A stretch of DNA of 64,000 nucleotides, from assembly GCA_965220745.1 (NCBI GenBank), contig CBDCQT010000013.1, positions 448,001-512,000 of the forward strand. The letters are read 5' to 3'. The position numbers and the translations under genes were made by a program. This document shows, one piece after another, positions 1 through 64,000 of this stretch; within the stretch, counting starts at the first letter, position 1; each line of letters begins with the position of its first letter. Source of the DNA: Alphaproteobacteria bacterium (lineage in GTDB: Bacteria > Pseudomonadota > Alphaproteobacteria > UBA828). The notes beneath the pieces were generated by a model that saw only the letters and a program-made list of their open reading frames with translations, ran no database searches and was not told the origin of the DNA.

Positions 1-8968: not shown

Positions 8969-10592
8969 GTACCTGCTCCGTTGAGTGACCCGCCGTGCCG
9001 GCTTCTCCCTGATTGCCCAATGCCAGGCTGAGGACCGTCTGTTCGGCGATGCGGTCCTTGGTGACATCGCCGCCGACAAGCTCTCGAACCACCCGACCGC
9101 GCGCAAAAATCAGGACGCGATCGCAGATCGCCGCGAGTTGTCCGTAGTCGGTACTAGCGCAGATGACCGCCGCACCCTGCTCCGCCACGTCGCGGATTGC
9201 CTCGAAGACCTGCTGCCGGGCTCCAACGTCCACGCCCTGGGTCGGCTCGTCCAGCAGCATGAGGGACGGGCTCGTCTGCATCCACTTGGCGAGCAAGACC
9301 TTCTGCTGATTGCCGCCGGAGAGAGACTCGAGTTCCCGCTCCGGCACGTTGGGCCGCACGTCGAATTCCCTGCCCAGCTCGGACGCCCTGCGCCGCATCG
9401 CACGACGCTTCAGGCCGGTCAGGCCGTGGAATGAAGAGAGGACAGGAAGGGTGATGTTGTCGATAAGCGTCAGGTCGCCGACGCCGGCCGTCCCGAGGCG
9501 GTCGCCGGGAAGCAGCGCAATGCCTCCCTCCATCGCCCGCTGCGGCGAAATGTCATGCAGATCGTATGACTTGTCGTGGATCGTGAGCGTGCCCGACGCG
9601 GCCCGTGAGGCGCCGAACAACAGGTATGGCACCTCGTCGAAACCGGAGCCGATCAAACCGGTCAGGCCGAGAACTTCGCCGCGGTGCAAATCCACGGAAA
9701 GATCGACGACGGTGCCGCCGGTCAGGTCGCTCACGGCCACGTCGACCTCCGCCCCGCGCAGGTCGTGCGCTTTGGCCTGGAACGCCTCGATGCGGCGGCC
9801 GATGATCAACTCCACGAAGTCGGCGTACAACGCGTTTGCCGTTTCGAGGGTCCCGGCAACGCGGCCGTCACGCAGAATGGTGGCGCGGTCGGTGATTTCG
9901 AGCACCTCGTCAACGTCGTGCGAGACGAAGATGACGCTTGCACCCTCGTCGACAATGCCACGCACCAGGCCGAAGAGCTGGCTGACTCCTTCCTTCGGCA
10001 GAAACGGCGTGGGCTCGTCGAGAAAGAGGATGCCCGGCGTGTCGTGCGCCGCGCGTTCGCCGCGGATGTCGTCGAAGGCGCGAACGATCGCGAGGAGCGC
10101 GCGCTCCACCTGTGGCAGATCTTCCACCTTGGCCGACGGGTCCAGGTCGAGGTCGAAGCGCGCGAAGACCTCTCTGGCGCGTTGCCGTTCCCGCGCCCAA
10201 TTGATGTAGGCGCCCGCGCGCGTCGCAAGCTCGCTGAGCATCAGGTTTTCAAGCACGGTCAGGCTGGGCATGAGACCGAGATGCTGGTGCACGAAGGCAA
10301 GCCCCAGCCCGCGAAATTGGCCGGGCGCCAGAGGCAATGGAACGGGGCGCCCGAAGACTTGCAGGGTTGCCCCGGTGTCCGGGGCATGAAAGCCCGCGAG
10401 AATCTTGATCAGCGTCGACTTGCCCGAGCCGTTTTGGCCCAGGAGCCCGTGAACTTCGCGTGGGGCAACCGTGAAGGCGACGTCGCTGAGCGCCTTCTCG
10501 CCGCCGAATGTCTTGGAAACGTGCTCCGCAAACAGAGCGGGGGCGCTGGTGTCCGGCGCCCCCGTCCCGAGATCGGAGTGACTGCTACTCAA
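8961..10592 (-). CDS. CUT2 ABC transporter ATP-binding protein (tandem NBD)
   Basis: GQNGSGKST, FLDEPT, LSGGNQQKV, LLDEPTQGVDVGA. Start set at TTG 10592, overlapping the binding-protein stop. Confidence 0.92.
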   Translation of the reverse strand: MSSSHSDLGTGAPDTSAPALFAEHVSKTFGGEKALSDVAFTVAPREVHGLLGQNGSGKSTLIKILAGFHAPDTGATLQVFGRPVPLPLAPGQFRGLGLAFVHQHLGLMPSLTVLENLMLSELATRAGAYINWARERQRAREVFARFDLDLDPSAKVEDLPQVERALLAIVRAFDDIRGERAAHDTPGILFLDEPTPFLPKEGVSQLFGLVRGIVDEGASVIFVSHDVDEVLEITDRATILRDGRVAGTLETANALYADFVELIIGRRIEAFQAKAHDLRGAEVDVAVSDLTGGTVVDLSVDLHRGEVLGLTGLIGSGFDEVPYLLFGASRAASGTLTIHDKSYDLHDISPQRAMEGGIALLPGDRLGTAGVGDLTLIDNITLPVLSSFHGLTGLKRRAMRRRASELGREFDVRPNVPERELESLSGGNQQKVLLAKWMQTSPSLMLLDEPTQGVDVGARQQVFEAIRDVAEQGAAVICASTDYGQLAAICDRVLIFARGRVVRELVGGDVTKDRIAEQTVLSLALGNQGEAGTAGHSTEQVHG

Positions 10593-11706
10593 GGCCCCAC
10601 AGCGTGCGGAAGCCGGAGACGTGCACGTCGCCGTAACCGCGGTCGTAGTCCGCCGGGGTGCCGGCATCGTTCGCGTTGCTGCTGTCGAAAATATAGAAGG
10701 GTACGTTCAGCTCAGCCGGCTCGGCCAACCCGCACAGCGTCCGCATGTGCGAATCGAGGATGCCGCGTGCAATCCAGCCGAGCGACTCGCCGACATCCAT
10801 CTCCACCTGCCCTTGCTGGATCAGGTCGATGACGAAGGGCGTGCCGTTGAACGTCGCGATGTTGACCTGCCCCGTCTTGCCGGCCACGCGGACGGCAGGC
10901 ACGACGAACTGCGACATCGAGTCGTAGATCGGGATGAGGTAGTTGACGTCCGGGTTCGCGAGCAGCGCCGACTGGACGCTGGGCTGAATCTTGGTGGCCC
11001 ACTCGGGCACCGGTGCATTGATGTAGGCCACTTCCTGACAGTCCGGACAATTCGCCTGGAGCGTGTCGCGGATACCCTGGACGAACGGCGCCGTCGGAAC
11101 GATCTCGTCAGAACCGATGATGACGACGTTGGCCTTGCCCTCGGTCTGACTGATGGCCCAGTTCGCGAGGATCTGACCGACCTTGTAGAAGCTCAGCGGC
11201 ACGGCGCCGTCGACACTCTCGTGCGGCGTCTGGGTCAGGTCGTAGAAGTGCGATGTCTTGACGACGATACCGGCGCCCGTCGCCGCCTGGATTTGCGGCA
11301 CGATCACGCTGGGATCGACGCCGCCGAGGAGATCGATCAGGTCGAAGCCCTCGTTGATCGCGAAGTTGATGCCCTGCACCCATTGCGACGGTTGCGCCTG
11401 GTTCTCCCACTCCGTCACCTCGACGCCGGCTTCGGTTCCGGCTTCGATCATTGCCAGGGCGATGTTCTTGGTGAACGGGTTCGCGCTGGACACAGGAATG
11501 GTCAGGACGCGCTTTCCGGCTGCACAGGACTTCGCGTCGAACGCGGGTCCCGGGGCGGAAAACACCGGCTTGGCGCGGTGTTCCTCGATCATTTGACGAG
11601 CGGCGTCCAGGCCCTGAGCCTGGGCCCCACTCAGCAAAGCCGTCACCGCAACAGCGGCGACGGCGCCCACGGCAGCGGCCGTGGTCTTGGCATAGACTCG
11701 CTTCAT
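10585..11706 (-). CDS. ABC transporter periplasmic substrate-binding protein (RbsB-like fold)
   Basis: Signal peptide MKRVYAKTTAAAVGAVAAVAVTALLSGAQA with GGAGG RBS; ALLANPDVNYL; head of the CUT2 operon. Confidence 0.88.
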   Translation of the reverse strand: MKRVYAKTTAAAVGAVAAVAVTALLSGAQAQGLDAARQMIEEHRAKPVFSAPGPAFDAKSCAAGKRVLTIPVSSANPFTKNIALAMIEAGTEAGVEVTEWENQAQPSQWVQGINFAINEGFDLIDLLGGVDPSVIVPQIQAATGAGIVVKTSHFYDLTQTPHESVDGAVPLSFYKVGQILANWAISQTEGKANVVIIGSDEIVPTAPFVQGIRDTLQANCPDCQEVAYINAPVPEWATKIQPSVQSALLANPDVNYLIPIYDSMSQFVVPAVRVAGKTGQVNIATFNGTPFVIDLIQQGQVEMDVGESLGWIARGILDSHMRTLCGLAEPAELNVPFYIFDSSNANDAGTPADYDRGYGDVHVSGFRTLWGLE

Positions 11707-11927
11707 TTGAAGCCTCCCTTGATGCGCCCTTGATGGGTCGTTATCGGCCGGCAATGCCGACCGCTAGCCACAATCTACCACTTGCCGGAATCACGAAGCT
11801 ACCCGGACCACCGGATTTGCGACCATCGGGCCTGCTGGCGGCCCGCCTTGGGGAGAGGTTCTCGCCACGATCAGGATAAGCCGCTCGCTTCCGCGCCGCC
11901 TCGCGCCGTGGTAAAAGCCGCCCCGCC

Positions 11928-12001
11928 TGGGGCGTAGCCAAGCGGTAAGGCAACGGGTTTTGGTCCCGTGATCCCAGGTTCGAATCCTGGCGCCCCAGCC
12001 A
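11928..12001 (+). tRNA. tRNA-Gln(TTG)
   Basis: TGGGGCGTAGCCAAGCGGTAAGGC...anticodon arm ACGGG-TT-TTG-GT-CCCGT...GTTCGAATCC...CCA. Confidence 0.97.
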
Positions 12002-12053
12002 AGCCCTGCCGCCGGCATCTGAGGAGAGGGTCGATCCCCCGCCGCGATAACCC

Positions 12054-13373
12054 ATGATCCCGCGCTACTCACGCCCGGAGATGGCCGCGGTCTGGGCACC
12101 CGAAACCAGGTTCGCCATCTGGCTGGAGATCGAGCGCCACGCGCTCGACGCGTTGGTTGCGCTCGGGCAGGCGCCGCAGGAGGCGGCAGACGCGCTCGCA
12201 CGCGCCATCGAGGAGCACGAAAACGCGCTCGTCGATCCTGCAAAGATCGAGGCGATCGAGCGCGAGACCCGGCACGACGTGATCGCCTTCCTCACCAACC
12301 TCGCGAACCACGTAGGGCCGGAGGCGCGCTTCATCCACCAGGGCCTCACGTCCTCCGACGTGCTCGACACCTGCTTCGCGGTGCAGCTCGACCGCGCCGG
12401 CGCCTTGCTGGCAGACGGCGTCGAGGCCGTGGCTGTGGCATTGGAGCACCGCGCCTTCGAGCACAAGAACACGCTCTGCGTCGGCCGCAGCCACGGCGTC
12501 CACGCCGAGCCGACGAGCTTTGGGCTCAAGCTCGCGGGCCACTACGCCGAGTTCGCCCGTGCCGGAGAGCGGCTGAAGGCGGCGCGTTGCGAAGTCGCGA
12601 CCTGCGCCATCTCCGGCCCGGTCGGCACATTCGCGAGCGTCGATCCTTCGGTCGAGGCGCACGTCGCGGCGCAGATGGGGCTCGCGCCGGAGCCGGTCTC
12701 GACCCAGGTCATCCCGCGCGATCGCCACGCCATGTATTTCGCCGTGCTCGGCGTCGTCGCCGGCGCCATCGAGCGGTTGGCGGTGGAGATCAGACATTTG
12801 CAGCGAAGCGAGGTGGGGGAGGCGGCCGAGGCCTTCGGCAAGGGCCAGAAGGGCTCGTCGGCCATGCCTCACAAGAAGAACCCGATCCTGACCGAGAACC
12901 TGACCGGCCTCGCCCGCATCGTGCGCGCGGCCGTGGTGCCGGCGCTCGAGAACATCGCGCTCTGGCACGAGCGCGACATCAGCCATTCGGCGGTGGAACG
13001 CGTGTTTGCGCCCGACGCGACCATCGCGCTGGACTTCGCGCTGATGCGGCTCGCCGGCGTCGTCGATGGTCTCGTGGTCGACGACGCGGCGATGCGGCGC
13101 AATCTGGAGAGCCGCGGCGGTCTGGTCTACAGCCAGCGCGTGCTGCTGGCGCTGATTGAGCGCGGCATGTCGCGTGAAGAAGCTTATTCTATGGTTCAGG
13201 AGACCGCGCTAACGGTTTGGGAAAGCGGTGGAAGTTTCGAGGCCGCGCTCGCGGCTGACGAGCGGGTCGCGGCCGCGCTGGATCGCGCGGAACTCGCCGC
13301 GCTCTTTGCGCCTGAGCAGTATCTAAAGCACGTCGATACCATCTTTGCCCGCGTGTTCGGGCGAACGGAGTGA
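12054..13373 (+). CDS. purB: Adenylosuccinate lyase
   Basis: MIPRYSRPEM, TRHDVIAF, GRSHGVHAEP, GSSAMPHKKNP, LWHERDISHS. Confidence 0.97.
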   Translation: MIPRYSRPEMAAVWAPETRFAIWLEIERHALDALVALGQAPQEAADALARAIEEHENALVDPAKIEAIERETRHDVIAFLTNLANHVGPEARFIHQGLTSSDVLDTCFAVQLDRAGALLADGVEAVAVALEHRAFEHKNTLCVGRSHGVHAEPTSFGLKLAGHYAEFARAGERLKAARCEVATCAISGPVGTFASVDPSVEAHVAAQMGLAPEPVSTQVIPRDRHAMYFAVLGVVAGAIERLAVEIRHLQRSEVGEAAEAFGKGQKGSSAMPHKKNPILTENLTGLARIVRAAVVPALENIALWHERDISHSAVERVFAPDATIALDFALMRLAGVVDGLVVDDAAMRRNLESRGGLVYSQRVLLALIERGMSREEAYSMVQETALTVWESGGSFEAALAADERVAAALDRAELAALFAPEQYLKHVDTIFARVFGRTE

Positions 13374-13403
13374 ACGACCGACAATGGAAGGGAGTGGACG
13401 GTC

Positions 13404-14150
13404 ATGATCGAGATGCAGGACCACATCGCCGTGATCACCGGTGCCGGCAGCGGCTTCGGCGAGGCTAGCGCGTTCAGGCTCGCGCGGGAGGGGATGCCGA
13501 TCTTCTGCCAGGACATCAACGAGGAGAACGCCCAGCGCACGGCCGCCAAGATCCGAGAAGGCAACGGCCGGGCCGAGGCGATCGGCGGCGATGTCGCGAG
13601 CGAGGCCGACGTGAAGGCGATGTTCGAAGCCTGCCGCAACGCCTTCGGCGACTGCACGCTGCTCTTCGCCAATGCCGGTTACGCCCAGCTGTCGCCGTTC
13701 GTGGAGATGAAAACGGAGGACTTCGACCGCATGGTGGCGGTGCTGCTGCGCGGCGTCTTCCTCTGTGATCGCGAGGCGCTCGGCCCGATGCTGGAGAAGG
13801 GCGAGGGCGTGATCATCAACACCGCCTCTCAGCTCGGTCACAAGGGTGCCAACGAGATGGCCCATTATGCGGCGGCGAAGGCCGGCGTGATCGGGCTCAC
13901 GAAGTCGCTGGCGCTTGAAGTCTCCAGCCGCGGCGTGCGGGTCAACGCCATCGGCCCCGGCCCCTGCAACACCCCGATCCTCAACGACATCTCCAAGGAG
14001 TGGCAGCAGGCAAAGGCCGCCGAGTTGCCGCTCGGGCGCTTCGGCGAGGCGTGGGAGATCGCCGAGACCGTGGCCTTCCTCGCCGGCCCCGGCGGCGCCA
14101 TCTACGTGGGCCAGACCCTCGGGCCCAACTCCGGCGACGTGATGCTGTGA
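13404..14150 (+). CDS. Classical SDR oxidoreductase (FabG-like)
   Basis: TGAGSGFG, ANAG, YAAAK, GQTLGPNSGDVM C-terminus. Confidence 0.9.
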   Translation: MIEMQDHIAVITGAGSGFGEASAFRLAREGMPIFCQDINEENAQRTAAKIREGNGRAEAIGGDVASEADVKAMFEACRNAFGDCTLLFANAGYAQLSPFVEMKTEDFDRMVAVLLRGVFLCDREALGPMLEKGEGVIINTASQLGHKGANEMAHYAAAKAGVIGLTKSLALEVSSRGVRVNAIGPGPCNTPILNDISKEWQQAKAAELPLGRFGEAWEIAETVAFLAGPGGAIYVGQTLGPNSGDVML

Positions 14151-14166
14151 GTGCGGCGCTCCCGCT

Positions 14167-14340
14167 TTACGCGCCGTCGCTGTCCCGATCCGGCGGCGGC
14201 GCGGCGGCCTTTCGTTCGCTCTTCTGGCGCTTGCGCCGGCGCAGGTTCTCCCGCAGAGCGGCGGCCAAGCGGGCTTCGCGCTCGGGCCGCTTGCCTGTAC
14301 CGGGAGCGGCCGGCTCCCGCTTGCGTCGATCTGACATCAT
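14167..14340 (-). CDS. Small basic conserved alphaproteobacterial protein
   Basis: REARLAAALRENLRRRKRQ motif, recalled from small hypothetical proteins often next to murA. Confidence 0.65.
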   Translation of the reverse strand: MMSDRRKREPAAPGTGKRPEREARLAAALRENLRRRKRQKSERKAAAPPPDRDSDGA

Positions 14341-14423
14341 GACGCTTGTCAACGTAGCACGGATGGCAGAGCCTCGCGCCGGGCGGCGGCCTGAGCCATA
14401 TCGGCGCACCGGGGAGAGAGGCG

Positions 14424-15731
14424 ATGGCTGATCCACTGGCCTTCAAGCGCGACACGCTGAGCCTGCACGCGGGCCAGAAGCCGGATCCCACGACCGGCGC
14501 GCGCGCCGTGCCGATCTACCAGACCACCTCCTACGTCTTCGACGACACCGAGCAGGCGGCCTCGCTCTTCAATCTCGAACGCGCCGGCCACATCTACACG
14601 CGCATCTCGAACCCGACGGTCGCGGTGCTGGAGGAGCGGATCGCTGCGCTGGAAGGGGGTGTCGGCGCCGTCTGCACGGCGAGCGGGCAGGCGGGGCTCC
14701 ATCTTGCGGTCGCGACCCTGATGGATGCCGGCGGGCACATCGTCTCGTCCGCGTCGATCTACGGCGGCAGCCATAACCTCTTCACCCACACCCTGCCGCG
14801 CTTCGGGATCGAGACGACCTTCGTCCATCCCCGCGACACCGAGGGGTTCCGCACGGCGATCCGGGCGGAGACGCGGCTCGTCTTCGGCGAGACGCTGGGC
14901 AATCCCGGCCTGGAGATCATGGACATGCCGGCGGTCGCTGCCATCGCCCACGAGGCCGGCGTTCCCCTGATGATCGACAGCACCTTCGCCACGCCCTGCC
15001 TCTGCCGCCCGATCGATCACGGCTGCGACATCGTCATGCATTCGGCGACCAAGTTTTTGGGCGGACACGGGGTCGCCATCGGCGGCGTGATCGTCGATGC
15101 CGGAAAATTCGATTGGGAGGCTTCGGGCAAGTTCCCGACGCTCACTGAGCCTTATCTGGGCTATCACGGTATCGACTTCGCCGAGGAGTTCGGCCCGGCA
15201 GCGTTCATCGCCCGCGCCAGGGCCGAGGGCCTGCGGGATTTCGGGGCGTGCATGAGCCCCACCAACGCGTTTCACATCCTCCAGGGCGTCGAGAGCCTGC
15301 CGGTCCGCATGGCGCGCCATGTCGAGAACGCGCGCAAAATTGTGGCCTTTCTCGATGACCACGATGCGGTCTCCTGGGTGAGCTACCCGGAACTTGCGTC
15401 CCACCCCGATCACGAGCGCGCGAAGACCCTGCTGCCTCACGGCTCAGGCGCAATCTTCTGCTTCGGCGTGAAGGGCGGCCGCGAGGCGGGGCGGGCCTTC
15501 ATCGAGGCGGTGGAGCTGCTCTCGCATCTCGCCAACGTCGGCGACGCCAAGAGCCTCGTCATCCATCCCGCCAGCACCACCCATCAGCAGATGGATGCCG
15601 CGGCGCTGGAGGCCGCGGGCGTCGGCGAGGACATGGTGCGGCTCTCTATCGGGCTGGAAGACCCCGACGACCTGATCGCTGATCTCGAACGCGGCCTCCG
15701 CGCGGCAGCGCGGGCCGCGAAGGGCCGCTAG
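14424..15731 (+). CDS. metY: O-acetylhomoserine aminocarboxypropyltransferase / sulfhydrylase (PLP)
   Basis: [29 protein letters not shown] (PLP lysine), [22 protein letters not shown]. Confidence 0.92.
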
Positions 15732-15733
15732 CC

Positions 15734-16528
15734 GTGGATATCAAAGTAAACGGGGCGCTGGCCTTCGCCGCCACCGGCGGCCGGGCGTTCGATCCCAGCC
15801 TGCCGGTGACGATATTCGTGCACGGCGCCGCCTTCGATCACACGGTCTGGAAGCTGCAGGCGCGCTACTTTGCCTGGAACGGCGGCAGCGTGCTGGCGGT
15901 CGACCTGCCCGGCCACGGCCGCTCGGAAGGACCGCCGTGCCCCACCATTCCGGCGATGGCGGACTGGCTCGTCTCGCTCATGGATGCGGCGGAGGTCGGC
16001 GAGGCCAACCTCGTTGGGCACAGCATGGGCGCGCTGGTCGCAATGGACGCTGCGGCGCGCCACGGCACACGCGTCCGCAAGCTCGCGCTGCTCGGTGCAG
16101 CGCCTGCGATTCCGGTCAACGACCTCCTGCTCAGCCTCTCGACCGAGGACGATCACCACGCGCTTGAGCTGCTCACCGGCTGGGGCTACGGGCGGCGCGC
16201 GCACTACGGCGTCCACAAGATGCCGGGAATCTGGATGACCGGCGGCGGGTTGCGAACCCTCGAGCGCGCCGCGCCCGGCGTGTTGCACAACGATCTGGTC
16301 GCGACCAATGCCTACGAGGGCGGCGAGGCGGCCGCCGCGGCGGTCGCCTGCCCAACACTGGTGGTGATCGGTGCGCGCGATCTGATGACGCCGGCGAAGC
16401 GCGGCCATGCGCTCGCCGGGATGCTGCCCGATGCGACCACGGTGGTAATTCCGCAAGCCGGCCACATCATGCTCGACGAGGAGCCCGACGCGACCCTCGA
16501 CGCGCTCAAGGATTTTTTGGTCGATTGA
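15734..16528 (+). CDS. Alpha/beta hydrolase
   Basis: FVHGA, DLPGHGRS, GHSMG nucleophile elbow, D(LMTP) and GHIM catalytic His; 2 bp after metY. Confidence 0.9.
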   Translation: MDIKVNGALAFAATGGRAFDPSLPVTIFVHGAAFDHTVWKLQARYFAWNGGSVLAVDLPGHGRSEGPPCPTIPAMADWLVSLMDAAEVGEANLVGHSMGALVAMDAAARHGTRVRKLALLGAAPAIPVNDLLLSLSTEDDHHALELLTGWGYGRRAHYGVHKMPGIWMTGGGLRTLERAAPGVLHNDLVATNAYEGGEAAAAAVACPTLVVIGARDLMTPAKRGHALAGMLPDATTVVIPQAGHIMLDEEPDATLDALKDFLVD

Positions 16529-16558
16529 TTGCCGCCGCCCCCGACGGCAGCGTAACCG

Positions 16559-17248
16559 CTATGCCACCAGGCGGTAACCGCCGCCCTCGGTGATCAGCAG
16601 GCGGGGGTCGGATGGCTCGGCCTCGATCTTCTGCCGCAGCCGGTAGATGTGGGTTTCCAACGTGTGGGTCGCGACGTTGGCGTTGTAGCCCCACACCTCG
16701 CTCAGCAGCACGTCGCGGGCGATGACCCGGTCGCGCGCGCGATAGAGGTACTTGAGGATCGCGGCTTCCTTCTCCGTCAGGCGAATCTTGCCCTTGCCAT
16801 CGGGCCGGAGCAGGAGCTTCGACGCGGGCTTGAAGGTGAACTCGCCGATGGTGAAGGTTGCGTCCTCGCTGTGCTCGTGCTGGCGCAACTGGGCGCGGAT
16901 GCGGGCGAGCAGGGCGCCGAGGCGGAAGGGCTTGGTGACGTAGTCGTTGGCGCCGGAATCGAGGCCGAGGATGGTGTCCGCCTCGCTGTCGGCTGCGGTC
17001 AGCATGATGATCGGCACCGCGATGCCGCTGCGCCGCATGAGCTTGCAAAGCTCCCGGCCGTCCATGTCGGGCAGGCCGAGATCCAGCAGGATGAGGTCGA
17101 AGCGGCCGCTCTTGATCGCATCGAGAGCCGCGCGACCGGTCCCGGCCTCGCTCGCCGAAAACTCCTCGTACATGTGCAGCTGCTCGGCGAGGGACTGGCG
17201 CAGCGCCTGGTCGTCGTCGACGATCAGGATGTTCTTCTGGGCGCTCAC
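16559..17248 (-). CDS. cenR: OmpR-family response regulator, CenR/OtpR ortholog
   Basis: LAEQLHMYEEF, LLDLGLPDMDGRE, LGLDSGANDYVTKPF, HEHSEDATF, KIRLTEKE, VWGYNANVATHTLETHIYRLRQKIE, matching recalled CenR signatures. Confidence 0.85.
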   Translation of the reverse strand: MSAQKNILIVDDDQALRQSLAEQLHMYEEFSASEAGTGRAALDAIKSGRFDLILLDLGLPDMDGRELCKLMRRSGIAVPIIMLTAADSEADTILGLDSGANDYVTKPFRLGALLARIRAQLRQHEHSEDATFTIGEFTFKPASKLLLRPDGKGKIRLTEKEAAILKYLYRARDRVIARDVLLSEVWGYNANVATHTLETHIYRLRQKIEAEPSDPRLLITEGGGYRLVA

Positions 17249-17273
17249 GCTAGCGCCACCTCGACGGCCGGAG

Positions 17274-17349
<76 letters not shown>

Positions 17350-17444
17350 GCAATTCCGGGCACGCCGCGCGGCGGGTGGAACCCTAGGCGCTCCGCCGCT
17401 CACGACGCAAGGTGAAACAAGAATTAGGCAGGGTCCGCCGCGGG

Positions 17445-17768
17445 TCAAGACTCGGCCTGTGTCGGCTCCCTCTTGTCGATGCCTTCGACCAGACCGTCGT
17501 TGCCGTGATCGATGTCGTCGATCATGTCGTCGTCATCGTCGGTGGCCTCATCCACCGCGCCCGCCACGACATCGTCGTCATTGGCGGGCGGCGCCTGTGG
17601 TGGCGGCGGTTCCGGCTGCACCGGCGGGCGGCGCCGATTCGGCCGCGCGGTCTCGACCTCGACCACGGTGCCGCACTTGGGACATTCGATTGGTCTGCGA
17701 TGCAAGTCGTAGAACTTCGCGCCGCAGCCCATGCAGGTGTGTTTGTTACCCCACTCCCGCTTTGCCAA
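17445..17768 (-). CDS. TIGR02300 / FYDLN-acid family zinc-ribbon protein
   Basis: AKREWGNKHTCMGCGAKFYDLHRRPIECPKCG plus acidic tail; divergent from aroA. Start could be 17768, 17774 or 17783. Confidence 0.88.
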   Translation of the reverse strand: MAKREWGNKHTCMGCGAKFYDLHRRPIECPKCGTVVEVETARPNRRRPPVQPEPPPPQAPPANDDDVVAGAVDEATDDDDDMIDDIDHGNDGLVEGIDKREPTQAES

Positions 17769-17867
17769 GCCCATGCCTCCCATACTCTTATTTTCAATTG
17801 TGGCCGTCGCCAATGCCAGTTTGGCGCCGCCCTGTCAAAACCAAAATTTGGATCGAATTCGGACCGC

Positions 17868-17895
17868 TTGACGCCGCCCGGCGCTGTGCTAGAGA
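17868..17895 (+). promoter_or_regulatory. Candidate sigma70 promoter of aroA-cmk
   Basis: TTGACG-N16-TAGAGA in an AT-rich divergent intergenic region. Confidence 0.45.
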
Positions 17896-17958
17896 CGGGG
17901 CGTGTCCGACGCCATTGCCACGCCACGCGCGCGCCGCGAGGACTGCGCCGGAGAGCAC

Positions 17959-19287
17959 GTGCCGCACCCCCTGATCTCCTCGGCTGCCGGCCCCTTGAAG
18001 GGAACCTGCTCGGTGCCCGGCGACAAGTCCATCTCCCACCGTGCGCTCATGCTCGGCGCGCTCGCGGTCGGCGAGACTCGCGTCAGCGGCCTCCTGGAGG
18101 GAGAGGACGTGGTGGCGACGGCAGCCGCGCTCCGCGCCCTCGGGGCAACCATCGAGCGGGCCGATGACGGAAGCTGGCGCGTGCATGGCGTCGGCGTCGG
18201 CGGGCTGGCCGAGCCCGACGCGGTGCTCGACCTCGGCAACTCCGGCACCGCGGTGCGCCTGCTCGCGGGCATCTGCGCGAGCCACGGGTTCACCACGGTC
18301 ATGACCGGCGATGCCTCGCTGCGACGGCGGCCGATGGGCCGGATCATCGAGCCGTTGGAACGGATCGGCGCGCGTTTCGAGGCCCGCAGCGGCGGCCGGT
18401 TGCCGTTCTCGCTGATCGGTGCCGACCAGCCGCTGCCCATCGAATATCGTCTGCCGGTAGCGTCGGCGCAGGTGAAGTCGGCGGTGCTGCTCGCTGGTCT
18501 CAATGCGCCGGGGGAGACCCGCGTGATCGAGCCTGCGCCGAGCCGCGATCACACCGAGCGCATGCTGCGCCGCTTCGGCGCGCATGTCGGCGTGGAAGCA
18601 AACGCGGACGGCGGCAGCGTCATCGCCGTCACCGGCTATCCGGAGCTCCAGCCCTGCGTACTTACCGTGCCGGGCGACCCCAGCGCTGCGGCGTTTCCGA
18701 TGGCTGCCGCCTTGATCGTGCCCGGCTCCGACATCGTGATCCGCCGGGTGGGCGTCAATCCCGGCAGAATCGGCCTGTTCGAGACCCTGCGCGAGATGGG
18801 TGCCAGGATCGAAATGGGGCCGCGTCGCGAGTTGGGGGGCGAGCCGCTTGCCGACATCGCGGTGCGCGCCGGCCCGTTGCGTGGGGTCGACGTGCCCGCC
18901 GTGCGGGCGCCCAGCATGATCGACGAGTATCCCATCCTGAGCGTGATTGCCGCATGCGCCCAAGGCACCACGCGGCTCAGCGGGCTTGCCGAGCTGCGCG
19001 TCAAGGAGAGCGACAGGCTGGGCGCGACCGCCGCGGGTCTCCGTACCGCCGGTGTGACGGTGACTGAGCGGGACGACGGGCTCGATATTCTGGGCTGCGG
19101 CGGCCCGCCGCCCGGCGGCGGCCTGGTGGCGACCCATCTCGATCATCGCATCGCCATGGCCTTTCTTACCCTCGGCATGGCGAGCGGGAAGCCCATGACC
19201 GTCGACGACGGGTCGATGATCGGCACCAGCTATCCGGGTTTCGTCGCCGACATGAACCGTCTGGGAGCCTCGATTGTCGAGCAGTGA
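17959..19287 (+). CDS. aroA: 3-phosphoshikimate 1-carboxyvinyltransferase (EPSP synthase, class II)
   Basis: PGDKSISHRA, DLGNSGT, ASAQVKSA, RDHTERML, ELRVKESDRL, DHRIAMAF. Confidence 0.97.
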   Translation: MPHPLISSAAGPLKGTCSVPGDKSISHRALMLGALAVGETRVSGLLEGEDVVATAAALRALGATIERADDGSWRVHGVGVGGLAEPDAVLDLGNSGTAVRLLAGICASHGFTTVMTGDASLRRRPMGRIIEPLERIGARFEARSGGRLPFSLIGADQPLPIEYRLPVASAQVKSAVLLAGLNAPGETRVIEPAPSRDHTERMLRRFGAHVGVEANADGGSVIAVTGYPELQPCVLTVPGDPSAAAFPMAAALIVPGSDIVIRRVGVNPGRIGLFETLREMGARIEMGPRRELGGEPLADIAVRAGPLRGVDVPAVRAPSMIDEYPILSVIAACAQGTTRLSGLAELRVKESDRLGATAAGLRTAGVTVTERDDGLDILGCGGPPPGGGLVATHLDHRIAMAFLTLGMASGKPMTVDDGSMIGTSYPGFVADMNRLGASIVEQ

Positions 19288-19927
19288 GCCGGCGCCGCTG
19301 GTCATCGCGGTCGACGGTCCGGCGGCGGCGGGGAAGGGCACCCTCGCGCGCCGCCTCGCGGCACACTACGGGCTGCGGCACCTCGATACCGGCGCGCTTT
19401 ACCGCGCGACGGCGCTCCGCCTGCTAAGGGCAAACGGCGATCCGGTACAAGAGGCAGAGGCGGCGGACGCGGCGCGTCATGTCACGGCCGCCGACCTCGA
19501 CGATCCTGCGCTGCGCGAAGAAGAGGTGGGGCAAGCGGCATCGGTCGTCGCGACCCACGGCGCTGTGCGTGCGGCTCTGCTCGACTATCAGCGGACGTTT
19601 GCCGCTGAGCCGCCCGGCGCCGTGCTGGACGGACGGGATATCGGCTCCGTCGTCTGCCCGGACGCGCAGGTGAAGTTCTATCTGGAGGCGACCCCCGAAG
19701 TGCGGGCCGGACGCCGCCTTTGTGAGTTGCGGTCGCGCGGTGTCGAGAGTATAGAATCCAGTGTTTTGGAAGAAATAATCGCTCGCGACGTCCGCGACAG
19801 CCGGCGTAGCGCCGCACCGTTGAAGCTGGCGGCAGACGCAAGTCGGATCGATACCACGGCCCTCGGACCCGATGAGGTGTTCGAGCAGGCGGTGGCAATC
19901 GTCGACTCGCGTCTTTCCTCCACGTAG
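19274..19927 (+). CDS. cmk: Cytidylate kinase
   Basis: IAVDGPAAAGKGT, LDTGALYR, LDGRDIG. Confidence 0.96.
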   Translation: MSSSEPAPLVIAVDGPAAAGKGTLARRLAAHYGLRHLDTGALYRATALRLLRANGDPVQEAEAADAARHVTAADLDDPALREEEVGQAASVVATHGAVRAALLDYQRTFAAEPPGAVLDGRDIGSVVCPDAQVKFYLEATPEVRAGRRLCELRSRGVESIESSVLEEIIARDVRDSRRSAAPLKLAADASRIDTTALGPDEVFEQAVAIVDSRLSST

Positions 19928-20036
19928 CGGTACGTAGCGGAATCCACACCGCGGAAACGCGCTCACCCATCACGGCCCGCGGCATATGCCGGGCAAGCCT
20001 TGCGCGAAAGCGCCCACCGACCATTTCGGAGATCAG

Positions 20037-21794
20037 ATGACAGCAGAGACAACGGAAGCAACAGAGCAGGCCGGCGCGCCGAAAGAGTCCTTCGCCGACA
20101 TGCTCGACTCGTTCTTGGACGACAAGCCCCGCTTCGAGGGGAGCGTCGTCAAGGGCACCGTTCTCGCGATCGAGAACGACGCCGCCCTCATCGATGTCGG
20201 CCTCAAGGTGGAAGGCCGGGTCCCCCTCAAGGAGTTCTCCGCGCCTGGACAGGCGGCCGAGGTCAAGGTCGGCGACGAGGTCGAGGTCTATATCGAGCGC
20301 TTCGAGACCGCGCGCGGCGAGGCCTCGCTCAGCCGTGAGCGGGCGCGCCGCGAGGAGGCCTGGGAGAAGCTGGAGCAGGCCTACAAGGACGGCGAGCGAG
20401 TCACAGGCGTCATCTTCGGCCGGGTCAAGGGCGGCTTCACGGTTGATCTCGACGGTGCCGTGGCGTTCCTGCCGGGTAGTCAGGTCGATATTCGGCCGGT
20501 GCGCGACATTGCGCCCCTGGTCGGCACCGACCAGCCGTTCCAGATCCTCAAGATGGACCGCCGCCGCGGCAATATCGTCGTCTCCCGCCGCGCCGTGCTG
20601 GAGGACACCCGCGCCGAGCAGCGCAACGAGCTGATCGCCAACCTGCACGAGGGTCAAATTCTCGAAGGCGTGGTCAAGAACATCACCGACTACGGCGCGT
20701 TCGTCGATCTGGGTGGCGTGGATGGCCTGTTGCACGTGACCGACATCTCGTGGCGCCGGGTCAACCATCCGGCCGACGCCCTGCAGATCGGCCAGACCGT
20801 CAACGTCCAGGTCATCCGCTTCAATCCCGAAACCCAGCGCATCTCCCTCGGCATGAAACAGCTCGAAGCCGATCCGTGGGAGGGCGTCGAGGCCAAGTAC
20901 CCGGTCAGGACCAAGTTCACCGGCCGGGTGACGAACATCACCGATTACGGCGCGTTCGTGGAGCTGGAGCCGGGCGTGGAAGGCCTGGTCCACGTCTCTG
21001 AAATGAGCTGGACCAAGAAGAACGTGCATCCGGGTAAGATCATCTCGACCAGCCAGGAGGTCGAGGTAATGGTGCTCGATGTCGATCCCGAGAAGCGCCG
21101 GGTCAGCCTCGGCCTCAAGCAGTGCCTGGACAACCCCTGGATCGTCTTCGCCGACTCTCATCCGGAGGGGGCGATCGTCGAGGGCGAGATCAAGAACATC
21201 ACCGAGTTCGGCCTGTTCATCGAGCTGCCCGGTGAGATCTACGGCATGGCGCATCTCTCCGATCTGGACTGGCTGACGCCTGGTGAGGAGGCCCTGAAGC
21301 GGTTCAAGAAGGGCGAGGAGGTCAAAGCCAAGGTGCTGACTGTCGACGTCGAGAAGGAGCGGATCGGCCTCGGCCTCAAGCAGCTTGACGACGATCCTTT
21401 CCAGGGTGCGGACGCGCGGCGCGGCCAGACCGTGACCTGCACCGTCACCGCGGTGCACGAGCACAGCGTCGAGGTCGAAATCTTCGGCTCGCTGCCCGGC
21501 GATATCAAGCGCTCCGAGCTCGCCCGCGACCGCGACGAGCAGCGCCCCTCGCGCTTCGCAGCGGGCGACAAGGTGGACGCCAAGCTGCTGCAGATCGACC
21601 GCAACAACCGGCGCGTCACGCTCTCCATCAAGGCCCTGGAGGTCCAGGAAGAGAAGCAGGCGATGGAGGAGTACGGCTCGACCGACAGCGGCGCGAGCCT
21701 CGGCGACATCCTCGGCGCCGCGCTCGACCGCAAGACGCAGGAAGAGGCCGCGCGCGCGGCGGAGGCCAAGGACGCGTCTGACGACGAGAGCTGA
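20037..21794 (+). CDS. rpsA: 30S ribosomal protein S1
   Basis: Repeated S1 domains (VKNITDYGAFVDLGGVDGLLHVTDISW); follows cmk. Confidence 0.98.
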   Translation: MTAETTEATEQAGAPKESFADMLDSFLDDKPRFEGSVVKGTVLAIENDAALIDVGLKVEGRVPLKEFSAPGQAAEVKVGDEVEVYIERFETARGEASLSRERARREEAWEKLEQAYKDGERVTGVIFGRVKGGFTVDLDGAVAFLPGSQVDIRPVRDIAPLVGTDQPFQILKMDRRRGNIVVSRRAVLEDTRAEQRNELIANLHEGQILEGVVKNITDYGAFVDLGGVDGLLHVTDISWRRVNHPADALQIGQTVNVQVIRFNPETQRISLGMKQLEADPWEGVEAKYPVRTKFTGRVTNITDYGAFVELEPGVEGLVHVSEMSWTKKNVHPGKIISTSQEVEVMVLDVDPEKRRVSLGLKQCLDNPWIVFADSHPEGAIVEGEIKNITEFGLFIELPGEIYGMAHLSDLDWLTPGEEALKRFKKGEEVKAKVLTVDVEKERIGLGLKQLDDDPFQGADARRGQTVTCTVTAVHEHSVEVEIFGSLPGDIKRSELARDRDEQRPSRFAAGDKVDAKLLQIDRNNRRVTLSIKALEVQEEKQAMEEYGSTDSGASLGDILGAALDRKTQEEAARAAEAKDASDDES

Positions 21795-21835
21795 GGCGCG
21801 CACCTTGACCCTCTAGGCCGCGATCCAGGAGGGAG

Positions 21836-22747
21836 ATGGCGAGCCTGGAACCAGACAGGTTGCTCGACCGCCGCCGTCTCAAGCGGGGCGTCGCAATCTG
21901 GCGTGCGCTTGCCATCGTCGCGTTGATCGTCGCCGCCCTGGTGGGCGCGATGCCCTTCGCCTTTGACGAGGGCGAGCGCGTGGCCCGGCTCTGGGTTAGC
22001 GGGTTCATCGAGGACGATCCCGGGCGCGACCGTATCGTCGCCGATCTCCGTGACGACGATGCGGTCAAGGCGGTGGTCCTGCGGCTCGATTCGGCAGGCG
22101 GCACGGCGGTCGGCGGCGAAGCGCTTTATCTCAGCCTGCGCTCCCTCGCCGAGAAGAAGCCGGTGGTCGCCGTTCTCGGTACGACGGCGACCTCGGCGGC
22201 CTACATGGCGGCGCTGGCCGCAGATCGCTTGCTGGCCCGCGAATCATCGCTCACGGGCTCGATCGGGGTCCTGTTTCAAACCGCCGAGTTCACCGCGCTC
22301 CTGGAAGAAATCGGGGTGCGTGCGGAGGCGATCCGCAGCGGGCCGCTGAAGGCGAAGCCGATGCCTTACGAGGAACTGGATGACCCGACCCGCCAGGCCA
22401 TGCGGAGCGTGGTGAGCGATACCTACGAGTATTTTCTCCGCGTGTTGATGGAGCGGCGCTCCCTCGATCGCGAGACGGCGCTGACGCTGGCCGACGGCCG
22501 CGTTTTCACCGGCCGGCAGGCGGTGCAGGCGGGCCTAGTCGATGCCGTCGGCGGCGAAGAGGAGGCGCGGGCGTGGCTGGCGCAGGCACACGGCGTGCCG
22601 AAGAACGTTCCGGCGACCGACGTGACGACCGGCGACGAGGGCGGCCTGCTGGGCACCCTCGACGCGGCGCTCAAGCGAACCTTGCCGGTACGAACACTGG
22701 CGCTTGACGGTCTGATCGCCGTTTGGCACCCTGAGTTATCGGACTGA
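21836..22747 (+). CDS. sppA: Signal peptide peptidase SppA (S49)
   Basis: LDRRRLKR, LRLDSAGG, ATSAAY, LTGSIGV, ADGRVFTGRQA. Confidence 0.93.
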   Translation: MASLEPDRLLDRRRLKRGVAIWRALAIVALIVAALVGAMPFAFDEGERVARLWVSGFIEDDPGRDRIVADLRDDDAVKAVVLRLDSAGGTAVGGEALYLSLRSLAEKKPVVAVLGTTATSAAYMAALAADRLLARESSLTGSIGVLFQTAEFTALLEEIGVRAEAIRSGPLKAKPMPYEELDDPTRQAMRSVVSDTYEYFLRVLMERRSLDRETALTLADGRVFTGRQAVQAGLVDAVGGEEEARAWLAQAHGVPKNVPATDVTTGDEGGLLGTLDAALKRTLPVRTLALDGLIAVWHPELSD

Positions 22748-22813
22748 AATGACGACGTTCTCGGCAACTCGGCACATGCGCCGGGAGCGTGAATGTGGTG
22801 GAGTACCTCTGGA

Positions 22814-23101
22814 ATGACCAAGTCCGAACTCATTCAACTGCTGGCGGAGAAGCACGCCGACCAGCACCTCTACCACCGCGATTATCAGCGCGTGGTGAAC
22901 CGGATTTTCAACGAGATCAGCGACGCGCTCGCGCAGGGCGACAGGGTCGAGCTTCGCGGATTCGGTGCGTTCTCGGTCCGCCCGCGGGGCGCGCGCGTGG
23001 GCCGCAATCCGCGCACGGGCGCCGCGGTACGGGTCGACAAGAAATTCCTGCCGTTCTTCAAGACCGGCAAGGAACTGCGCGAGCGGCTCAACCGCGAGTG
23101 A
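22814..23101 (+). CDS. ihfB: Integration host factor beta
   Basis: [41 protein letters not shown]. Confidence 0.96.
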
Positions 23102-23196
23102 GCGTTGCGGCTTGAGCGGCGCGCGGCGGTCCGGGACCACGACCGCCGAACGTCGTGGTTGACGGGCCGCGCAATGCGGCGCAGAAGAGCAAGCCC

Positions 23197-23553
23197 ATGA
23201 GGATACTCGCCTGGGCGATCGCAGGGGCGGTGGCGGTGATCGTCATCGCCTTCGCCGTGGCGAACCGCGGCCCCGTGACCATCAGCGTGGCGCCGTTCCC
23301 CTACACGCTCGAGATTCCGATGTGGGCGCTGGCGGTGGGGGCGTTGTTGGTCGGGTTTCTGACCGGTGCCCTGGTCCGCTGGCTGCTCGACCACAAGGTG
23401 CGCAGCATGGCGCGCCGGGGCCGCAGGCGCACGCGCGCGCTGGAGCAGGAGCTGGCGCGGGCGCGCGAGAAGCTGGACGAGACGGTGCGCGCCCAGCGGG
23501 CGACGGTGGCGCCGGGTGCGCCTGTGTCTCTCTCGCCCAAGGATCTCGCTTGA
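23197..23553 (+). CDS. lapA: LapA (DUF1049) family membrane protein
   Basis: FAVANRGPV, two hydrophobic helices and a coiled-coil tail; position after ihfB. Confidence 0.8.
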   Translation: MRILAWAIAGAVAVIVIAFAVANRGPVTISVAPFPYTLEIPMWALAVGALLVGFLTGALVRWLLDHKVRSMARRGRRRTRALEQELARAREKLDETVRAQRATVAPGAPVSLSPKDLA

Positions 23554-23603
23554 GCCCGGTTTCTCGCTGGAGTCATGGCGAGAAATTCGGGGTAGGGTAG
23601 GCC

Positions 23604-24281
23604 ATGCCTGTTGCAGTCAAGACCTGCGGACTGAGTGATCGTGCCGCCGTCGATGCGGCGCTGGCCGGGGGCGTGCGGTACCTGGGCTTCGTGTTCTTTC
23701 CGCCCTCTCCGCGCGACGTGGCGCCGGGCCGGGCTGCGGCCCTGAGCGCGGGCCTGCCGGACGGCATTGCCACCGTCGGCGTCATGGTCGAGCCGGACGA
23801 CGACTTCCTCGACGCTATTCTCTCCGAGATGCGACTCGACTATATCCAGCTCCACGGAAACGAGAGTCCGGCGCGGGCAGAGGGTGTTCGTGCGCGCACC
23901 GGCTGCCGCATTATCAAGGCGATCAGCGTGTCCCAAGCCTCCGACATTGCCCGTGCCGACGACTACGGCCAAAGCGCCGACCTGATCCTGTTCGATGCCA
24001 AGGCGAAGGCCGACGACACGCGCCCCGGCGGCAATGCCCGGACCTTCGACTGGAGGCTGTTCGGGGCCGCGCCGCCGCCATCGACCGGGTGGCTGCTCTC
24101 TGGCGGCCTGGACGCAGGCAACGTCGGCGAGGCGATCAGGATCACGGGCGCCCGCGCGGTCGATGTGTCGTCTGGCATCGAATTCGCGCCGGGGCGCAAG
24201 GACCCCGAAAAGATCAGCGCCTTCCTCGCCGCTGTGGTGGCCGCCGCAACTGCCCCAATACCGAAAGAGGCACAGGCATGA
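23604..24281 (+). CDS. trpF: Phosphoribosylanthranilate isomerase
   Basis: [36 protein letters not shown]. Confidence 0.96.
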
Positions 24282-25489
24282 GCGCACGCGGCGCCAACCG
24301 GCCCGGCCCCGACGCAGAGGGACACTTCGGCATCTATGGCGGCCGCTACGTCGCCGAGACGCTGATGCCGCTGATCCTCGATCTGGAGAAGGCCTACGAG
24401 CAGGCCAAGGATGATCCCGCGTTCACCGAGGAGTTCGAGCGCCTGCTCGGCCACTACGTGGGCCGGCCCAGCCCGCTCTATCACGCGGAGCGCCTGAGCG
24501 ATCATCTCGGCGGCGCGCGCATCTACTTCAAGCGGGACGAGCTCAACCACACCGGCGCGCACAAGATCAACAACTGCATCGGCCAGATCCTGCTGGCGCG
24601 CCGCATGGGCAAGACCCGGATCATCGCCGAAACCGGGGCCGGCCAGCACGGCGTTGCGACGGCGACCGTCTGCGCGCTCTTCGGCCTGCCCTGCACTGTC
24701 TACATGGGCGAGACTGATATCGAACGGCAGCAGCCCAACGTCTTTCGCATGAAGCTGCTGGGCGCCGAGGTGGTGCCCGTGGACTCAGGGTCGCGCACGC
24801 TGAAGGACGCCATGAACGAGGCGCTGCGCGACTGGGTGACCAACGTCGAGACGACGTTCTACTTGATCGGCACCGTCGCGGGCCCGCATCCCTATCCCGC
24901 GATGGTGCGCGACTTCCAGTCGGTGATCGGGCACGAGACCCGCGAGCAGATCATGGCGGCGGAGGGCCGGCTGCCGGACACGCTGGTCGCCTGCGTCGGC
25001 GGCGGTTCCAACGCCATCGGCCTGTTCCACCCCTTCCTCGACGAGGACGGCGTGCGCATGGTTGGCGTCGAGGCCGCCGGCCACGGCGTCGAGAGCGGCA
25101 AGCATGCCGCGTCGCTGACCGCCGGCTCGCCTGGCGTGCTGCACGGCAACCGGACCTATCTGCTGCAGGACGAGCACGGCCAGATCATCGAGGCGCACTC
25201 GATTTCCGCCGGTCTCGACTATCCGGGCATCGGGCCCGAGCATGCCTGGTTGCGCGACTCGGGCCGCGTCACCTATGTGGCGATCACCGATGACCAGGCG
25301 CTGGATGCCTTTCACCTGTGCGCGCGGATGGAGGGAATCCTGCCTGCCCTGGAGCCCGCCCACGCCCTGGCCCATGTTGTGGAGCTGGCGCCGGGCCTGC
25401 CGAACGACCACATACTCGTCATGAACATGTGCGGCCGGGGCGACAAGGACATCTTCACCGTCGCAGATACGATGGGCGCATCGCTGTGA
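24278..25489 (+). CDS. trpB: Tryptophan synthase beta
   Basis: [38 protein letters not shown]. Confidence 0.98.
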
Positions 25490-26325
25490 CGGGGCGCATC
25501 GAGCGGCGCTTCGCGGCGCTCGCCGAGGAGAGCCGCGCCGGGCTCGTCACCTTCACGATGATGGGCGATCCGGACATCGAGACCTCCTACGCCATCCTGG
25601 AAGGGCTCGCAGAGGCCGGTGCCGATGTCATCGAGATCGGCTCACCCTTCACCGACCCGATGGCCGACGGTCCGGTGATCCAGCGCGCGGGCCAGCGGGC
25701 GCTCCGGGCCGGCATCACGCTCGGCAAGTCGCTTGAGCTGGCGCGGCGCTTCCGGGCGCAGGACGACACGACGCCGCTGGTGCTGATGGGCTACTACAAC
25801 CCGATCTACATTTATGGCGTGGAGCGCTTCCTCAACGACGCGCTGGAGGTCGGTCTCGACGGCATGATCGTGGTCGATTTGCCGCCCGAGGAGGACGCCG
25901 AGCTATGCCGGCCGGCGCTCGACGCCGGGCTCTCCTTCGTGCGGCTGGTGGCACCGACGACCGACGAGGCCCGTCTGCCGGCGGTTCTCACCAACACCAG
26001 CGGCTTCGTCTATTACATCTCGATCACCGGGATCACCGGCGCGGCGGGCGCCACCACCGCCGCGACGCAGCAGGCGGTCGACAGGCTGCGGCGCCACACG
26101 GCGCTGCCCATCGCGGTGGGCTTCGGCATCAAGACGCCGGAACAAGCGGCGGAGGTCGCGCGGGTGGCGGATGCTGCGGTCGTGGGCTCCGCCCTGGTCT
26201 CGGCAATCGAAGACGGATTGGACGCGGACGGCGGGGCGACGACCGCCTGCCGCGACAACGCGCTCGCGCTGGTGCGCGCGCTCGGCGACGGCGTGCGCGC
26301 AGCGCGGCAGGAGGCTGCATCGTGA
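25486..26325 (+). CDS. trpA: Tryptophan synthase alpha
   Basis: [31 protein letters not shown]. Confidence 0.97.
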
Positions 26326-27257
26326 GCTGGCTCGAACGCTTCGCCCGCCCCAAGGTGAGCGGGCTGTTCCGCAAGCCCGACATCCCCCACGACCTGTGGG
26401 AGAAGTGCGAAAAGTGCGAGCAGATGATTTTTCACCGCGAGCTTGAGAGCAATCTCCGGGTCTGCCCGCGCTGCGACCATCACATGCGGCTCGGCGCCGA
26501 CCAACGCCTGGCGCTGCTCTTCGACGGGGGGGAATATCAGACCATCGAGCTGCCGGCGGTGGACGAGGACCCCCTCCGCTTCCGCGACCGCAAGCGCTAC
26601 TCGGACCGCCTGCGCGAAGCGCGCAGCAACACCGGCCACGACGATGCCATCGTGGTCGCCCACGGCAAGATCGGCGGCGCTCCGGCGGTCGTCGCCGCGT
26701 TCGACTTCGGCTTCCTTGGTGGCTCGATGGGCACCGCCGTCGGCGAAAGCCTGCTGGCTGCCGCGCGGCTTGCCATCCTGCAGGAATCGCCCTTGATCGT
26801 GATCCCGTCCTCGGGCGGCGCACGGATGCAGGAAGGCGTGCTCTCGCTGATGCAGATGGCGCGCACCACCATCGCGGTCGACGAGCTGAAGGAAGCGGGC
26901 GTGCCCTACATCGTCCTGCTGACCAACCCGACAACCGGCGGCGTGACGGCCTCCTTCGCCATGCTCGGCGACATCGCCATCGCCGAGCCGGGCGCCGTGA
27001 TCGGCTTCGCGGGTCCGCGCGTGATCGAGGAGACGATCCGGGAGCGGCTGCCCGAGGGCTTCCAGCGCGCCGAATACCTGCGCGATCACGGCATGGTCGA
27101 CATGGTGGTGCACCGCCGCAAGCTGCGCGAGACACTGTCGCTGCTGCTGTCGCTGCTGCGCGACAAGAAGCCCGCAGCGGAGGTTATCGCCCTGCATAGG
27201 GACGCGCCCGACACGGGCGGCGGCAAGGACCTGCCTGCATCGGCCAGCGCCGAGTAA
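26322..27257 (+). CDS. accD: Acetyl-CoA carboxylase carboxyltransferase beta
   Basis: LWEKCEKC...CPRC zinc finger, [34 protein letters not shown]. Confidence 0.97.
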
Positions 27258-27302
27258 GCGGCGCCCGGTCGCGTTCTCCGCGGCCTCTTTCTGCAGGGGC
27301 AA

Positions 27303-28613
27303 GTGAGCGTGGCGTCCAAGCCGGCCGCGCCGCGCGAGAGCGACGCGATTCTAGCCCGGCTGCTCGACCTCCATCCCAAATCGATCGATCTTTCGCTTGG
27401 GCGCATGACCCGGCTGCTCGACGCGCTGGGCAACCCGGAGCGGGCCATGCCGCCGGTGATCCACGTCGCCGGCACCAACGGCAAGGGCAGCGTCGTCGCC
27501 TATCTCGACGCGATGCTGCGGGCGGCCGGCTATCGGGTGAACGGCTACGTCTCGCCGCACTTGGTTCGCTTCGCCGAGCGCATCAGGCTGGATGGGGTGC
27601 CGATCGCCGAAAACTCGTTGCGCGCGAGCCTTGCCCAATGCGAGGCGGTCAACGACGGCGCGCCGATCACCTTCTTCGAGATCACCACGGCTGCGGCCTT
27701 CCATGCCTTCGAACGCAATCCCTCGGATGTGCTGCTTCTGGAAGTGGGGCTGGGCGGCCGGCTCGACGCCACCAACGTGATCGCGCGCCCGGCGCTCACC
27801 GTCATCACCCCAGTCTCCATCGACCACACGCACTACCTTGGCGAGACGCTCGAACTCATCGCTGCCGAGAAGGCCGGAATTCTGAAGCACGGAGTCGCGG
27901 GCGTGATCGGTCGACAGGAGGCGGAGGCCGACGCAGTGATCGAGAATGTCGCCGGCGGGGTCGGGGCGCCGCTCGCACGGCTCGGCCGGGAGTGGTCGTT
28001 CAAGCGCGCTGACTCGCATCTGGTCGTCCAGGACGAGAGCGGCGAGGCGCGCTACCCGTTGCCCGCCCTCGCCGGCGACCATCAGGTCGAGAACGCCGCG
28101 CTCGCCGCCGTCTGCGCCCGGCTACTTCCCGGCTTCGAGGTCGGCGACGCTGCCATCGTCCAGGGACTACGCGAGGCGCGCTGGCCGGGGCGGCTGCAGC
28201 GCATCCCCTGGGCCGGCCTTTCCGATGGCTGGGAAATCTGGGTCGATGGCGGTCACAACGCAGCGGCGGCACATGTGCTCGCCCGCGTCGCCGAGGCATG
28301 GGCCGACCGGCCTCTCGACCTCGTGGTCGGCATGTTGAACACGAGGCCGCCCGAGGATTATCTCAGGCCGCTCGCGCCCTTCGTGCGGCGGATGGCGGCG
28401 GTGGCGATCCCCGATCAGGCCGCGAGCAGGACGGCGGACGAGATCTACTCGGTCGCGCGGTCTCTCGACATCAACTCGGAAACAGACGCCAGCGTCGGCG
28501 AGGCCATCACGCGCCTTGCGTCAGGCGCGGCCCAGCCCGGCCGCATCCTGGTGTGCGGCTCGCTCTATCTGATCGGTGACGTGCTCGCGACCGCTGGCGT
28601 TGCGGCCGCGTGA
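27303..28613 (+). CDS. folC: Folylpolyglutamate synthase / dihydrofolate synthase
   Basis: HVAGTNGKGS, SPHLV, LEVGLGGRLDATN, WPGRLQ, DGGHN, GSLYLIG. Confidence 0.96.
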   Translation: MSVASKPAAPRESDAILARLLDLHPKSIDLSLGRMTRLLDALGNPERAMPPVIHVAGTNGKGSVVAYLDAMLRAAGYRVNGYVSPHLVRFAERIRLDGVPIAENSLRASLAQCEAVNDGAPITFFEITTAAAFHAFERNPSDVLLLEVGLGGRLDATNVIARPALTVITPVSIDHTHYLGETLELIAAEKAGILKHGVAGVIGRQEAEADAVIENVAGGVGAPLARLGREWSFKRADSHLVVQDESGEARYPLPALAGDHQVENAALAAVCARLLPGFEVGDAAIVQGLREARWPGRLQRIPWAGLSDGWEIWVDGGHNAAAAHVLARVAEAWADRPLDLVVGMLNTRPPEDYLRPLAPFVRRMAAVAIPDQAASRTADEIYSVARSLDINSETDASVGEAITRLASGAAQPGRILVCGSLYLIGDVLATAGVAAA

Positions 28614-28624
28614 GGGGTGGGGCG

Positions 28625-28945
28625 TCAGACCGCGCCGCGCAGCCACTCGGCGAGCTTGGCCTTGGGCAGCGCGCCGACCTTGGTGTCGGCCACCTCGCCG
28701 TCCTTGAAGAGGATCAGCGTCGGAATACCCCGGATTCCGTACTTGGCCGGCGTCGAGGGGTTCGAATCCACGTCCAGCTTGGCAACCGAGAGCGAATCGC
28801 TCATCTCGCCGGCGATCTCCTCCAGCGCAGGCGCGATCGCCTTGCAGGGGCCGCACCAGTCGGCCCAAAAATCGACCAGGACCGGGCCTTCGGCGTTAAG
28901 GACCTTCTCTTCGAACTCGGCGTCGGTGACGTGGGAAACGCTCAT
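28625..28945 (-). CDS. trxA: Thioredoxin
   Basis: [16 protein letters not shown]. Confidence 0.97.
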
Positions 28946-29032
28946 CGGTACTCCTCCAGAACGGCAACAATCGGAATGTAGGGAGCGCTCCGGGGCCCGT
29001 CAACGGGACCCTCGCGCGTTATTCCAGCGCCC

Positions 29033-29326
29033 TTATTGTTCGGCGAGAAGCGCCGTCGCGATGGCGCGCCACTCCTCGCGCAGCGCCTGCTCCGACGCCG
29101 GACGGCCTGCGCGCCGGTACCAGTAGCCCGCGTTGCGGAGGTCGCCTTCCACGCGGTGAAGATAGGCGTGGACCCAGGCGCCTGCCGGTCCCTTGTCCGC
29201 TTGGGCGAGGTTATGGGCCTCGTCCCACGCGCCCTTCGCCTCCTGCCAGAGCGCCTGAAGCGGCTTGCTCAGGCCGGTTGGCGGCGCGGCGCCTTCGAGC
29301 GAGCCTTCGAATGCCGTCAGGTCCAT
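29033..29326 (-). CDS. Conserved hypothetical helical protein
   Basis: WDEAH...AWVHAYLHRVEGDLRNAGYWYRRAGRP is a widespread uncharacterised motif; GGAGG RBS. Confidence 0.85.
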   Translation of the reverse strand: MDLTAFEGSLEGAAPPTGLSKPLQALWQEAKGAWDEAHNLAQADKGPAGAWVHAYLHRVEGDLRNAGYWYRRAGRPASEQALREEWRAIATALLAEQ

Positions 29327-29357
29327 GGTGGGCCTCCCGTTAGTCCTTGCCCCGCAG

Positions 29358-31481
29358 TCATCCCGCGCCTTCCACGCTCGGGGCCAGGGCGATCTCGAAA
29401 TTACCGTAGGAGTCGACCGTGAGGGTCTGTCCCGGATGGACCACCACCGTGGTGACATCCGTATCGATCACCGCCGGTCCCTCGAACCGGTTGCCCGGCA
29501 CCAGACGCGCGCCGTTGTAGATGGGGGTCTCGGCGCGGCGGCCCCACGACGCCCAATAGACCGAGCGGGTGGGGCGTCGGGCCTCCGGTGCCGGTTCCGG
29601 GTCGAGCACGTCAGTCGTCGACAGCACGGGCTTGCGAGTGACGCCCGAGGCGCGGCAGCGGAAGGTGACGATCTCCAGCTGCGCGCCCGGCAGCGCGGCG
29701 CCGCGGCCGTAGAGCGCCTCGTAGCGCTGGCGGAACTCTTCGTGCAGCGCGTCGATCCCATCGGCGGCGACGGTCTCGCCGTCCAGCTCGACCTCGACCT
29801 CGTTGATCTGGCCCTTGTGCCGCATGTCGAGGGTGAAGCGGTAGTGGCGATCCGCGGGGGCCACGTCGTCCGCCGCGAGGTCGGCGGCGCCCCGCGCCTT
29901 GAGCTCGGCCAGCATCGCGTTGATCTCCGCCGCATCGAAGGGCGAGCGCATGATGTTGACCCGCTCGTGAACGTGCAGCAGGTCGGCCGCCGCCGCGCCG
30001 AAGGCGCACCAGACCGAGGCAGTCTCGCGCTGCGGGACGATCACCTTCGAGACCCCGAGCTCCTGCGCGAACACCCCCGCATGGGCCGGGCCCGCGCCGC
30101 CGAAGGCGAAGAGCACGAAGTCGCGCGGGTCGTGGCCCTTCTGGATCGTCACCTTGCGAATCAGGTCGGCCATCTGGAACTCGGCGATGCGGGCGATGCC
30201 GCTCGCGGTCTCGTCGAGGCCCAGGCTCAGGCGCTCCCCCATGGGCGCGAGTGCCCGCGCCGCGGCATCGCGGTCCAGCGCGATCGCGCCGCCTGCGAAG
30301 TTGTCCGGGTCGAGATAGCCGAGCACCAGGTCGGCATCGGTCACGGTCGGCACGGTGCCGCCCCGCCCGTAGCAGACCGGGCCGGGATCGGCGCCGGCAC
30401 TCTCCGGCCCCACGCGGAAGGCGCCGGTGGCCTCGTCGATGCGCGCCATGCTGCCGCCGCCCGCGCCGATCACCTGAATGTCTACCTTGGAGAGGTAGTA
30501 CTCGTACTGGTGGACCAGGCTGCGGTAGGAGAACGCCGGCTCGCCGCCGTGGATGATGCCGACGTCGAAGGACGTGCCGCCCATGTCGGTGGTGATAACG
30601 TTGTCGTAGCCCATGATGCCGCCGGCGTAGCGCGAGCCGGTGACGCCGGAGACAGGGCCGGAATCGAGGGTGAGCAGCGGTGCTCCCATGGCCTTGGCGA
30701 CGGGGATCGTGCCGCCCGCGCATTGGGTGATCTGCAACGGGTGGTGATAGCCGAGGTCGGTGGTGCGCCGGTCCATGCGGGCGAGATAGCCGGTCACCAG
30801 AGGGCCGATGTAAGCGTTGAGCGCGACGGCGGCGGTGCGCTCGTACTCACCCCACTTGGGCACCAGCTCCGACGAGCAGGTGACGAAGAGGTCGGGCGCG
30901 ATGCGCTCCACCATCGCTTTGACCCGTTGCTCATGCTCGGGCGCGAGGAAGGACCAGAGGAAGCAGATCGCGAGCGCCTCCACACCGTCTGCGACCAGAC
31001 GGCGGATCGCCTGCTCCGCCTCCTCCTCGTTCAGCTCGACCACGACCTTGCCAAAGCAGTCCACCCGCTCCGACACGCCTTCGATCAGGTACTTGGGCAC
31101 GATCGGGTCGGGCTTGCTGCTCTCCGGGATGTGAACCACGAGGCGGATGTCGCGGCCGGTAAGCCCGCGCGAGCCCCGCATGATGTGGATGACGTCGTTG
31201 TGGCCCTTGGTGGTGATGAGCCCGACCTTGACGCCCTTCTTCTGGATGATCGCGTTGGTGCCGACCGTGGTGCCATGGGCCAGAACCGCAAGCTCGCTGC
31301 ACAGCGAATCGAGCGGCGTGTCCAGCTTGCCGGCAACGATGTCGAGGGCCGCGATCAGCCCTTCGCCGAAATCGGCCGGCGTGGACGGCGCCTTGCCGGT
31401 GGTGACGCGGCCAGCCTCGTCCACCACTACGCAGTCGGTGAAGGTGCCGCCGATGTCGATGCCGCAGAGATAGCTGCTCAT
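29358..31481 (-). CDS. Hydantoinase/oxoprolinase A (ATP-binding) subunit
   Basis: DIGGTFTD, HGTT, SGPVSG, DMGGTSFDV, GAGGGS, VGPESAGADPGPVCYG. Confidence 0.93.
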   Translation of the reverse strand: MSSYLCGIDIGGTFTDCVVVDEAGRVTTGKAPSTPADFGEGLIAALDIVAGKLDTPLDSLCSELAVLAHGTTVGTNAIIQKKGVKVGLITTKGHNDVIHIMRGSRGLTGRDIRLVVHIPESSKPDPIVPKYLIEGVSERVDCFGKVVVELNEEEAEQAIRRLVADGVEALAICFLWSFLAPEHEQRVKAMVERIAPDLFVTCSSELVPKWGEYERTAAVALNAYIGPLVTGYLARMDRRTTDLGYHHPLQITQCAGGTIPVAKAMGAPLLTLDSGPVSGVTGSRYAGGIMGYDNVITTDMGGTSFDVGIIHGGEPAFSYRSLVHQYEYYLSKVDIQVIGAGGGSMARIDEATGAFRVGPESAGADPGPVCYGRGGTVPTVTDADLVLGYLDPDNFAGGAIALDRDAAARALAPMGERLSLGLDETASGIARIAEFQMADLIRKVTIQKGHDPRDFVLFAFGGAGPAHAGVFAQELGVSKVIVPQRETASVWCAFGAAAADLLHVHERVNIMRSPFDAAEINAMLAELKARGAADLAADDVAPADRHYRFTLDMRHKGQINEVEVELDGETVAADGIDALHEEFRQRYEALYGRGAALPGAQLEIVTFRCRASGVTRKPVLSTTDVLDPEPAPEARRPTRSVYWASWGRRAETPIYNGARLVPGNRFEGPAVIDTDVTTVVVHPGQTLTVDSYGNFEIALAPSVEGAG

Positions 31482-31520
31482 GGTTACTCTTGGGGACGTT
31501 CGTGGTGGGTGAGGAGGATG

Positions 31521-32300
31521 TCAGTCGAAGAGTGCGACGGCCCTGGTCCAGCCGCCGGATGCCGCCTTGATCTTGCAGGGGAAGCACGCGACCGTGAAGC
31601 CGAAGGGCGGCAGCTCCTCCAGGTGCCTGAGCTTCTCCATGTGGCAGTAGGGCGTGTCGATCCCGGCGTAGTGCCCTTCCCAGATGATCTTGGGATCGCG
31701 CGACTTGAGCCAGCGCTCGCGGGTGGCGGAGAAGGGCGCATCCCAGCTCCAGCCGTCGATGCCGGTGACGCGCACACCGCGCTCGGTCAGATAGTGGGTC
31801 CCCTCGCGGCCGACGCCGCAGCCGGAATGGATGTAGTCGTCGTGGCCGTAGCGCTCGCCCGCGCGCGTGTTCACCAGCACGATGTCCATGGGCTGGAGCT
31901 CGTAGCCGATGCGCTTCAGCTCGGCCTCGATGTCGGCAGGCGTGGCGACGTAGCCGTCGTCGAGATGGCGGAGGTCCAGCTTGACCCCCGGCCGGAAGTA
32001 CCAATCCAGCGGCATCTCGTCGATGGTGGGCATCCGGTTGCCCTTCGAATCGCGCGAGTTGTAGTGGTAGGGCGCGTCCATGTGGGTGCCGTTGTGGGTG
32101 GCGAGCTCGATGAACTCGATCGCCCAGCCCTCGCCGCCCGGCAGCTGCTCCTCCTTGAGGCCGGGAAACAGCTCGCACATCATCGCCGCACTCTCTTTGC
32201 CCGTCACGTAGCGGATCGTGGGCCGCATGAAATCCGGGTCCACGACGGTTTCATTGTCGAGGGGCTGGGAGATATCGACGATCTTCGACGGCAGCTTCAT
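31521..32300 (-). CDS. Cyclase-family (kynurenine formamidase-like) metal hydrolase
   Basis: THNGTHMDAPYH, GIDGWSWD, WEGH, HMEKL, WTRAVA. Confidence 0.92.
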   Translation of the reverse strand: MKLPSKIVDISQPLDNETVVDPDFMRPTIRYVTGKESAAMMCELFPGLKEEQLPGGEGWAIEFIELATHNGTHMDAPYHYNSRDSKGNRMPTIDEMPLDWYFRPGVKLDLRHLDDGYVATPADIEAELKRIGYELQPMDIVLVNTRAGERYGHDDYIHSGCGVGREGTHYLTERGVRVTGIDGWSWDAPFSATRERWLKSRDPKIIWEGHYAGIDTPYCHMEKLRHLEELPPFGFTVACFPCKIKAASGGWTRAVALFD

Positions 32301-32401
32301 CGCGGGTCCTCCTTGTGGCCGCCTCTTGTGCCCAAGGGGGGCACCGGAGTCGAGGGAGAGAATCTTGATCGGATCGGGCGCCGGCGCGTTAGAATGGCGC
32401 C

Positions 32402-32620
32402 ATGGCTATCCTGCGCACAGTGCTCTGGTCGCTCGCGCGCCGCGCCGCGTCGGACCCGCGCGTGCAGAAGAAGGCGGGGCAGGCGTTTCGGGCCGTCGAC
32501 CGGAAAATGGACAAGGCCGCCGACAAGGTCGCGGATGTTGCGGCCGCCAAGGACCCTGCGCGCGAGGCGGGCAAGATGCTGGGCGCCTTCCTCTCAGGCG
32601 ATAAGCGGCCGAAGGGCTGA
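32402..32620 (+). CDS. Small hypothetical amphipathic protein
   Basis: 72 aa, GC3-biased codons, non-overlapping position between the cyclase and the tRNAs. Confidence 0.65.
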   Translation: MAILRTVLWSLARRAASDPRVQKKAGQAFRAVDRKMDKAADKVADVAAAKDPAREAGKMLGAFLSGDKRPKG

Positions 32621-32643
32621 GCGCCCTCCGGCGTCTCTCCATC

Positions 32644-32730
<87 letters not shown>

Positions 32731-32739
32731 CAGGTCAGA

Positions 32740-32826
32740 TGGTGCGGCTGAGAGGACTCGAACCTCCACGGGGTCGCCCCCACAGCGCCCTCAACGCTGC
32801 GCGTCTACCAGTTCCGCCACAGCCGC
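32740..32826 (-). tRNA. tRNA-Leu(GAG)
   Basis: Reverse complement GCGGCTGTGGCGGAACTGGTAGACGCG, anticodon arm CAGCG-TT-GAG-GG-CGCTG, long variable arm, CCA. Confidence 0.97.
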
Positions 32827-32919
32827 AAGACACCCGTGCTCGAAGAGCGGGCGGGGCGGAGAAAACAAGGTAAGGCAGCGCCTTGTCAAGCCGCGATCCG
32901 CGGTACTTTCGCGGCGCCA

Positions 32920-33921
32920 CTAACGACCAGCGCCGGCCTCGGGCTTGAACGGGCGGGAGAGCAGGCCGCCAATGGCATCGTCGACTGACGCGCCCCGATG
33001 CAGCACCGCATGCACCGCGCTGGCGATCGGCATTTCGACGCCGAGTCCGGACGCCATCGTCACCACGGCCGGCGCGCTCTCGTGGCCTTCGGTGACCGCC
33101 TCGCTGGAGTCGAGTGCTGCCTTGGGCGCCGTCCCTTCGCCGATCGCGCGGCCGAAGCTGAAGTTGCGCGATTGCTCGCTGGTGCAGGTGAGCACCAGAT
33201 CGCCGAGGCCCGCGAGGCCGGCGAGTGTCTCCATCCGCGCGCCCTTGGCGACGGCGAGGCGCACAAGCTCGGCGAAGCCGCGCGCGATGATGGCGGCGCG
33301 GGCGTTGTCGCCCAAGCCGCGGCCGATGGCGATGCCGGCGGCAATCGCGATCACGTTCTTGACCGCGCCGCCGATCTGCACGCCGATCAGGTCGTCCGTG
33401 AGATAGGGACGGAAGGCCGGGACGCCGAGCGCCTTCACCACCGCCTCGCCCATGCGCGCGTCCTCGCAGGCAAGCGACACGGCGGCGGGCAAGCCGTCTG
33501 CGACCTCGCGCGCGAAGGTGGGGCCCGAGAGCACGGCGATTGGCATGTCCGGTGCCACCCGGCGCACCGCTTCGCTCATCAGCGCGCCGGTGCCCCGCTC
33601 GATTCCCTTGGGGCATATGACGGCGGGAGTCGCGCAGTCGGTCGCCTTGGCGACCTGCGCCGTCGTCTCGGCGAGATGCTGCGCCGGCGTCACCAGGAGC
33701 AGGAGATCGGCATCCGCCGCCTCGTTCAGGTCGGCGATGGCACGAATCGCGTGCTCAAGGGGGACGCCGGGCAGGAAGCGCCTGTTCTCGTGGCGGTCGT
33801 TGATGCTCTCGATGACATCGGTCTCACGCGCCCAGAGGGTCACCGTCCGCCCGGCTCGCGCCGCCACCGCAGCCAAGGCCGTGCCCCAGGCGCCGCCGCC
33901 GATCACGCCGATGCGCTTCAT
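32920..33921 (-). CDS. gpsA: NAD(P)H-dependent glycerol-3-phosphate dehydrogenase
   Basis: GGGAWGTALA, KGIE, LSGPTFAREV, GGAVKNVIAIAAG, GLGDLVLTC...SRN. Confidence 0.96.
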   Translation of the reverse strand: MKRIGVIGGGAWGTALAAVAARAGRTVTLWARETDVIESINDRHENRRFLPGVPLEHAIRAIADLNEAADADLLLLVTPAQHLAETTAQVAKATDCATPAVICPKGIERGTGALMSEAVRRVAPDMPIAVLSGPTFAREVADGLPAAVSLACEDARMGEAVVKALGVPAFRPYLTDDLIGVQIGGAVKNVIAIAAGIAIGRGLGDNARAAIIARGFAELVRLAVAKGARMETLAGLAGLGDLVLTCTSEQSRNFSFGRAIGEGTAPKAALDSSEAVTEGHESAPAVVTMASGLGVEMPIASAVHAVLHRGASVDDAIGGLLSRPFKPEAGAGR

Positions 33922-34064
33922 CGTTCTCGTGCGGCCGTCGGAGGTTGGCGTTCCATGCCGCCCAGTGTAGCGGACGCCGCCGAGTCGGAAACACGACGCG
34001 GCAACAGACGCCGCAGCGAGCCGCGCGTACAATCGGAAACACGGCGGTGTGAGGGGAGGGGCGC

Positions 34065-34883
34065 ATGCTGCGTGTCGTGCCCGGAATTGGGCGTCTGCTT
34101 GCCGTTGCGCTCGCTGCGCTGACGGCTGCCACCACGGGGCATGCCGATGCGTCCCTTGAGTTGGTCGACATCCCCGGCGGCAGTTTCGAGATGGGCGATG
34201 CCGACGGCCGGCCTGACGAAGCGCCCCGGATGGCGACGGTAGACCCCTTCCGGCTCATGCTCTTCGAGGTGACGAACGCGCAGTTCGCCGCCTTCGTCGC
34301 CGAGACCGGGCACGTCACCGATCCGGAGCGCCGCGGCTTCGGCTACGTCTGGCCGGGGCGCTGGACCAAGGTGCCGGGCGCCGACTGGCGGCATCGCAGC
34401 GGGCCGGCGTCGAATCCCATCGGCCTCGACGATCATCCTGTGGTGCAGGTGAGCTGGCAGGACGCCGGCGCCTTCTGCCGCCACCACGGGCTTCGGCTGC
34501 CGAGCGAGGAGGAATGGGAATTCGCCGCGCGCGGCACCGACGGGCGCATCTTCCCTTGGGGCGATCGGGCCCCGGATGAGGGCGGCGCCAGGCGCGCCAA
34601 CTACGGCACCAACAAGTGCTGCGCGGCGGATATGACCGACGGCTACCACGAAACCGCGCCCGTCGGCTCCTATCTGGCCGGGCTTTCGCCGTTCGGCCTG
34701 CACGACATGGCTGGCAATGTCTGGGAGTGGACGTCGAGCCCCGACGGCGATACCGGCAAGTACGTGATTCGCGGCGGTGGCTGGGGCAACAATCCGTTCT
34801 GTCTGCGGGTGAGCTACCGACACAAGAATCCGCCGGATATCGGCCTCGACATGGTGGGATTTCGCTGCGCCGGCGATTCGTAG
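34065..34883 (+). CDS. Exported FGE-sulfatase (SUMF1) domain protein
   Basis: Signal peptide; FEVTNAQF, HPVVQVSWQDA, RLPSEEEWEFAARG, DMAGNVWEW, RGGGW, GFRCA. Confidence 0.9.
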   Translation: MLRVVPGIGRLLAVALAALTAATTGHADASLELVDIPGGSFEMGDADGRPDEAPRMATVDPFRLMLFEVTNAQFAAFVAETGHVTDPERRGFGYVWPGRWTKVPGADWRHRSGPASNPIGLDDHPVVQVSWQDAGAFCRHHGLRLPSEEEWEFAARGTDGRIFPWGDRAPDEGGARRANYGTNKCCAADMTDGYHETAPVGSYLAGLSPFGLHDMAGNVWEWTSSPDGDTGKYVIRGGGWGNNPFCLRVSYRHKNPPDIGLDMVGFRCAGDS

Positions 34884-34906
34884 GCCCCGCGGGCGGTCGC
34901 GGGCCT
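34882..34906. terminator. GC-rich hairpin between convergent FGE-domain gene and tsaD
   Basis: AGGCCCCGCG-ggcggt-CGCGGGCCT imperfect inverted repeat; no U-tract. Confidence 0.3.
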
Positions 34907-35979
34907 CAGGCTTTTCGTCCCAATCGTCCCGGCACGCCGGCGCCCTCGGCGAGCCCCGCGTCCGCGTCAAGGGGCCAGCGCGGCCGCGGCGATGCGTCGA
35001 GCGGGTCGGTGAGGCCTCGGGTCAGCCGCTCGATCCCGGCCCAGGCGATCATCGCCGCATTGTCGGTGCAGAGCCGGGGCGGCGGGATGTTGAGGGCGAG
35101 GCCGCGGGTCGCCGCCAGCTCTTCGATGCGCCGCCTGATCTCGCTGTTGGCTGCGACTCCGCCCGCCACCACCAGCGCCGTCGGCTCCACGTTTGAGCCC
35201 CGGAGCATGTCGATCGCATTCGCCGTGCGGTCGACCAGCACGTCCGTGACCGCGGCCTGGAACGACGCGGCGAGGTCGGCACGGTCGCCCTCCGATGGCG
35301 TGCCCATCGCCTGAACGGCGTGGAGCAGCGCCGTCTTGAGACCTGAGAACGAGAAGTCGCAGCCGGGCCGTCCGATCAGGGGCCGGGGCAGGGAGATACG
35401 TGCCGGGTCGCCGTCCTTGGCCGCGCGCTCGATTGCGGGCCCGCCCGGATAGCCGAGCTCCAGCAACATCGCCGCCTTGTCGAAGGCCTCGCCCACCGCG
35501 TCGTCGATGGTGGTGCCCAGCCGCTGGTACCGATCCACCTCCTCGACCAGCAGCAGTTGGCAGTGGCCGCCCGAGACCAGCAGCAGCAGATAGGGGAAGT
35601 TCAGCTCGGGGGCGATGAGACGCGGGCTGAGCGCATGCCCTTCCAGGTGGTTGACGGCGAGCAGCGGCTTGCCGTGGACGGCGGCGATTGCCTTGCCGGT
35701 CATGAGCCCGACCATGACCGCGCCAATCAAGCCGGGGCCGGCGGTGGCGGCCACGCCGTCGAGGTCGGCGAAACCGACACCGGCCTCCTCCATTGCACGG
35801 GCGATGAGGCCGTCGAGATGCTCGACGTGGCTGCGCGCGGCAATCTCCGGCACCACGCCGCCGTAGGGCGCGTGGTCGGCGATTTGCGAGAGCACGATGT
35901 CGGACAGCACCCGGCGCTCGTCGGTCACGACTGCGGCCGCCGTCTCGTCGCAGCTCGTCTCGATGCCGAGGACGATCAT
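34906..35979 (-). CDS. tsaD: tRNA N6-adenosine threonylcarbamoyltransferase
   Basis: [54 protein letters not shown]. Confidence 0.98.
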
Positions 35980-36125
35980 GGAGGCGAGCCTAACTCAGAT
36001 TTCTCATCACGGTCAGTACCTGCACGATAGTTTCCCGCCGAAATGGGTGACGTTCGCGACTACCTGTCAGGAGAAAAACGGGTGCTCCCCGTGGATAACG
36101 AATAGCCTCGATCAGGAGCACCCTG

Positions 36126-36260
36126 ATGCCAGATCGTGCCCCGACGATTAAAAGCCTACGGACGACCTTCGAGGTCGTGAAGGCGATGGTGGACACGCTT
36201 CCCGAAGCGATCTTCGCACGCCGCCAAAGCCGGGCACTCGGTCAATCTGGAGGCTCCTGA
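36126..36260 (+). CDS. Possible 44-aa small protein or gene fragment
   Basis: AGGAG 7 nt before ATG; MPDRAPTIKSLRTTFEVVKAMVDTLPEAIFARRQSRALGQSGGS. Confidence 0.3.
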   Translation: MPDRAPTIKSLRTTFEVVKAMVDTLPEAIFARRQSRALGQSGGS

Positions 36261-36296
36261 GGCGGTGAATTTGGCGTTCACGTCTTTTTCGCTTGG

Positions 36297-36355
36297 CTCG
36301 TATTTTTCTATAACGCTATGAATTTTTCTTATAATCTCGTATTTTCTCCATAACG
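36297..36355. repeat. Three tandem imperfect AT-rich 19-20 bp repeats
   Basis: ctcgtatttttctataacg / ctatgaatttttcttataat / ctcgtattttctccataacg. Confidence 0.7.
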
Positions 36356-36499
36356 CGAGTCGTCGGGCCGAAACTGGACTGGCTCCGCTGCACGAACCGG
36401 TCGCGATGGACGACGGCGGGCTTGCTGGGCGTCGACCAGCATTCACATCCGACCGCCCCCCCCTTGGGGGGACGGGCACGTTCGACAAGGAGAATCACC

Positions 36500-37363
36500 A
36501 TGAAACGCGCACTGCAAATGTTCTCGGCTCTCGGGGTCGTCCTGCTGTTTGCCGCAGCCGGCCCGGCGACGGCTGGCGACGGTTGGCGCACGCTGACGCC
36601 GCCGCAGCCGCTTCCAGCGCCCGAAGCGACCGGCAATGTTGCAGTCAACGGCGCCAACATTCACTACGCGCTCTACGGCTCCGGCAACACCGATGCGGTG
36701 CTGCTGTTGCACGGCGGCTTGGGCGCGGTCGAGGACTTTGGGGGACAGATCGGCGCCCTCGCTGCCACATACAAGGTAATCGCCATCGACAGCCGGGGCC
36801 ACGGCCGCTCGACCGACGACGAACAACCTTATGGTTATCACCTGATGGCGAGCGATGTGATGGGCGTGATGGACAGCCTCGGTCTGGACCAAGCGGCAAT
36901 CGTGGGCTGGAGCGACGGCGGAAACATCGGGCTCGATCTGGCGATCCACAATCCCGACCGGTTGACCAAGGTGTTCGCGCTCGGGGCCAACTACCAAACG
37001 GCCGGCCTTCGCCCCTCCGCCTTTACCGACGCGCTGATCGGTGCCTACGTCGGCCACGCGGCTGCACAGTACGCACAGATTTCGCCAACGCCCGACGCGT
37101 GGGAAGCGTTTTCCGGCAAGGTGTTCGCGATGTGGGGCGGCCAGCCCGCCTACACCGACGAGCAGTTGGTGGGAATCACGGTCCCCTTCATGATCGCGGC
37201 CGGCGTCTACGAAGAGGCTATCGACGAGGCTCACACCAAACGCATGGCTGAGCTCATTCCGGGCTCCCAGTTGCTCTTAATCGGCAATTCCAGTCACTTC
37301 GCGCACTGGCAGCAGGTCGAGGCGGTGAACACCGCGATCCTGGAGTTCCTCGCCGCCGAGTGA
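36500..37363 (+). CDS. Exported alpha/beta hydrolase
   Basis: AAGGAG RBS, signal peptide, LLHGGLG, DSRGHGRS, GWSDGG nucleophile, SHFAHWQ. Confidence 0.92.
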   Translation: MKRALQMFSALGVVLLFAAAGPATAGDGWRTLTPPQPLPAPEATGNVAVNGANIHYALYGSGNTDAVLLLHGGLGAVEDFGGQIGALAATYKVIAIDSRGHGRSTDDEQPYGYHLMASDVMGVMDSLGLDQAAIVGWSDGGNIGLDLAIHNPDRLTKVFALGANYQTAGLRPSAFTDALIGAYVGHAAAQYAQISPTPDAWEAFSGKVFAMWGGQPAYTDEQLVGITVPFMIAAGVYEEAIDEAHTKRMAELIPGSQLLLIGNSSHFAHWQQVEAVNTAILEFLAAE

Positions 37364-37476
37364 CGGAAGCGGCCGAGCGGCTCTTCCTGCTGCTGGTGGT
37401 CGGCTATTCGGACCAGGATGCGGTAGTGCCCGACATCGGGCGAAAGCCGCTCAACGAGACGGTCGCCTACGTCTGA
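37360..37476 (+). pseudogene. C-terminal remnant of an iodotyrosine-deiodinase-like nitroreductase
   Basis: Translates to ...ERLFLLLVVGYSDQDAVVPDIGRKPLNETVAYV*, resembling the recalled IYD C-terminus (E-x-P-F-L-L-L-x-V-G-Y-P-x-x-D-A-x-V-P-D-I-x-R-K-P-L). Confidence 0.65.
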
Positions 37477-37607
37477 CAATGGGACAGGGTTTGGCGCTGG
37501 TCCGGGCGGGGCCGGCGCCGCAACGATCCGTGCCGTCCGGGGCGTGAAAGCGCTCGCGTCGGCGCGGCCCGCTGTGTAGAAGGGGCGCGACGCTCCGAAT
37601 CGGTGCC

Positions 37608-38543
37608 GTGGACGTGCGCCTGCCAATAGTCGTCGGGACGCGGGGCAGCCCGCTCGCCATCGCCCAGACCCGCCACGTTTGCACCCGGCTGGTTGCGGCG
37701 CATTCTGCGCTGGCCGAGGACGGTGCGCTGCTCACCCAGACCATCACCACCTCGGGCGATCGATTTGCGGACCGCCCGCTTGCCGAGATCGGCGGCAAGG
37801 GGCTCTTCACCAAGGAGATCGAGGAGGCGCTCCTGGATGGGCGCATCGATCTCGCCGTGCACTCGATGAAGGACGTGCCGACCTGGCTGCCGGAGGAGCT
37901 GGAGATCGCCGCGATCCCTGAGCGGGAGGATCCGCGCGACGTGCTGATCGCGCCTGGTGCGACCGGCCTCGCCGACCTGCCGGCGGGGACGCGCGTCGGG
38001 ACCGGTTCGCTCCGCCGCCAAGCACAAGTTCTGGCGCGCCGCCCCGATATCGAGATCGTCCCGATGCGGGGCAACGTCGGCACCCGGCTGCGCAAGGTGG
38101 CCGATGGTGCGGCCGACGCCACGCTGCTGGCTCTGGCCGGCCTCAAGCGCTTGGGCGAGGAGGTCGACGGGATGGCGGTGCTGGAGCCGGCGGAGATGCT
38201 GCCGGCGGTGGGGCAGGGGGCGCTCGGCATCGAGTGCCGGACGGGCGATGAGCGGGTGCAGGAGCTGCTGCAGCCCATCGTCGATCCGGTGACAACTGCC
38301 GCGGTCCAGTGCGAACGGGCGTTGCTGGAGGTGCTCGACGGCTCCTGCCGCATGCCGATCGCAGGCCTCGCCGAGGCGGATGGCTCGGGCGGGCTTCGCC
38401 TCGACGCCCTGATCGCGCGGGCCGACGGCAGCGTCTGTCACCGAGTCGAGCGCGCTGGGGCTGTAGCGGACGCGTCCGCCATCGGCCGCGACGCCGGTGC
38501 CGCGCTGCGTGCGGCCGGCGGGCCTGACTGGTTCGAGTCGTGA
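37608..38543 (+). CDS. hemC: Hydroxymethylbilane synthase
   Basis: GTRGSPLA, GGKGLFTKEIE, AVHSMKDVP, GTGSLRR, RGNVGTRL, LDGSCRMPI. Confidence 0.97.
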   Translation: MDVRLPIVVGTRGSPLAIAQTRHVCTRLVAAHSALAEDGALLTQTITTSGDRFADRPLAEIGGKGLFTKEIEEALLDGRIDLAVHSMKDVPTWLPEELEIAAIPEREDPRDVLIAPGATGLADLPAGTRVGTGSLRRQAQVLARRPDIEIVPMRGNVGTRLRKVADGAADATLLALAGLKRLGEEVDGMAVLEPAEMLPAVGQGALGIECRTGDERVQELLQPIVDPVTTAAVQCERALLEVLDGSCRMPIAGLAEADGSGGLRLDALIARADGSVCHRVERAGAVADASAIGRDAGAALRAAGGPDWFES

Positions 38544-39301
38544 GCTGCCCCCGCCTGCTCTTGACTCGTCCGCACCAGGATTCTCTCGCGCTCGCGGAAG
38601 AGCTGGCGCGTCACGGCGTCGATTCGCTGATCGAGCCGATGATGACGATCCGCATCGACGACGGTGCGAAACTCGACCTTGCGGGTGTCCAGGCGATCCT
38701 CCTCACCAGCGCGAACGGCGCGCGGGCGCTTGCGGCGACGTCACCCGACGAGGATGCGCGCCGGCTTCCGGTCCTGGCCGTCGGCTGCGCCACCGCGCAG
38801 GCTGCGCAGGACGCCGGCTTCCGCTCGGTGACCGCGGCGGACAGCGACGTGGATGCGCTGGCAGCGCTCGCCCTAGCCCGACTCCGCCCAGACTCCGGCC
38901 GACTCGTCCACGTGGCCGGCCGGGTCAGCACGGGCGATTTGGCGCCCCGGCTGCGCGCCGCCGGCTTCGAGGCGGAGCGCGTGCCCCTCTACGACGCGGT
39001 GGCCTCATGTGCCTTGTCTGCGCCGGCGCGCCAGGCGTTGGAGTCGCAAGCCCTCGCCGGTGCTGCGTTTTACTCTCCCCGCACCGCGCGCCTCTTTGCT
39101 AAGCTCATGCGCGAATCGGGACTCGACTCGACGGCGCGGACACTCACCGCGTTCTGCCTGAGCCAAGCGGTGGCCGAAGCGGCAGCATCTCTTCCCTGGA
39201 AACGCGTCTCCGTGGCCACCGCGCCGCAACAGGATGCGCTCGTCGCCTGCGTCGTGAGCGCGCTCGCGCCGAGCACGCGAACGGACGAGCAGCAACGGTG
39301 A
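38540..39301 (+). CDS. hemD: Uroporphyrinogen-III synthase
   Basis: LLLTRP, LTSANGAR, AVGCATA, FYSPRTA; coupled to hemC. Confidence 0.92.
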   Translation: MSCPRLLLTRPHQDSLALAEELARHGVDSLIEPMMTIRIDDGAKLDLAGVQAILLTSANGARALAATSPDEDARRLPVLAVGCATAQAAQDAGFRSVTAADSDVDALAALALARLRPDSGRLVHVAGRVSTGDLAPRLRAAGFEAERVPLYDAVASCALSAPARQALESQALAGAAFYSPRTARLFAKLMRESGLDSTARTLTAFCLSQAVAEAAASLPWKRVSVATAPQQDALVACVVSALAPSTRTDEQQR

Positions 39302-40869
39302 GCAAGAGATCGTCCCGGCGCCGAAGAGGCCGCGACAGGCGGAACGAGAGACACATGGCGGCGCGGAAAGATGACGGCCAGGAGCCGCCGGCAAGCGGCC
39401 GGCCAAGCGTGATCTGGCGATTGCCGGCGACGCGGGGTGCGACGCAGGACGCGGACACCCCCGATGCCCCCGCCGCCGAGGCCGAGGCGGATCGCCCGAA
39501 GGGTCGCCGCGTCCCGCTGCTGGCCGCCATAGGCCTGGCTGCAGCGCTCGTTTGCGTCGGGCTTTACGCCGCGTGGTCCGAATTCGGATCCGATGTCTTC
39601 GGCATTGGCGGGGAGCAGACTGTCGCCTCGACCCCCGCCGCTGCGCCGCCCGTCGCCCAACAAACGGGTGACGGTCCGTCGGGTGAGGGCACGGCCGAGG
39701 CTCCCCCCGTCGACGGTGCCGGCGCGCCGCTCGCCGGCGCAGAGGTGGAGGACGAGGACGCCAAGACCGACCCAGTAGAGGAGTCGATCTCGGTCGCCGC
39801 CGCTCTGCAGAACGACGAGACCGCTCCACAGGAGACGGCGACGCCCGAGCCGGCAGCGCCTGCAGTGGATCCCCCGTCGCCATCGCCGGTGCTTGCCGCC
39901 GACGACCCGCCGACGACCCCGGCCGTTGCCCCCGCACACGCCGAGGAGCAGGTCGTGCCCGAGCGCGCGACCGCCGTTGCTGCCGAAACAGCTCCGGTTG
40001 CGGTCGACGAGTCCCAGCCTGCCACCCGATCGCCCGCCCAAGCCGATATCGGCAGCGACGCGCTCGGGGCGCTGAACGCTCGGCTGGAGGCCCTGGAGGC
40101 GCGGTCCGATGGTGCCATCGGCGCGGGCGCTGCGGTGATCGCCCTGGAGCAGCGGGTCCGGGTGCTCGAGGACGATCCGACGCGCGAGCCCCTCGGCGAG
40201 GCGCTCGCGGCTTGGGGTGAGCAGCGCGCCGCGCTGGAGACCGCGCTCGCTGAGGTAAGCGCGCGGCTCGCGCACTTCGAGGAAGAGGCCGCACAGCAGG
40301 CCGCCGCCGACGGGCGTCTGGTGACGCTAGTACTGGCGACGGGAGAGCTTACGGCGGCTCTCGGCTCCTCCCGCGGCTTCGCACCGGTGCTCGACACGGT
40401 TCGCGGCATCACCGGCGACGATCCCGCGTTCGAGAGCGCCCTCGCGCGGCTCGCGCCCTTCGCCGCTACCGGCGTGCCGACCATCGACGGGCTCCTCGCG
40501 CGCTTTCCCGAGGCCGCGAACGCCATCGTCCGTGCCGCGCCCGCGACCGAGGACGCCGACTGGATCGACGAGACGGTCACCCGGCTGAGCCAGCTCGTGA
40601 CGATCCGCAAGACCAGCGGCGCGATCGATCCTCAGAGCCTCGACGGCCGTCTGGTCGAGGCCGAATCGGCGCTCGCGACCGGCGATCTCGGGCGCGCGAT
40701 CGCCATCGTCGAGGCGACGATGCCCGGTGCCGTCGAGGCCATCAGCGCCCAAACCTGGCTACGCGACGCCCGCGCCCGACAGGAGGCCGACGACGCGCTC
40801 GCCGCTCTTGTCGCCGCCGTCCACGCCCGCATCGGCGCCCGTTGGGCAACGACCGGCGGGACGCAATGA
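39298..40869 (+). CDS. Mitofilin / alphaMic60 (COG4223) inner membrane protein
   Basis: Single TM helix, long Pro/Ala/Glu linker, coiled coil, GVPT...RF, LVTIR, GDL..A and WL..ARAR motifs; hemD-X-hemY synteny. Confidence 0.85.
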   Translation: MSKRSSRRRRGRDRRNERHMAARKDDGQEPPASGRPSVIWRLPATRGATQDADTPDAPAAEAEADRPKGRRVPLLAAIGLAAALVCVGLYAAWSEFGSDVFGIGGEQTVASTPAAAPPVAQQTGDGPSGEGTAEAPPVDGAGAPLAGAEVEDEDAKTDPVEESISVAAALQNDETAPQETATPEPAAPAVDPPSPSPVLAADDPPTTPAVAPAHAEEQVVPERATAVAAETAPVAVDESQPATRSPAQADIGSDALGALNARLEALEARSDGAIGAGAAVIALEQRVRVLEDDPTREPLGEALAAWGEQRAALETALAEVSARLAHFEEEAAQQAAADGRLVTLVLATGELTAALGSSRGFAPVLDTVRGITGDDPAFESALARLAPFAATGVPTIDGLLARFPEAANAIVRAAPATEDADWIDETVTRLSQLVTIRKTSGAIDPQSLDGRLVEAESALATGDLGRAIAIVEATMPGAVEAISAQTWLRDARARQEADDALAALVAAVHARIGARWATTGGTQ

Positions 40870-42248
40870 TTCGCATCATCGCCTTCGTCGTCGCGGTGAC
40901 CGTCGTGGCGGCGGCTGCGACCTGGATCTCGGAGCCGCCCGGCCGTGTCGAGATCGCCTGGGACGACTATATGGTCGAGACCTCGCCGGGGACCCTGGCT
41001 GCGGCCCTCGCCGTGGCTGCGGCCATCGTCCTGGTGATTGCCGCCGTCGTGCGCTTCGTCTGGATCGGTCCGCGCCGGGTCGCATTAGCGCGCCGGCGCC
41101 GCCGCGAGCGTCTAGGCTATCGCGCGCTGACCCAGGGGCTGGTCGCTGCGGCGGCGGGCGACCCAAAGCGTGCTCGCCGCTTCGCGCGTCGCGCCGATGC
41201 GCTGCTGGAGGAGCCCCCGCTGACGCTCCTGCTCTCGGCCCAGGCGGCACAGCTCGAGGGCGACGACCACGCCGCGCGCGGCTATTTCGAGGCCATGCTC
41301 GACCAGCCAGCGACGGCGTTCCTCGGATTGCGCGGCTTGCTCGTTCAGGCCGAGCGCACCGGCGACACGGCGAGGGCGCTGGAGCTTGCGGAGCAGGCTT
41401 TCACTCTCCGGCCCGAGACGCCCTGGGTCCTTACCGCGCTGTTGGAGATGCAGACACGAGCGGGGCGCTGGTCGGATGCGCTCAATACGGTCAAGCAGGC
41501 CCTGCGCCACGGCGCGGTGGGTGACGAGGTCGGCCGCCGACGCCAGGCGGGATTGCTCTTCGAGCGTGCGCGGGCGTTGCGCGAGCAGGGCGAGGTGAGG
41601 GAGGCGCTGCGCGTCGCCGACGAAGCGCGCGCGGCGGATGCGGCGTTCCTGCCCGCAGCGCTGCTAGGCGCCGGACTCGCCAAGGAAGCCGGCCGAGACA
41701 GTGCTGCGCAGCGGGCGGTGATCGATGCCTGGCGTCATTGTCCTCACCCGGCGCTCGGCCGGCTCTTTCTCGCGCTCCACGCCGACAGTTCGGCCGCAGA
41801 GCGGCTGAAGCGGGTCGAGACGCTGGTGGCCAACAACAGCGACCACGCCGAGAGCCTCATGCTGCTCGCGAACCAGGCGTTCGAAGCGAAGCAGTGGGGG
41901 ACGGCGCGCCAGCACCTGGAGCGCGCCGCGGTTGAGTGCCCCAGCGCCGGCGTCTACCGCCTGCTGGCACGTCTGGAGGAGGCCGAGACGGGGGACGGCG
42001 ACGCGGTCCGGCGGCGCCTCCAGCAGGCGAGCGAGGCGTCGCCCGATCCGGCCTGGCTCTGCACCCGCTGCGCCAGCGCGAGCCCGGCGTGGTCGATCGT
42101 CTGCGATCGCTGCGGTGCCTTTGATGCGATCGAGTGGCGCACACCGTCACGCGTCGAGGCAAGTGCCTTGCCGCCAGATACTGCCGCCTCTGCCGACGAC
42201 GATGAAGAGCAACCAGTACCGGCGGCCGCAGGCACTGCCGCCGAGTGA
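40866..42248 (+). CDS. hemY: HemY_N/TPR membrane protein
   Basis: PGRVEIAW, LLSAQAAQLEGD, FLGLRGL, PHPAL, C-terminal WLCTRC...CDRC zinc ribbon. Confidence 0.88.
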   Translation: MIRIIAFVVAVTVVAAAATWISEPPGRVEIAWDDYMVETSPGTLAAALAVAAAIVLVIAAVVRFVWIGPRRVALARRRRRERLGYRALTQGLVAAAAGDPKRARRFARRADALLEEPPLTLLLSAQAAQLEGDDHAARGYFEAMLDQPATAFLGLRGLLVQAERTGDTARALELAEQAFTLRPETPWVLTALLEMQTRAGRWSDALNTVKQALRHGAVGDEVGRRRQAGLLFERARALREQGEVREALRVADEARAADAAFLPAALLGAGLAKEAGRDSAAQRAVIDAWRHCPHPALGRLFLALHADSSAAERLKRVETLVANNSDHAESLMLLANQAFEAKQWGTARQHLERAAVECPSAGVYRLLARLEEAETGDGDAVRRRLQQASEASPDPAWLCTRCASASPAWSIVCDRCGAFDAIEWRTPSRVEASALPPDTAASADDDEEQPVPAAAGTAAE

Positions 42249-42333
42249 TCGTTCTTGCGGGAAGCCAGGGCCAGCCCGCGATTGGCGCCTTTACAATGCA
42301 GCGTGCCTTGACGATAGTCCGGCGCGGAAGCGG

Positions 42334-42409
42334 GCCGCAGTAGCTCAGTCGGTAGAGCAATGCATTCGTAATGCATGGGTCGGGAGTTCGAATCTCTCCT
42401 GCGGCACCA
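42334..42409 (+). tRNA. tRNA-Thr(CGT)
   Basis: GCCGCAGTAGCTCAGTCGGTAGAGCA, anticodon arm ATGCA-TT-CGT-AA-TGCAT, GTTCGAATC, CCA. Confidence 0.97.
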
Positions 42410-42542
42410 GCCCCCGGATTCATGCGTTCCTACCCATTCTCGAAATCTGTTGTTTGGCGCGGGGATCTGACGCTGATCGGCACTGTAACCCATTGAGACA
42501 GCGAGGCTCTGGAGGGGGCAAAGTTCGGCGCCCATCAACACC

Positions 42543-43310
42543 GTGAGCTCCACGACTCTGCCCGAGCCGTGCCCGGATTGGGCATTGTTTCTCGACTTTG
42601 ACGGCTGCATCGTCGATATCGCGCCGACGCCGGAGGCCGTCGACGTTCCAGGCCGCTTGCCTTCGCTATTGGTCGCGTTGCGCGAGGCGTTGGGGGGCGC
42701 CGTCGCGATCGTAACAGGCCGACCCATCGACCAGATCGAGGGCTTTCTGGGCACTGCCGTCCCGGCTGTTGCCGGGTTGCACGGGCTTGAACGACGCACG
42801 TCGGATGGCAGGATCGTGCGTCCTTCCTTGCCACGGAGTGACTTGCACGTTGTCCGGGCGCTGCTGAAGGAGTTTGCGGCGCAGCGTCCGGGTATTCTCG
42901 TCGAGGACAAGACATACACTCTCGGCCTTCACTATCGCCTTGCCCCGTCGCTGCGAGATGACTGCAGGGATGTCGTGAACGCCGCCCTCAAGGTTGCTCC
43001 GCAGGGTTGGCAGGTCGTCGAAGGCAAGTTCGTATTCGAACTCAGACCGCGCGAGCACACCAAGGGTACAGCCATAGAAGCGTTCATGGGCGAAGCGCCG
43101 TTCCTCGGGCGAACGCCCGTATTCTGCGGTGATGACATCACCGACGAAGACGGATTCGAGGCCGTCAACGCGCGGGGCGGCGTGAGCATCCGCGTCGGCA
43201 CAGGCTCGGCCACGCGGGCAGCGACGCAGGTCGATACGGTCGGCGAACTGCTGGACTGGTTGCAGCGGGTGGCCGGCGCAACGGGGCCTATGCCTCCGAG
43301 AGCCGGGTGA
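42543..43310 (+). CDS. otsB: Trehalose-6-phosphate phosphatase
   Basis: LFLDFDGCIVDIAPTP, GLHGLE, GKFVFELRP, KG, GDDITDEDGF (HAD). Confidence 0.93.
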   Translation: MSSTTLPEPCPDWALFLDFDGCIVDIAPTPEAVDVPGRLPSLLVALREALGGAVAIVTGRPIDQIEGFLGTAVPAVAGLHGLERRTSDGRIVRPSLPRSDLHVVRALLKEFAAQRPGILVEDKTYTLGLHYRLAPSLRDDCRDVVNAALKVAPQGWQVVEGKFVFELRPREHTKGTAIEAFMGEAPFLGRTPVFCGDDITDEDGFEAVNARGGVSIRVGTGSATRAATQVDTVGELLDWLQRVAGATGPMPPRAG

Positions 43311-44670
43311 CGAACCGCTCGAACCAGGCCTCCACACTGTTCGACCGGAGAACCTGCATCGATCTCCGCCAGCGCTCGCTCCGCTCCTCGGCAGGCATCA
43401 TGAGTGCCGTCTGGATGGTTTTGGCGACGCCTTCCACGTCATAGGGATTCACGATCAACGCGTCCGGCAGATGCTCGGCCGCTCCGGCGAAGCGCGAGAG
43501 TACGAGGACACCCGGATCGTTCGGCGGCTGGGATGCCAGATACTCCATGGCGACGAGATTCATGCCATCGCGCAAGGGCGTGACCAGGCCGACCTGCGCG
43601 AGACGCAGAAAGCCGAACAGGGTTCGCCGGCCGAAGCTCTTGTTCAGGTAGCGGATCGGTACCCAATCGACGTCCGCCAACTCACCGTTCACGTGTCCGG
43701 CCAGCGTCTCGAGCGTGCGCCGGATCTCGGAATACTCGGCGATCCCACCGCGGCTGGGGGGCGCGACCTGCATCAGGGAGACGCGGTTGAGGTGGCGGGG
43801 ATAGGCCCGCAGAAAATGTGCAAACGCATCGAAGCGCTGTACCAGTCCCTTCGAGTAGTCGAGCCGGTCCACGCCGATGATCAGCCGGCGCCCGGCGAGG
43901 CTGACCCGAAGGCGCTCGAATTCCCGGCTGCTCTCGGCCCTGGCCGCGTTGCGCTCGACATAACGAGTGTCGATGCCGATCGGATGGGTCTCGACCCTGA
44001 AGACCCTCCGGAACGCGCGAACGACTGCGCCTCCCTCTCGGTCCTCCACCCTGGCTCCCGCCTCGCGAACCAGATAGTCGAGAAGGTGAGCCCGGTCCGT
44101 CTCCGTCTGGAAGCCGACGAGATCGAAGTAGGAGAAGCAGCGCATGAGGTCCTTGTGCACCGGCAGGGTCGCGAGCAGCTCCCGCGGCGGCAGGGGTGTG
44201 TGCAGAAAGAGGCCCAACCGGTTCCGTATCCCGAGCCGGCGCAGTTCCTGGCCGAGCGGAATCAGGTGGTAATCGTGGACCCAGATCAGGTCGTCGGGCT
44301 GCAGCAGGCCGGCCAGCCTGCGGGCGAACTCCCTGTTGACGCGCCGATAGCCGGTGTAGTTGCCGCGATCGAAGTTGACGAGATCGATGCGATAATGAAA
44401 CAGCGGCCAGAGCGTGGAGTTCGCGAAGCGATTGTAATACTCCTCGTGGTCGCGTTCGCTGAGATCCACGGTGGCGCGGGCAAGTCGTCCGCTCTCGGTT
44501 ACCCTCACAGTCTCGTCGGGAACGGCGACCACCTCGCCACTCCAACCGAACCAGACACCCCCGGAGCGCCGCAAGGCCGCGAGCACAGCCACGGCCAGAC
44601 CGCCCGCAGCAGTCTTGCCCTCGTTGACCGGCGCAACCCGGTTGGATACGACGACAATGCGATTCGTCAT
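43288..44670 (-). CDS. otsA: Trehalose-6-phosphate synthase
   Basis: VVSNRV, AGGLA, WFGWSG, IWVHDYHL, GVDRLDYSKG, PLRDGMNLVA, LSRFAGAA. Confidence 0.96.
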   Translation of the reverse strand: MTNRIVVVSNRVAPVNEGKTAAGGLAVAVLAALRRSGGVWFGWSGEVVAVPDETVRVTESGRLARATVDLSERDHEEYYNRFANSTLWPLFHYRIDLVNFDRGNYTGYRRVNREFARRLAGLLQPDDLIWVHDYHLIPLGQELRRLGIRNRLGLFLHTPLPPRELLATLPVHKDLMRCFSYFDLVGFQTETDRAHLLDYLVREAGARVEDREGGAVVRAFRRVFRVETHPIGIDTRYVERNAARAESSREFERLRVSLAGRRLIIGVDRLDYSKGLVQRFDAFAHFLRAYPRHLNRVSLMQVAPPSRGGIAEYSEIRRTLETLAGHVNGELADVDWVPIRYLNKSFGRRTLFGFLRLAQVGLVTPLRDGMNLVAMEYLASQPPNDPGVLVLSRFAGAAEHLPDALIVNPYDVEGVAKTIQTALMMPAEERSERWRRSMQVLRSNSVEAWFERFVTRLSEA

Positions 44671-44755
44671 GGGTGTCGCGATACCCCACGATTGGAATCA
44701 TTCGACTCGTCCCGACGACGCAAACCCGGCGGGAACAGGCGTCGGACTCATACCA

Positions 44756-46540
44756 TCAGAACGCATCCTCCCATGGCCGGGAGAGCTTGATCGCCGAGGT
44801 GATCAACCCGACCATGCTGTAGGTCTGTGGGAAGTTCCCCCACAACTCTCCCGTCTTCGGATCGAGGTCTTCCGACAGGAGGCCCATCGAGTTGCATGAG
44901 GCGAGCATGTTTTCGAACAGCCGCCGCGCCTCATCCCGTCTGCCGAGGGCCGCGATGGCATCGATGTACCAGAACGTGCAAACGTTGAACGCATTCTCTG
45001 GCGCCCCGAAATCGTCCGTTTCGACATATCGAAACACGTGATCGCCGCGACGCAGTTCGCGTTCGACCGCTGCCACGGTGTCACTGAAACGCGGATACCA
45101 GGCGCTGCAATACGAAATCTCGTGCATGAGCAACAAAGCCGCGTCGATTTCGCTGCCTCCGAACGCGCTCACATAGCACCGCTTTTCCTCGTTCCAGGCC
45201 TCGCGCTCGATGCATTCCCTGATCGTTTCGGCGCGTGCGCCCCACAACTCGGCGCGATCCTCGAGTTCGAGATGGCGGGCGATGAGCGCGAGGCGGTCGC
45301 AGGCCGCCCAGCACATGAGGACCGAAAACGTGTGGATGCGCTCGGTGCCGCGAAGCTCCCAGATGCCCGCGTCCACCTTGTCGTAGAGCCGGAACGCCGC
45401 TTCGCCGACCCGTTCCAGCACGCGGAACAAGCTCTCGTCTCCTTGCAAATCGATTCGCTCGTCGAAAAACGCCTGCGCGCAGGCGAGGATGACGGTGCCG
45501 TAGACGTCATTCTGGGTCTGGACATAGGCGAGATTGCCGGCGCGCACCGGCTGGTGATCGCGATAGCCCCGGAGAGAATCGATCTCGCGCTCCGTAAGCT
45601 CGGTCTCCATGTTGATGCCGAACACCGGCTGGAGCGTGCCGTCAGGGCTCGCGGCGACGATGTTCAGGATGTAGTTGAGATACTCTTCCATGGTGCGGGT
45701 GATGCCCAGGCGATTGAATGCGCGAACGACGAAATAGGAATCGCGCAGCCAGCAAAAGCGGTAATCCCAGGTGCGGGAGGTTCCGTTCGCCTCGGGTACG
45801 GACGTGGTGATGGCGGCCACCATGGCGCCGGTCTCTTCGACCTCGCACAGCTTGAGCGTGATGGCCGCCCGGATCACGGAGCTCTGCCATTCGAATGGCA
45901 GCGCGAGGTAACGGACCCATTCCCGCCAATAGTCCTCCGTCCTTTCGAAGAACTCTCGGGAAAGCTCCGCGATGTCTCGTTCGAGGGAGTCATCAGGGCC
46001 GAGAATGAGGTCCAACGGGCGGTTCAGCAGGAACGCCGTCTCCTCGAGCACGAAAGAAACCGGCGCGTTGGTGGTGAGCCGCAGGACGTGGTCGGGCAGG
46101 ACGTAACGCACGTGATTGCTGCCGCGCGTGACGGTCGGCCGCTCGGCACCGTAGTTCCCGGCCGGCCGCAGCCTTACGCGGACATGCGGGCTGCCGGAGA
46201 GCGGAATCAGCCGGCGTACCAGAGTCAGGGGGCGCGCGAGGCGGCCGTGCCGCTTGAAGCGTGGTGCGAAGTCCTGGACCTTGAGCGCATCGCCGGACTT
46301 GCTGCGCAGCGTCGTTTCGACGATCGCCGTATTCGGCAGATAGCGCTGCTCGCTGGTGGCGAGGTCGTCGAGCTCCACCTCATAGAAGCCAACGGGTTCG
46401 ATCGGCTGCAGCAGATCGCAGAATACCGGGTTGCCGTCGAAACGGGGCATGCACGCCCAGACCAGGCGCGCCCGCGAGTCGAGCAGGCCCGCATAGGTGC
46501 AGTTCCCGATGATGGCGAGATCAAGCGAGTGCATCCCCAC
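44756..46540 (-). CDS. Glycoside hydrolase family 15 (trehalase/glucoamylase-like)
   Basis: TTSVPE, WDYRFCWLRDS, QNDVYG, AGIWELR, GLLSED, GNFPQTYS. Confidence 0.93.
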   Translation of the reverse strand: MGMHSLDLAIIGNCTYAGLLDSRARLVWACMPRFDGNPVFCDLLQPIEPVGFYEVELDDLATSEQRYLPNTAIVETTLRSKSGDALKVQDFAPRFKRHGRLARPLTLVRRLIPLSGSPHVRVRLRPAGNYGAERPTVTRGSNHVRYVLPDHVLRLTTNAPVSFVLEETAFLLNRPLDLILGPDDSLERDIAELSREFFERTEDYWREWVRYLALPFEWQSSVIRAAITLKLCEVEETGAMVAAITTSVPEANGTSRTWDYRFCWLRDSYFVVRAFNRLGITRTMEEYLNYILNIVAASPDGTLQPVFGINMETELTEREIDSLRGYRDHQPVRAGNLAYVQTQNDVYGTVILACAQAFFDERIDLQGDESLFRVLERVGEAAFRLYDKVDAGIWELRGTERIHTFSVLMCWAACDRLALIARHLELEDRAELWGARAETIRECIEREAWNEEKRCYVSAFGGSEIDAALLLMHEISYCSAWYPRFSDTVAAVERELRRGDHVFRYVETDDFGAPENAFNVCTFWYIDAIAALGRRDEARRLFENMLASCNSMGLLSEDLDPKTGELWGNFPQTYSMVGLITSAIKLSRPWEDAF

Positions 46541-46677
46541 CCCTTTGCCGCAAGCCCGGCATCGTCACCCCGGATTCGGCAGTATACCATCGCGCCGATG
46601 GGGCACTGACCGGCCGCGACGCCGGAACCGGTCGCCGGATGCGTGGCCGGCCTAGCGGCTGGCTGAATCGGCCCTGT

Positions 46678-48447
46678 CTAGTGAGAGTGCCGGGGCAGCT
46701 TCGCCGACACGGAGCGATAGCGGGTCGCGAATTCCAGACAGCCACCATCCGCCAGCTGCCCGACGTGAGCGCGATAGAGCTCCTCCCATGGCGTGTGGTG
46801 TTCGAGCTCGGCGGGCGTGTGGGCGGCGCGGCGGGTCGCCAGGGTTTCCTCGGGCTGCAGAATGTCGACCCGCCGGCGGCGGAGGTCGACCCTGAGCCGG
46901 TCGCCTGTCTCCAGGATTGCGAGGTTGCCGCCGACGGCGCTTTCGGGGCTGGCGTTCAGGATCGAGGGACTGCCGGAGGTGCCGGACTGCCGACCGTCGC
47001 CGATTGTCGGCAGCTCATGGATGCCCGCCCGTATGAGCTCCGCCGGCGGCTGCATGTTCACGACTTCTGCCGATCCGGGATATCCGACGGGCCCGGTGCC
47101 GCGCATCACCAGGATGCTGGTCTCGTCGATCCCGAGCGTCGGGTCGTCGATGCGGGCTCGATAGTCTTCCGGACCGTCGAAGACGATGGCTCTCCCCTCG
47201 AACGCGTCGGGGTCGTCGGCGGACTCGAGAAAACGGGCGCGAAAGCTGTCGGAGATCCCGCTCGTCTTCATGATCGCAGCGCTGAAGAGGTTGCCGCTCA
47301 TGACCACGAATCCGGCCCGTTCCTTCAGCGGCCTGTCGAACGGGCGGATGACATCCTCGTCGGATGGCGCGGCGCGGGCGACGTTCTCCGCCACCGTCCT
47401 GCCGTTCACCGTGGAAGCATCGCCGTTCAGCTTTCCCGCGCGCAGGAGCTCTCCCATGACGGCGGGCACGCCGCCGGCGCGGTGATAGTCCTCCGCCAGG
47501 TAGTCGCCGGCCGGCTGGCAGTTGACCAGCAGCGGCACGTCGTAGCCCACCGCCTGCCAGTCTTCGAGCGTGAGTTCGACGCCGATGTGACGCGCGATCG
47601 CATTGATATGAATGGGCGCGTTGGTCGAACCGCCGATCGCGCTGTTGACCGCGATGGCGTTCTCGAAGGCGGCGCGGGTCAGGACCTTCGCCGGCGTGAG
47701 ATCCTCGTGGATCATCGAGACGATTCTCCGGCCGGTCTCGTAGGCGTACTGGGCCCGCTCCTTGTTCGGTGCGGGCGGCGTGGCCGAACCCGGCAGCGAC
47801 ATGCCGAGTGCTTCGGCGAGCGAGTTCATGGTGGACGCCGTTCCCATGGTGTTGCAGTGGCCAGGGCTCGGCGCCGACGAGGCCACCATCTCGATGAACT
47901 CCTCGTCGGTGATGTTACCGGCGGCGAGCAGCCGGCGGGCTTCCCAGAGGATGGTGCCCGAACCGGCTCGGCGGCCCTCCCACCAGCCGTTCAGCATCGG
48001 GCCGCCATTGAGCGAGACCGCGGGGAGGTTCGCCGTCGCTGCCGCCATGATCATCGCCGGCGTGGTCTTGTCGCAGCCCGTCGTCAAGATGACGCCGTCG
48101 ATCGGATAGCCGTGCAGGATCTCCACCAGGCCCAGGTAGGCGAGATTGCGGTCGATAGCAGCCGTCGGCCGTCGGCCGCTTTCCTGGATCGGGTGAACCG
48201 GAAATTCGAGGGGGATGCCGCCTGCCTCGCGGATGCCGGCCCGCATGCGTTCCGCCAAGCTCTGGTGGATGCGGTTGCATGGCGAGAGGTCGGACCCTGT
48301 CTGCGCGATCCCGACGATGGGCTTGCCGGATTGCAGTTCTTCGCGGGTCAGGCCGAAGTTCATGTAGCGCTCGATATAAAGTGCGGTCATGCCGGGATCG
48401 AGGGGATCGTCGAACCAGCTTCGGCTGCGAAGCGTTTTCCGGGCCAT
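46678..48447 (-). CDS. IlvD/Edd family dehydratase (pentonate/D-xylonate dehydratase-like)
   Basis: SDLSPCNRIH, TGCDKTTPA, GHCNTMGTASTMN, GGSTNA, GDGRQSGTS, LNASPE; N-terminus LRSRSWFDDP..MTALYIERYMNFG is typical of the sugar-acid clade. Confidence 0.9.
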   Translation of the reverse strand: MARKTLRSRSWFDDPLDPGMTALYIERYMNFGLTREELQSGKPIVGIAQTGSDLSPCNRIHQSLAERMRAGIREAGGIPLEFPVHPIQESGRRPTAAIDRNLAYLGLVEILHGYPIDGVILTTGCDKTTPAMIMAAATANLPAVSLNGGPMLNGWWEGRRAGSGTILWEARRLLAAGNITDEEFIEMVASSAPSPGHCNTMGTASTMNSLAEALGMSLPGSATPPAPNKERAQYAYETGRRIVSMIHEDLTPAKVLTRAAFENAIAVNSAIGGSTNAPIHINAIARHIGVELTLEDWQAVGYDVPLLVNCQPAGDYLAEDYHRAGGVPAVMGELLRAGKLNGDASTVNGRTVAENVARAAPSDEDVIRPFDRPLKERAGFVVMSGNLFSAAIMKTSGISDSFRARFLESADDPDAFEGRAIVFDGPEDYRARIDDPTLGIDETSILVMRGTGPVGYPGSAEVVNMQPPAELIRAGIHELPTIGDGRQSGTSGSPSILNASPESAVGGNLAILETGDRLRVDLRRRRVDILQPEETLATRRAAHTPAELEHHTPWEELYRAHVGQLADGGCLEFATRYRSVSAKLPRHSH

Positions 48448-48575
48448 GAGCACTCCTCCCAAGTTGCCGCTCTCAACTTAGCGAGCGGATGCATCACCGG
48501 GAAGGCGCTCAACATGTCGTGGAACTGGGATACTCTGGTCTGGCCGAGACGCCGGCCGGCAATGCCGCAAACCAA

Positions 48576-48593
48576 TTAGCGTTCATGCGCTAA
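48576..48593. promoter_or_regulatory. Palindromic operator candidate
   Basis: TTAGCG-N6-CGCTAA between the divergent dehydratase and mandelate-racemase-like genes. Confidence 0.4.
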
Positions 48594-48625
48594 GAACCTC
48601 CGCAACGCCCATGGAGCCCCGATCG

Positions 48626-49726
48626 ATGACGCCCGAAACACTGACCTTCCACAGCGTCGACGTGCGCGCTGTTGTTCTCAAGCTGAGGCGGCCCGTTGTC
48701 GCCAAGATCGCGACCATTACGGACTGGCCGCTCATCCTGATCGATCTGAAGACCGAGGAAGGGGTCGTCGGCCGCAGCTATCTGGAGCCCTACATTGTCA
48801 AGTCGATGAACTATCTCGTGCCGGCCTTGCACGACATGGGGGCGATGCTCAAAGGCGAAAGGCTGGCGCCGGCCGAAATCTACGAAACCGCCCGAAAGTC
48901 GCTGCATTTCGTCGGTTACGAAGGCATGTCAATGATCGCCGTTTCCGGCATCGACATGGCAGCCTGGGACGCCCTGGCCAGAGCCGCCGGCATGCCGCTC
49001 TGCACATTGCTCGGCGCCTCGCCCGGCACGGTGCGCGCCTACAACAGCAATGGGCTCTGGCTCAAGTCTCCGGCCGAAGTTGCCGCCGAGGCCATCGAGA
49101 TCCGCGACGAGGGACAGTTCGATGGCGTGAAACTGCGTCTCGGCCGGGACGATCCCAAGGACGACCTCGCCACGATCGATGCGGTTCGCCGGACGGTTGG
49201 CGAAGACATGCACTTGATGATCGATTTCAATCAGGGTCTGGATATGGCGGAGGCATTACGCCGGTGCCACATGCTCGACGATCTTGGACTGACCTGGCTG
49301 GAAGAGCCGGTGGTCTATGACAACTTCGACGGATACGCCCAACTCGCGCGGGAACTCAAGACGCCCCTGCAGATTGGCGAGAATTTCTACGGACCGCGCG
49401 ATCTGCACAAGGCATTGCGTTCCGGGGCCTGCGACTACGTGATGCCGGATTTCATGCGCATCGGCGGGGTCACCGGATGGATGCGCGCGGCAGCCATTGC
49501 GGGTGCGGCCGGCATCCCGATGTCAACGCACCTCTATCCCGAGTTCGGCGCCCATGTGATGCGGGCGACCGAAACCGCACATTGGCTGGAGTGGCAGGAC
49601 TGGGCCGATCCGATCCTGCAAAAGCCCTATGAGATCAAGGACAGCCATTTGCACATCCCGGATGTGCCTGGGGTGGGCCTGGACTGGAACGAAGATGTCG
49701 TCGCCAGAAACCTGTACGAGGCCTGA
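48626..49726 (+). CDS. Mandelate racemase-like enolase superfamily enzyme
   Basis: GIDMAAWDALA, KLRLG, DFNQ, WLEEP, GENF, MPDFMRIGGVTGW, STHL, HWLE. Confidence 0.9.
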   Translation: MTPETLTFHSVDVRAVVLKLRRPVVAKIATITDWPLILIDLKTEEGVVGRSYLEPYIVKSMNYLVPALHDMGAMLKGERLAPAEIYETARKSLHFVGYEGMSMIAVSGIDMAAWDALARAAGMPLCTLLGASPGTVRAYNSNGLWLKSPAEVAAEAIEIRDEGQFDGVKLRLGRDDPKDDLATIDAVRRTVGEDMHLMIDFNQGLDMAEALRRCHMLDDLGLTWLEEPVVYDNFDGYAQLARELKTPLQIGENFYGPRDLHKALRSGACDYVMPDFMRIGGVTGWMRAAAIAGAAGIPMSTHLYPEFGAHVMRATETAHWLEWQDWADPILQKPYEIKDSHLHIPDVPGVGLDWNEDVVARNLYEA

Positions 49727-49770
49727 CCGCCCGATTCCCTAAACGCTGTGACGGTGCCCAGAAGGCCAGG

Positions 49771-51549
49771 CTAGCCGTTGCGCAGCTGCTCCGTTGCGGC
49801 CTTGTCCAGCCCGCCGGCGTCGTCGAGGGCCACGCGGTAGGTCTCGTGGGCGGCCTCGGGCGAGACCCAGCGTTCGCGCACGTCGATGGCTACCTGTTCC
49901 GCCGGGCGCTCGGTCGGCGCGCCGTAGCCGCCACCGCCGCAGGAGTAGGAGACGATGGTGTGGCCCTGGGGGATGATTGCCTGGGCGCAGGGGTCGAGCT
50001 GGTGCAGGTCGCCGTTGGCATCGCGCCGGAACTGGTTGGCCCGCCCGCCTGCGGTGCCGCCGCGCGCACCCTCGGGCGGCGTGACGTTGCCGTCGCTGAC
50101 GTAGCCGACCTCGAGGTCGCCCTCGGTTGGCCCGAACTCGCAATAGACCCCGGCACCGCCCCGCGTGCGGCCGTGGCCGCCTGAATCGGTGAGGAAGTGC
50201 CGGCCGCGCACGGTGAGCGGGAAGCGCATCTCGTCGAGCTCGATGGAATCCTGATAGGACATGCCGGCGTTGCCGAGATGGCCGATCGAAATCCAGGCGT
50301 CGGCCTGGGCGCTCGCCGCGCCGCCGCCCCAGCCGAGGAAGATCTGATTGACGTAGGGGCCCTTGGTCTTCTCGCTGTGGCCTGAGATGACGCCGAGCGA
50401 GGGCGGGATGATGGAGCCTGTGCTCGCCATGCCGTAACCGTCGCCGAGGTCCGCGATCGCCCGGCTCACCGCGTTGCCGACGCGGTCGGCGAGATTGGTC
50501 GTCGCCACCGAGCAGCTGGTCGGGTGCCTGGGAATGCCGCAGACGGTGTTCTCCTTGAGGTGCATGCGCACCCGGCGGAAGGAGCCGGTATTGGTGGGCA
50601 CCGCGTCGGGGATGCTGTTGAAGACGCCGAGCAGCAGTGTGCTCTCGCAGCAGGCCTGCGAGAGGTTGAGGCCGCAGGGCATCGCGTCCGGGTTGTCGCG
50701 GAGGTCGATGTCGATCATCGCTTCCTCGGGGTCGACGTCGACCACGATCTTGACCGGAATGCCGTCCTCGGCGTTGGGGAAGGGGTCGTGCATCGAGTTG
50801 GTCACGGCCCGGCCCCCCGGCATCTTTCGCACGGCCGCGATCATCAGCTGCTCGCTGTAGTCGAACCACTGCTCGGCGAACTGGGCGAGGGTGTCCCAGC
50901 CGATCTCGTTGCCGAAGGCCATGATCTCGCGCTCGCCGATCCGCGCCGCGCCGAGCTCTGCCAGATAGTCGCCCCACCATTGCTCCGGCACGCGGATGCG
51001 GAGCCGGCACATGCGCACGATGTCCTCGATGTCCTCGTAATCGCGCTGGATCTGGACCGCCGGGAAGATCAGCGCGCCTTCCTCGTAAACGTCGCGCGCG
51101 CTGCCGTGATAGGTGGTGGCGATGGAATTGCCGCAGTCCGCTTGGTGCGCCTTGGCGACCATGGTGAAGCGGTGCACGCCCTCGTCGTCGATCACGGGCG
51201 CGAGGATGGTGTGGTCGGCCGGATGCGAGCAGCCGTGATAAGGAGAGTTGTGGAGGTAGGCGTCGCCCCGCTTGAGGTCGGCGTGAAACTCCTGCATCGA
51301 CTCGCACATCATATCGGCGCCGCGCAGAACGTGAATCGGCAGGCTTTCGTTGACGGTAAGCAGGCGGTTCTCGGCCGTGACGATGCAGCAGGAGAAGTCG
51401 CGCGCGCTGTTGAGCACGCCGGAGCGCCCAGTGCGCAGCAGCGTGTTGGCCATCTTGGCGCAGATGGCCTCCATCCGCTTGTTGATGATCGCCATCTGCA
51501 CGCCGTCGAGCGTGCCGTCTGCGTTGAGAGTCAGCGTATTCCTTGCCAT
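49771..51549 (-). CDS. Hydantoinase B / oxoprolinase catalytic subunit
   Basis: RDFSCC, LPIHV, NSPYHGCSHPAD, KAHQADCG, EEGAL, DSGGHGRTRGG, GGGGYG. Confidence 0.93.
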   Translation of the reverse strand: MARNTLTLNADGTLDGVQMAIINKRMEAICAKMANTLLRTGRSGVLNSARDFSCCIVTAENRLLTVNESLPIHVLRGADMMCESMQEFHADLKRGDAYLHNSPYHGCSHPADHTILAPVIDDEGVHRFTMVAKAHQADCGNSIATTYHGSARDVYEEGALIFPAVQIQRDYEDIEDIVRMCRLRIRVPEQWWGDYLAELGAARIGEREIMAFGNEIGWDTLAQFAEQWFDYSEQLMIAAVRKMPGGRAVTNSMHDPFPNAEDGIPVKIVVDVDPEEAMIDIDLRDNPDAMPCGLNLSQACCESTLLLGVFNSIPDAVPTNTGSFRRVRMHLKENTVCGIPRHPTSCSVATTNLADRVGNAVSRAIADLGDGYGMASTGSIIPPSLGVISGHSEKTKGPYVNQIFLGWGGGAASAQADAWISIGHLGNAGMSYQDSIELDEMRFPLTVRGRHFLTDSGGHGRTRGGAGVYCEFGPTEGDLEVGYVSDGNVTPPEGARGGTAGGRANQFRRDANGDLHQLDPCAQAIIPQGHTIVSYSCGGGGYGAPTERPAEQVAIDVRERWVSPEAAHETYRVALDDAGGLDKAATEQLRNG

Positions 51550-51565
51550 CGCCCGGCTCCCTGGG

Positions 51566-53629
51566 TCACGGCGTTATCAGGAGACTGCCCGAGGGCCGGC
51601 GCTCGGCCTTGGCCCCGGGGTCGATCACAACGGTGGTGAAAGACGATTCGATGATCGCGGGCCCGTCTACGGTCTCGCCCGGCCCCATGCCGTCGAAGTG
51701 CACGACGCGCGCCTCGACGAAGCCGGTATCCGGGAAATAGACTGAGCGGCTGTGCGCGATCTCCGGCCCACCGCCGGCGCTCTCCACGCTCAGGTTGACG
51801 CCGTCTCGGAGGCGGCAGCGCACGTTGGCGCGCCAGCCGACGGTCTCGATGGTGGATTCGATGTCGGCGAAGGTGAACAGCGCTTCGTGGGTCTTGTGGA
51901 AGTCCTCGATGAAGGCGGCGAGCGCGGGCTCGTCCTCGATCCGGTCCGCGCGCAGCGGCACCTCGATCTCCCAGATCTGGCTGGGATAGCGGGCCTCGGC
52001 GGTGAACTCCACGACCTGCTCCAGCGAGCCCGCGCCCGGCCCCTCGATGAAAGCCCGGCACTTCTGCTCCAGCCCCTCCAGCAGCGCATTCACGCCGTTG
52101 AAGTCGAAATCGCCGGTGGAAGTGTAGAGCGTGCCGCTGTACTCGGCCCTGAGATCCGAGATGAGCGCCCCGTGGGCGCTGAGCGCGGCCGCGACCTCAG
52201 GCAGGATCACCTGCGCGCAGCCGAGCCGGCGCGCGATGGCGACCGCGTTGAGGCCGGCTGCGCCGCCGCCGCCGACGATGGCGGCCTCGCGCGGGTCAAT
52301 GCCCTGGTTGACCGTGATGTCCTCGATGGCGTGCACCATGTTCTCGGTGGCGACGCTCATGATCGCGGCCGCTGCCTCGTGGAGCGAGAGGCCGAGTTTC
52401 TGCGCGACGTGGGTCTCGATGGCGTTCCCGGCGGCCTCGGTCTCCAACGCCATGGTGCCGCCGAGGAAGTAGGCGGGGTCGATCCAGCCGAGGACCACCG
52501 ATGCGTCGGTCACGGTCGGCTCGGTGCCGCCTGCGCCGTAGCAGACCGGGCCGGGCACGGCGCCGGCGCTCTTCGGCCCGACGTGGAGCAGGCCGCCTTC
52601 GTCGACCCAGGCGATGCTGCCGCCGCCCGCGCCGATGCTCTTCACGTCCACCGCCGGGAAGCCGGTCATGTGGCCGCGGTAGGGTTGGCCGATCCAGGTC
52701 TCGCGCGTCCAGGGGATGCGCCCACCGCGTACCAGGCTCACGTCGAAGGTGGTGCCACCGGTATCGGCGATGATGGCAGTATTGACACCGCTGTCGGCCT
52801 GGGCGTAGGCGCGGCCGGCGATCGGCGCCATCGCCGGGCCCGAGTTGATCGAATGGATCGGCGCGCTCGCCATGTCGGCCGCATCCATGGCGCCGCCCTG
52901 GGTGGTGACGACCAGCACCCGGCCGCCGAAGCCCGCGTCCCGCAGGCGCGATTCCAGGCCGCCCAGATAGCTGCCCATGAGCGGCTTGAGCGAGCCGTCG
53001 ATGCAGGTAGACGACGCGCGGCGGTACTCGCGGAGCGAGGGGTTGAGCACGTGCGAGAGGGTATAGGGCACGTCCGGCAGATGGCGCTCCAGCAGCTCGC
53101 CGACGCGAAGCTCGTGCGCGGGGTTCACGATGGACCAGAGCAGGCAGACGCCGACCGCCTCGATCTCCTGGCCCTTGAGCTGTTCGATGATCGCGACGAC
53201 GCCTGCCTCGTCCAGCGGCTCGGTGACGGTGCCGTCGTAAGACACACGCTCGGGCACCTCGTAGGTGAGCGAGCGCGGCACGTAGGGCTCGGGGTAGGGC
53301 ACGGTGAAGTTGAAGGGCTCGATGCGCCCGCCCTCGCGGAACACCAGCACGTCCGGATGGCCCTTGGTGGTGAGGAAGGCCGTGCGGGCGGTGTTGCCGG
53401 TGACGATGGCGTTGATCGCATGTGTGGTGCCGTGGATCAGCATCTCCCCGCGCCCGAGCAGGGCCTCGCGGCTCTCGCCCAGGTCGTCGGCGGCGTGGGA
53501 GAGCGTCTCCAGCACACCGGCGACTGGGTCCGACGGCGTGGTCGGCGCCTTGTACATGCGCAGGCCCCCGTCGTCGGACTCGACGACAAGGTCGGTGAAG
53601 GTTCCCCCGGTATCGACCGCAAATCGCAT
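51566..53629 (-). CDS. Hydantoinase A / oxoprolinase ATP-binding subunit
   Basis: DTGGTFTD, HGTT, NSGPAM, DTGGTTFDVS, GAGGGSIAW, VGPKSAGAVPGPVCYG. Confidence 0.94.
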   Translation of the reverse strand: MRFAVDTGGTFTDLVVESDDGGLRMYKAPTTPSDPVAGVLETLSHAADDLGESREALLGRGEMLIHGTTHAINAIVTGNTARTAFLTTKGHPDVLVFREGGRIEPFNFTVPYPEPYVPRSLTYEVPERVSYDGTVTEPLDEAGVVAIIEQLKGQEIEAVGVCLLWSIVNPAHELRVGELLERHLPDVPYTLSHVLNPSLREYRRASSTCIDGSLKPLMGSYLGGLESRLRDAGFGGRVLVVTTQGGAMDAADMASAPIHSINSGPAMAPIAGRAYAQADSGVNTAIIADTGGTTFDVSLVRGGRIPWTRETWIGQPYRGHMTGFPAVDVKSIGAGGGSIAWVDEGGLLHVGPKSAGAVPGPVCYGAGGTEPTVTDASVVLGWIDPAYFLGGTMALETEAAGNAIETHVAQKLGLSLHEAAAAIMSVATENMVHAIEDITVNQGIDPREAAIVGGGGAAGLNAVAIARRLGCAQVILPEVAAALSAHGALISDLRAEYSGTLYTSTGDFDFNGVNALLEGLEQKCRAFIEGPGAGSLEQVVEFTAEARYPSQIWEIEVPLRADRIEDEPALAAFIEDFHKTHEALFTFADIESTIETVGWRANVRCRLRDGVNLSVESAGGGPEIAHSRSVYFPDTGFVEARVVHFDGMGPGETVDGPAIIESSFTTVVIDPGAKAERRPSGSLLITP

Positions 53630-53659
53630 GGCTCTCCCGCCGTGTCAGATGGCTCTCCC
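53628..53659. repeat. 11-bp direct repeat duplicating the RBS of hydantoinase A
   Basis: atggctctccc at 53628-53638 and 53649-53659 (minus strand GGGAGAGCCAT). Confidence 0.7.
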
Positions 53660-53731
53660 TGCCAGCGGCCCTCGCCGCCGGGCGGGCGGACCCTAGCCCG
53701 AAATCCGGCGGGACGCCACGGCGGGGCGGTT

Positions 53732-53761
53732 TAGAGGGCGTCGGTCTAGAGGGCGTCAGTC
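53732..53761. repeat. 15-bp tandem duplication of the LVIVD gene 3' end
   Basis: tagagggcgtcggtc / tagagggcgtcagtc; reads ...E-T-D-A-L-TAG-T-D-A-L-TAA on the minus strand. Confidence 0.8.
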
Positions 53762-54879
53762 TCGATGATGTCGACGCCGCGCTGGCGGTCGATCAGGTAG
53801 ATGAGGCCACGGTCGTCCACGGTGACGTCGTTGGAGGAGGCGCGCTCGCAGCCCTCCGGCGGGTCGGGGACATAGCGTGCGACCTCGTGCGGCGCGAACG
53901 GGTCCGACACGTCCACCAGCCGCAGGCCCTGGGCGAACCAGGCGAAGGGCACGACGTTGCCGGTGAACCGGTCCGACGGCTGGTGGCAGCCGGTCATGTC
54001 GGGCTGGGGGCTGCCGTCCTTGTCGACTCCGTCCACGTCAATGGTGCTGATGGGGATGGGGCAGCGCTCCTCGGTGATGTCGTAGACCCAGGCGAAGGCC
54101 GGCGGGGACGGCCAGAGCTTCGCCACGTCCTCGTCGGCCACCACCATGATGTGCCGGCCCTTGAGCCTGTAGGGGAAGGGCAGGCAGGTGTGGGTCGGGT
54201 GCGGGAAGGCCGGGCTGGTGTTGACGCCGGCTACGTGCTTCGGCTTCGTCATGTCCTCGATGTCGAGGATGAAGAGGCCGTGGTGCCAGTAGCTGACGTA
54301 CAGCCGGTCGCCGAGCCGGAGTGGATGGTGGCAGCGGGGCGCCACCCAGTCGTCCCAGGGATACTCCTCGCCGCCCGCCTGCCACTGGCCGGGGATCCAC
54401 CAGCGGCCGACTTCCTGCGGCGCCGCGGGATCGGCGAGGTCGAGGATCATCACGATGTTGCCGACGTAGCCCTCGACGGTGGGCGAGATGTAGGCGTAGC
54501 GGCCGTCGAAGGTGAAGCGGTGCACGCCCTTGCCGGCGGTGCGCCACTTGGTGATGAGGGTGGGCGTTGCGGGGTTCGAGATATCGTAGATGCCGAGCCC
54601 GCCGCCGAAGCCGTTGGCGTCGTTGCCACCGCCGCCGAGGCGCTCGTGGTTGACCAGCATGATGCCGTTCGCGGCGCGGACCTTGTGGGAATGCCAGCCT
54701 TCCGGCAGCTCGATACGCGCGAGCGTGCGCGGGTTCGCCGGGTCGGCCACGTCCACGACGGTGGTGCCGGACGGCCAGCGCATGTGGCCGATGTAGAGCG
54801 TGGTGCCGTCGACCCAGACCTGCCCGCCGCCGGGGCAGTCGATATGGGCGAGCCGGCGGGTGCGGTGCGCGTCAGCCAT
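53746..54879 (-). CDS. LVIVD-repeat beta-propeller protein
   Basis: Repeats TVVDVADPANP, GIYDISNPATP, MILDLADPAAP, FILDIEDMTKP, RLVDVSDPFAP. Start at ATG 54879; the longer ORF is a shadow over the next gene. Confidence 0.88.
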   Translation of the reverse strand: MADAHRTRRLAHIDCPGGGQVWVDGTTLYIGHMRWPSGTTVVDVADPANPRTLARIELPEGWHSHKVRAANGIMLVNHERLGGGGNDANGFGGGLGIYDISNPATPTLITKWRTAGKGVHRFTFDGRYAYISPTVEGYVGNIVMILDLADPAAPQEVGRWWIPGQWQAGGEEYPWDDWVAPRCHHPLRLGDRLYVSYWHHGLFILDIEDMTKPKHVAGVNTSPAFPHPTHTCLPFPYRLKGRHIMVVADEDVAKLWPSPPAFAWVYDITEERCPIPISTIDVDGVDKDGSPQPDMTGCHQPSDRFTGNVVPFAWFAQGLRLVDVSDPFAPHEVARYVPDPPEGCERASSNDVTVDDRGLIYLIDRQRGVDIIETDAL

Positions 54880-54896
54880 CGCGTTGCGTCGCGCTG

Positions 54897-55820
54897 CTAC
54901 GAGCGGCCTTCGAGCGCGCGGCGGACGGCGACGAGCTGGCCGGCCCGCTTGCCCTGCAGGGCTTTGATGTCGTCCGGCGTGTAGGAGAAGATTCCGGTGC
55001 CGGTCTTCATGCCGAGATCGCCTTTCTCTGTCCGCTCCGTGATGTAGCTGCTCACGTTGTCGCGGTTGCAGAGGTCGGCGTTCAGGTAGCTGCCGACCGC
55101 CTGGTAGATGTCGAGGCCGGCCATGTCGAGCAGCGACATCGGCCCCACGACCGCGAGCTTGTAGCCGATGCCCCAGGAGACGCAGGTGTCGAGGCCTTCC
55201 GGCTCGATCACGCCGTTCTCCACCAGGTCGCAGGCCTCGCGCATGATTGCGTAGAGGATGCGGTTCTCGACGAAGCCGGGCACGTCCTTCTTCACCACCA
55301 CGGGCAGCAGGTTGAGATCCTTGATCGCCTGCACCATCGCGTCGCAAGTGGCCTGCGTGGTCTCGGCGCCGGCGATGACCTCGATGACCGGGATGATGAA
55401 CGGCGGGTTCGACCAGTGCATGCCGACCACGCGCCCCGGCGCCGAGTTGCCCTCCTGCAGCGTGGTCACCGGGATGCCCGAGGTGTTGGAGGCGAGGATG
55501 CACTCCTTCGAGACCAGCTTGTCGAGGTCCGCGAAGACGGCACGCTTGATCTCGACCTTCTCGGGCACGCTCTCCAGGACGATATCGCAGCCGGCGACGG
55601 CATCGGCGAGGGTGTCGTGATAGCTGATCAGCTCGGCTCCGCCGCGATCGGGCATGCCCAGCTTCTCCAGCACGCCGAAGGCGATGCCGGCGGTGCCGGG
55701 CGCCTTCTCGAGCTGTGCCGCTTCGGTATCGAAGGCGCGCACCGTGAGCCCGCCGCGCGCGAGCGTTGCCGCCATGCCGGGCCCCATGGTGCCGAGGCCA
55801 ACTACCGCTGCCGTGGTCAT
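54897..55820 (-). CDS. 3-hydroxyacyl-CoA dehydrogenase-fold enzyme, probable 5-formyl-3-hydroxy-2-methylpyridine-4-carboxylate (FHMPC) 5-dehydrogenase
   Basis: GLGTMGPGMAATLARGGL, GMHWSNPP, LLPVVVKKDVPGFVENR, DTCVSWGIGYK, LLDMAGLDIY, LNADL.NRD and LVAVRR..EGR match, as recalled, Mesorhizobium loti Mlr6793. Confidence 0.8.
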   Translation of the reverse strand: MTTAAVVGLGTMGPGMAATLARGGLTVRAFDTEAAQLEKAPGTAGIAFGVLEKLGMPDRGGAELISYHDTLADAVAGCDIVLESVPEKVEIKRAVFADLDKLVSKECILASNTSGIPVTTLQEGNSAPGRVVGMHWSNPPFIIPVIEVIAGAETTQATCDAMVQAIKDLNLLPVVVKKDVPGFVENRILYAIMREACDLVENGVIEPEGLDTCVSWGIGYKLAVVGPMSLLDMAGLDIYQAVGSYLNADLCNRDNVSSYITERTEKGDLGMKTGTGIFSYTPDDIKALQGKRAGQLVAVRRALEGRS

Positions 55821-55866
55821 ATCCGTGGTTCTCCCTCTGGTAGATGCCGTCGCTGGCTGACCCGCC

Positions 55867-57021
55867 TCAAACGAGGCGGACGGTATCGCCGGTATCGTCG
55901 CGGCCCCATTTTCTGAAGTGGCCGAGCGCGTGGAGCGCCGGCTTGTCGCTCGCCACGAAGAGGATGGCGGGCTCGGTCTCCGAATCGTTGACGTGGTGGC
56001 ACCACTGGCCGCCGGGCACCGCGAGGGTATCGAACGGCTGCCAGTCGAAGCGGGTCTCGCCCACGATGCTATGGCCGCGCCCTTCGAGCGGGGAGACGAG
56101 CAGGCTCGCGGTCTGCTTGAGCGGCCGGGTCTTCTCGCCAGGCCTCAGCATCTGGGCGTAGAAGGTCATGGTCCTGAACACAGGGCCGCCGCGGGTGGGG
56201 TCGACGTATTCCACCATCAGGGCCTCGTGGGGGTCGCCGTCGCGGTCGCGGTGCGCCTCCAGCATCTCGCGCATCGGCTCCCAGCGATAGACGTACATGG
56301 GCGAGCCCGTGCCGCTGCCGCGCCCGTGGGGCACGAAGCAGGGCATCAGGCCGCCGGAGCCGTAGACCTCGGCCGAATAGTCAGCGCTGAAGCGGGCGGA
56401 TTGCTCCTTCGCGACGACCGTGCGGCCGTCCTTCTCTTCCTTGTAGTCGTGCTCGAAGTAGATCGCGTTGAGGACTTCAACCAGCGGCAGGTCGAGCACG
56501 GAGAGGTTCACGGCAGGCTCGTCGCCCTTGTTGCCGTGGTTGTGCCAGGTGTCTTGCGGCGTCAGCACCATGTCGCCGGGGCCGAACACGATGTCCTCGC
56601 CCTCGACCCCGGTGAAGTTCATTGAGCCCGTGAGCCCGAGGCGGATGGCGTTGGGCGAATGGCGGTGGGGCGGCATCACCTCGTTGGGGTCGTTGAGTCG
56701 GTAGGCGGAGTACATGGTGGAGACGGTCGCGCGGGTGGGCGCAAGGCCGGGATTGACCAGGATCAGCGAACGGCGCTCGGAATCCGCCATCGAGACCAGC
56801 TCGGCCGAGCGGCGGAGCAGGGGCCCGATCTCGCTCTCGTAGCGCCAGAGGTAGGGGACTGCGCCGCGGCTCCCCATGAGCTGGCGGATCTCGTCGTGCG
56901 CGACCTCGGTGGTGGTCGCCCAGAAGGGGAACATGTGGCCGCTATGGACATCGTCGTAAAGCGCGGCGAGGGCCGCGTCGCGGTTGCTTGCGTCTGTGCT
57001 CGCCGGCTGCGTTTCGTTCAT
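55867..57021 (-). CDS. Bicupin, gentisate 1,2-dioxygenase family
   Basis: ERRSLILVNPGL, HRHSPNAIR, LTPQDTWHNHGN (3-His Fe site), LDLPLV, VEYVDPTRGGP, SDKPALHALG. Confidence 0.85.
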   Translation of the reverse strand: MNETQPASTDASNRDAALAALYDDVHSGHMFPFWATTTEVAHDEIRQLMGSRGAVPYLWRYESEIGPLLRRSAELVSMADSERRSLILVNPGLAPTRATVSTMYSAYRLNDPNEVMPPHRHSPNAIRLGLTGSMNFTGVEGEDIVFGPGDMVLTPQDTWHNHGNKGDEPAVNLSVLDLPLVEVLNAIYFEHDYKEEKDGRTVVAKEQSARFSADYSAEVYGSGGLMPCFVPHGRGSGTGSPMYVYRWEPMREMLEAHRDRDGDPHEALMVEYVDPTRGGPVFRTMTFYAQMLRPGEKTRPLKQTASLLVSPLEGRGHSIVGETRFDWQPFDTLAVPGGQWCHHVNDSETEPAILFVASDKPALHALGHFRKWGRDDTGDTVRLV

Positions 57022-57150
57022 GTCCGCCTGCCGTCTCTCGCCCGCCGCTCGAGGAGAACGGCTATTTGGCGCTGCGTAGACTAGCTCGGAATTCTTCCCT
57101 CGGTCACGGCCCACGTGGGTCGAGATCATGAGCATGGCGAAGGAGACGGG

Positions 57151-58320
57151 CTAAGCCTGCGGAAGTACGTCCTCGGGCGAGTGGGTGAGGGCGACGCAAC
57201 CGAAGAGGCGGGCGGTCGCGGCCGGGTCGGGCTGGATCGCGCGGTAGTAGGCCGCCAGCGTGTCCGTCGGCTTGGCGAAGCGGGCGAGCTGAGCGGTGAA
57301 ATGGTAGTAGGGCAGCAGCCACGCGTCGCGCGCCTCGCCGTAAGAAGCAAGCGCCTCGCCGAGCGGCCGCCGCCCATTGAGCCCATCGTCGGCGGCCTCG
57401 GCCAGCATCTCGGCGCAGCGGAACGCGGTCGAGATGCCCTGCGCAGTAACCGGGTCCTTCTTCATGCCCGCATCGCCGACCAGGGCCCAGCCGGAGCCGG
57501 CCGCCTCGCGCACGAAGGCCCGCGTGCAGCCGGCATGGAAGCCCTCGACCCGCTGGGCACCGGGCAGCATCTCGCTCAGGTCGGGCGCGACCTCGTCGAG
57601 CCTCGCGTGGAACGCGGCCTCCCGGTCGCGGCGGGCGGCCACGAACTCGTCGTGCATCAGGTTGGCAGCCACCAGCACGGTGCCGTCGCTCGCGGGGAAG
57701 CCGAAGGCGCCCTTGCGCTCTCGGATGTAGAGCCTGACGTGGTCGAGCGCGATGCCCTCCCAATAGCTCCAAATGTTGCTCTGCACGACCGGCTCGCACA
57801 GAGACTCTTTCGCGCCGACGCAGCGCGCAACGACCGAGGCGGGCCCATCCGCGCCGATGACCAGGCGTGCGCGCTCGGTTTGCCGCCTGTCGTCCTGGCT
57901 CAAGGTCACGACGCCGGCAACCGCGCCGCTATCCTCGACCAGATCGACCACGCGCGTGCCGTCGCGAAACTCCGCGCCGGAGGCGACGGCCGCCTCCGCC
58001 AGCGTGCCGTCGAGCAGCTGCCGCCGGGGGCCGTAAGACTCGGTCTGGCCGTCTACCGCAGGCGGTGCACCCTCGAGAACGATGCCGTGCAGGTCGACCC
58101 GCCACTCGGTGAAGGGGGTGGCGCGCGCCGCGATCTGCGGCAGTACGCCCCAATCGCACAAATGCGCCACGCCCAGCGGATGAATCAGGTGCGTCGATTG
58201 CCCCATCTCGCTGGGGAAGCGATCGCGGTCGAGCAGCAGCACGCGGTGGCCCTTTCGGGCCAGAAGCATGGCCGTGGGCGCACCCGCGCAGCGGGCGCCG
58301 ACGACGATCGCGTCGTAGAT
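57151..58320 (-). CDS. FAD-dependent oxidoreductase (geranylgeranyl reductase/FixC-like); apparent ATC start codon
   Basis: (I)YDAIVVGARCAGAPTAMLLARKG dinucleotide motif starts at 58320, after AGGAGG; IGADG and LVGDAG..KDPVTAQGI motifs. Confidence 0.85.
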   Translation of the reverse strand: MYDAIVVGARCAGAPTAMLLARKGHRVLLLDRDRFPSEMGQSTHLIHPLGVAHLCDWGVLPQIAARATPFTEWRVDLHGIVLEGAPPAVDGQTESYGPRRQLLDGTLAEAAVASGAEFRDGTRVVDLVEDSGAVAGVVTLSQDDRRQTERARLVIGADGPASVVARCVGAKESLCEPVVQSNIWSYWEGIALDHVRLYIRERKGAFGFPASDGTVLVAANLMHDEFVAARRDREAAFHARLDEVAPDLSEMLPGAQRVEGFHAGCTRAFVREAAGSGWALVGDAGMKKDPVTAQGISTAFRCAEMLAEAADDGLNGRRPLGEALASYGEARDAWLLPYYHFTAQLARFAKPTDTLAAYYRAIQPDPAATARLFGCVALTHSPEDVLPQA

Positions 58321-58338
58321 TGCGCGCCTCCTAAGGCG

Positions 58339-58725
58339 TCAGTCGCACTCGAACGGGGTAACCCAGCCGATGGAGGCGCCGGCGCTGTCCTTGACCACGG
58401 CGAAGCGGCCGACGTCGGGCACGTCGAAGGCCGGACGCATGATCTCGCCACCCGCAGCCTCGACGCCTGCGAGCCGGGCGTCGATGTCGTCCACGGTGAT
58501 GTAGGAGAACCAGTGGTCCGGGACGCCGTCGAAGCCCGTGCCCGGCTTCATCTCGAAGATGCCGGCGGCCATGGTCTCGCCGGCCTTGCAGAGCGAGTAG
58601 GTGCCGCCGTCGGCCATCGGGTGCGACTCGTACTGCCAGCCCAGGGTTTCCCCATAGAACGCCTTCGCCTTGTCGACGTTCCAGGTCATCAGCTCGTTCC
58701 AGAAGAATGTACCGTGTGCCTTCAT
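58339..58725 (-). CDS. VOC/glyoxalase family protein
   Basis: HGTFFWNELMT, AKAFYGETLGW, WFSYITVDD, FDVPDVGRFAVVKD. Confidence 0.9.
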   Translation of the reverse strand: MKAHGTFFWNELMTWNVDKAKAFYGETLGWQYESHPMADGGTYSLCKAGETMAAGIFEMKPGTGFDGVPDHWFSYITVDDIDARLAGVEAAGGEIMRPAFDVPDVGRFAVVKDSAGASIGWVTPFECD

Positions 58726-58801
58726 CGGGATCGCTTTCGCCCTCCGTAGAGATTCCCGGATTGTGTTGACCGCGCCCCGCCCGCACGACGTGGTCCGGGG
58801 A

Positions 58802-60214
58802 TTATAGGTCGGGGGCCCGGGTGTGCCAGTCGGTCGCTTGCTGATAGGCGTGGCCGAGGCGGAAAAGCGTCGCCTCGGAGAACGGGCGCCCCATCAACTG
58901 GAAGGCGGCAGGCAGGCCGCTCTCGGTGAAGCCGCAGGGCACGATCAGGCCGGGGCCGCCGAGGTAGTTGGCAGCGCGGGTGCACGTGCTCAGGCCGGCG
59001 ACCATGGCGGCCATGCGATCGCCGCCGCCGACATTCGTCTCCTCCCGCGTGGGGATGGGGAAGGGGATGGCCGGCGTGTGCAGCGCGTCGACGCCGTCGA
59101 GCGCGGTATTCACGAACTCGCGCAGCAGCCCGGAGCGCGCGGCGAGGGCCTGGATGTACTTGACCGCCGGCACGTGCAGGCCGGGCTCGTAGCGGTTGCG
59201 GACCTGCTCCTGATAGTCCTCGGGCCTGCTGACCAGCCAAGGCTCGTGGATCGCCGCCGCCTCGCTGGAGAGGATGACGTTGGAGAGGTTGTTGATGCGC
59301 TCGATGTCGGGCACCGAGACCTCAACGACCGTGACGCCGCAATCGCGCAGCACGTCGAGGCTCCGTTCCATCAGTGCGCGCACCTCGTCGGTGGCCTGGT
59401 CGTAGAAGTAGCTGGTCGGCACGCCGATCCTGAGGCCTTGCGCGCCCTCCGCCAACGCGGCTTCGTAATCGGGCACGGGCCGGTTGCTGGAGGTCGGATC
59501 GCGCGGGTCGTGGCCTGCGATCACGCTCACGATCCGGGCCGCGTCGCGCGCGGTGCGGGTCAGCGGCCCCACCGTGTCCAGCGTGTGGGAGAGCGGCATG
59601 ATGCCGTGGCGGCTGACCAGGCCGGCGGTCGTCTTGAGTCCGACCACGCCGTTACAGGCCGACGGCAGTCGCACAGAGCCGCCGGTATCGGAGCCGAGCG
59701 CGCCGAAGACCACGCGGCCCGCGACCGCGGAGCCGGAGCCGCTCGACGAGCCGCCGGAGATGTGATCCCGGTTCCAGGGGTTGCGGCAGTCGCCCCAGTG
59801 CTCGTTGTGGCCGGTCGGACCGGTGGCGAACTCCGCCATGTTGAGCCCGCCGAGGTAGATCGCGCCGGCGCCGTGAAGGCGGGCGAGGGCAGTGCTGTCC
59901 TGGTCCGGCACGAAGTCCCTGCGGATGCGCGAGCCGCAGGTGGTGACGTGGCCCGCGCGGTAGAACATGTCCTTGTGAGCGAGCGGCACGCCGTGCAGCG
60001 GGCCCGGCGCCTTGCCCCGCGCGAGCGCGGCATCGGCAGCCGCCGCAGTCTCCAACGCCGCCTCCGCCTGCAGCGAAATGAAGCAGTTGAGCACCGGCTG
60101 GAGCCGCTCGGCACGGGCGACGGTGGCGGTCATCACCTCGACGGCCGAAAGCTGGCGCGTAGCAATGGCGTCGGCGAGCTCGACCAGGCTCAGCAGGTGG
60201 ATGTCGTCGCTCAT
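58802..60214 (-). CDS. Amidase signature family enzyme (GatA/AtzE-like)
   Basis: LHGVPLAHKD, GGSSSGS, GSDTGGSVRLP (Ser-cisSer-Lys triad), GRPFSE. Confidence 0.93.
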   Translation of the reverse strand: MSDDIHLLSLVELADAIATRQLSAVEVMTATVARAERLQPVLNCFISLQAEAALETAAAADAALARGKAPGPLHGVPLAHKDMFYRAGHVTTCGSRIRRDFVPDQDSTALARLHGAGAIYLGGLNMAEFATGPTGHNEHWGDCRNPWNRDHISGGSSSGSGSAVAGRVVFGALGSDTGGSVRLPSACNGVVGLKTTAGLVSRHGIMPLSHTLDTVGPLTRTARDAARIVSVIAGHDPRDPTSSNRPVPDYEAALAEGAQGLRIGVPTSYFYDQATDEVRALMERSLDVLRDCGVTVVEVSVPDIERINNLSNVILSSEAAAIHEPWLVSRPEDYQEQVRNRYEPGLHVPAVKYIQALAARSGLLREFVNTALDGVDALHTPAIPFPIPTREETNVGGGDRMAAMVAGLSTCTRAANYLGGPGLIVPCGFTESGLPAAFQLMGRPFSEATLFRLGHAYQQATDWHTRAPDL

Positions 60215-60215
60215 C

Positions 60216-60416
60216 TCAGCGCGCCGCCGTTTCATCCATGGCGATCTGAATGCGCGACGGCTCGCTTTCGAAGGCGAGCCCGGAGGCCGCGTCGTCGGTC
60301 GCTTGCACCATCAGCTCCACCGCGGCGGCAAGAGCCTTGGCGCGCTCCGGACTCGGCGGTTTGCGCCCCGCCGACACGGCCTGGGCGGCGATGAGTTCGT
60401 CGGAAATCCTGGCCAT
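60216..60416 (-). CDS. Small protein coupled to the amidase (possible GatC/AtzG-like partner)
   Basis: 66 aa helical; LAFESEPS near the C-terminus; stop 1 bp before the amidase ATG. Confidence 0.65.
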   Translation of the reverse strand: MARISDELIAAQAVSAGRKPPSPERAKALAAAVELMVQATDDAASGLAFESEPSRIQIAMDETAAR

Positions 60417-60648
60417 GAGCGGCACCTCGGAGGCGCGGGAGTGCAGGACGGCCCTGTATACAGCACCGGGGCAGGGGTGCAATATGAGTGGGCGTCACCA
60501 TATGGCCGGTGAGGGCAGGGGGCCCCTGCATCGAACCGGGAGCGTGGCAATGGAGCCTTCGGCAGTCGAACGCGACCGCACGCGCCTCTTGGCGAAAGCC
60601 TGCGGCGCGTAGGGCGACGGGCGGGCAAGCATCCACGGCAGGGAGCAG

Positions 60649-61059
60649 ATGATCATGGCAGACAACGAACCGAAGAGGGTCGTTCAGCAGTTCCTGGATG
60701 CGATCAAGGGCGGCGACGGCCAGACCATGATGAGCCTGCTTGCCGAGGACGCGGTGGTGGTCCTGCCGGGCTCGTTCAAGGTCGCGTGGGCGGGCCGCTG
60801 GCAAGGGCGCGAGCCGATCAAGCAGTGCTTCCAGGCGATCGGGGCCCTGCTGGACATCCGCGACCACACGGTGAATCTGATGTTCGGCGAGGGCGAGCAC
60901 GTGATGGTGCTCATCGACGAGACGTCGGCTGCCAAGAACACCGGGCGTCTCCTTCATCAAGAGACGGCCTGGTATTTCCGCATCGTGGACGGCGCCATCG
61001 TGCATTGGCAGGCGTACGAGGACACCGAGCAGATCGCCTGGGTGTGGGACGAGGGCTGA
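60649..61059 (+). CDS. SnoaL/NTF2-like protein
   Basis: VVQQFLDA, LLAEDAV, WAGRWQGRE, FRIVDGAIV..QAYEDT. Confidence 0.85.
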   Translation: MIMADNEPKRVVQQFLDAIKGGDGQTMMSLLAEDAVVVLPGSFKVAWAGRWQGREPIKQCFQAIGALLDIRDHTVNLMFGEGEHVMVLIDETSAAKNTGRLLHQETAWYFRIVDGAIVHWQAYEDTEQIAWVWDEG

Positions 61060-61081
61060 AGACTGCAAGAGGGAGAACCCG

Positions 61082-61426
61082 ATGGATGCTCCGGGCCAGG
61101 TCACGTTGGCCCAGGCGGTGGCGGCCCTCGCCGATGCTCCGGCAGGCGGGCGACCTTACGCCGAGCTGATCAACCGTGGCACGCTTCGGGTCGGCCTCTA
61201 TGCGCCGCGCGGCACCGACCCACAGCAGCCCCACGACCAGGACGAGGTCTACGTAGTCATGAGCGGCCGGGGGACCTTTCGTAACGGGCCGGTGAGCCAT
61301 CCCTTCCAGCCTGGCGATGTGCTGTTCGTGCCCGCCGGTGTGTCGCACGTGTTCGAGGACTTCAGCGACGACCTTTATGTGTGGGTCGTGTTCTACGGCC
61401 CGCACGGCGGCGAGGCCGATAGCTGA
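61082..61426 (+). CDS. Monocupin (cupin_2) protein
   Basis: DPQQPHDQDEVYVVMSG, GDVLFVPAGVSHVFEDFS, WVVFYGP. Confidence 0.9.
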   Translation: MDAPGQVTLAQAVAALADAPAGGRPYAELINRGTLRVGLYAPRGTDPQQPHDQDEVYVVMSGRGTFRNGPVSHPFQPGDVLFVPAGVSHVFEDFSDDLYVWVVFYGPHGGEADS

Positions 61427-61459
61427 GCTTGGTCGGCGGTCGGGCAAGCGGCAGGGGCG

Positions 61460-63742
61460 ATGGCTGACGAGGCGCTGATCCGAACCGAGGCCGCCGCAAG
61501 CGCGGACCCGCGCCCGGCGGGCAGCGCGTTGCGCCAGCGTTTCGTGTCGTGGTTGCAGCGTCCCGATGTGCGGCGCTGGCTCGCCATCGGGCTCGCCTGC
61601 GCCGCGGTGATTTGCGGTGCGATCACCTACGCCACGATGAGCGGCTCGGCGCCGTTCGGCCCCGAGCCCCAGACCATCCTGATTCTCCTCAACATCGACC
61701 TGGTGTTGTTGTTGCTGCTCGGTGCGTTGGTCGCTTCGCAGCTGGTGAAGCTCTGGATGGAGCGCCGCCGCGGGGCAGCCGGCGCGCGCATGCATATCCG
61801 CATGGCGGCGCTGTTCAGCCTCGTGGCTTTGACGCCGACCATCGTCGTCGCCGTGTTCTCGGCGCTCTTTCTCCACTTCGGGATGCAGTCCTGGTTCAGC
61901 GAGAAGGTCTCGACTGCGCTCAACCGCTCTCTGGTCGTCGCGCAGACTTATGTGCAGGAGCAAGGCGACAGCATTCGTATCAGCACCCTGGCTGCGGCCA
62001 TGCAGCTCAACGGTCAGGCCGTTCACCTTGCACGACGCCCTCAGCTCATGCCGCGGCTCCTGAACGATACGGCCAACGCGCTCTCGCTTACCGACGCGGT
62101 TATTCTCCGCCGCAACGGGGATGTCCTGGCCCGCAGCGACCTGGGCCTCGCCGCAGTGATCGATCCCGTACCCGATTGGGCCATGAATGCCGCAGCCGAG
62201 GGGCGCCTCGTGATCCTTCCGGCCGAGGACGACCGCGTGCGTGCGCTGATCAAGCTCGGCGGATTCATCGACAGCTACCTCTATGTGGCACGGTCGCTGC
62301 AACGAGACGTGATCGCTCACACCCGCCAAATCCAGGCCGTGACGAGGGACTACCAGCGCCTCGAGGATGAGCGCTACGGCATCCAAATCACGTTCGTGAT
62401 GATTTTCATCCTGGTCGCTCTTCTTGTCCTGCTCTCAGCGGTGTGGCTCGGGCTCCAATTCGCCAACCGCATCGCCCATCCGATCGGCGGCCTCATCGCG
62501 GCTGCGGACCGGGTTCGCGCCGGCGAGCTTGCTGCGCGTGTCGACGAACCCCCGCAAGACGACGAAATGGGCTCTCTCAGCCGCGCCTTCAATCGGATGA
62601 CCGGTCAAATCCACAGCCAGCAGCAGGAACTGCAAGACGCCAACCTGCAACTGGACGAAAGGCGGCGCTTCACCGAGGCGGTGCTTGCCGGCGTCTCCGC
62701 CGGCGTCATCGGCCTGGATGCAGACGGGCTGATTACGCTGCCCAACCCGTCAGCGCTTGCGTTGCTGGACGCGAGGCAGGACGACCTCTCCGGCCACGCG
62801 TTCCAGGAGGCAGTTCCGGAAATGGCCGACCTGCTGACCCGGGCGCGAACGCTGCCCCAGCCCTTGGTCGAGGATCAGGTCGAATTGGTTCGCGGCGAGC
62901 GCCGCCGCACCTTGCTCGTGCGTATCGTGACCGAACGCGATGGCCAAGAGATCGACGGCTTCGTCGTCACTTTCGACGACATCTCCGCTCTGGTGTCGGC
63001 GCAGCGGCGGGCGGCGTGGGCCGATGTCGCCCAGCGCATCGCCCACGAGATCAAGAATCCTCTGACTCCGATCCAGCTCTCCGCCCAGCGGCTAAAGCGT
63101 CGATATCTCGGCGAGATCAGCACCGAACCGGAAGTGTTCGAGGACTGCACCGACATCATCGTCCGTCAGGTCGGCGACATACGCCAAATGATCGATGCAT
63201 TCTCGTCATTTGCGCGGATGCCGGCACCCATGATCGAACGGGCGGAGCTGACGGGCATCGTCGAGCAAGCAGTCGCCCTGCACCGTCTGGCGAACCCCGA
63301 GATCGCCATCAAGATCGAGCGTCCCGACGACGACGTTCACCTCAACTGCGACGTACACCAGATTGGCCGGGCGCTTACTAACGTGCTGAAGAACGCCGTC
63401 GAAGCGATTGAGAGCCGAGCACCCGACGCCAGCCCACCGGGGCGCATCGTCATTCGCGTGGGTGAAGTCGACCGGCACTGGCGGGTGGAGGTCGAGGACA
63501 ACGGGCCGGGGCTACCCGCCGAGCTGCACGACAGATTGACTGAGCCCTATGTGACCAACCGCGCCGATGGCACGGGCCTCGGCCTCGCCATCGTGCGAAG
63601 GATCATGGAGGATCACGGTGGCCGGTTGATCCTCGAGAACGGGGCCGAAGGCGGAGCCCGTGTCACGCTCGTCTTCGCCGCGATCGGGACAGAGCCCTCC
63701 TTGCCGGCGAGGGGTGAGAGCCAATGGCCCACGATATTCTGA
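61460..63742 (+). CDS. ntrY: NtrY sensor histidine kinase
   Basis: TM segments, HAMP (RAFNRMT), PAS, AWADVAQRIAHEIKNPLTPIQLSA, FSSFARMP, DNGPG, GTGLGL. Confidence 0.93.
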   Translation: MADEALIRTEAAASADPRPAGSALRQRFVSWLQRPDVRRWLAIGLACAAVICGAITYATMSGSAPFGPEPQTILILLNIDLVLLLLLGALVASQLVKLWMERRRGAAGARMHIRMAALFSLVALTPTIVVAVFSALFLHFGMQSWFSEKVSTALNRSLVVAQTYVQEQGDSIRISTLAAAMQLNGQAVHLARRPQLMPRLLNDTANALSLTDAVILRRNGDVLARSDLGLAAVIDPVPDWAMNAAAEGRLVILPAEDDRVRALIKLGGFIDSYLYVARSLQRDVIAHTRQIQAVTRDYQRLEDERYGIQITFVMIFILVALLVLLSAVWLGLQFANRIAHPIGGLIAAADRVRAGELAARVDEPPQDDEMGSLSRAFNRMTGQIHSQQQELQDANLQLDERRRFTEAVLAGVSAGVIGLDADGLITLPNPSALALLDARQDDLSGHAFQEAVPEMADLLTRARTLPQPLVEDQVELVRGERRRTLLVRIVTERDGQEIDGFVVTFDDISALVSAQRRAAWADVAQRIAHEIKNPLTPIQLSAQRLKRRYLGEISTEPEVFEDCTDIIVRQVGDIRQMIDAFSSFARMPAPMIERAELTGIVEQAVALHRLANPEIAIKIERPDDDVHLNCDVHQIGRALTNVLKNAVEAIESRAPDASPPGRIVIRVGEVDRHWRVEVEDNGPGLPAELHDRLTEPYVTNRADGTGLGLAIVRRIMEDHGGRLILENGAEGGARVTLVFAAIGTEPSLPARGESQWPTIF

Positions 63743-64000
63743 TCGTCGACGACGAACCCTACGTTCGCAAATCCATCGCCGGGATCCTGGAGGACGGCGG
63801 CTATATGCCGCGTGATGCCGCCGATGGCGCCGCCGCAATCGAGGCAATCGATTCCGGACCACTGCCGTCACTCGTCATCCTCGACGTCTGGCTGGAGGGA
63901 AGCGAGCTCGACGGAATGGACGTTCTGGACGGGGTTATGCACCGGCATCCCGAAGTACCCGTCATCATGATCAGCGGACACAGCACCATCGATACTGCCG
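63724..64000 (+). CDS. ntrX: NtrX response regulator (partial, runs off window end)
   Basis: MAHDILIVDDE...ILDVWLEGSELDG...PVIMISGH; overlaps the ntrY 3' end. Confidence 0.9.
   Translation, partial: MAHDILIVDDEPYVRKSIAGILEDGGYMPRDAADGAAAIEAIDSGPLPSLVILDVWLEGSELDGMDVLDGVMHRHPEVPVIMISGHSTIDTA

Follow-up and report, generated by a model that had tools for sequence, protein, structure and literature searches.

A trio of adjacent genes, encoding a predicted FHMPC dehydrogenase, a GDO-like bicupin and an LVIVD beta-propeller, forms what is apparently an undescribed and widespread lower branch of B6 catabolism, as judged against a literature survey that covers the older B6 work in part. In many Alphaproteobacteria, this trio would replace the lower half of pathway I, which consists of an HMPDC 4-decarboxylase, the flavin oxygenase MHPCO and AAMS hydrolase. 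On comparative evidence, we consider this explanation as a whole, including the mechanism proposed below and the composite make-up of the gene row in which the trio lies here, to be probably correct.

The window analyzed is the entire stretch of 64,000 nucleotides. The nine co-directional minus-strand genes reported in the initial annotation are all present, and we assigned them and the two blocks into which they divide as follows:

60216..60416, minus strand: GatC/AtzG-like small subunit, 66 aa (upstream position, C-terminal motif, complex model)
58802..60214, minus strand: amidase-signature amidase, GatA/AtzE-like (PF01425, E 1.4e-110)
58339..58725, minus strand: VOC/glyoxalase-fold protein (PF00903, E 5.6e-10)
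57151..58320, minus strand: FAD-dependent oxidoreductase, group A monooxygenase/halogenase-like (PF01494)
55867..57021, minus strand: GDO-like bicupin (TIGR02272, NF049978, PDB 2D40/3BU7)
54897..55820, minus strand: FHMPC dehydrogenase ortholog, 3-hydroxyacyl-CoA dehydrogenase fold (NF042925, PDB 4OM8)
53746..54879, minus strand: LVIVD beta-propeller, cytoplasmic (PF08309)
51566..53629, minus strand: HyuA-type subunit, hydantoinase/oxoprolinase/caprolactamase alpha (PF01968, PF05378, PF19278)
49771..51549, minus strand: HyuB-type subunit (PF02538, E 1e-111)
57153-60416, minus strand: block A, comprising the GatC-like small subunit, amidase, VOC protein and flavoprotein
57083..57153, no strand: junction of blocks B and A (blastn boundaries)
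49773-57083, minus strand: block B, comprising the bicupin, dehydrogenase, propeller and HyuA/HyuB

The gaps between the genes, in transcription order, are about 1, 76, 18, 129, 46, 17, 116 and 16 nt. Purifying selection acts on every gene of the row, even the small ORF (dN/dS 0.08-0.26 versus close relatives).

The dehydrogenase, annotated initially as FHMPC-dehydrogenase-like, proved to be a near-ortholog of the Mesorhizobium loti enzyme (PDB 4OM8, E 2.8e-113 over residues 4-306) and is the single such copy in the genome. Its score against NF042925 (EC 1.2.1.100) is 480.6 bits, just under the equivalog cut-off of 500, and orthologs from typical GDO-type clusters score 502.9 and 500.9 bits. 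Residues Ser114, His135, Asn138 and Glu147 align with Ser116, His137, Asn140 and Glu149 of 4OM8, which we take to be the HCDH active site including the His-Glu pair.

The bicupin matches gentisate 1,2-dioxygenase (TIGR02272) at 213.1 bits, below the equivalog cut-off of 442, and NF049978 at 209 bits; its PDB matches are 2D40 (E 2.1e-51) and 3BU7 (E 2.3e-45). The 3-His Fe(II) site (H119, H121, H160) and the Arg/His catalytic pair (R127, H162) are invariant in all 61 bicupins from trio loci. Also invariant are Arg108 and Ser174, at pocket positions where the two GDOs with solved structures have Gln and Asp. The gentisate pathway comprises GDO, a GSH-dependent maleylpyruvate isomerase and a hydrolase. 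The system described here shares with the gentisate/salicylate 1,2-dioxygenase pathway the bicupin fold, the iron site and the Arg127 and His162 residues, and a GST-like, maiA-like protein usually follows the trio, as the isomerase does in gentisate degradation. It differs in the low profile score, in the Arg108/Ser174 replacements, in its presumed substrate, a pyridine dicarboxylate, and in its hydrolase partner, which is a propeller rather than fumarylpyruvate hydrolase. We propose that the bicupin acts as an Fe(II) dioxygenase that cleaves the ring in the alternative lower branch.

The propeller scores 59.6 bits against PF08309, above the Pfam gathering cut-off of 20.2, and its AF2 model is confident (pLDDT 92.5, pTM 0.91). 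Its sole specific relative in both sequence and fold is Sb-PTE from Sphingobium sp. TCM1 (5HRM), a phosphotriesterase that has seven propeller blades and a binuclear metal centre. This protein is the top Foldseek match (E 3.8e-18, TMq 0.74; second match E 3.9e-9) and matches the propeller profile with an E-value of 1.9e-15. The two proteins share only about 20% identity and differ in length (377 residues here, 495-504 in Sb-PTE), genomic context and presumed substrate. Four His (H120, H184, H230, H299) and eight Asp/Glu residues are invariant in 73 propeller sequences; of these, H299 is matched by a His in 5HRM, a correspondence that does not establish ligand equivalence to the 5HRM metal centre. 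Propellers from GDO-type loci that are not closely related to this one are 70-76% identical. Together with the model, these features suggest that the propeller is probably a metallohydrolase acting on the ring-fission product.

We examined the gene neighborhoods of the best 80 of 487 FHMPC dehydrogenase relatives, many of which lie in related MAGs, so that the counts are not independent. The bicupin and propeller both adjoin the dehydrogenase in 61 of the 80 loci. The canonical set, recognized by PDB matches (MHPCO, 3ALJ; Mlr6791 decarboxylase, 2Z7B; AAMS hydrolase, 3KXP), is complete in nine, eight of them from Mesorhizobium and one from an unclassified MAG, and none of the 80 loci carries both sets. 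Thus, the recurrent linkage anticipated in the initial annotation holds for the cupin and LVIVD genes, which lie beside upper B6 genes, but not for HyuAB, present in only 4/61 trio loci. Frequent partners of the trio are a GST-like protein (53/61), a Rid deaminase (52/61), a putative B6 ABC transporter binding protein (49/61), 4-pyridoxolactonase (46/61), pyridoxal 4-dehydrogenase (41/61) and pyridoxamine-pyruvate transaminase (38/61); in locus L034, these partners exceed their NCBIfam cut-offs. The Rid deaminase and GST-like protein are absent from the window. The trio system and pathway I (Mesorhizobium loti/Pseudomonas MA-1, mlr6785-mlr6807) have their upper families in common, namely FHMPC dehydrogenase, 4-pyridoxolactonase, pyridoxamine-pyruvate transaminase, GMC oxidoreductases and the putative B6 ABC transporter. 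They part at the lower half, where the bicupin and propeller, joined by Rid and GST in most genomes, take the place of the HMPDC decarboxylase, MHPCO and AAMS hydrolase.

The same association was seen across 301 genomes drawn evenly from the class Alphaproteobacteria. Using thresholds of E<=1e-90 for the dehydrogenase, at least 66% identity for the bicupin, at least 70% for the propeller and a score over the cut-off for the lactonase, all four markers are confined to the same 6 genomes. This co-occurrence bears on whether the substrate of the trio might be no B6 intermediate but a different ortho-hydroxy-carboxy aromatic or pyridine aldehyde/acid, with its B6 linkage reflecting a shared substrate class or regulation. 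The dehydrogenase does fall slightly below its equivalog cut-off, GDO-family enzymes accept varied salicylate-like substrates, and in two genomes, this one (G000) and G048, the trio lies far from both the lactonase and the transporter. However, such a reading sits poorly with the coincidence of trio and 4-pyridoxolactonase in the same 6/301 genomes, with the physical linkage of five different B6-specific families to the trio in most loci, and with the mutual exclusion of trio and canonical lower pathway in the 80 loci, and we regard it as quite unlikely.

The absence of a recognizable canonical decarboxylase, MHPCO and AAMS hydrolase from the cluster, remarked upon earlier, extends, as far as close homologs are concerned, to the genome as a whole. 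In tblastn searches of this genome with the L065/L068 proteins, the decarboxylase gave no match or one of 26%, AAMS hydrolase only 33% identity over 149 aa, and MHPCO at best 41-42% identity in an unrelated context. Searches of the five other trio genomes likewise turned up no close homolog of these enzymes (Mlr6791 at best 32%, 61 bits; AAMS hydrolase <=37%, partial; MHPCO matched in G048 only, at 44%). The assignment of ring opening to the bicupin is itself inferential, and FAD monooxygenases 39-44% identical to MHPCO do occur in G000 and G048. Conceivably, then, an unrecognized enzyme opens the ring, and the bicupin and propeller have an accessory role such as the removal of a side product. 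We consider this very unlikely, as MHPCO-like monooxygenases are absent (E<=1e-20) from four of the five other trio genomes, no other oxygenase recurs among the 61 trio loci, and the bicupin retains the full catalytic set of ring-cleaving GDO enzymes. Since the B6 genes of the present genome are dispersed and no ortholog of SDR-type pyridoxal 4-dehydrogenase was found in it (best 39%), B6 breakdown may be incomplete in this organism, or the pathway may be put to a different use.

With the bicupin as the ring-opening enzyme, a route can be outlined whose substrate and products we infer from chemistry and gene neighborhood. The upper pathway would convert pyridoxamine, pyridoxal or pyridoxine via 4-pyridoxolactone and 4-pyridoxate to FHMPC, which the dehydrogenase would oxidize to 3-hydroxy-2-methylpyridine-4,5-dicarboxylate (HMPDC). 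Because HMPDC carries an ortho hydroxy-carboxylate, like salicylate, the bicupin is predicted to bind it on the 3-His iron and to break the C3-C4 bond. The ring-fission product would be an open-chain imine/enamine tri-acid, which the propeller could split; in most genomes, the Rid deaminase and GST-like isomerase may then aid release of ammonia and keto acids, with pyruvate as the expected C2-C3 fragment. A bolder version of this scheme holds that a GDO-type non-heme iron dioxygenase cuts the HMPDC ring directly, with neither decarboxylation nor a flavin oxygenase; that the LVIVD propeller is a new kind of metallohydrolase dismantling an aza-dienoate; that Rid and the GST-like isomerase finish the release of ammonia and pyruvate; that this route is the commoner and possibly the older one in Alphaproteobacteria, the textbook M. 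loti route being a derived replacement; and that HyuAB may stand in for Rid/GST in this sponge- or coral-associated lineage. As a conjunction, these statements are speculative and somewhat doubtful.

The nine genes had been put forward as one candidate gene cluster, but as a single conserved unit they find no support in blastn comparisons, which reveal two separable blocks with sharp boundaries at 57083 and 57153. Either block occurs on its own in close relatives: locus L012 matches only 49773-57083 (trio and HyuAB, amidase block absent), and L089 matches only 57153-63998 (amidase block, trio absent). A contig from run X1, identical in sequence, reads across the junction (57019-57525). Because of these boundaries, the presence of HyuAB in so few trio loci and of the block A genes in 1/80 loci (a near-identical relative), and the 36 HyuA matches in this genome, we conclude from sequence comparison that the row is a composite at the junction of two blocks, and that the trio is a conserved unit whose six neighbors do not travel with it.

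The alternative is that all nine genes serve one pathway, with ring opening by the cupin and hydrolysis of a lactam or N-acyl product by the ATP-dependent HyuA/HyuB pair, the amidase or both. The tight co-directional spacing is consistent with this, as is our failure to find a terminator-like site on the minus strand between 49500 and 60800, and HyuAB adjoins the trio in L009, L010, L012 and L014. A contig from a metatranscriptome library also spans the LVIVD-HyuA gap (53526-53796), weak evidence given that DNA can occur in such libraries. Against these points stand the independent occurrence of the blocks and the low counts given above. Moreover, of the five other trio genomes only two have a HyuA ortholog (at least 66% identity), in neither case linked to the trio; L010 and L014 have unrelated opposite-strand genes in the LVIVD-HyuA interval, the result of two independent insertions; and the predicted ring-fission product contains no amide bond. 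A single nine-gene pathway therefore seems unlikely.

Within the composite row, HyuA/HyuB, which lie downstream of the trio, are best described as lineage-specific neighbors rather than a conserved part of the trio system, judging from their distribution: the four loci in which they accompany the trio are all from close relatives. Nevertheless, four related species have kept them beside the trio even though the flanks have changed and genes have been inserted, which could mean a functional link, one that we discount here. The pair shares its two-subunit architecture and all Pfam domains with the caprolactamase/5-oxoprolinase/N-methylhydantoinase family but scores far below the caprolactamase equivalog cut-offs of 1000 (HyuA, 557.3 bits against NF050156; HyuB, 235.7 bits against NF050157).

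Block A appears to be a separate unit, in which a VOC protein and a flavoprotein accompany a putative heteromeric amidase of the GatC/GatA-like type. The amidase matches GatA (4WJ3, E 1.6e-89) and AtzE (6C62, E 1.1e-63), and its Lys-Ser-Ser triad (K81, S156, S180) is invariant in 15 sequences. The 66-aa protein has no family match. Of the 46 amidase loci inspected, 18 carry small ORFs upstream of the amidase whose products share a C-terminal [DE]x[DE]P motif, and the small ORF here has a dN/dS of 0.26. A model of its complex with the amidase gave an ipSAE of 0.88 versus 0.00 for the best control, a value that may reflect likeness to the solved GatCAB/AtzEG complexes. The invariant triad and small upstream GatC-like subunit recall AtzE-AtzG (1-carboxybiuret hydrolase) and the GatCAB amidotransferase. 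In contrast to these, the amidase falls below both AtzE cut-offs (NF006631, 325.3 versus 461 bits; TIGR02715, 317.5 versus 425.75 bits), its small partner belongs to no family, and its neighbors are VOC and FAD proteins. The flavoprotein has weak PDB matches, at E about 1e-11, to flavin halogenases and PqsL-like enzymes. Its gene has no ATG, GTG or TTG ahead of the GxGxxG motif; instead, GGAGG with a following ATC is conserved there in L009 and L089, suggesting that this ATC is the likely start codon.

The textbook pathway by which bacteria degrade vitamin B6 has been worked out in a few strains. To our knowledge it has one genetically defined lower branch, that of Mesorhizobium loti, in which FHMPC dehydrogenase oxidises FHMPC to HMPDC and the Mlr6791 HMPDC decarboxylase, MHPCO and AAMS hydrolase make up the canonical lower pathway. 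The conserved surroundings of FHMPC dehydrogenase relatives (61 of 80 loci), together with all six FHMPC dehydrogenase carriers among 301 genomes, point to a second lower branch. In the window, the dehydrogenase-like gene stands in a row of nine minus-strand genes at 49771-60416, which was confirmed with the families named in the initial annotation. In transcription order, these are:

60416-60216, minus strand: 66-aa small ORF (first)
60214-58802, minus strand: amidase-signature amidase (second)
58725-58339, minus strand: VOC protein (third)
58320-57151, minus strand: flavoprotein (fourth)
57021-55867, minus strand: GDO-like bicupin (fifth)
55820-54897, minus strand: FHMPC dehydrogenase-like protein (sixth)
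54879-53746, minus strand: LVIVD propeller (seventh)
53629-51566, minus strand: HyuA (eighth)
51549-49771, minus strand: HyuB (ninth)

Intergenic gaps in the row range from 1 to 129 nt. A terminator scan found no terminator-like site on the minus strand across it, and a promoter scan was uninformative (two promoter-like sites versus 1.1 expected). Since dN/dS against close relatives lies at 0.08-0.26 for every gene, all nine appear functional. The flavoprotein apparently starts at ATC (58318-58320, minus strand; GGAGG, 6 nt, ATC). No ATG, GTG or TTG lies ahead of its GxGxxG dinucleotide-binding motif, and the GGAGG and ATC are conserved in two relatives, loci L009 and L089.

We rejected the nine genes as one operon-like pathway, in the sense of a conserved unit, based on blastn block limits and a census of homolog loci. 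Locus L012, 89% identical in nucleotides, aligns with the window solely at 49773-57083, the stretch running from the bicupin to HyuB; the flanking sequence of L012 corresponds to 644-652 kb of contig C13 in the source genome (G000). Metagenome contig L089 (85%) matches 57153-63998 only, from the flavoprotein through NtrY, and lacks the bicupin, dehydrogenase and propeller (the trio) downstream of its flavoprotein. L009 matches 49773-64000. Given the sharp limits in L012 and L089, the row is two blocks that meet in a junction of about 70 nt. The window's flavoprotein, VOC protein, amidase and small ORF were found at one of the best 80 loci of 487 relatives, L009, whose dehydrogenase is 99% identical to that of the window. 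The junction is also present in sequencing run X1 (an identical 507-nt contig, 57019-57525) and in X8, from a relative of about 89% identity, and metatranscriptome library X20 contains pieces of several of the genes; contigs in the four runs are fragmented, with many pieces derived from paralogs or relatives.

The surroundings of the row hold further genes. A lower-GC stretch at 48492-49772, which includes a mandelate racemase/MLE-family dehydratase gene (48611-49726, plus strand), is without a match in L009, and both sides otherwise match L009 at 92%. Between the amidase block and ntrY/ntrX lie a SnoaL-like protein gene (60649-61059, plus strand) and a small single-domain ORF (61082-61426, plus strand), for which the earlier cupin label fits and no NCBIfam family matched. 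These two are conserved together with the amidase block in L089.

For the census, species-representative genomes were scanned, giving 487 relatives of the dehydrogenase; from these we took the best 80 loci, each with flanks of 10 kb, and assigned them to classes by tblastn at fixed identity thresholds. Bicupin and propeller both adjoin the dehydrogenase in 61 of these 80 loci, and in another four (L023, L026, L049, L052) the propeller is located at a contig end. Nine loci, eight from Mesorhizobium and one from an unclassified MAG, carry the canonical genes instead, as identified by PDB matches to MHPCO (3ALJ, E 4e-254), the Mlr6791 decarboxylase (2Z7B) and AAMS hydrolase (3KXP). Neither set was seen in six loci, of which four have the dehydrogenase no more than about 1.2 kb from a contig end and two are actinobacterial, and none of the 80 has both sets. 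Of the recurrent linkage to FHMPC dehydrogenase envisaged in the initial annotation, the cupin and LVIVD part held; the HyuAB part did not, HyuA and HyuB being present in four of the 61 trio loci, all close relatives.

The 61 trio loci frequently contain a GST-like protein (53), Rid (52), the B6 ABC binding protein and ATPase (49 each), 4-pyridoxolactonase (46), an SDR-type pyridoxal 4-dehydrogenase (41), pyridoxamine-pyruvate transaminase (38) and a GMC oxidoreductase (31). The Dongia deserti locus (L034) has a transporter, a lactonase, a dehydrogenase and a transaminase that all score above their curated NCBIfam cut-offs. Judged by gene content, the trio, with Rid and GST as its usual partners, looks like an undescribed, widespread lower branch of vitamin B6 catabolism. 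The earlier reading of the row as a new B6 catabolic cluster is supported in part, for the conserved trio and not for the nine genes as a unit, and the interest lies in the trio with its Rid and GST partners rather than in the row as such.

The two actinobacterial loci, L077 and L084, carry an FHMPC dehydrogenase-like gene (60%) and lactonase- and SDR-like genes (51-56%), with no bicupin, propeller or close canonical lower-pathway genes. L084 also carries a distant MHPCO-family gene. These loci may be a third arrangement.

The window dehydrogenase scores 480.6 bits on NCBIfam FHMPC_DH, below the cut-off of 500, with the next family at 186 bits. It matches the M. loti structure 4OM8 over its full length (E 2.8e-113), with the active-site Ser, His, Asn and Glu positions conserved, and is the sole FHMPC-type copy among eight 3-hydroxyacyl-CoA dehydrogenase homologs in G000. 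A quick maximum-likelihood tree (87 rows, long outgroup branches) groups the 81 FHMPC dehydrogenase-like rows in a clade separate from six G000 paralogs (SH-aLRT 97). The nine canonical rows, themselves a single clade (SH-aLRT 99), are nested among those from GDO-type loci, a label that includes eight truncated loci without both genes seen. This nesting weakly hints that the M. loti arrangement may be derived.

We also searched 301 genomes drawn evenly from the class, which are not independent of one another. FHMPC_DH at E<=1e-90 and 4-pyridoxolactonase over its cut-off were each found in six. Bicupin matches at E<=1e-60 occurred in 11 genomes (six at least 66% identical, five 36-41%) and propeller matches at E<=1e-40 in 13 (six at least 70% identical, one 58%, six 35-46%). 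The identical six genomes recur in all four marker searches: G000, G048, G084, G210, G213 and G247. Because the lactonase is far from the trio in G000 and G048, this co-occurrence is not based on adjacency alone. In the five other carriers, the best match to the Mlr6791 decarboxylase was 32% identical (61 bits), matches to AAMS hydrolase were partial and at most 37%, and MHPCO gave a single match (44%, in G048).

Results for G000 were similar. The initial annotation had recognised none of the canonical lower-pathway genes in the row, and elsewhere in the genome they likewise had no close homolog. The best MHPCO-like genes, two tandem FAD monooxygenases (C10:369483-371893; 39-42% identical), sit in an unrelated context beside ABC transporter genes. 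At C13:418246-423951, about 24 kb before the window start and ~78 kb from the trio, putative B6 ABC transporter genes and a 4-pyridoxolactonase gene (426 bits, cut-off 325) are found among unrelated neighbours. A transaminase homolog (65% identical) is on C12 and GMC oxidoreductases are on C5 and C13; no clear SDR pyridoxal dehydrogenase was found in G000.

The nearest solved relatives of the bicupin are the gentisate 1,2-dioxygenases 2D40 and 3BU7, and its residues H119, H121, H160, R127 and H162 are invariant in all 61 sequences. Whereas the solved enzymes have Gln and Asp at two positions that presumably face the distal substituent of gentisate, the bicupins have invariant Arg108 and Ser174 there. 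A basic residue at the Arg108 position would suit a second carboxylate. Among the matches listed, at least 120 bicupin homologs bear only the public names 'cupin domain-containing protein' or 'gentisate 1,2-dioxygenase', and neither the bicupin nor the propeller is covered by an NCBIfam equivalog.

The AlphaFold model of the propeller (pLDDT 92.5, pTM 0.91) has as its top Foldseek match the binuclear-metal phosphotriesterase 5HRM (E 3.8e-18, TMq 0.74); the next match is a generic propeller (E 3.9e-9). The family profile matches 5HRM as well (E 1.9e-15). Across 64 orthologs and nine paralogs, 34 columns are invariant, including H120, H184, H230, H299, eight Asp/Glu and R320. Nine cytoplasmic LVIVD paralogs in other genomes (L170-L178, 33-58% identity) neighbour a TctA tricarboxylate transporter, ABC permeases, a TPP enzyme, an aminotransferase, a class II aldolase and PrpD. 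These contexts fit small-acid metabolism without singling out a function, and suggest a wider family of small-acid enzymes.

In HMPDC, the 3-hydroxyl beside the 4-carboxylate presents the motif chelated by GDO-type enzymes. If the bicupin cleaves the C3-C4 bond, the ring would open to a chain made up of a pyruvate imine (C2-C3) and an aminomethylene-oxaloacetate unit (N1-C6-C5-C4). This chain would be hydrolysed on one side or the other of the nitrogen and then undergo Rid-type deamination, leaving pyruvate, ammonia and a formyl-oxaloacetate-type acid. The GST-like protein would play the part that maleylpyruvate isomerase has in gentisate degradation. Analogy is the sole basis for the roles given to the propeller, Rid and GST.

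Going by titles and the starts of abstracts, in a literature search that reaches few subscription-journal papers, no paper found describes a cupin or propeller B6 route. The searched text of one preprint (10.64898/2026.01.20.700305) concerns 4-pyridoxolactone and 4-pyridoxate signalling and does not contain 'dioxygenase', 'FHMPC', 'decarboxylase', 'gene cluster' or 'ring'. If the proposed branch is real, the gentisate dioxygenase family would gain a pyridine-ring-cleaving member, cytoplasmic LVIVD propellers would have their first metabolic role, and the generic labels 'gentisate 1,2-dioxygenase' and 'cupin domain-containing protein' would be corrected. The question matters for the turnover of vitamins in the microbiomes of soil, sponges and corals. 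Since there are cultured trio carriers (Tistlia, Dongia, Virgifigura, Azospirillum and Inquilinus), the idea is directly testable.

The amidase is GatA/AtzE-like, below the AtzE cut-offs, and has the Lys-Ser-Ser triad. Of the 46 amidase loci examined, 18 have a small ORF upstream that ends in [DE]x[DE]P, a motif picked after viewing the data; more distant loci carry a true GatC. A model of the amidase/small-ORF complex reached an ipSAE of 0.88 versus 0.00 for the best control, a mark reached by 58/80 solved complexes versus 2/110 mismatched pairs; at least 93% of contacts are shared between runs, with a partner pLDDT of 87 or more. Solved structures exist for GatCAB and AtzEG, so the pass indicates likeness and is not proof of binding. 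In 80 metagenome loci, amidase homologs had no recurrent neighbour except the small ORF, so no substrate is inferable.

At L010 and L014, two close relatives with the trio and HyuAB, two different opposite-strand genes each are inserted between the LVIVD gene and HyuA. Only two of the five other trio-carrier genomes have a HyuA ortholog (at least 66% identity), and there it is unlinked. The HyuA family is strikingly expanded, with 36 matches in the 4.8 Mb G000 and 21 in its 3.3 Mb relative G048, and such numbers make chance adjacency to the trio more likely. A second HyuA match lies inside the window itself, at 29358-31520 on the minus strand.
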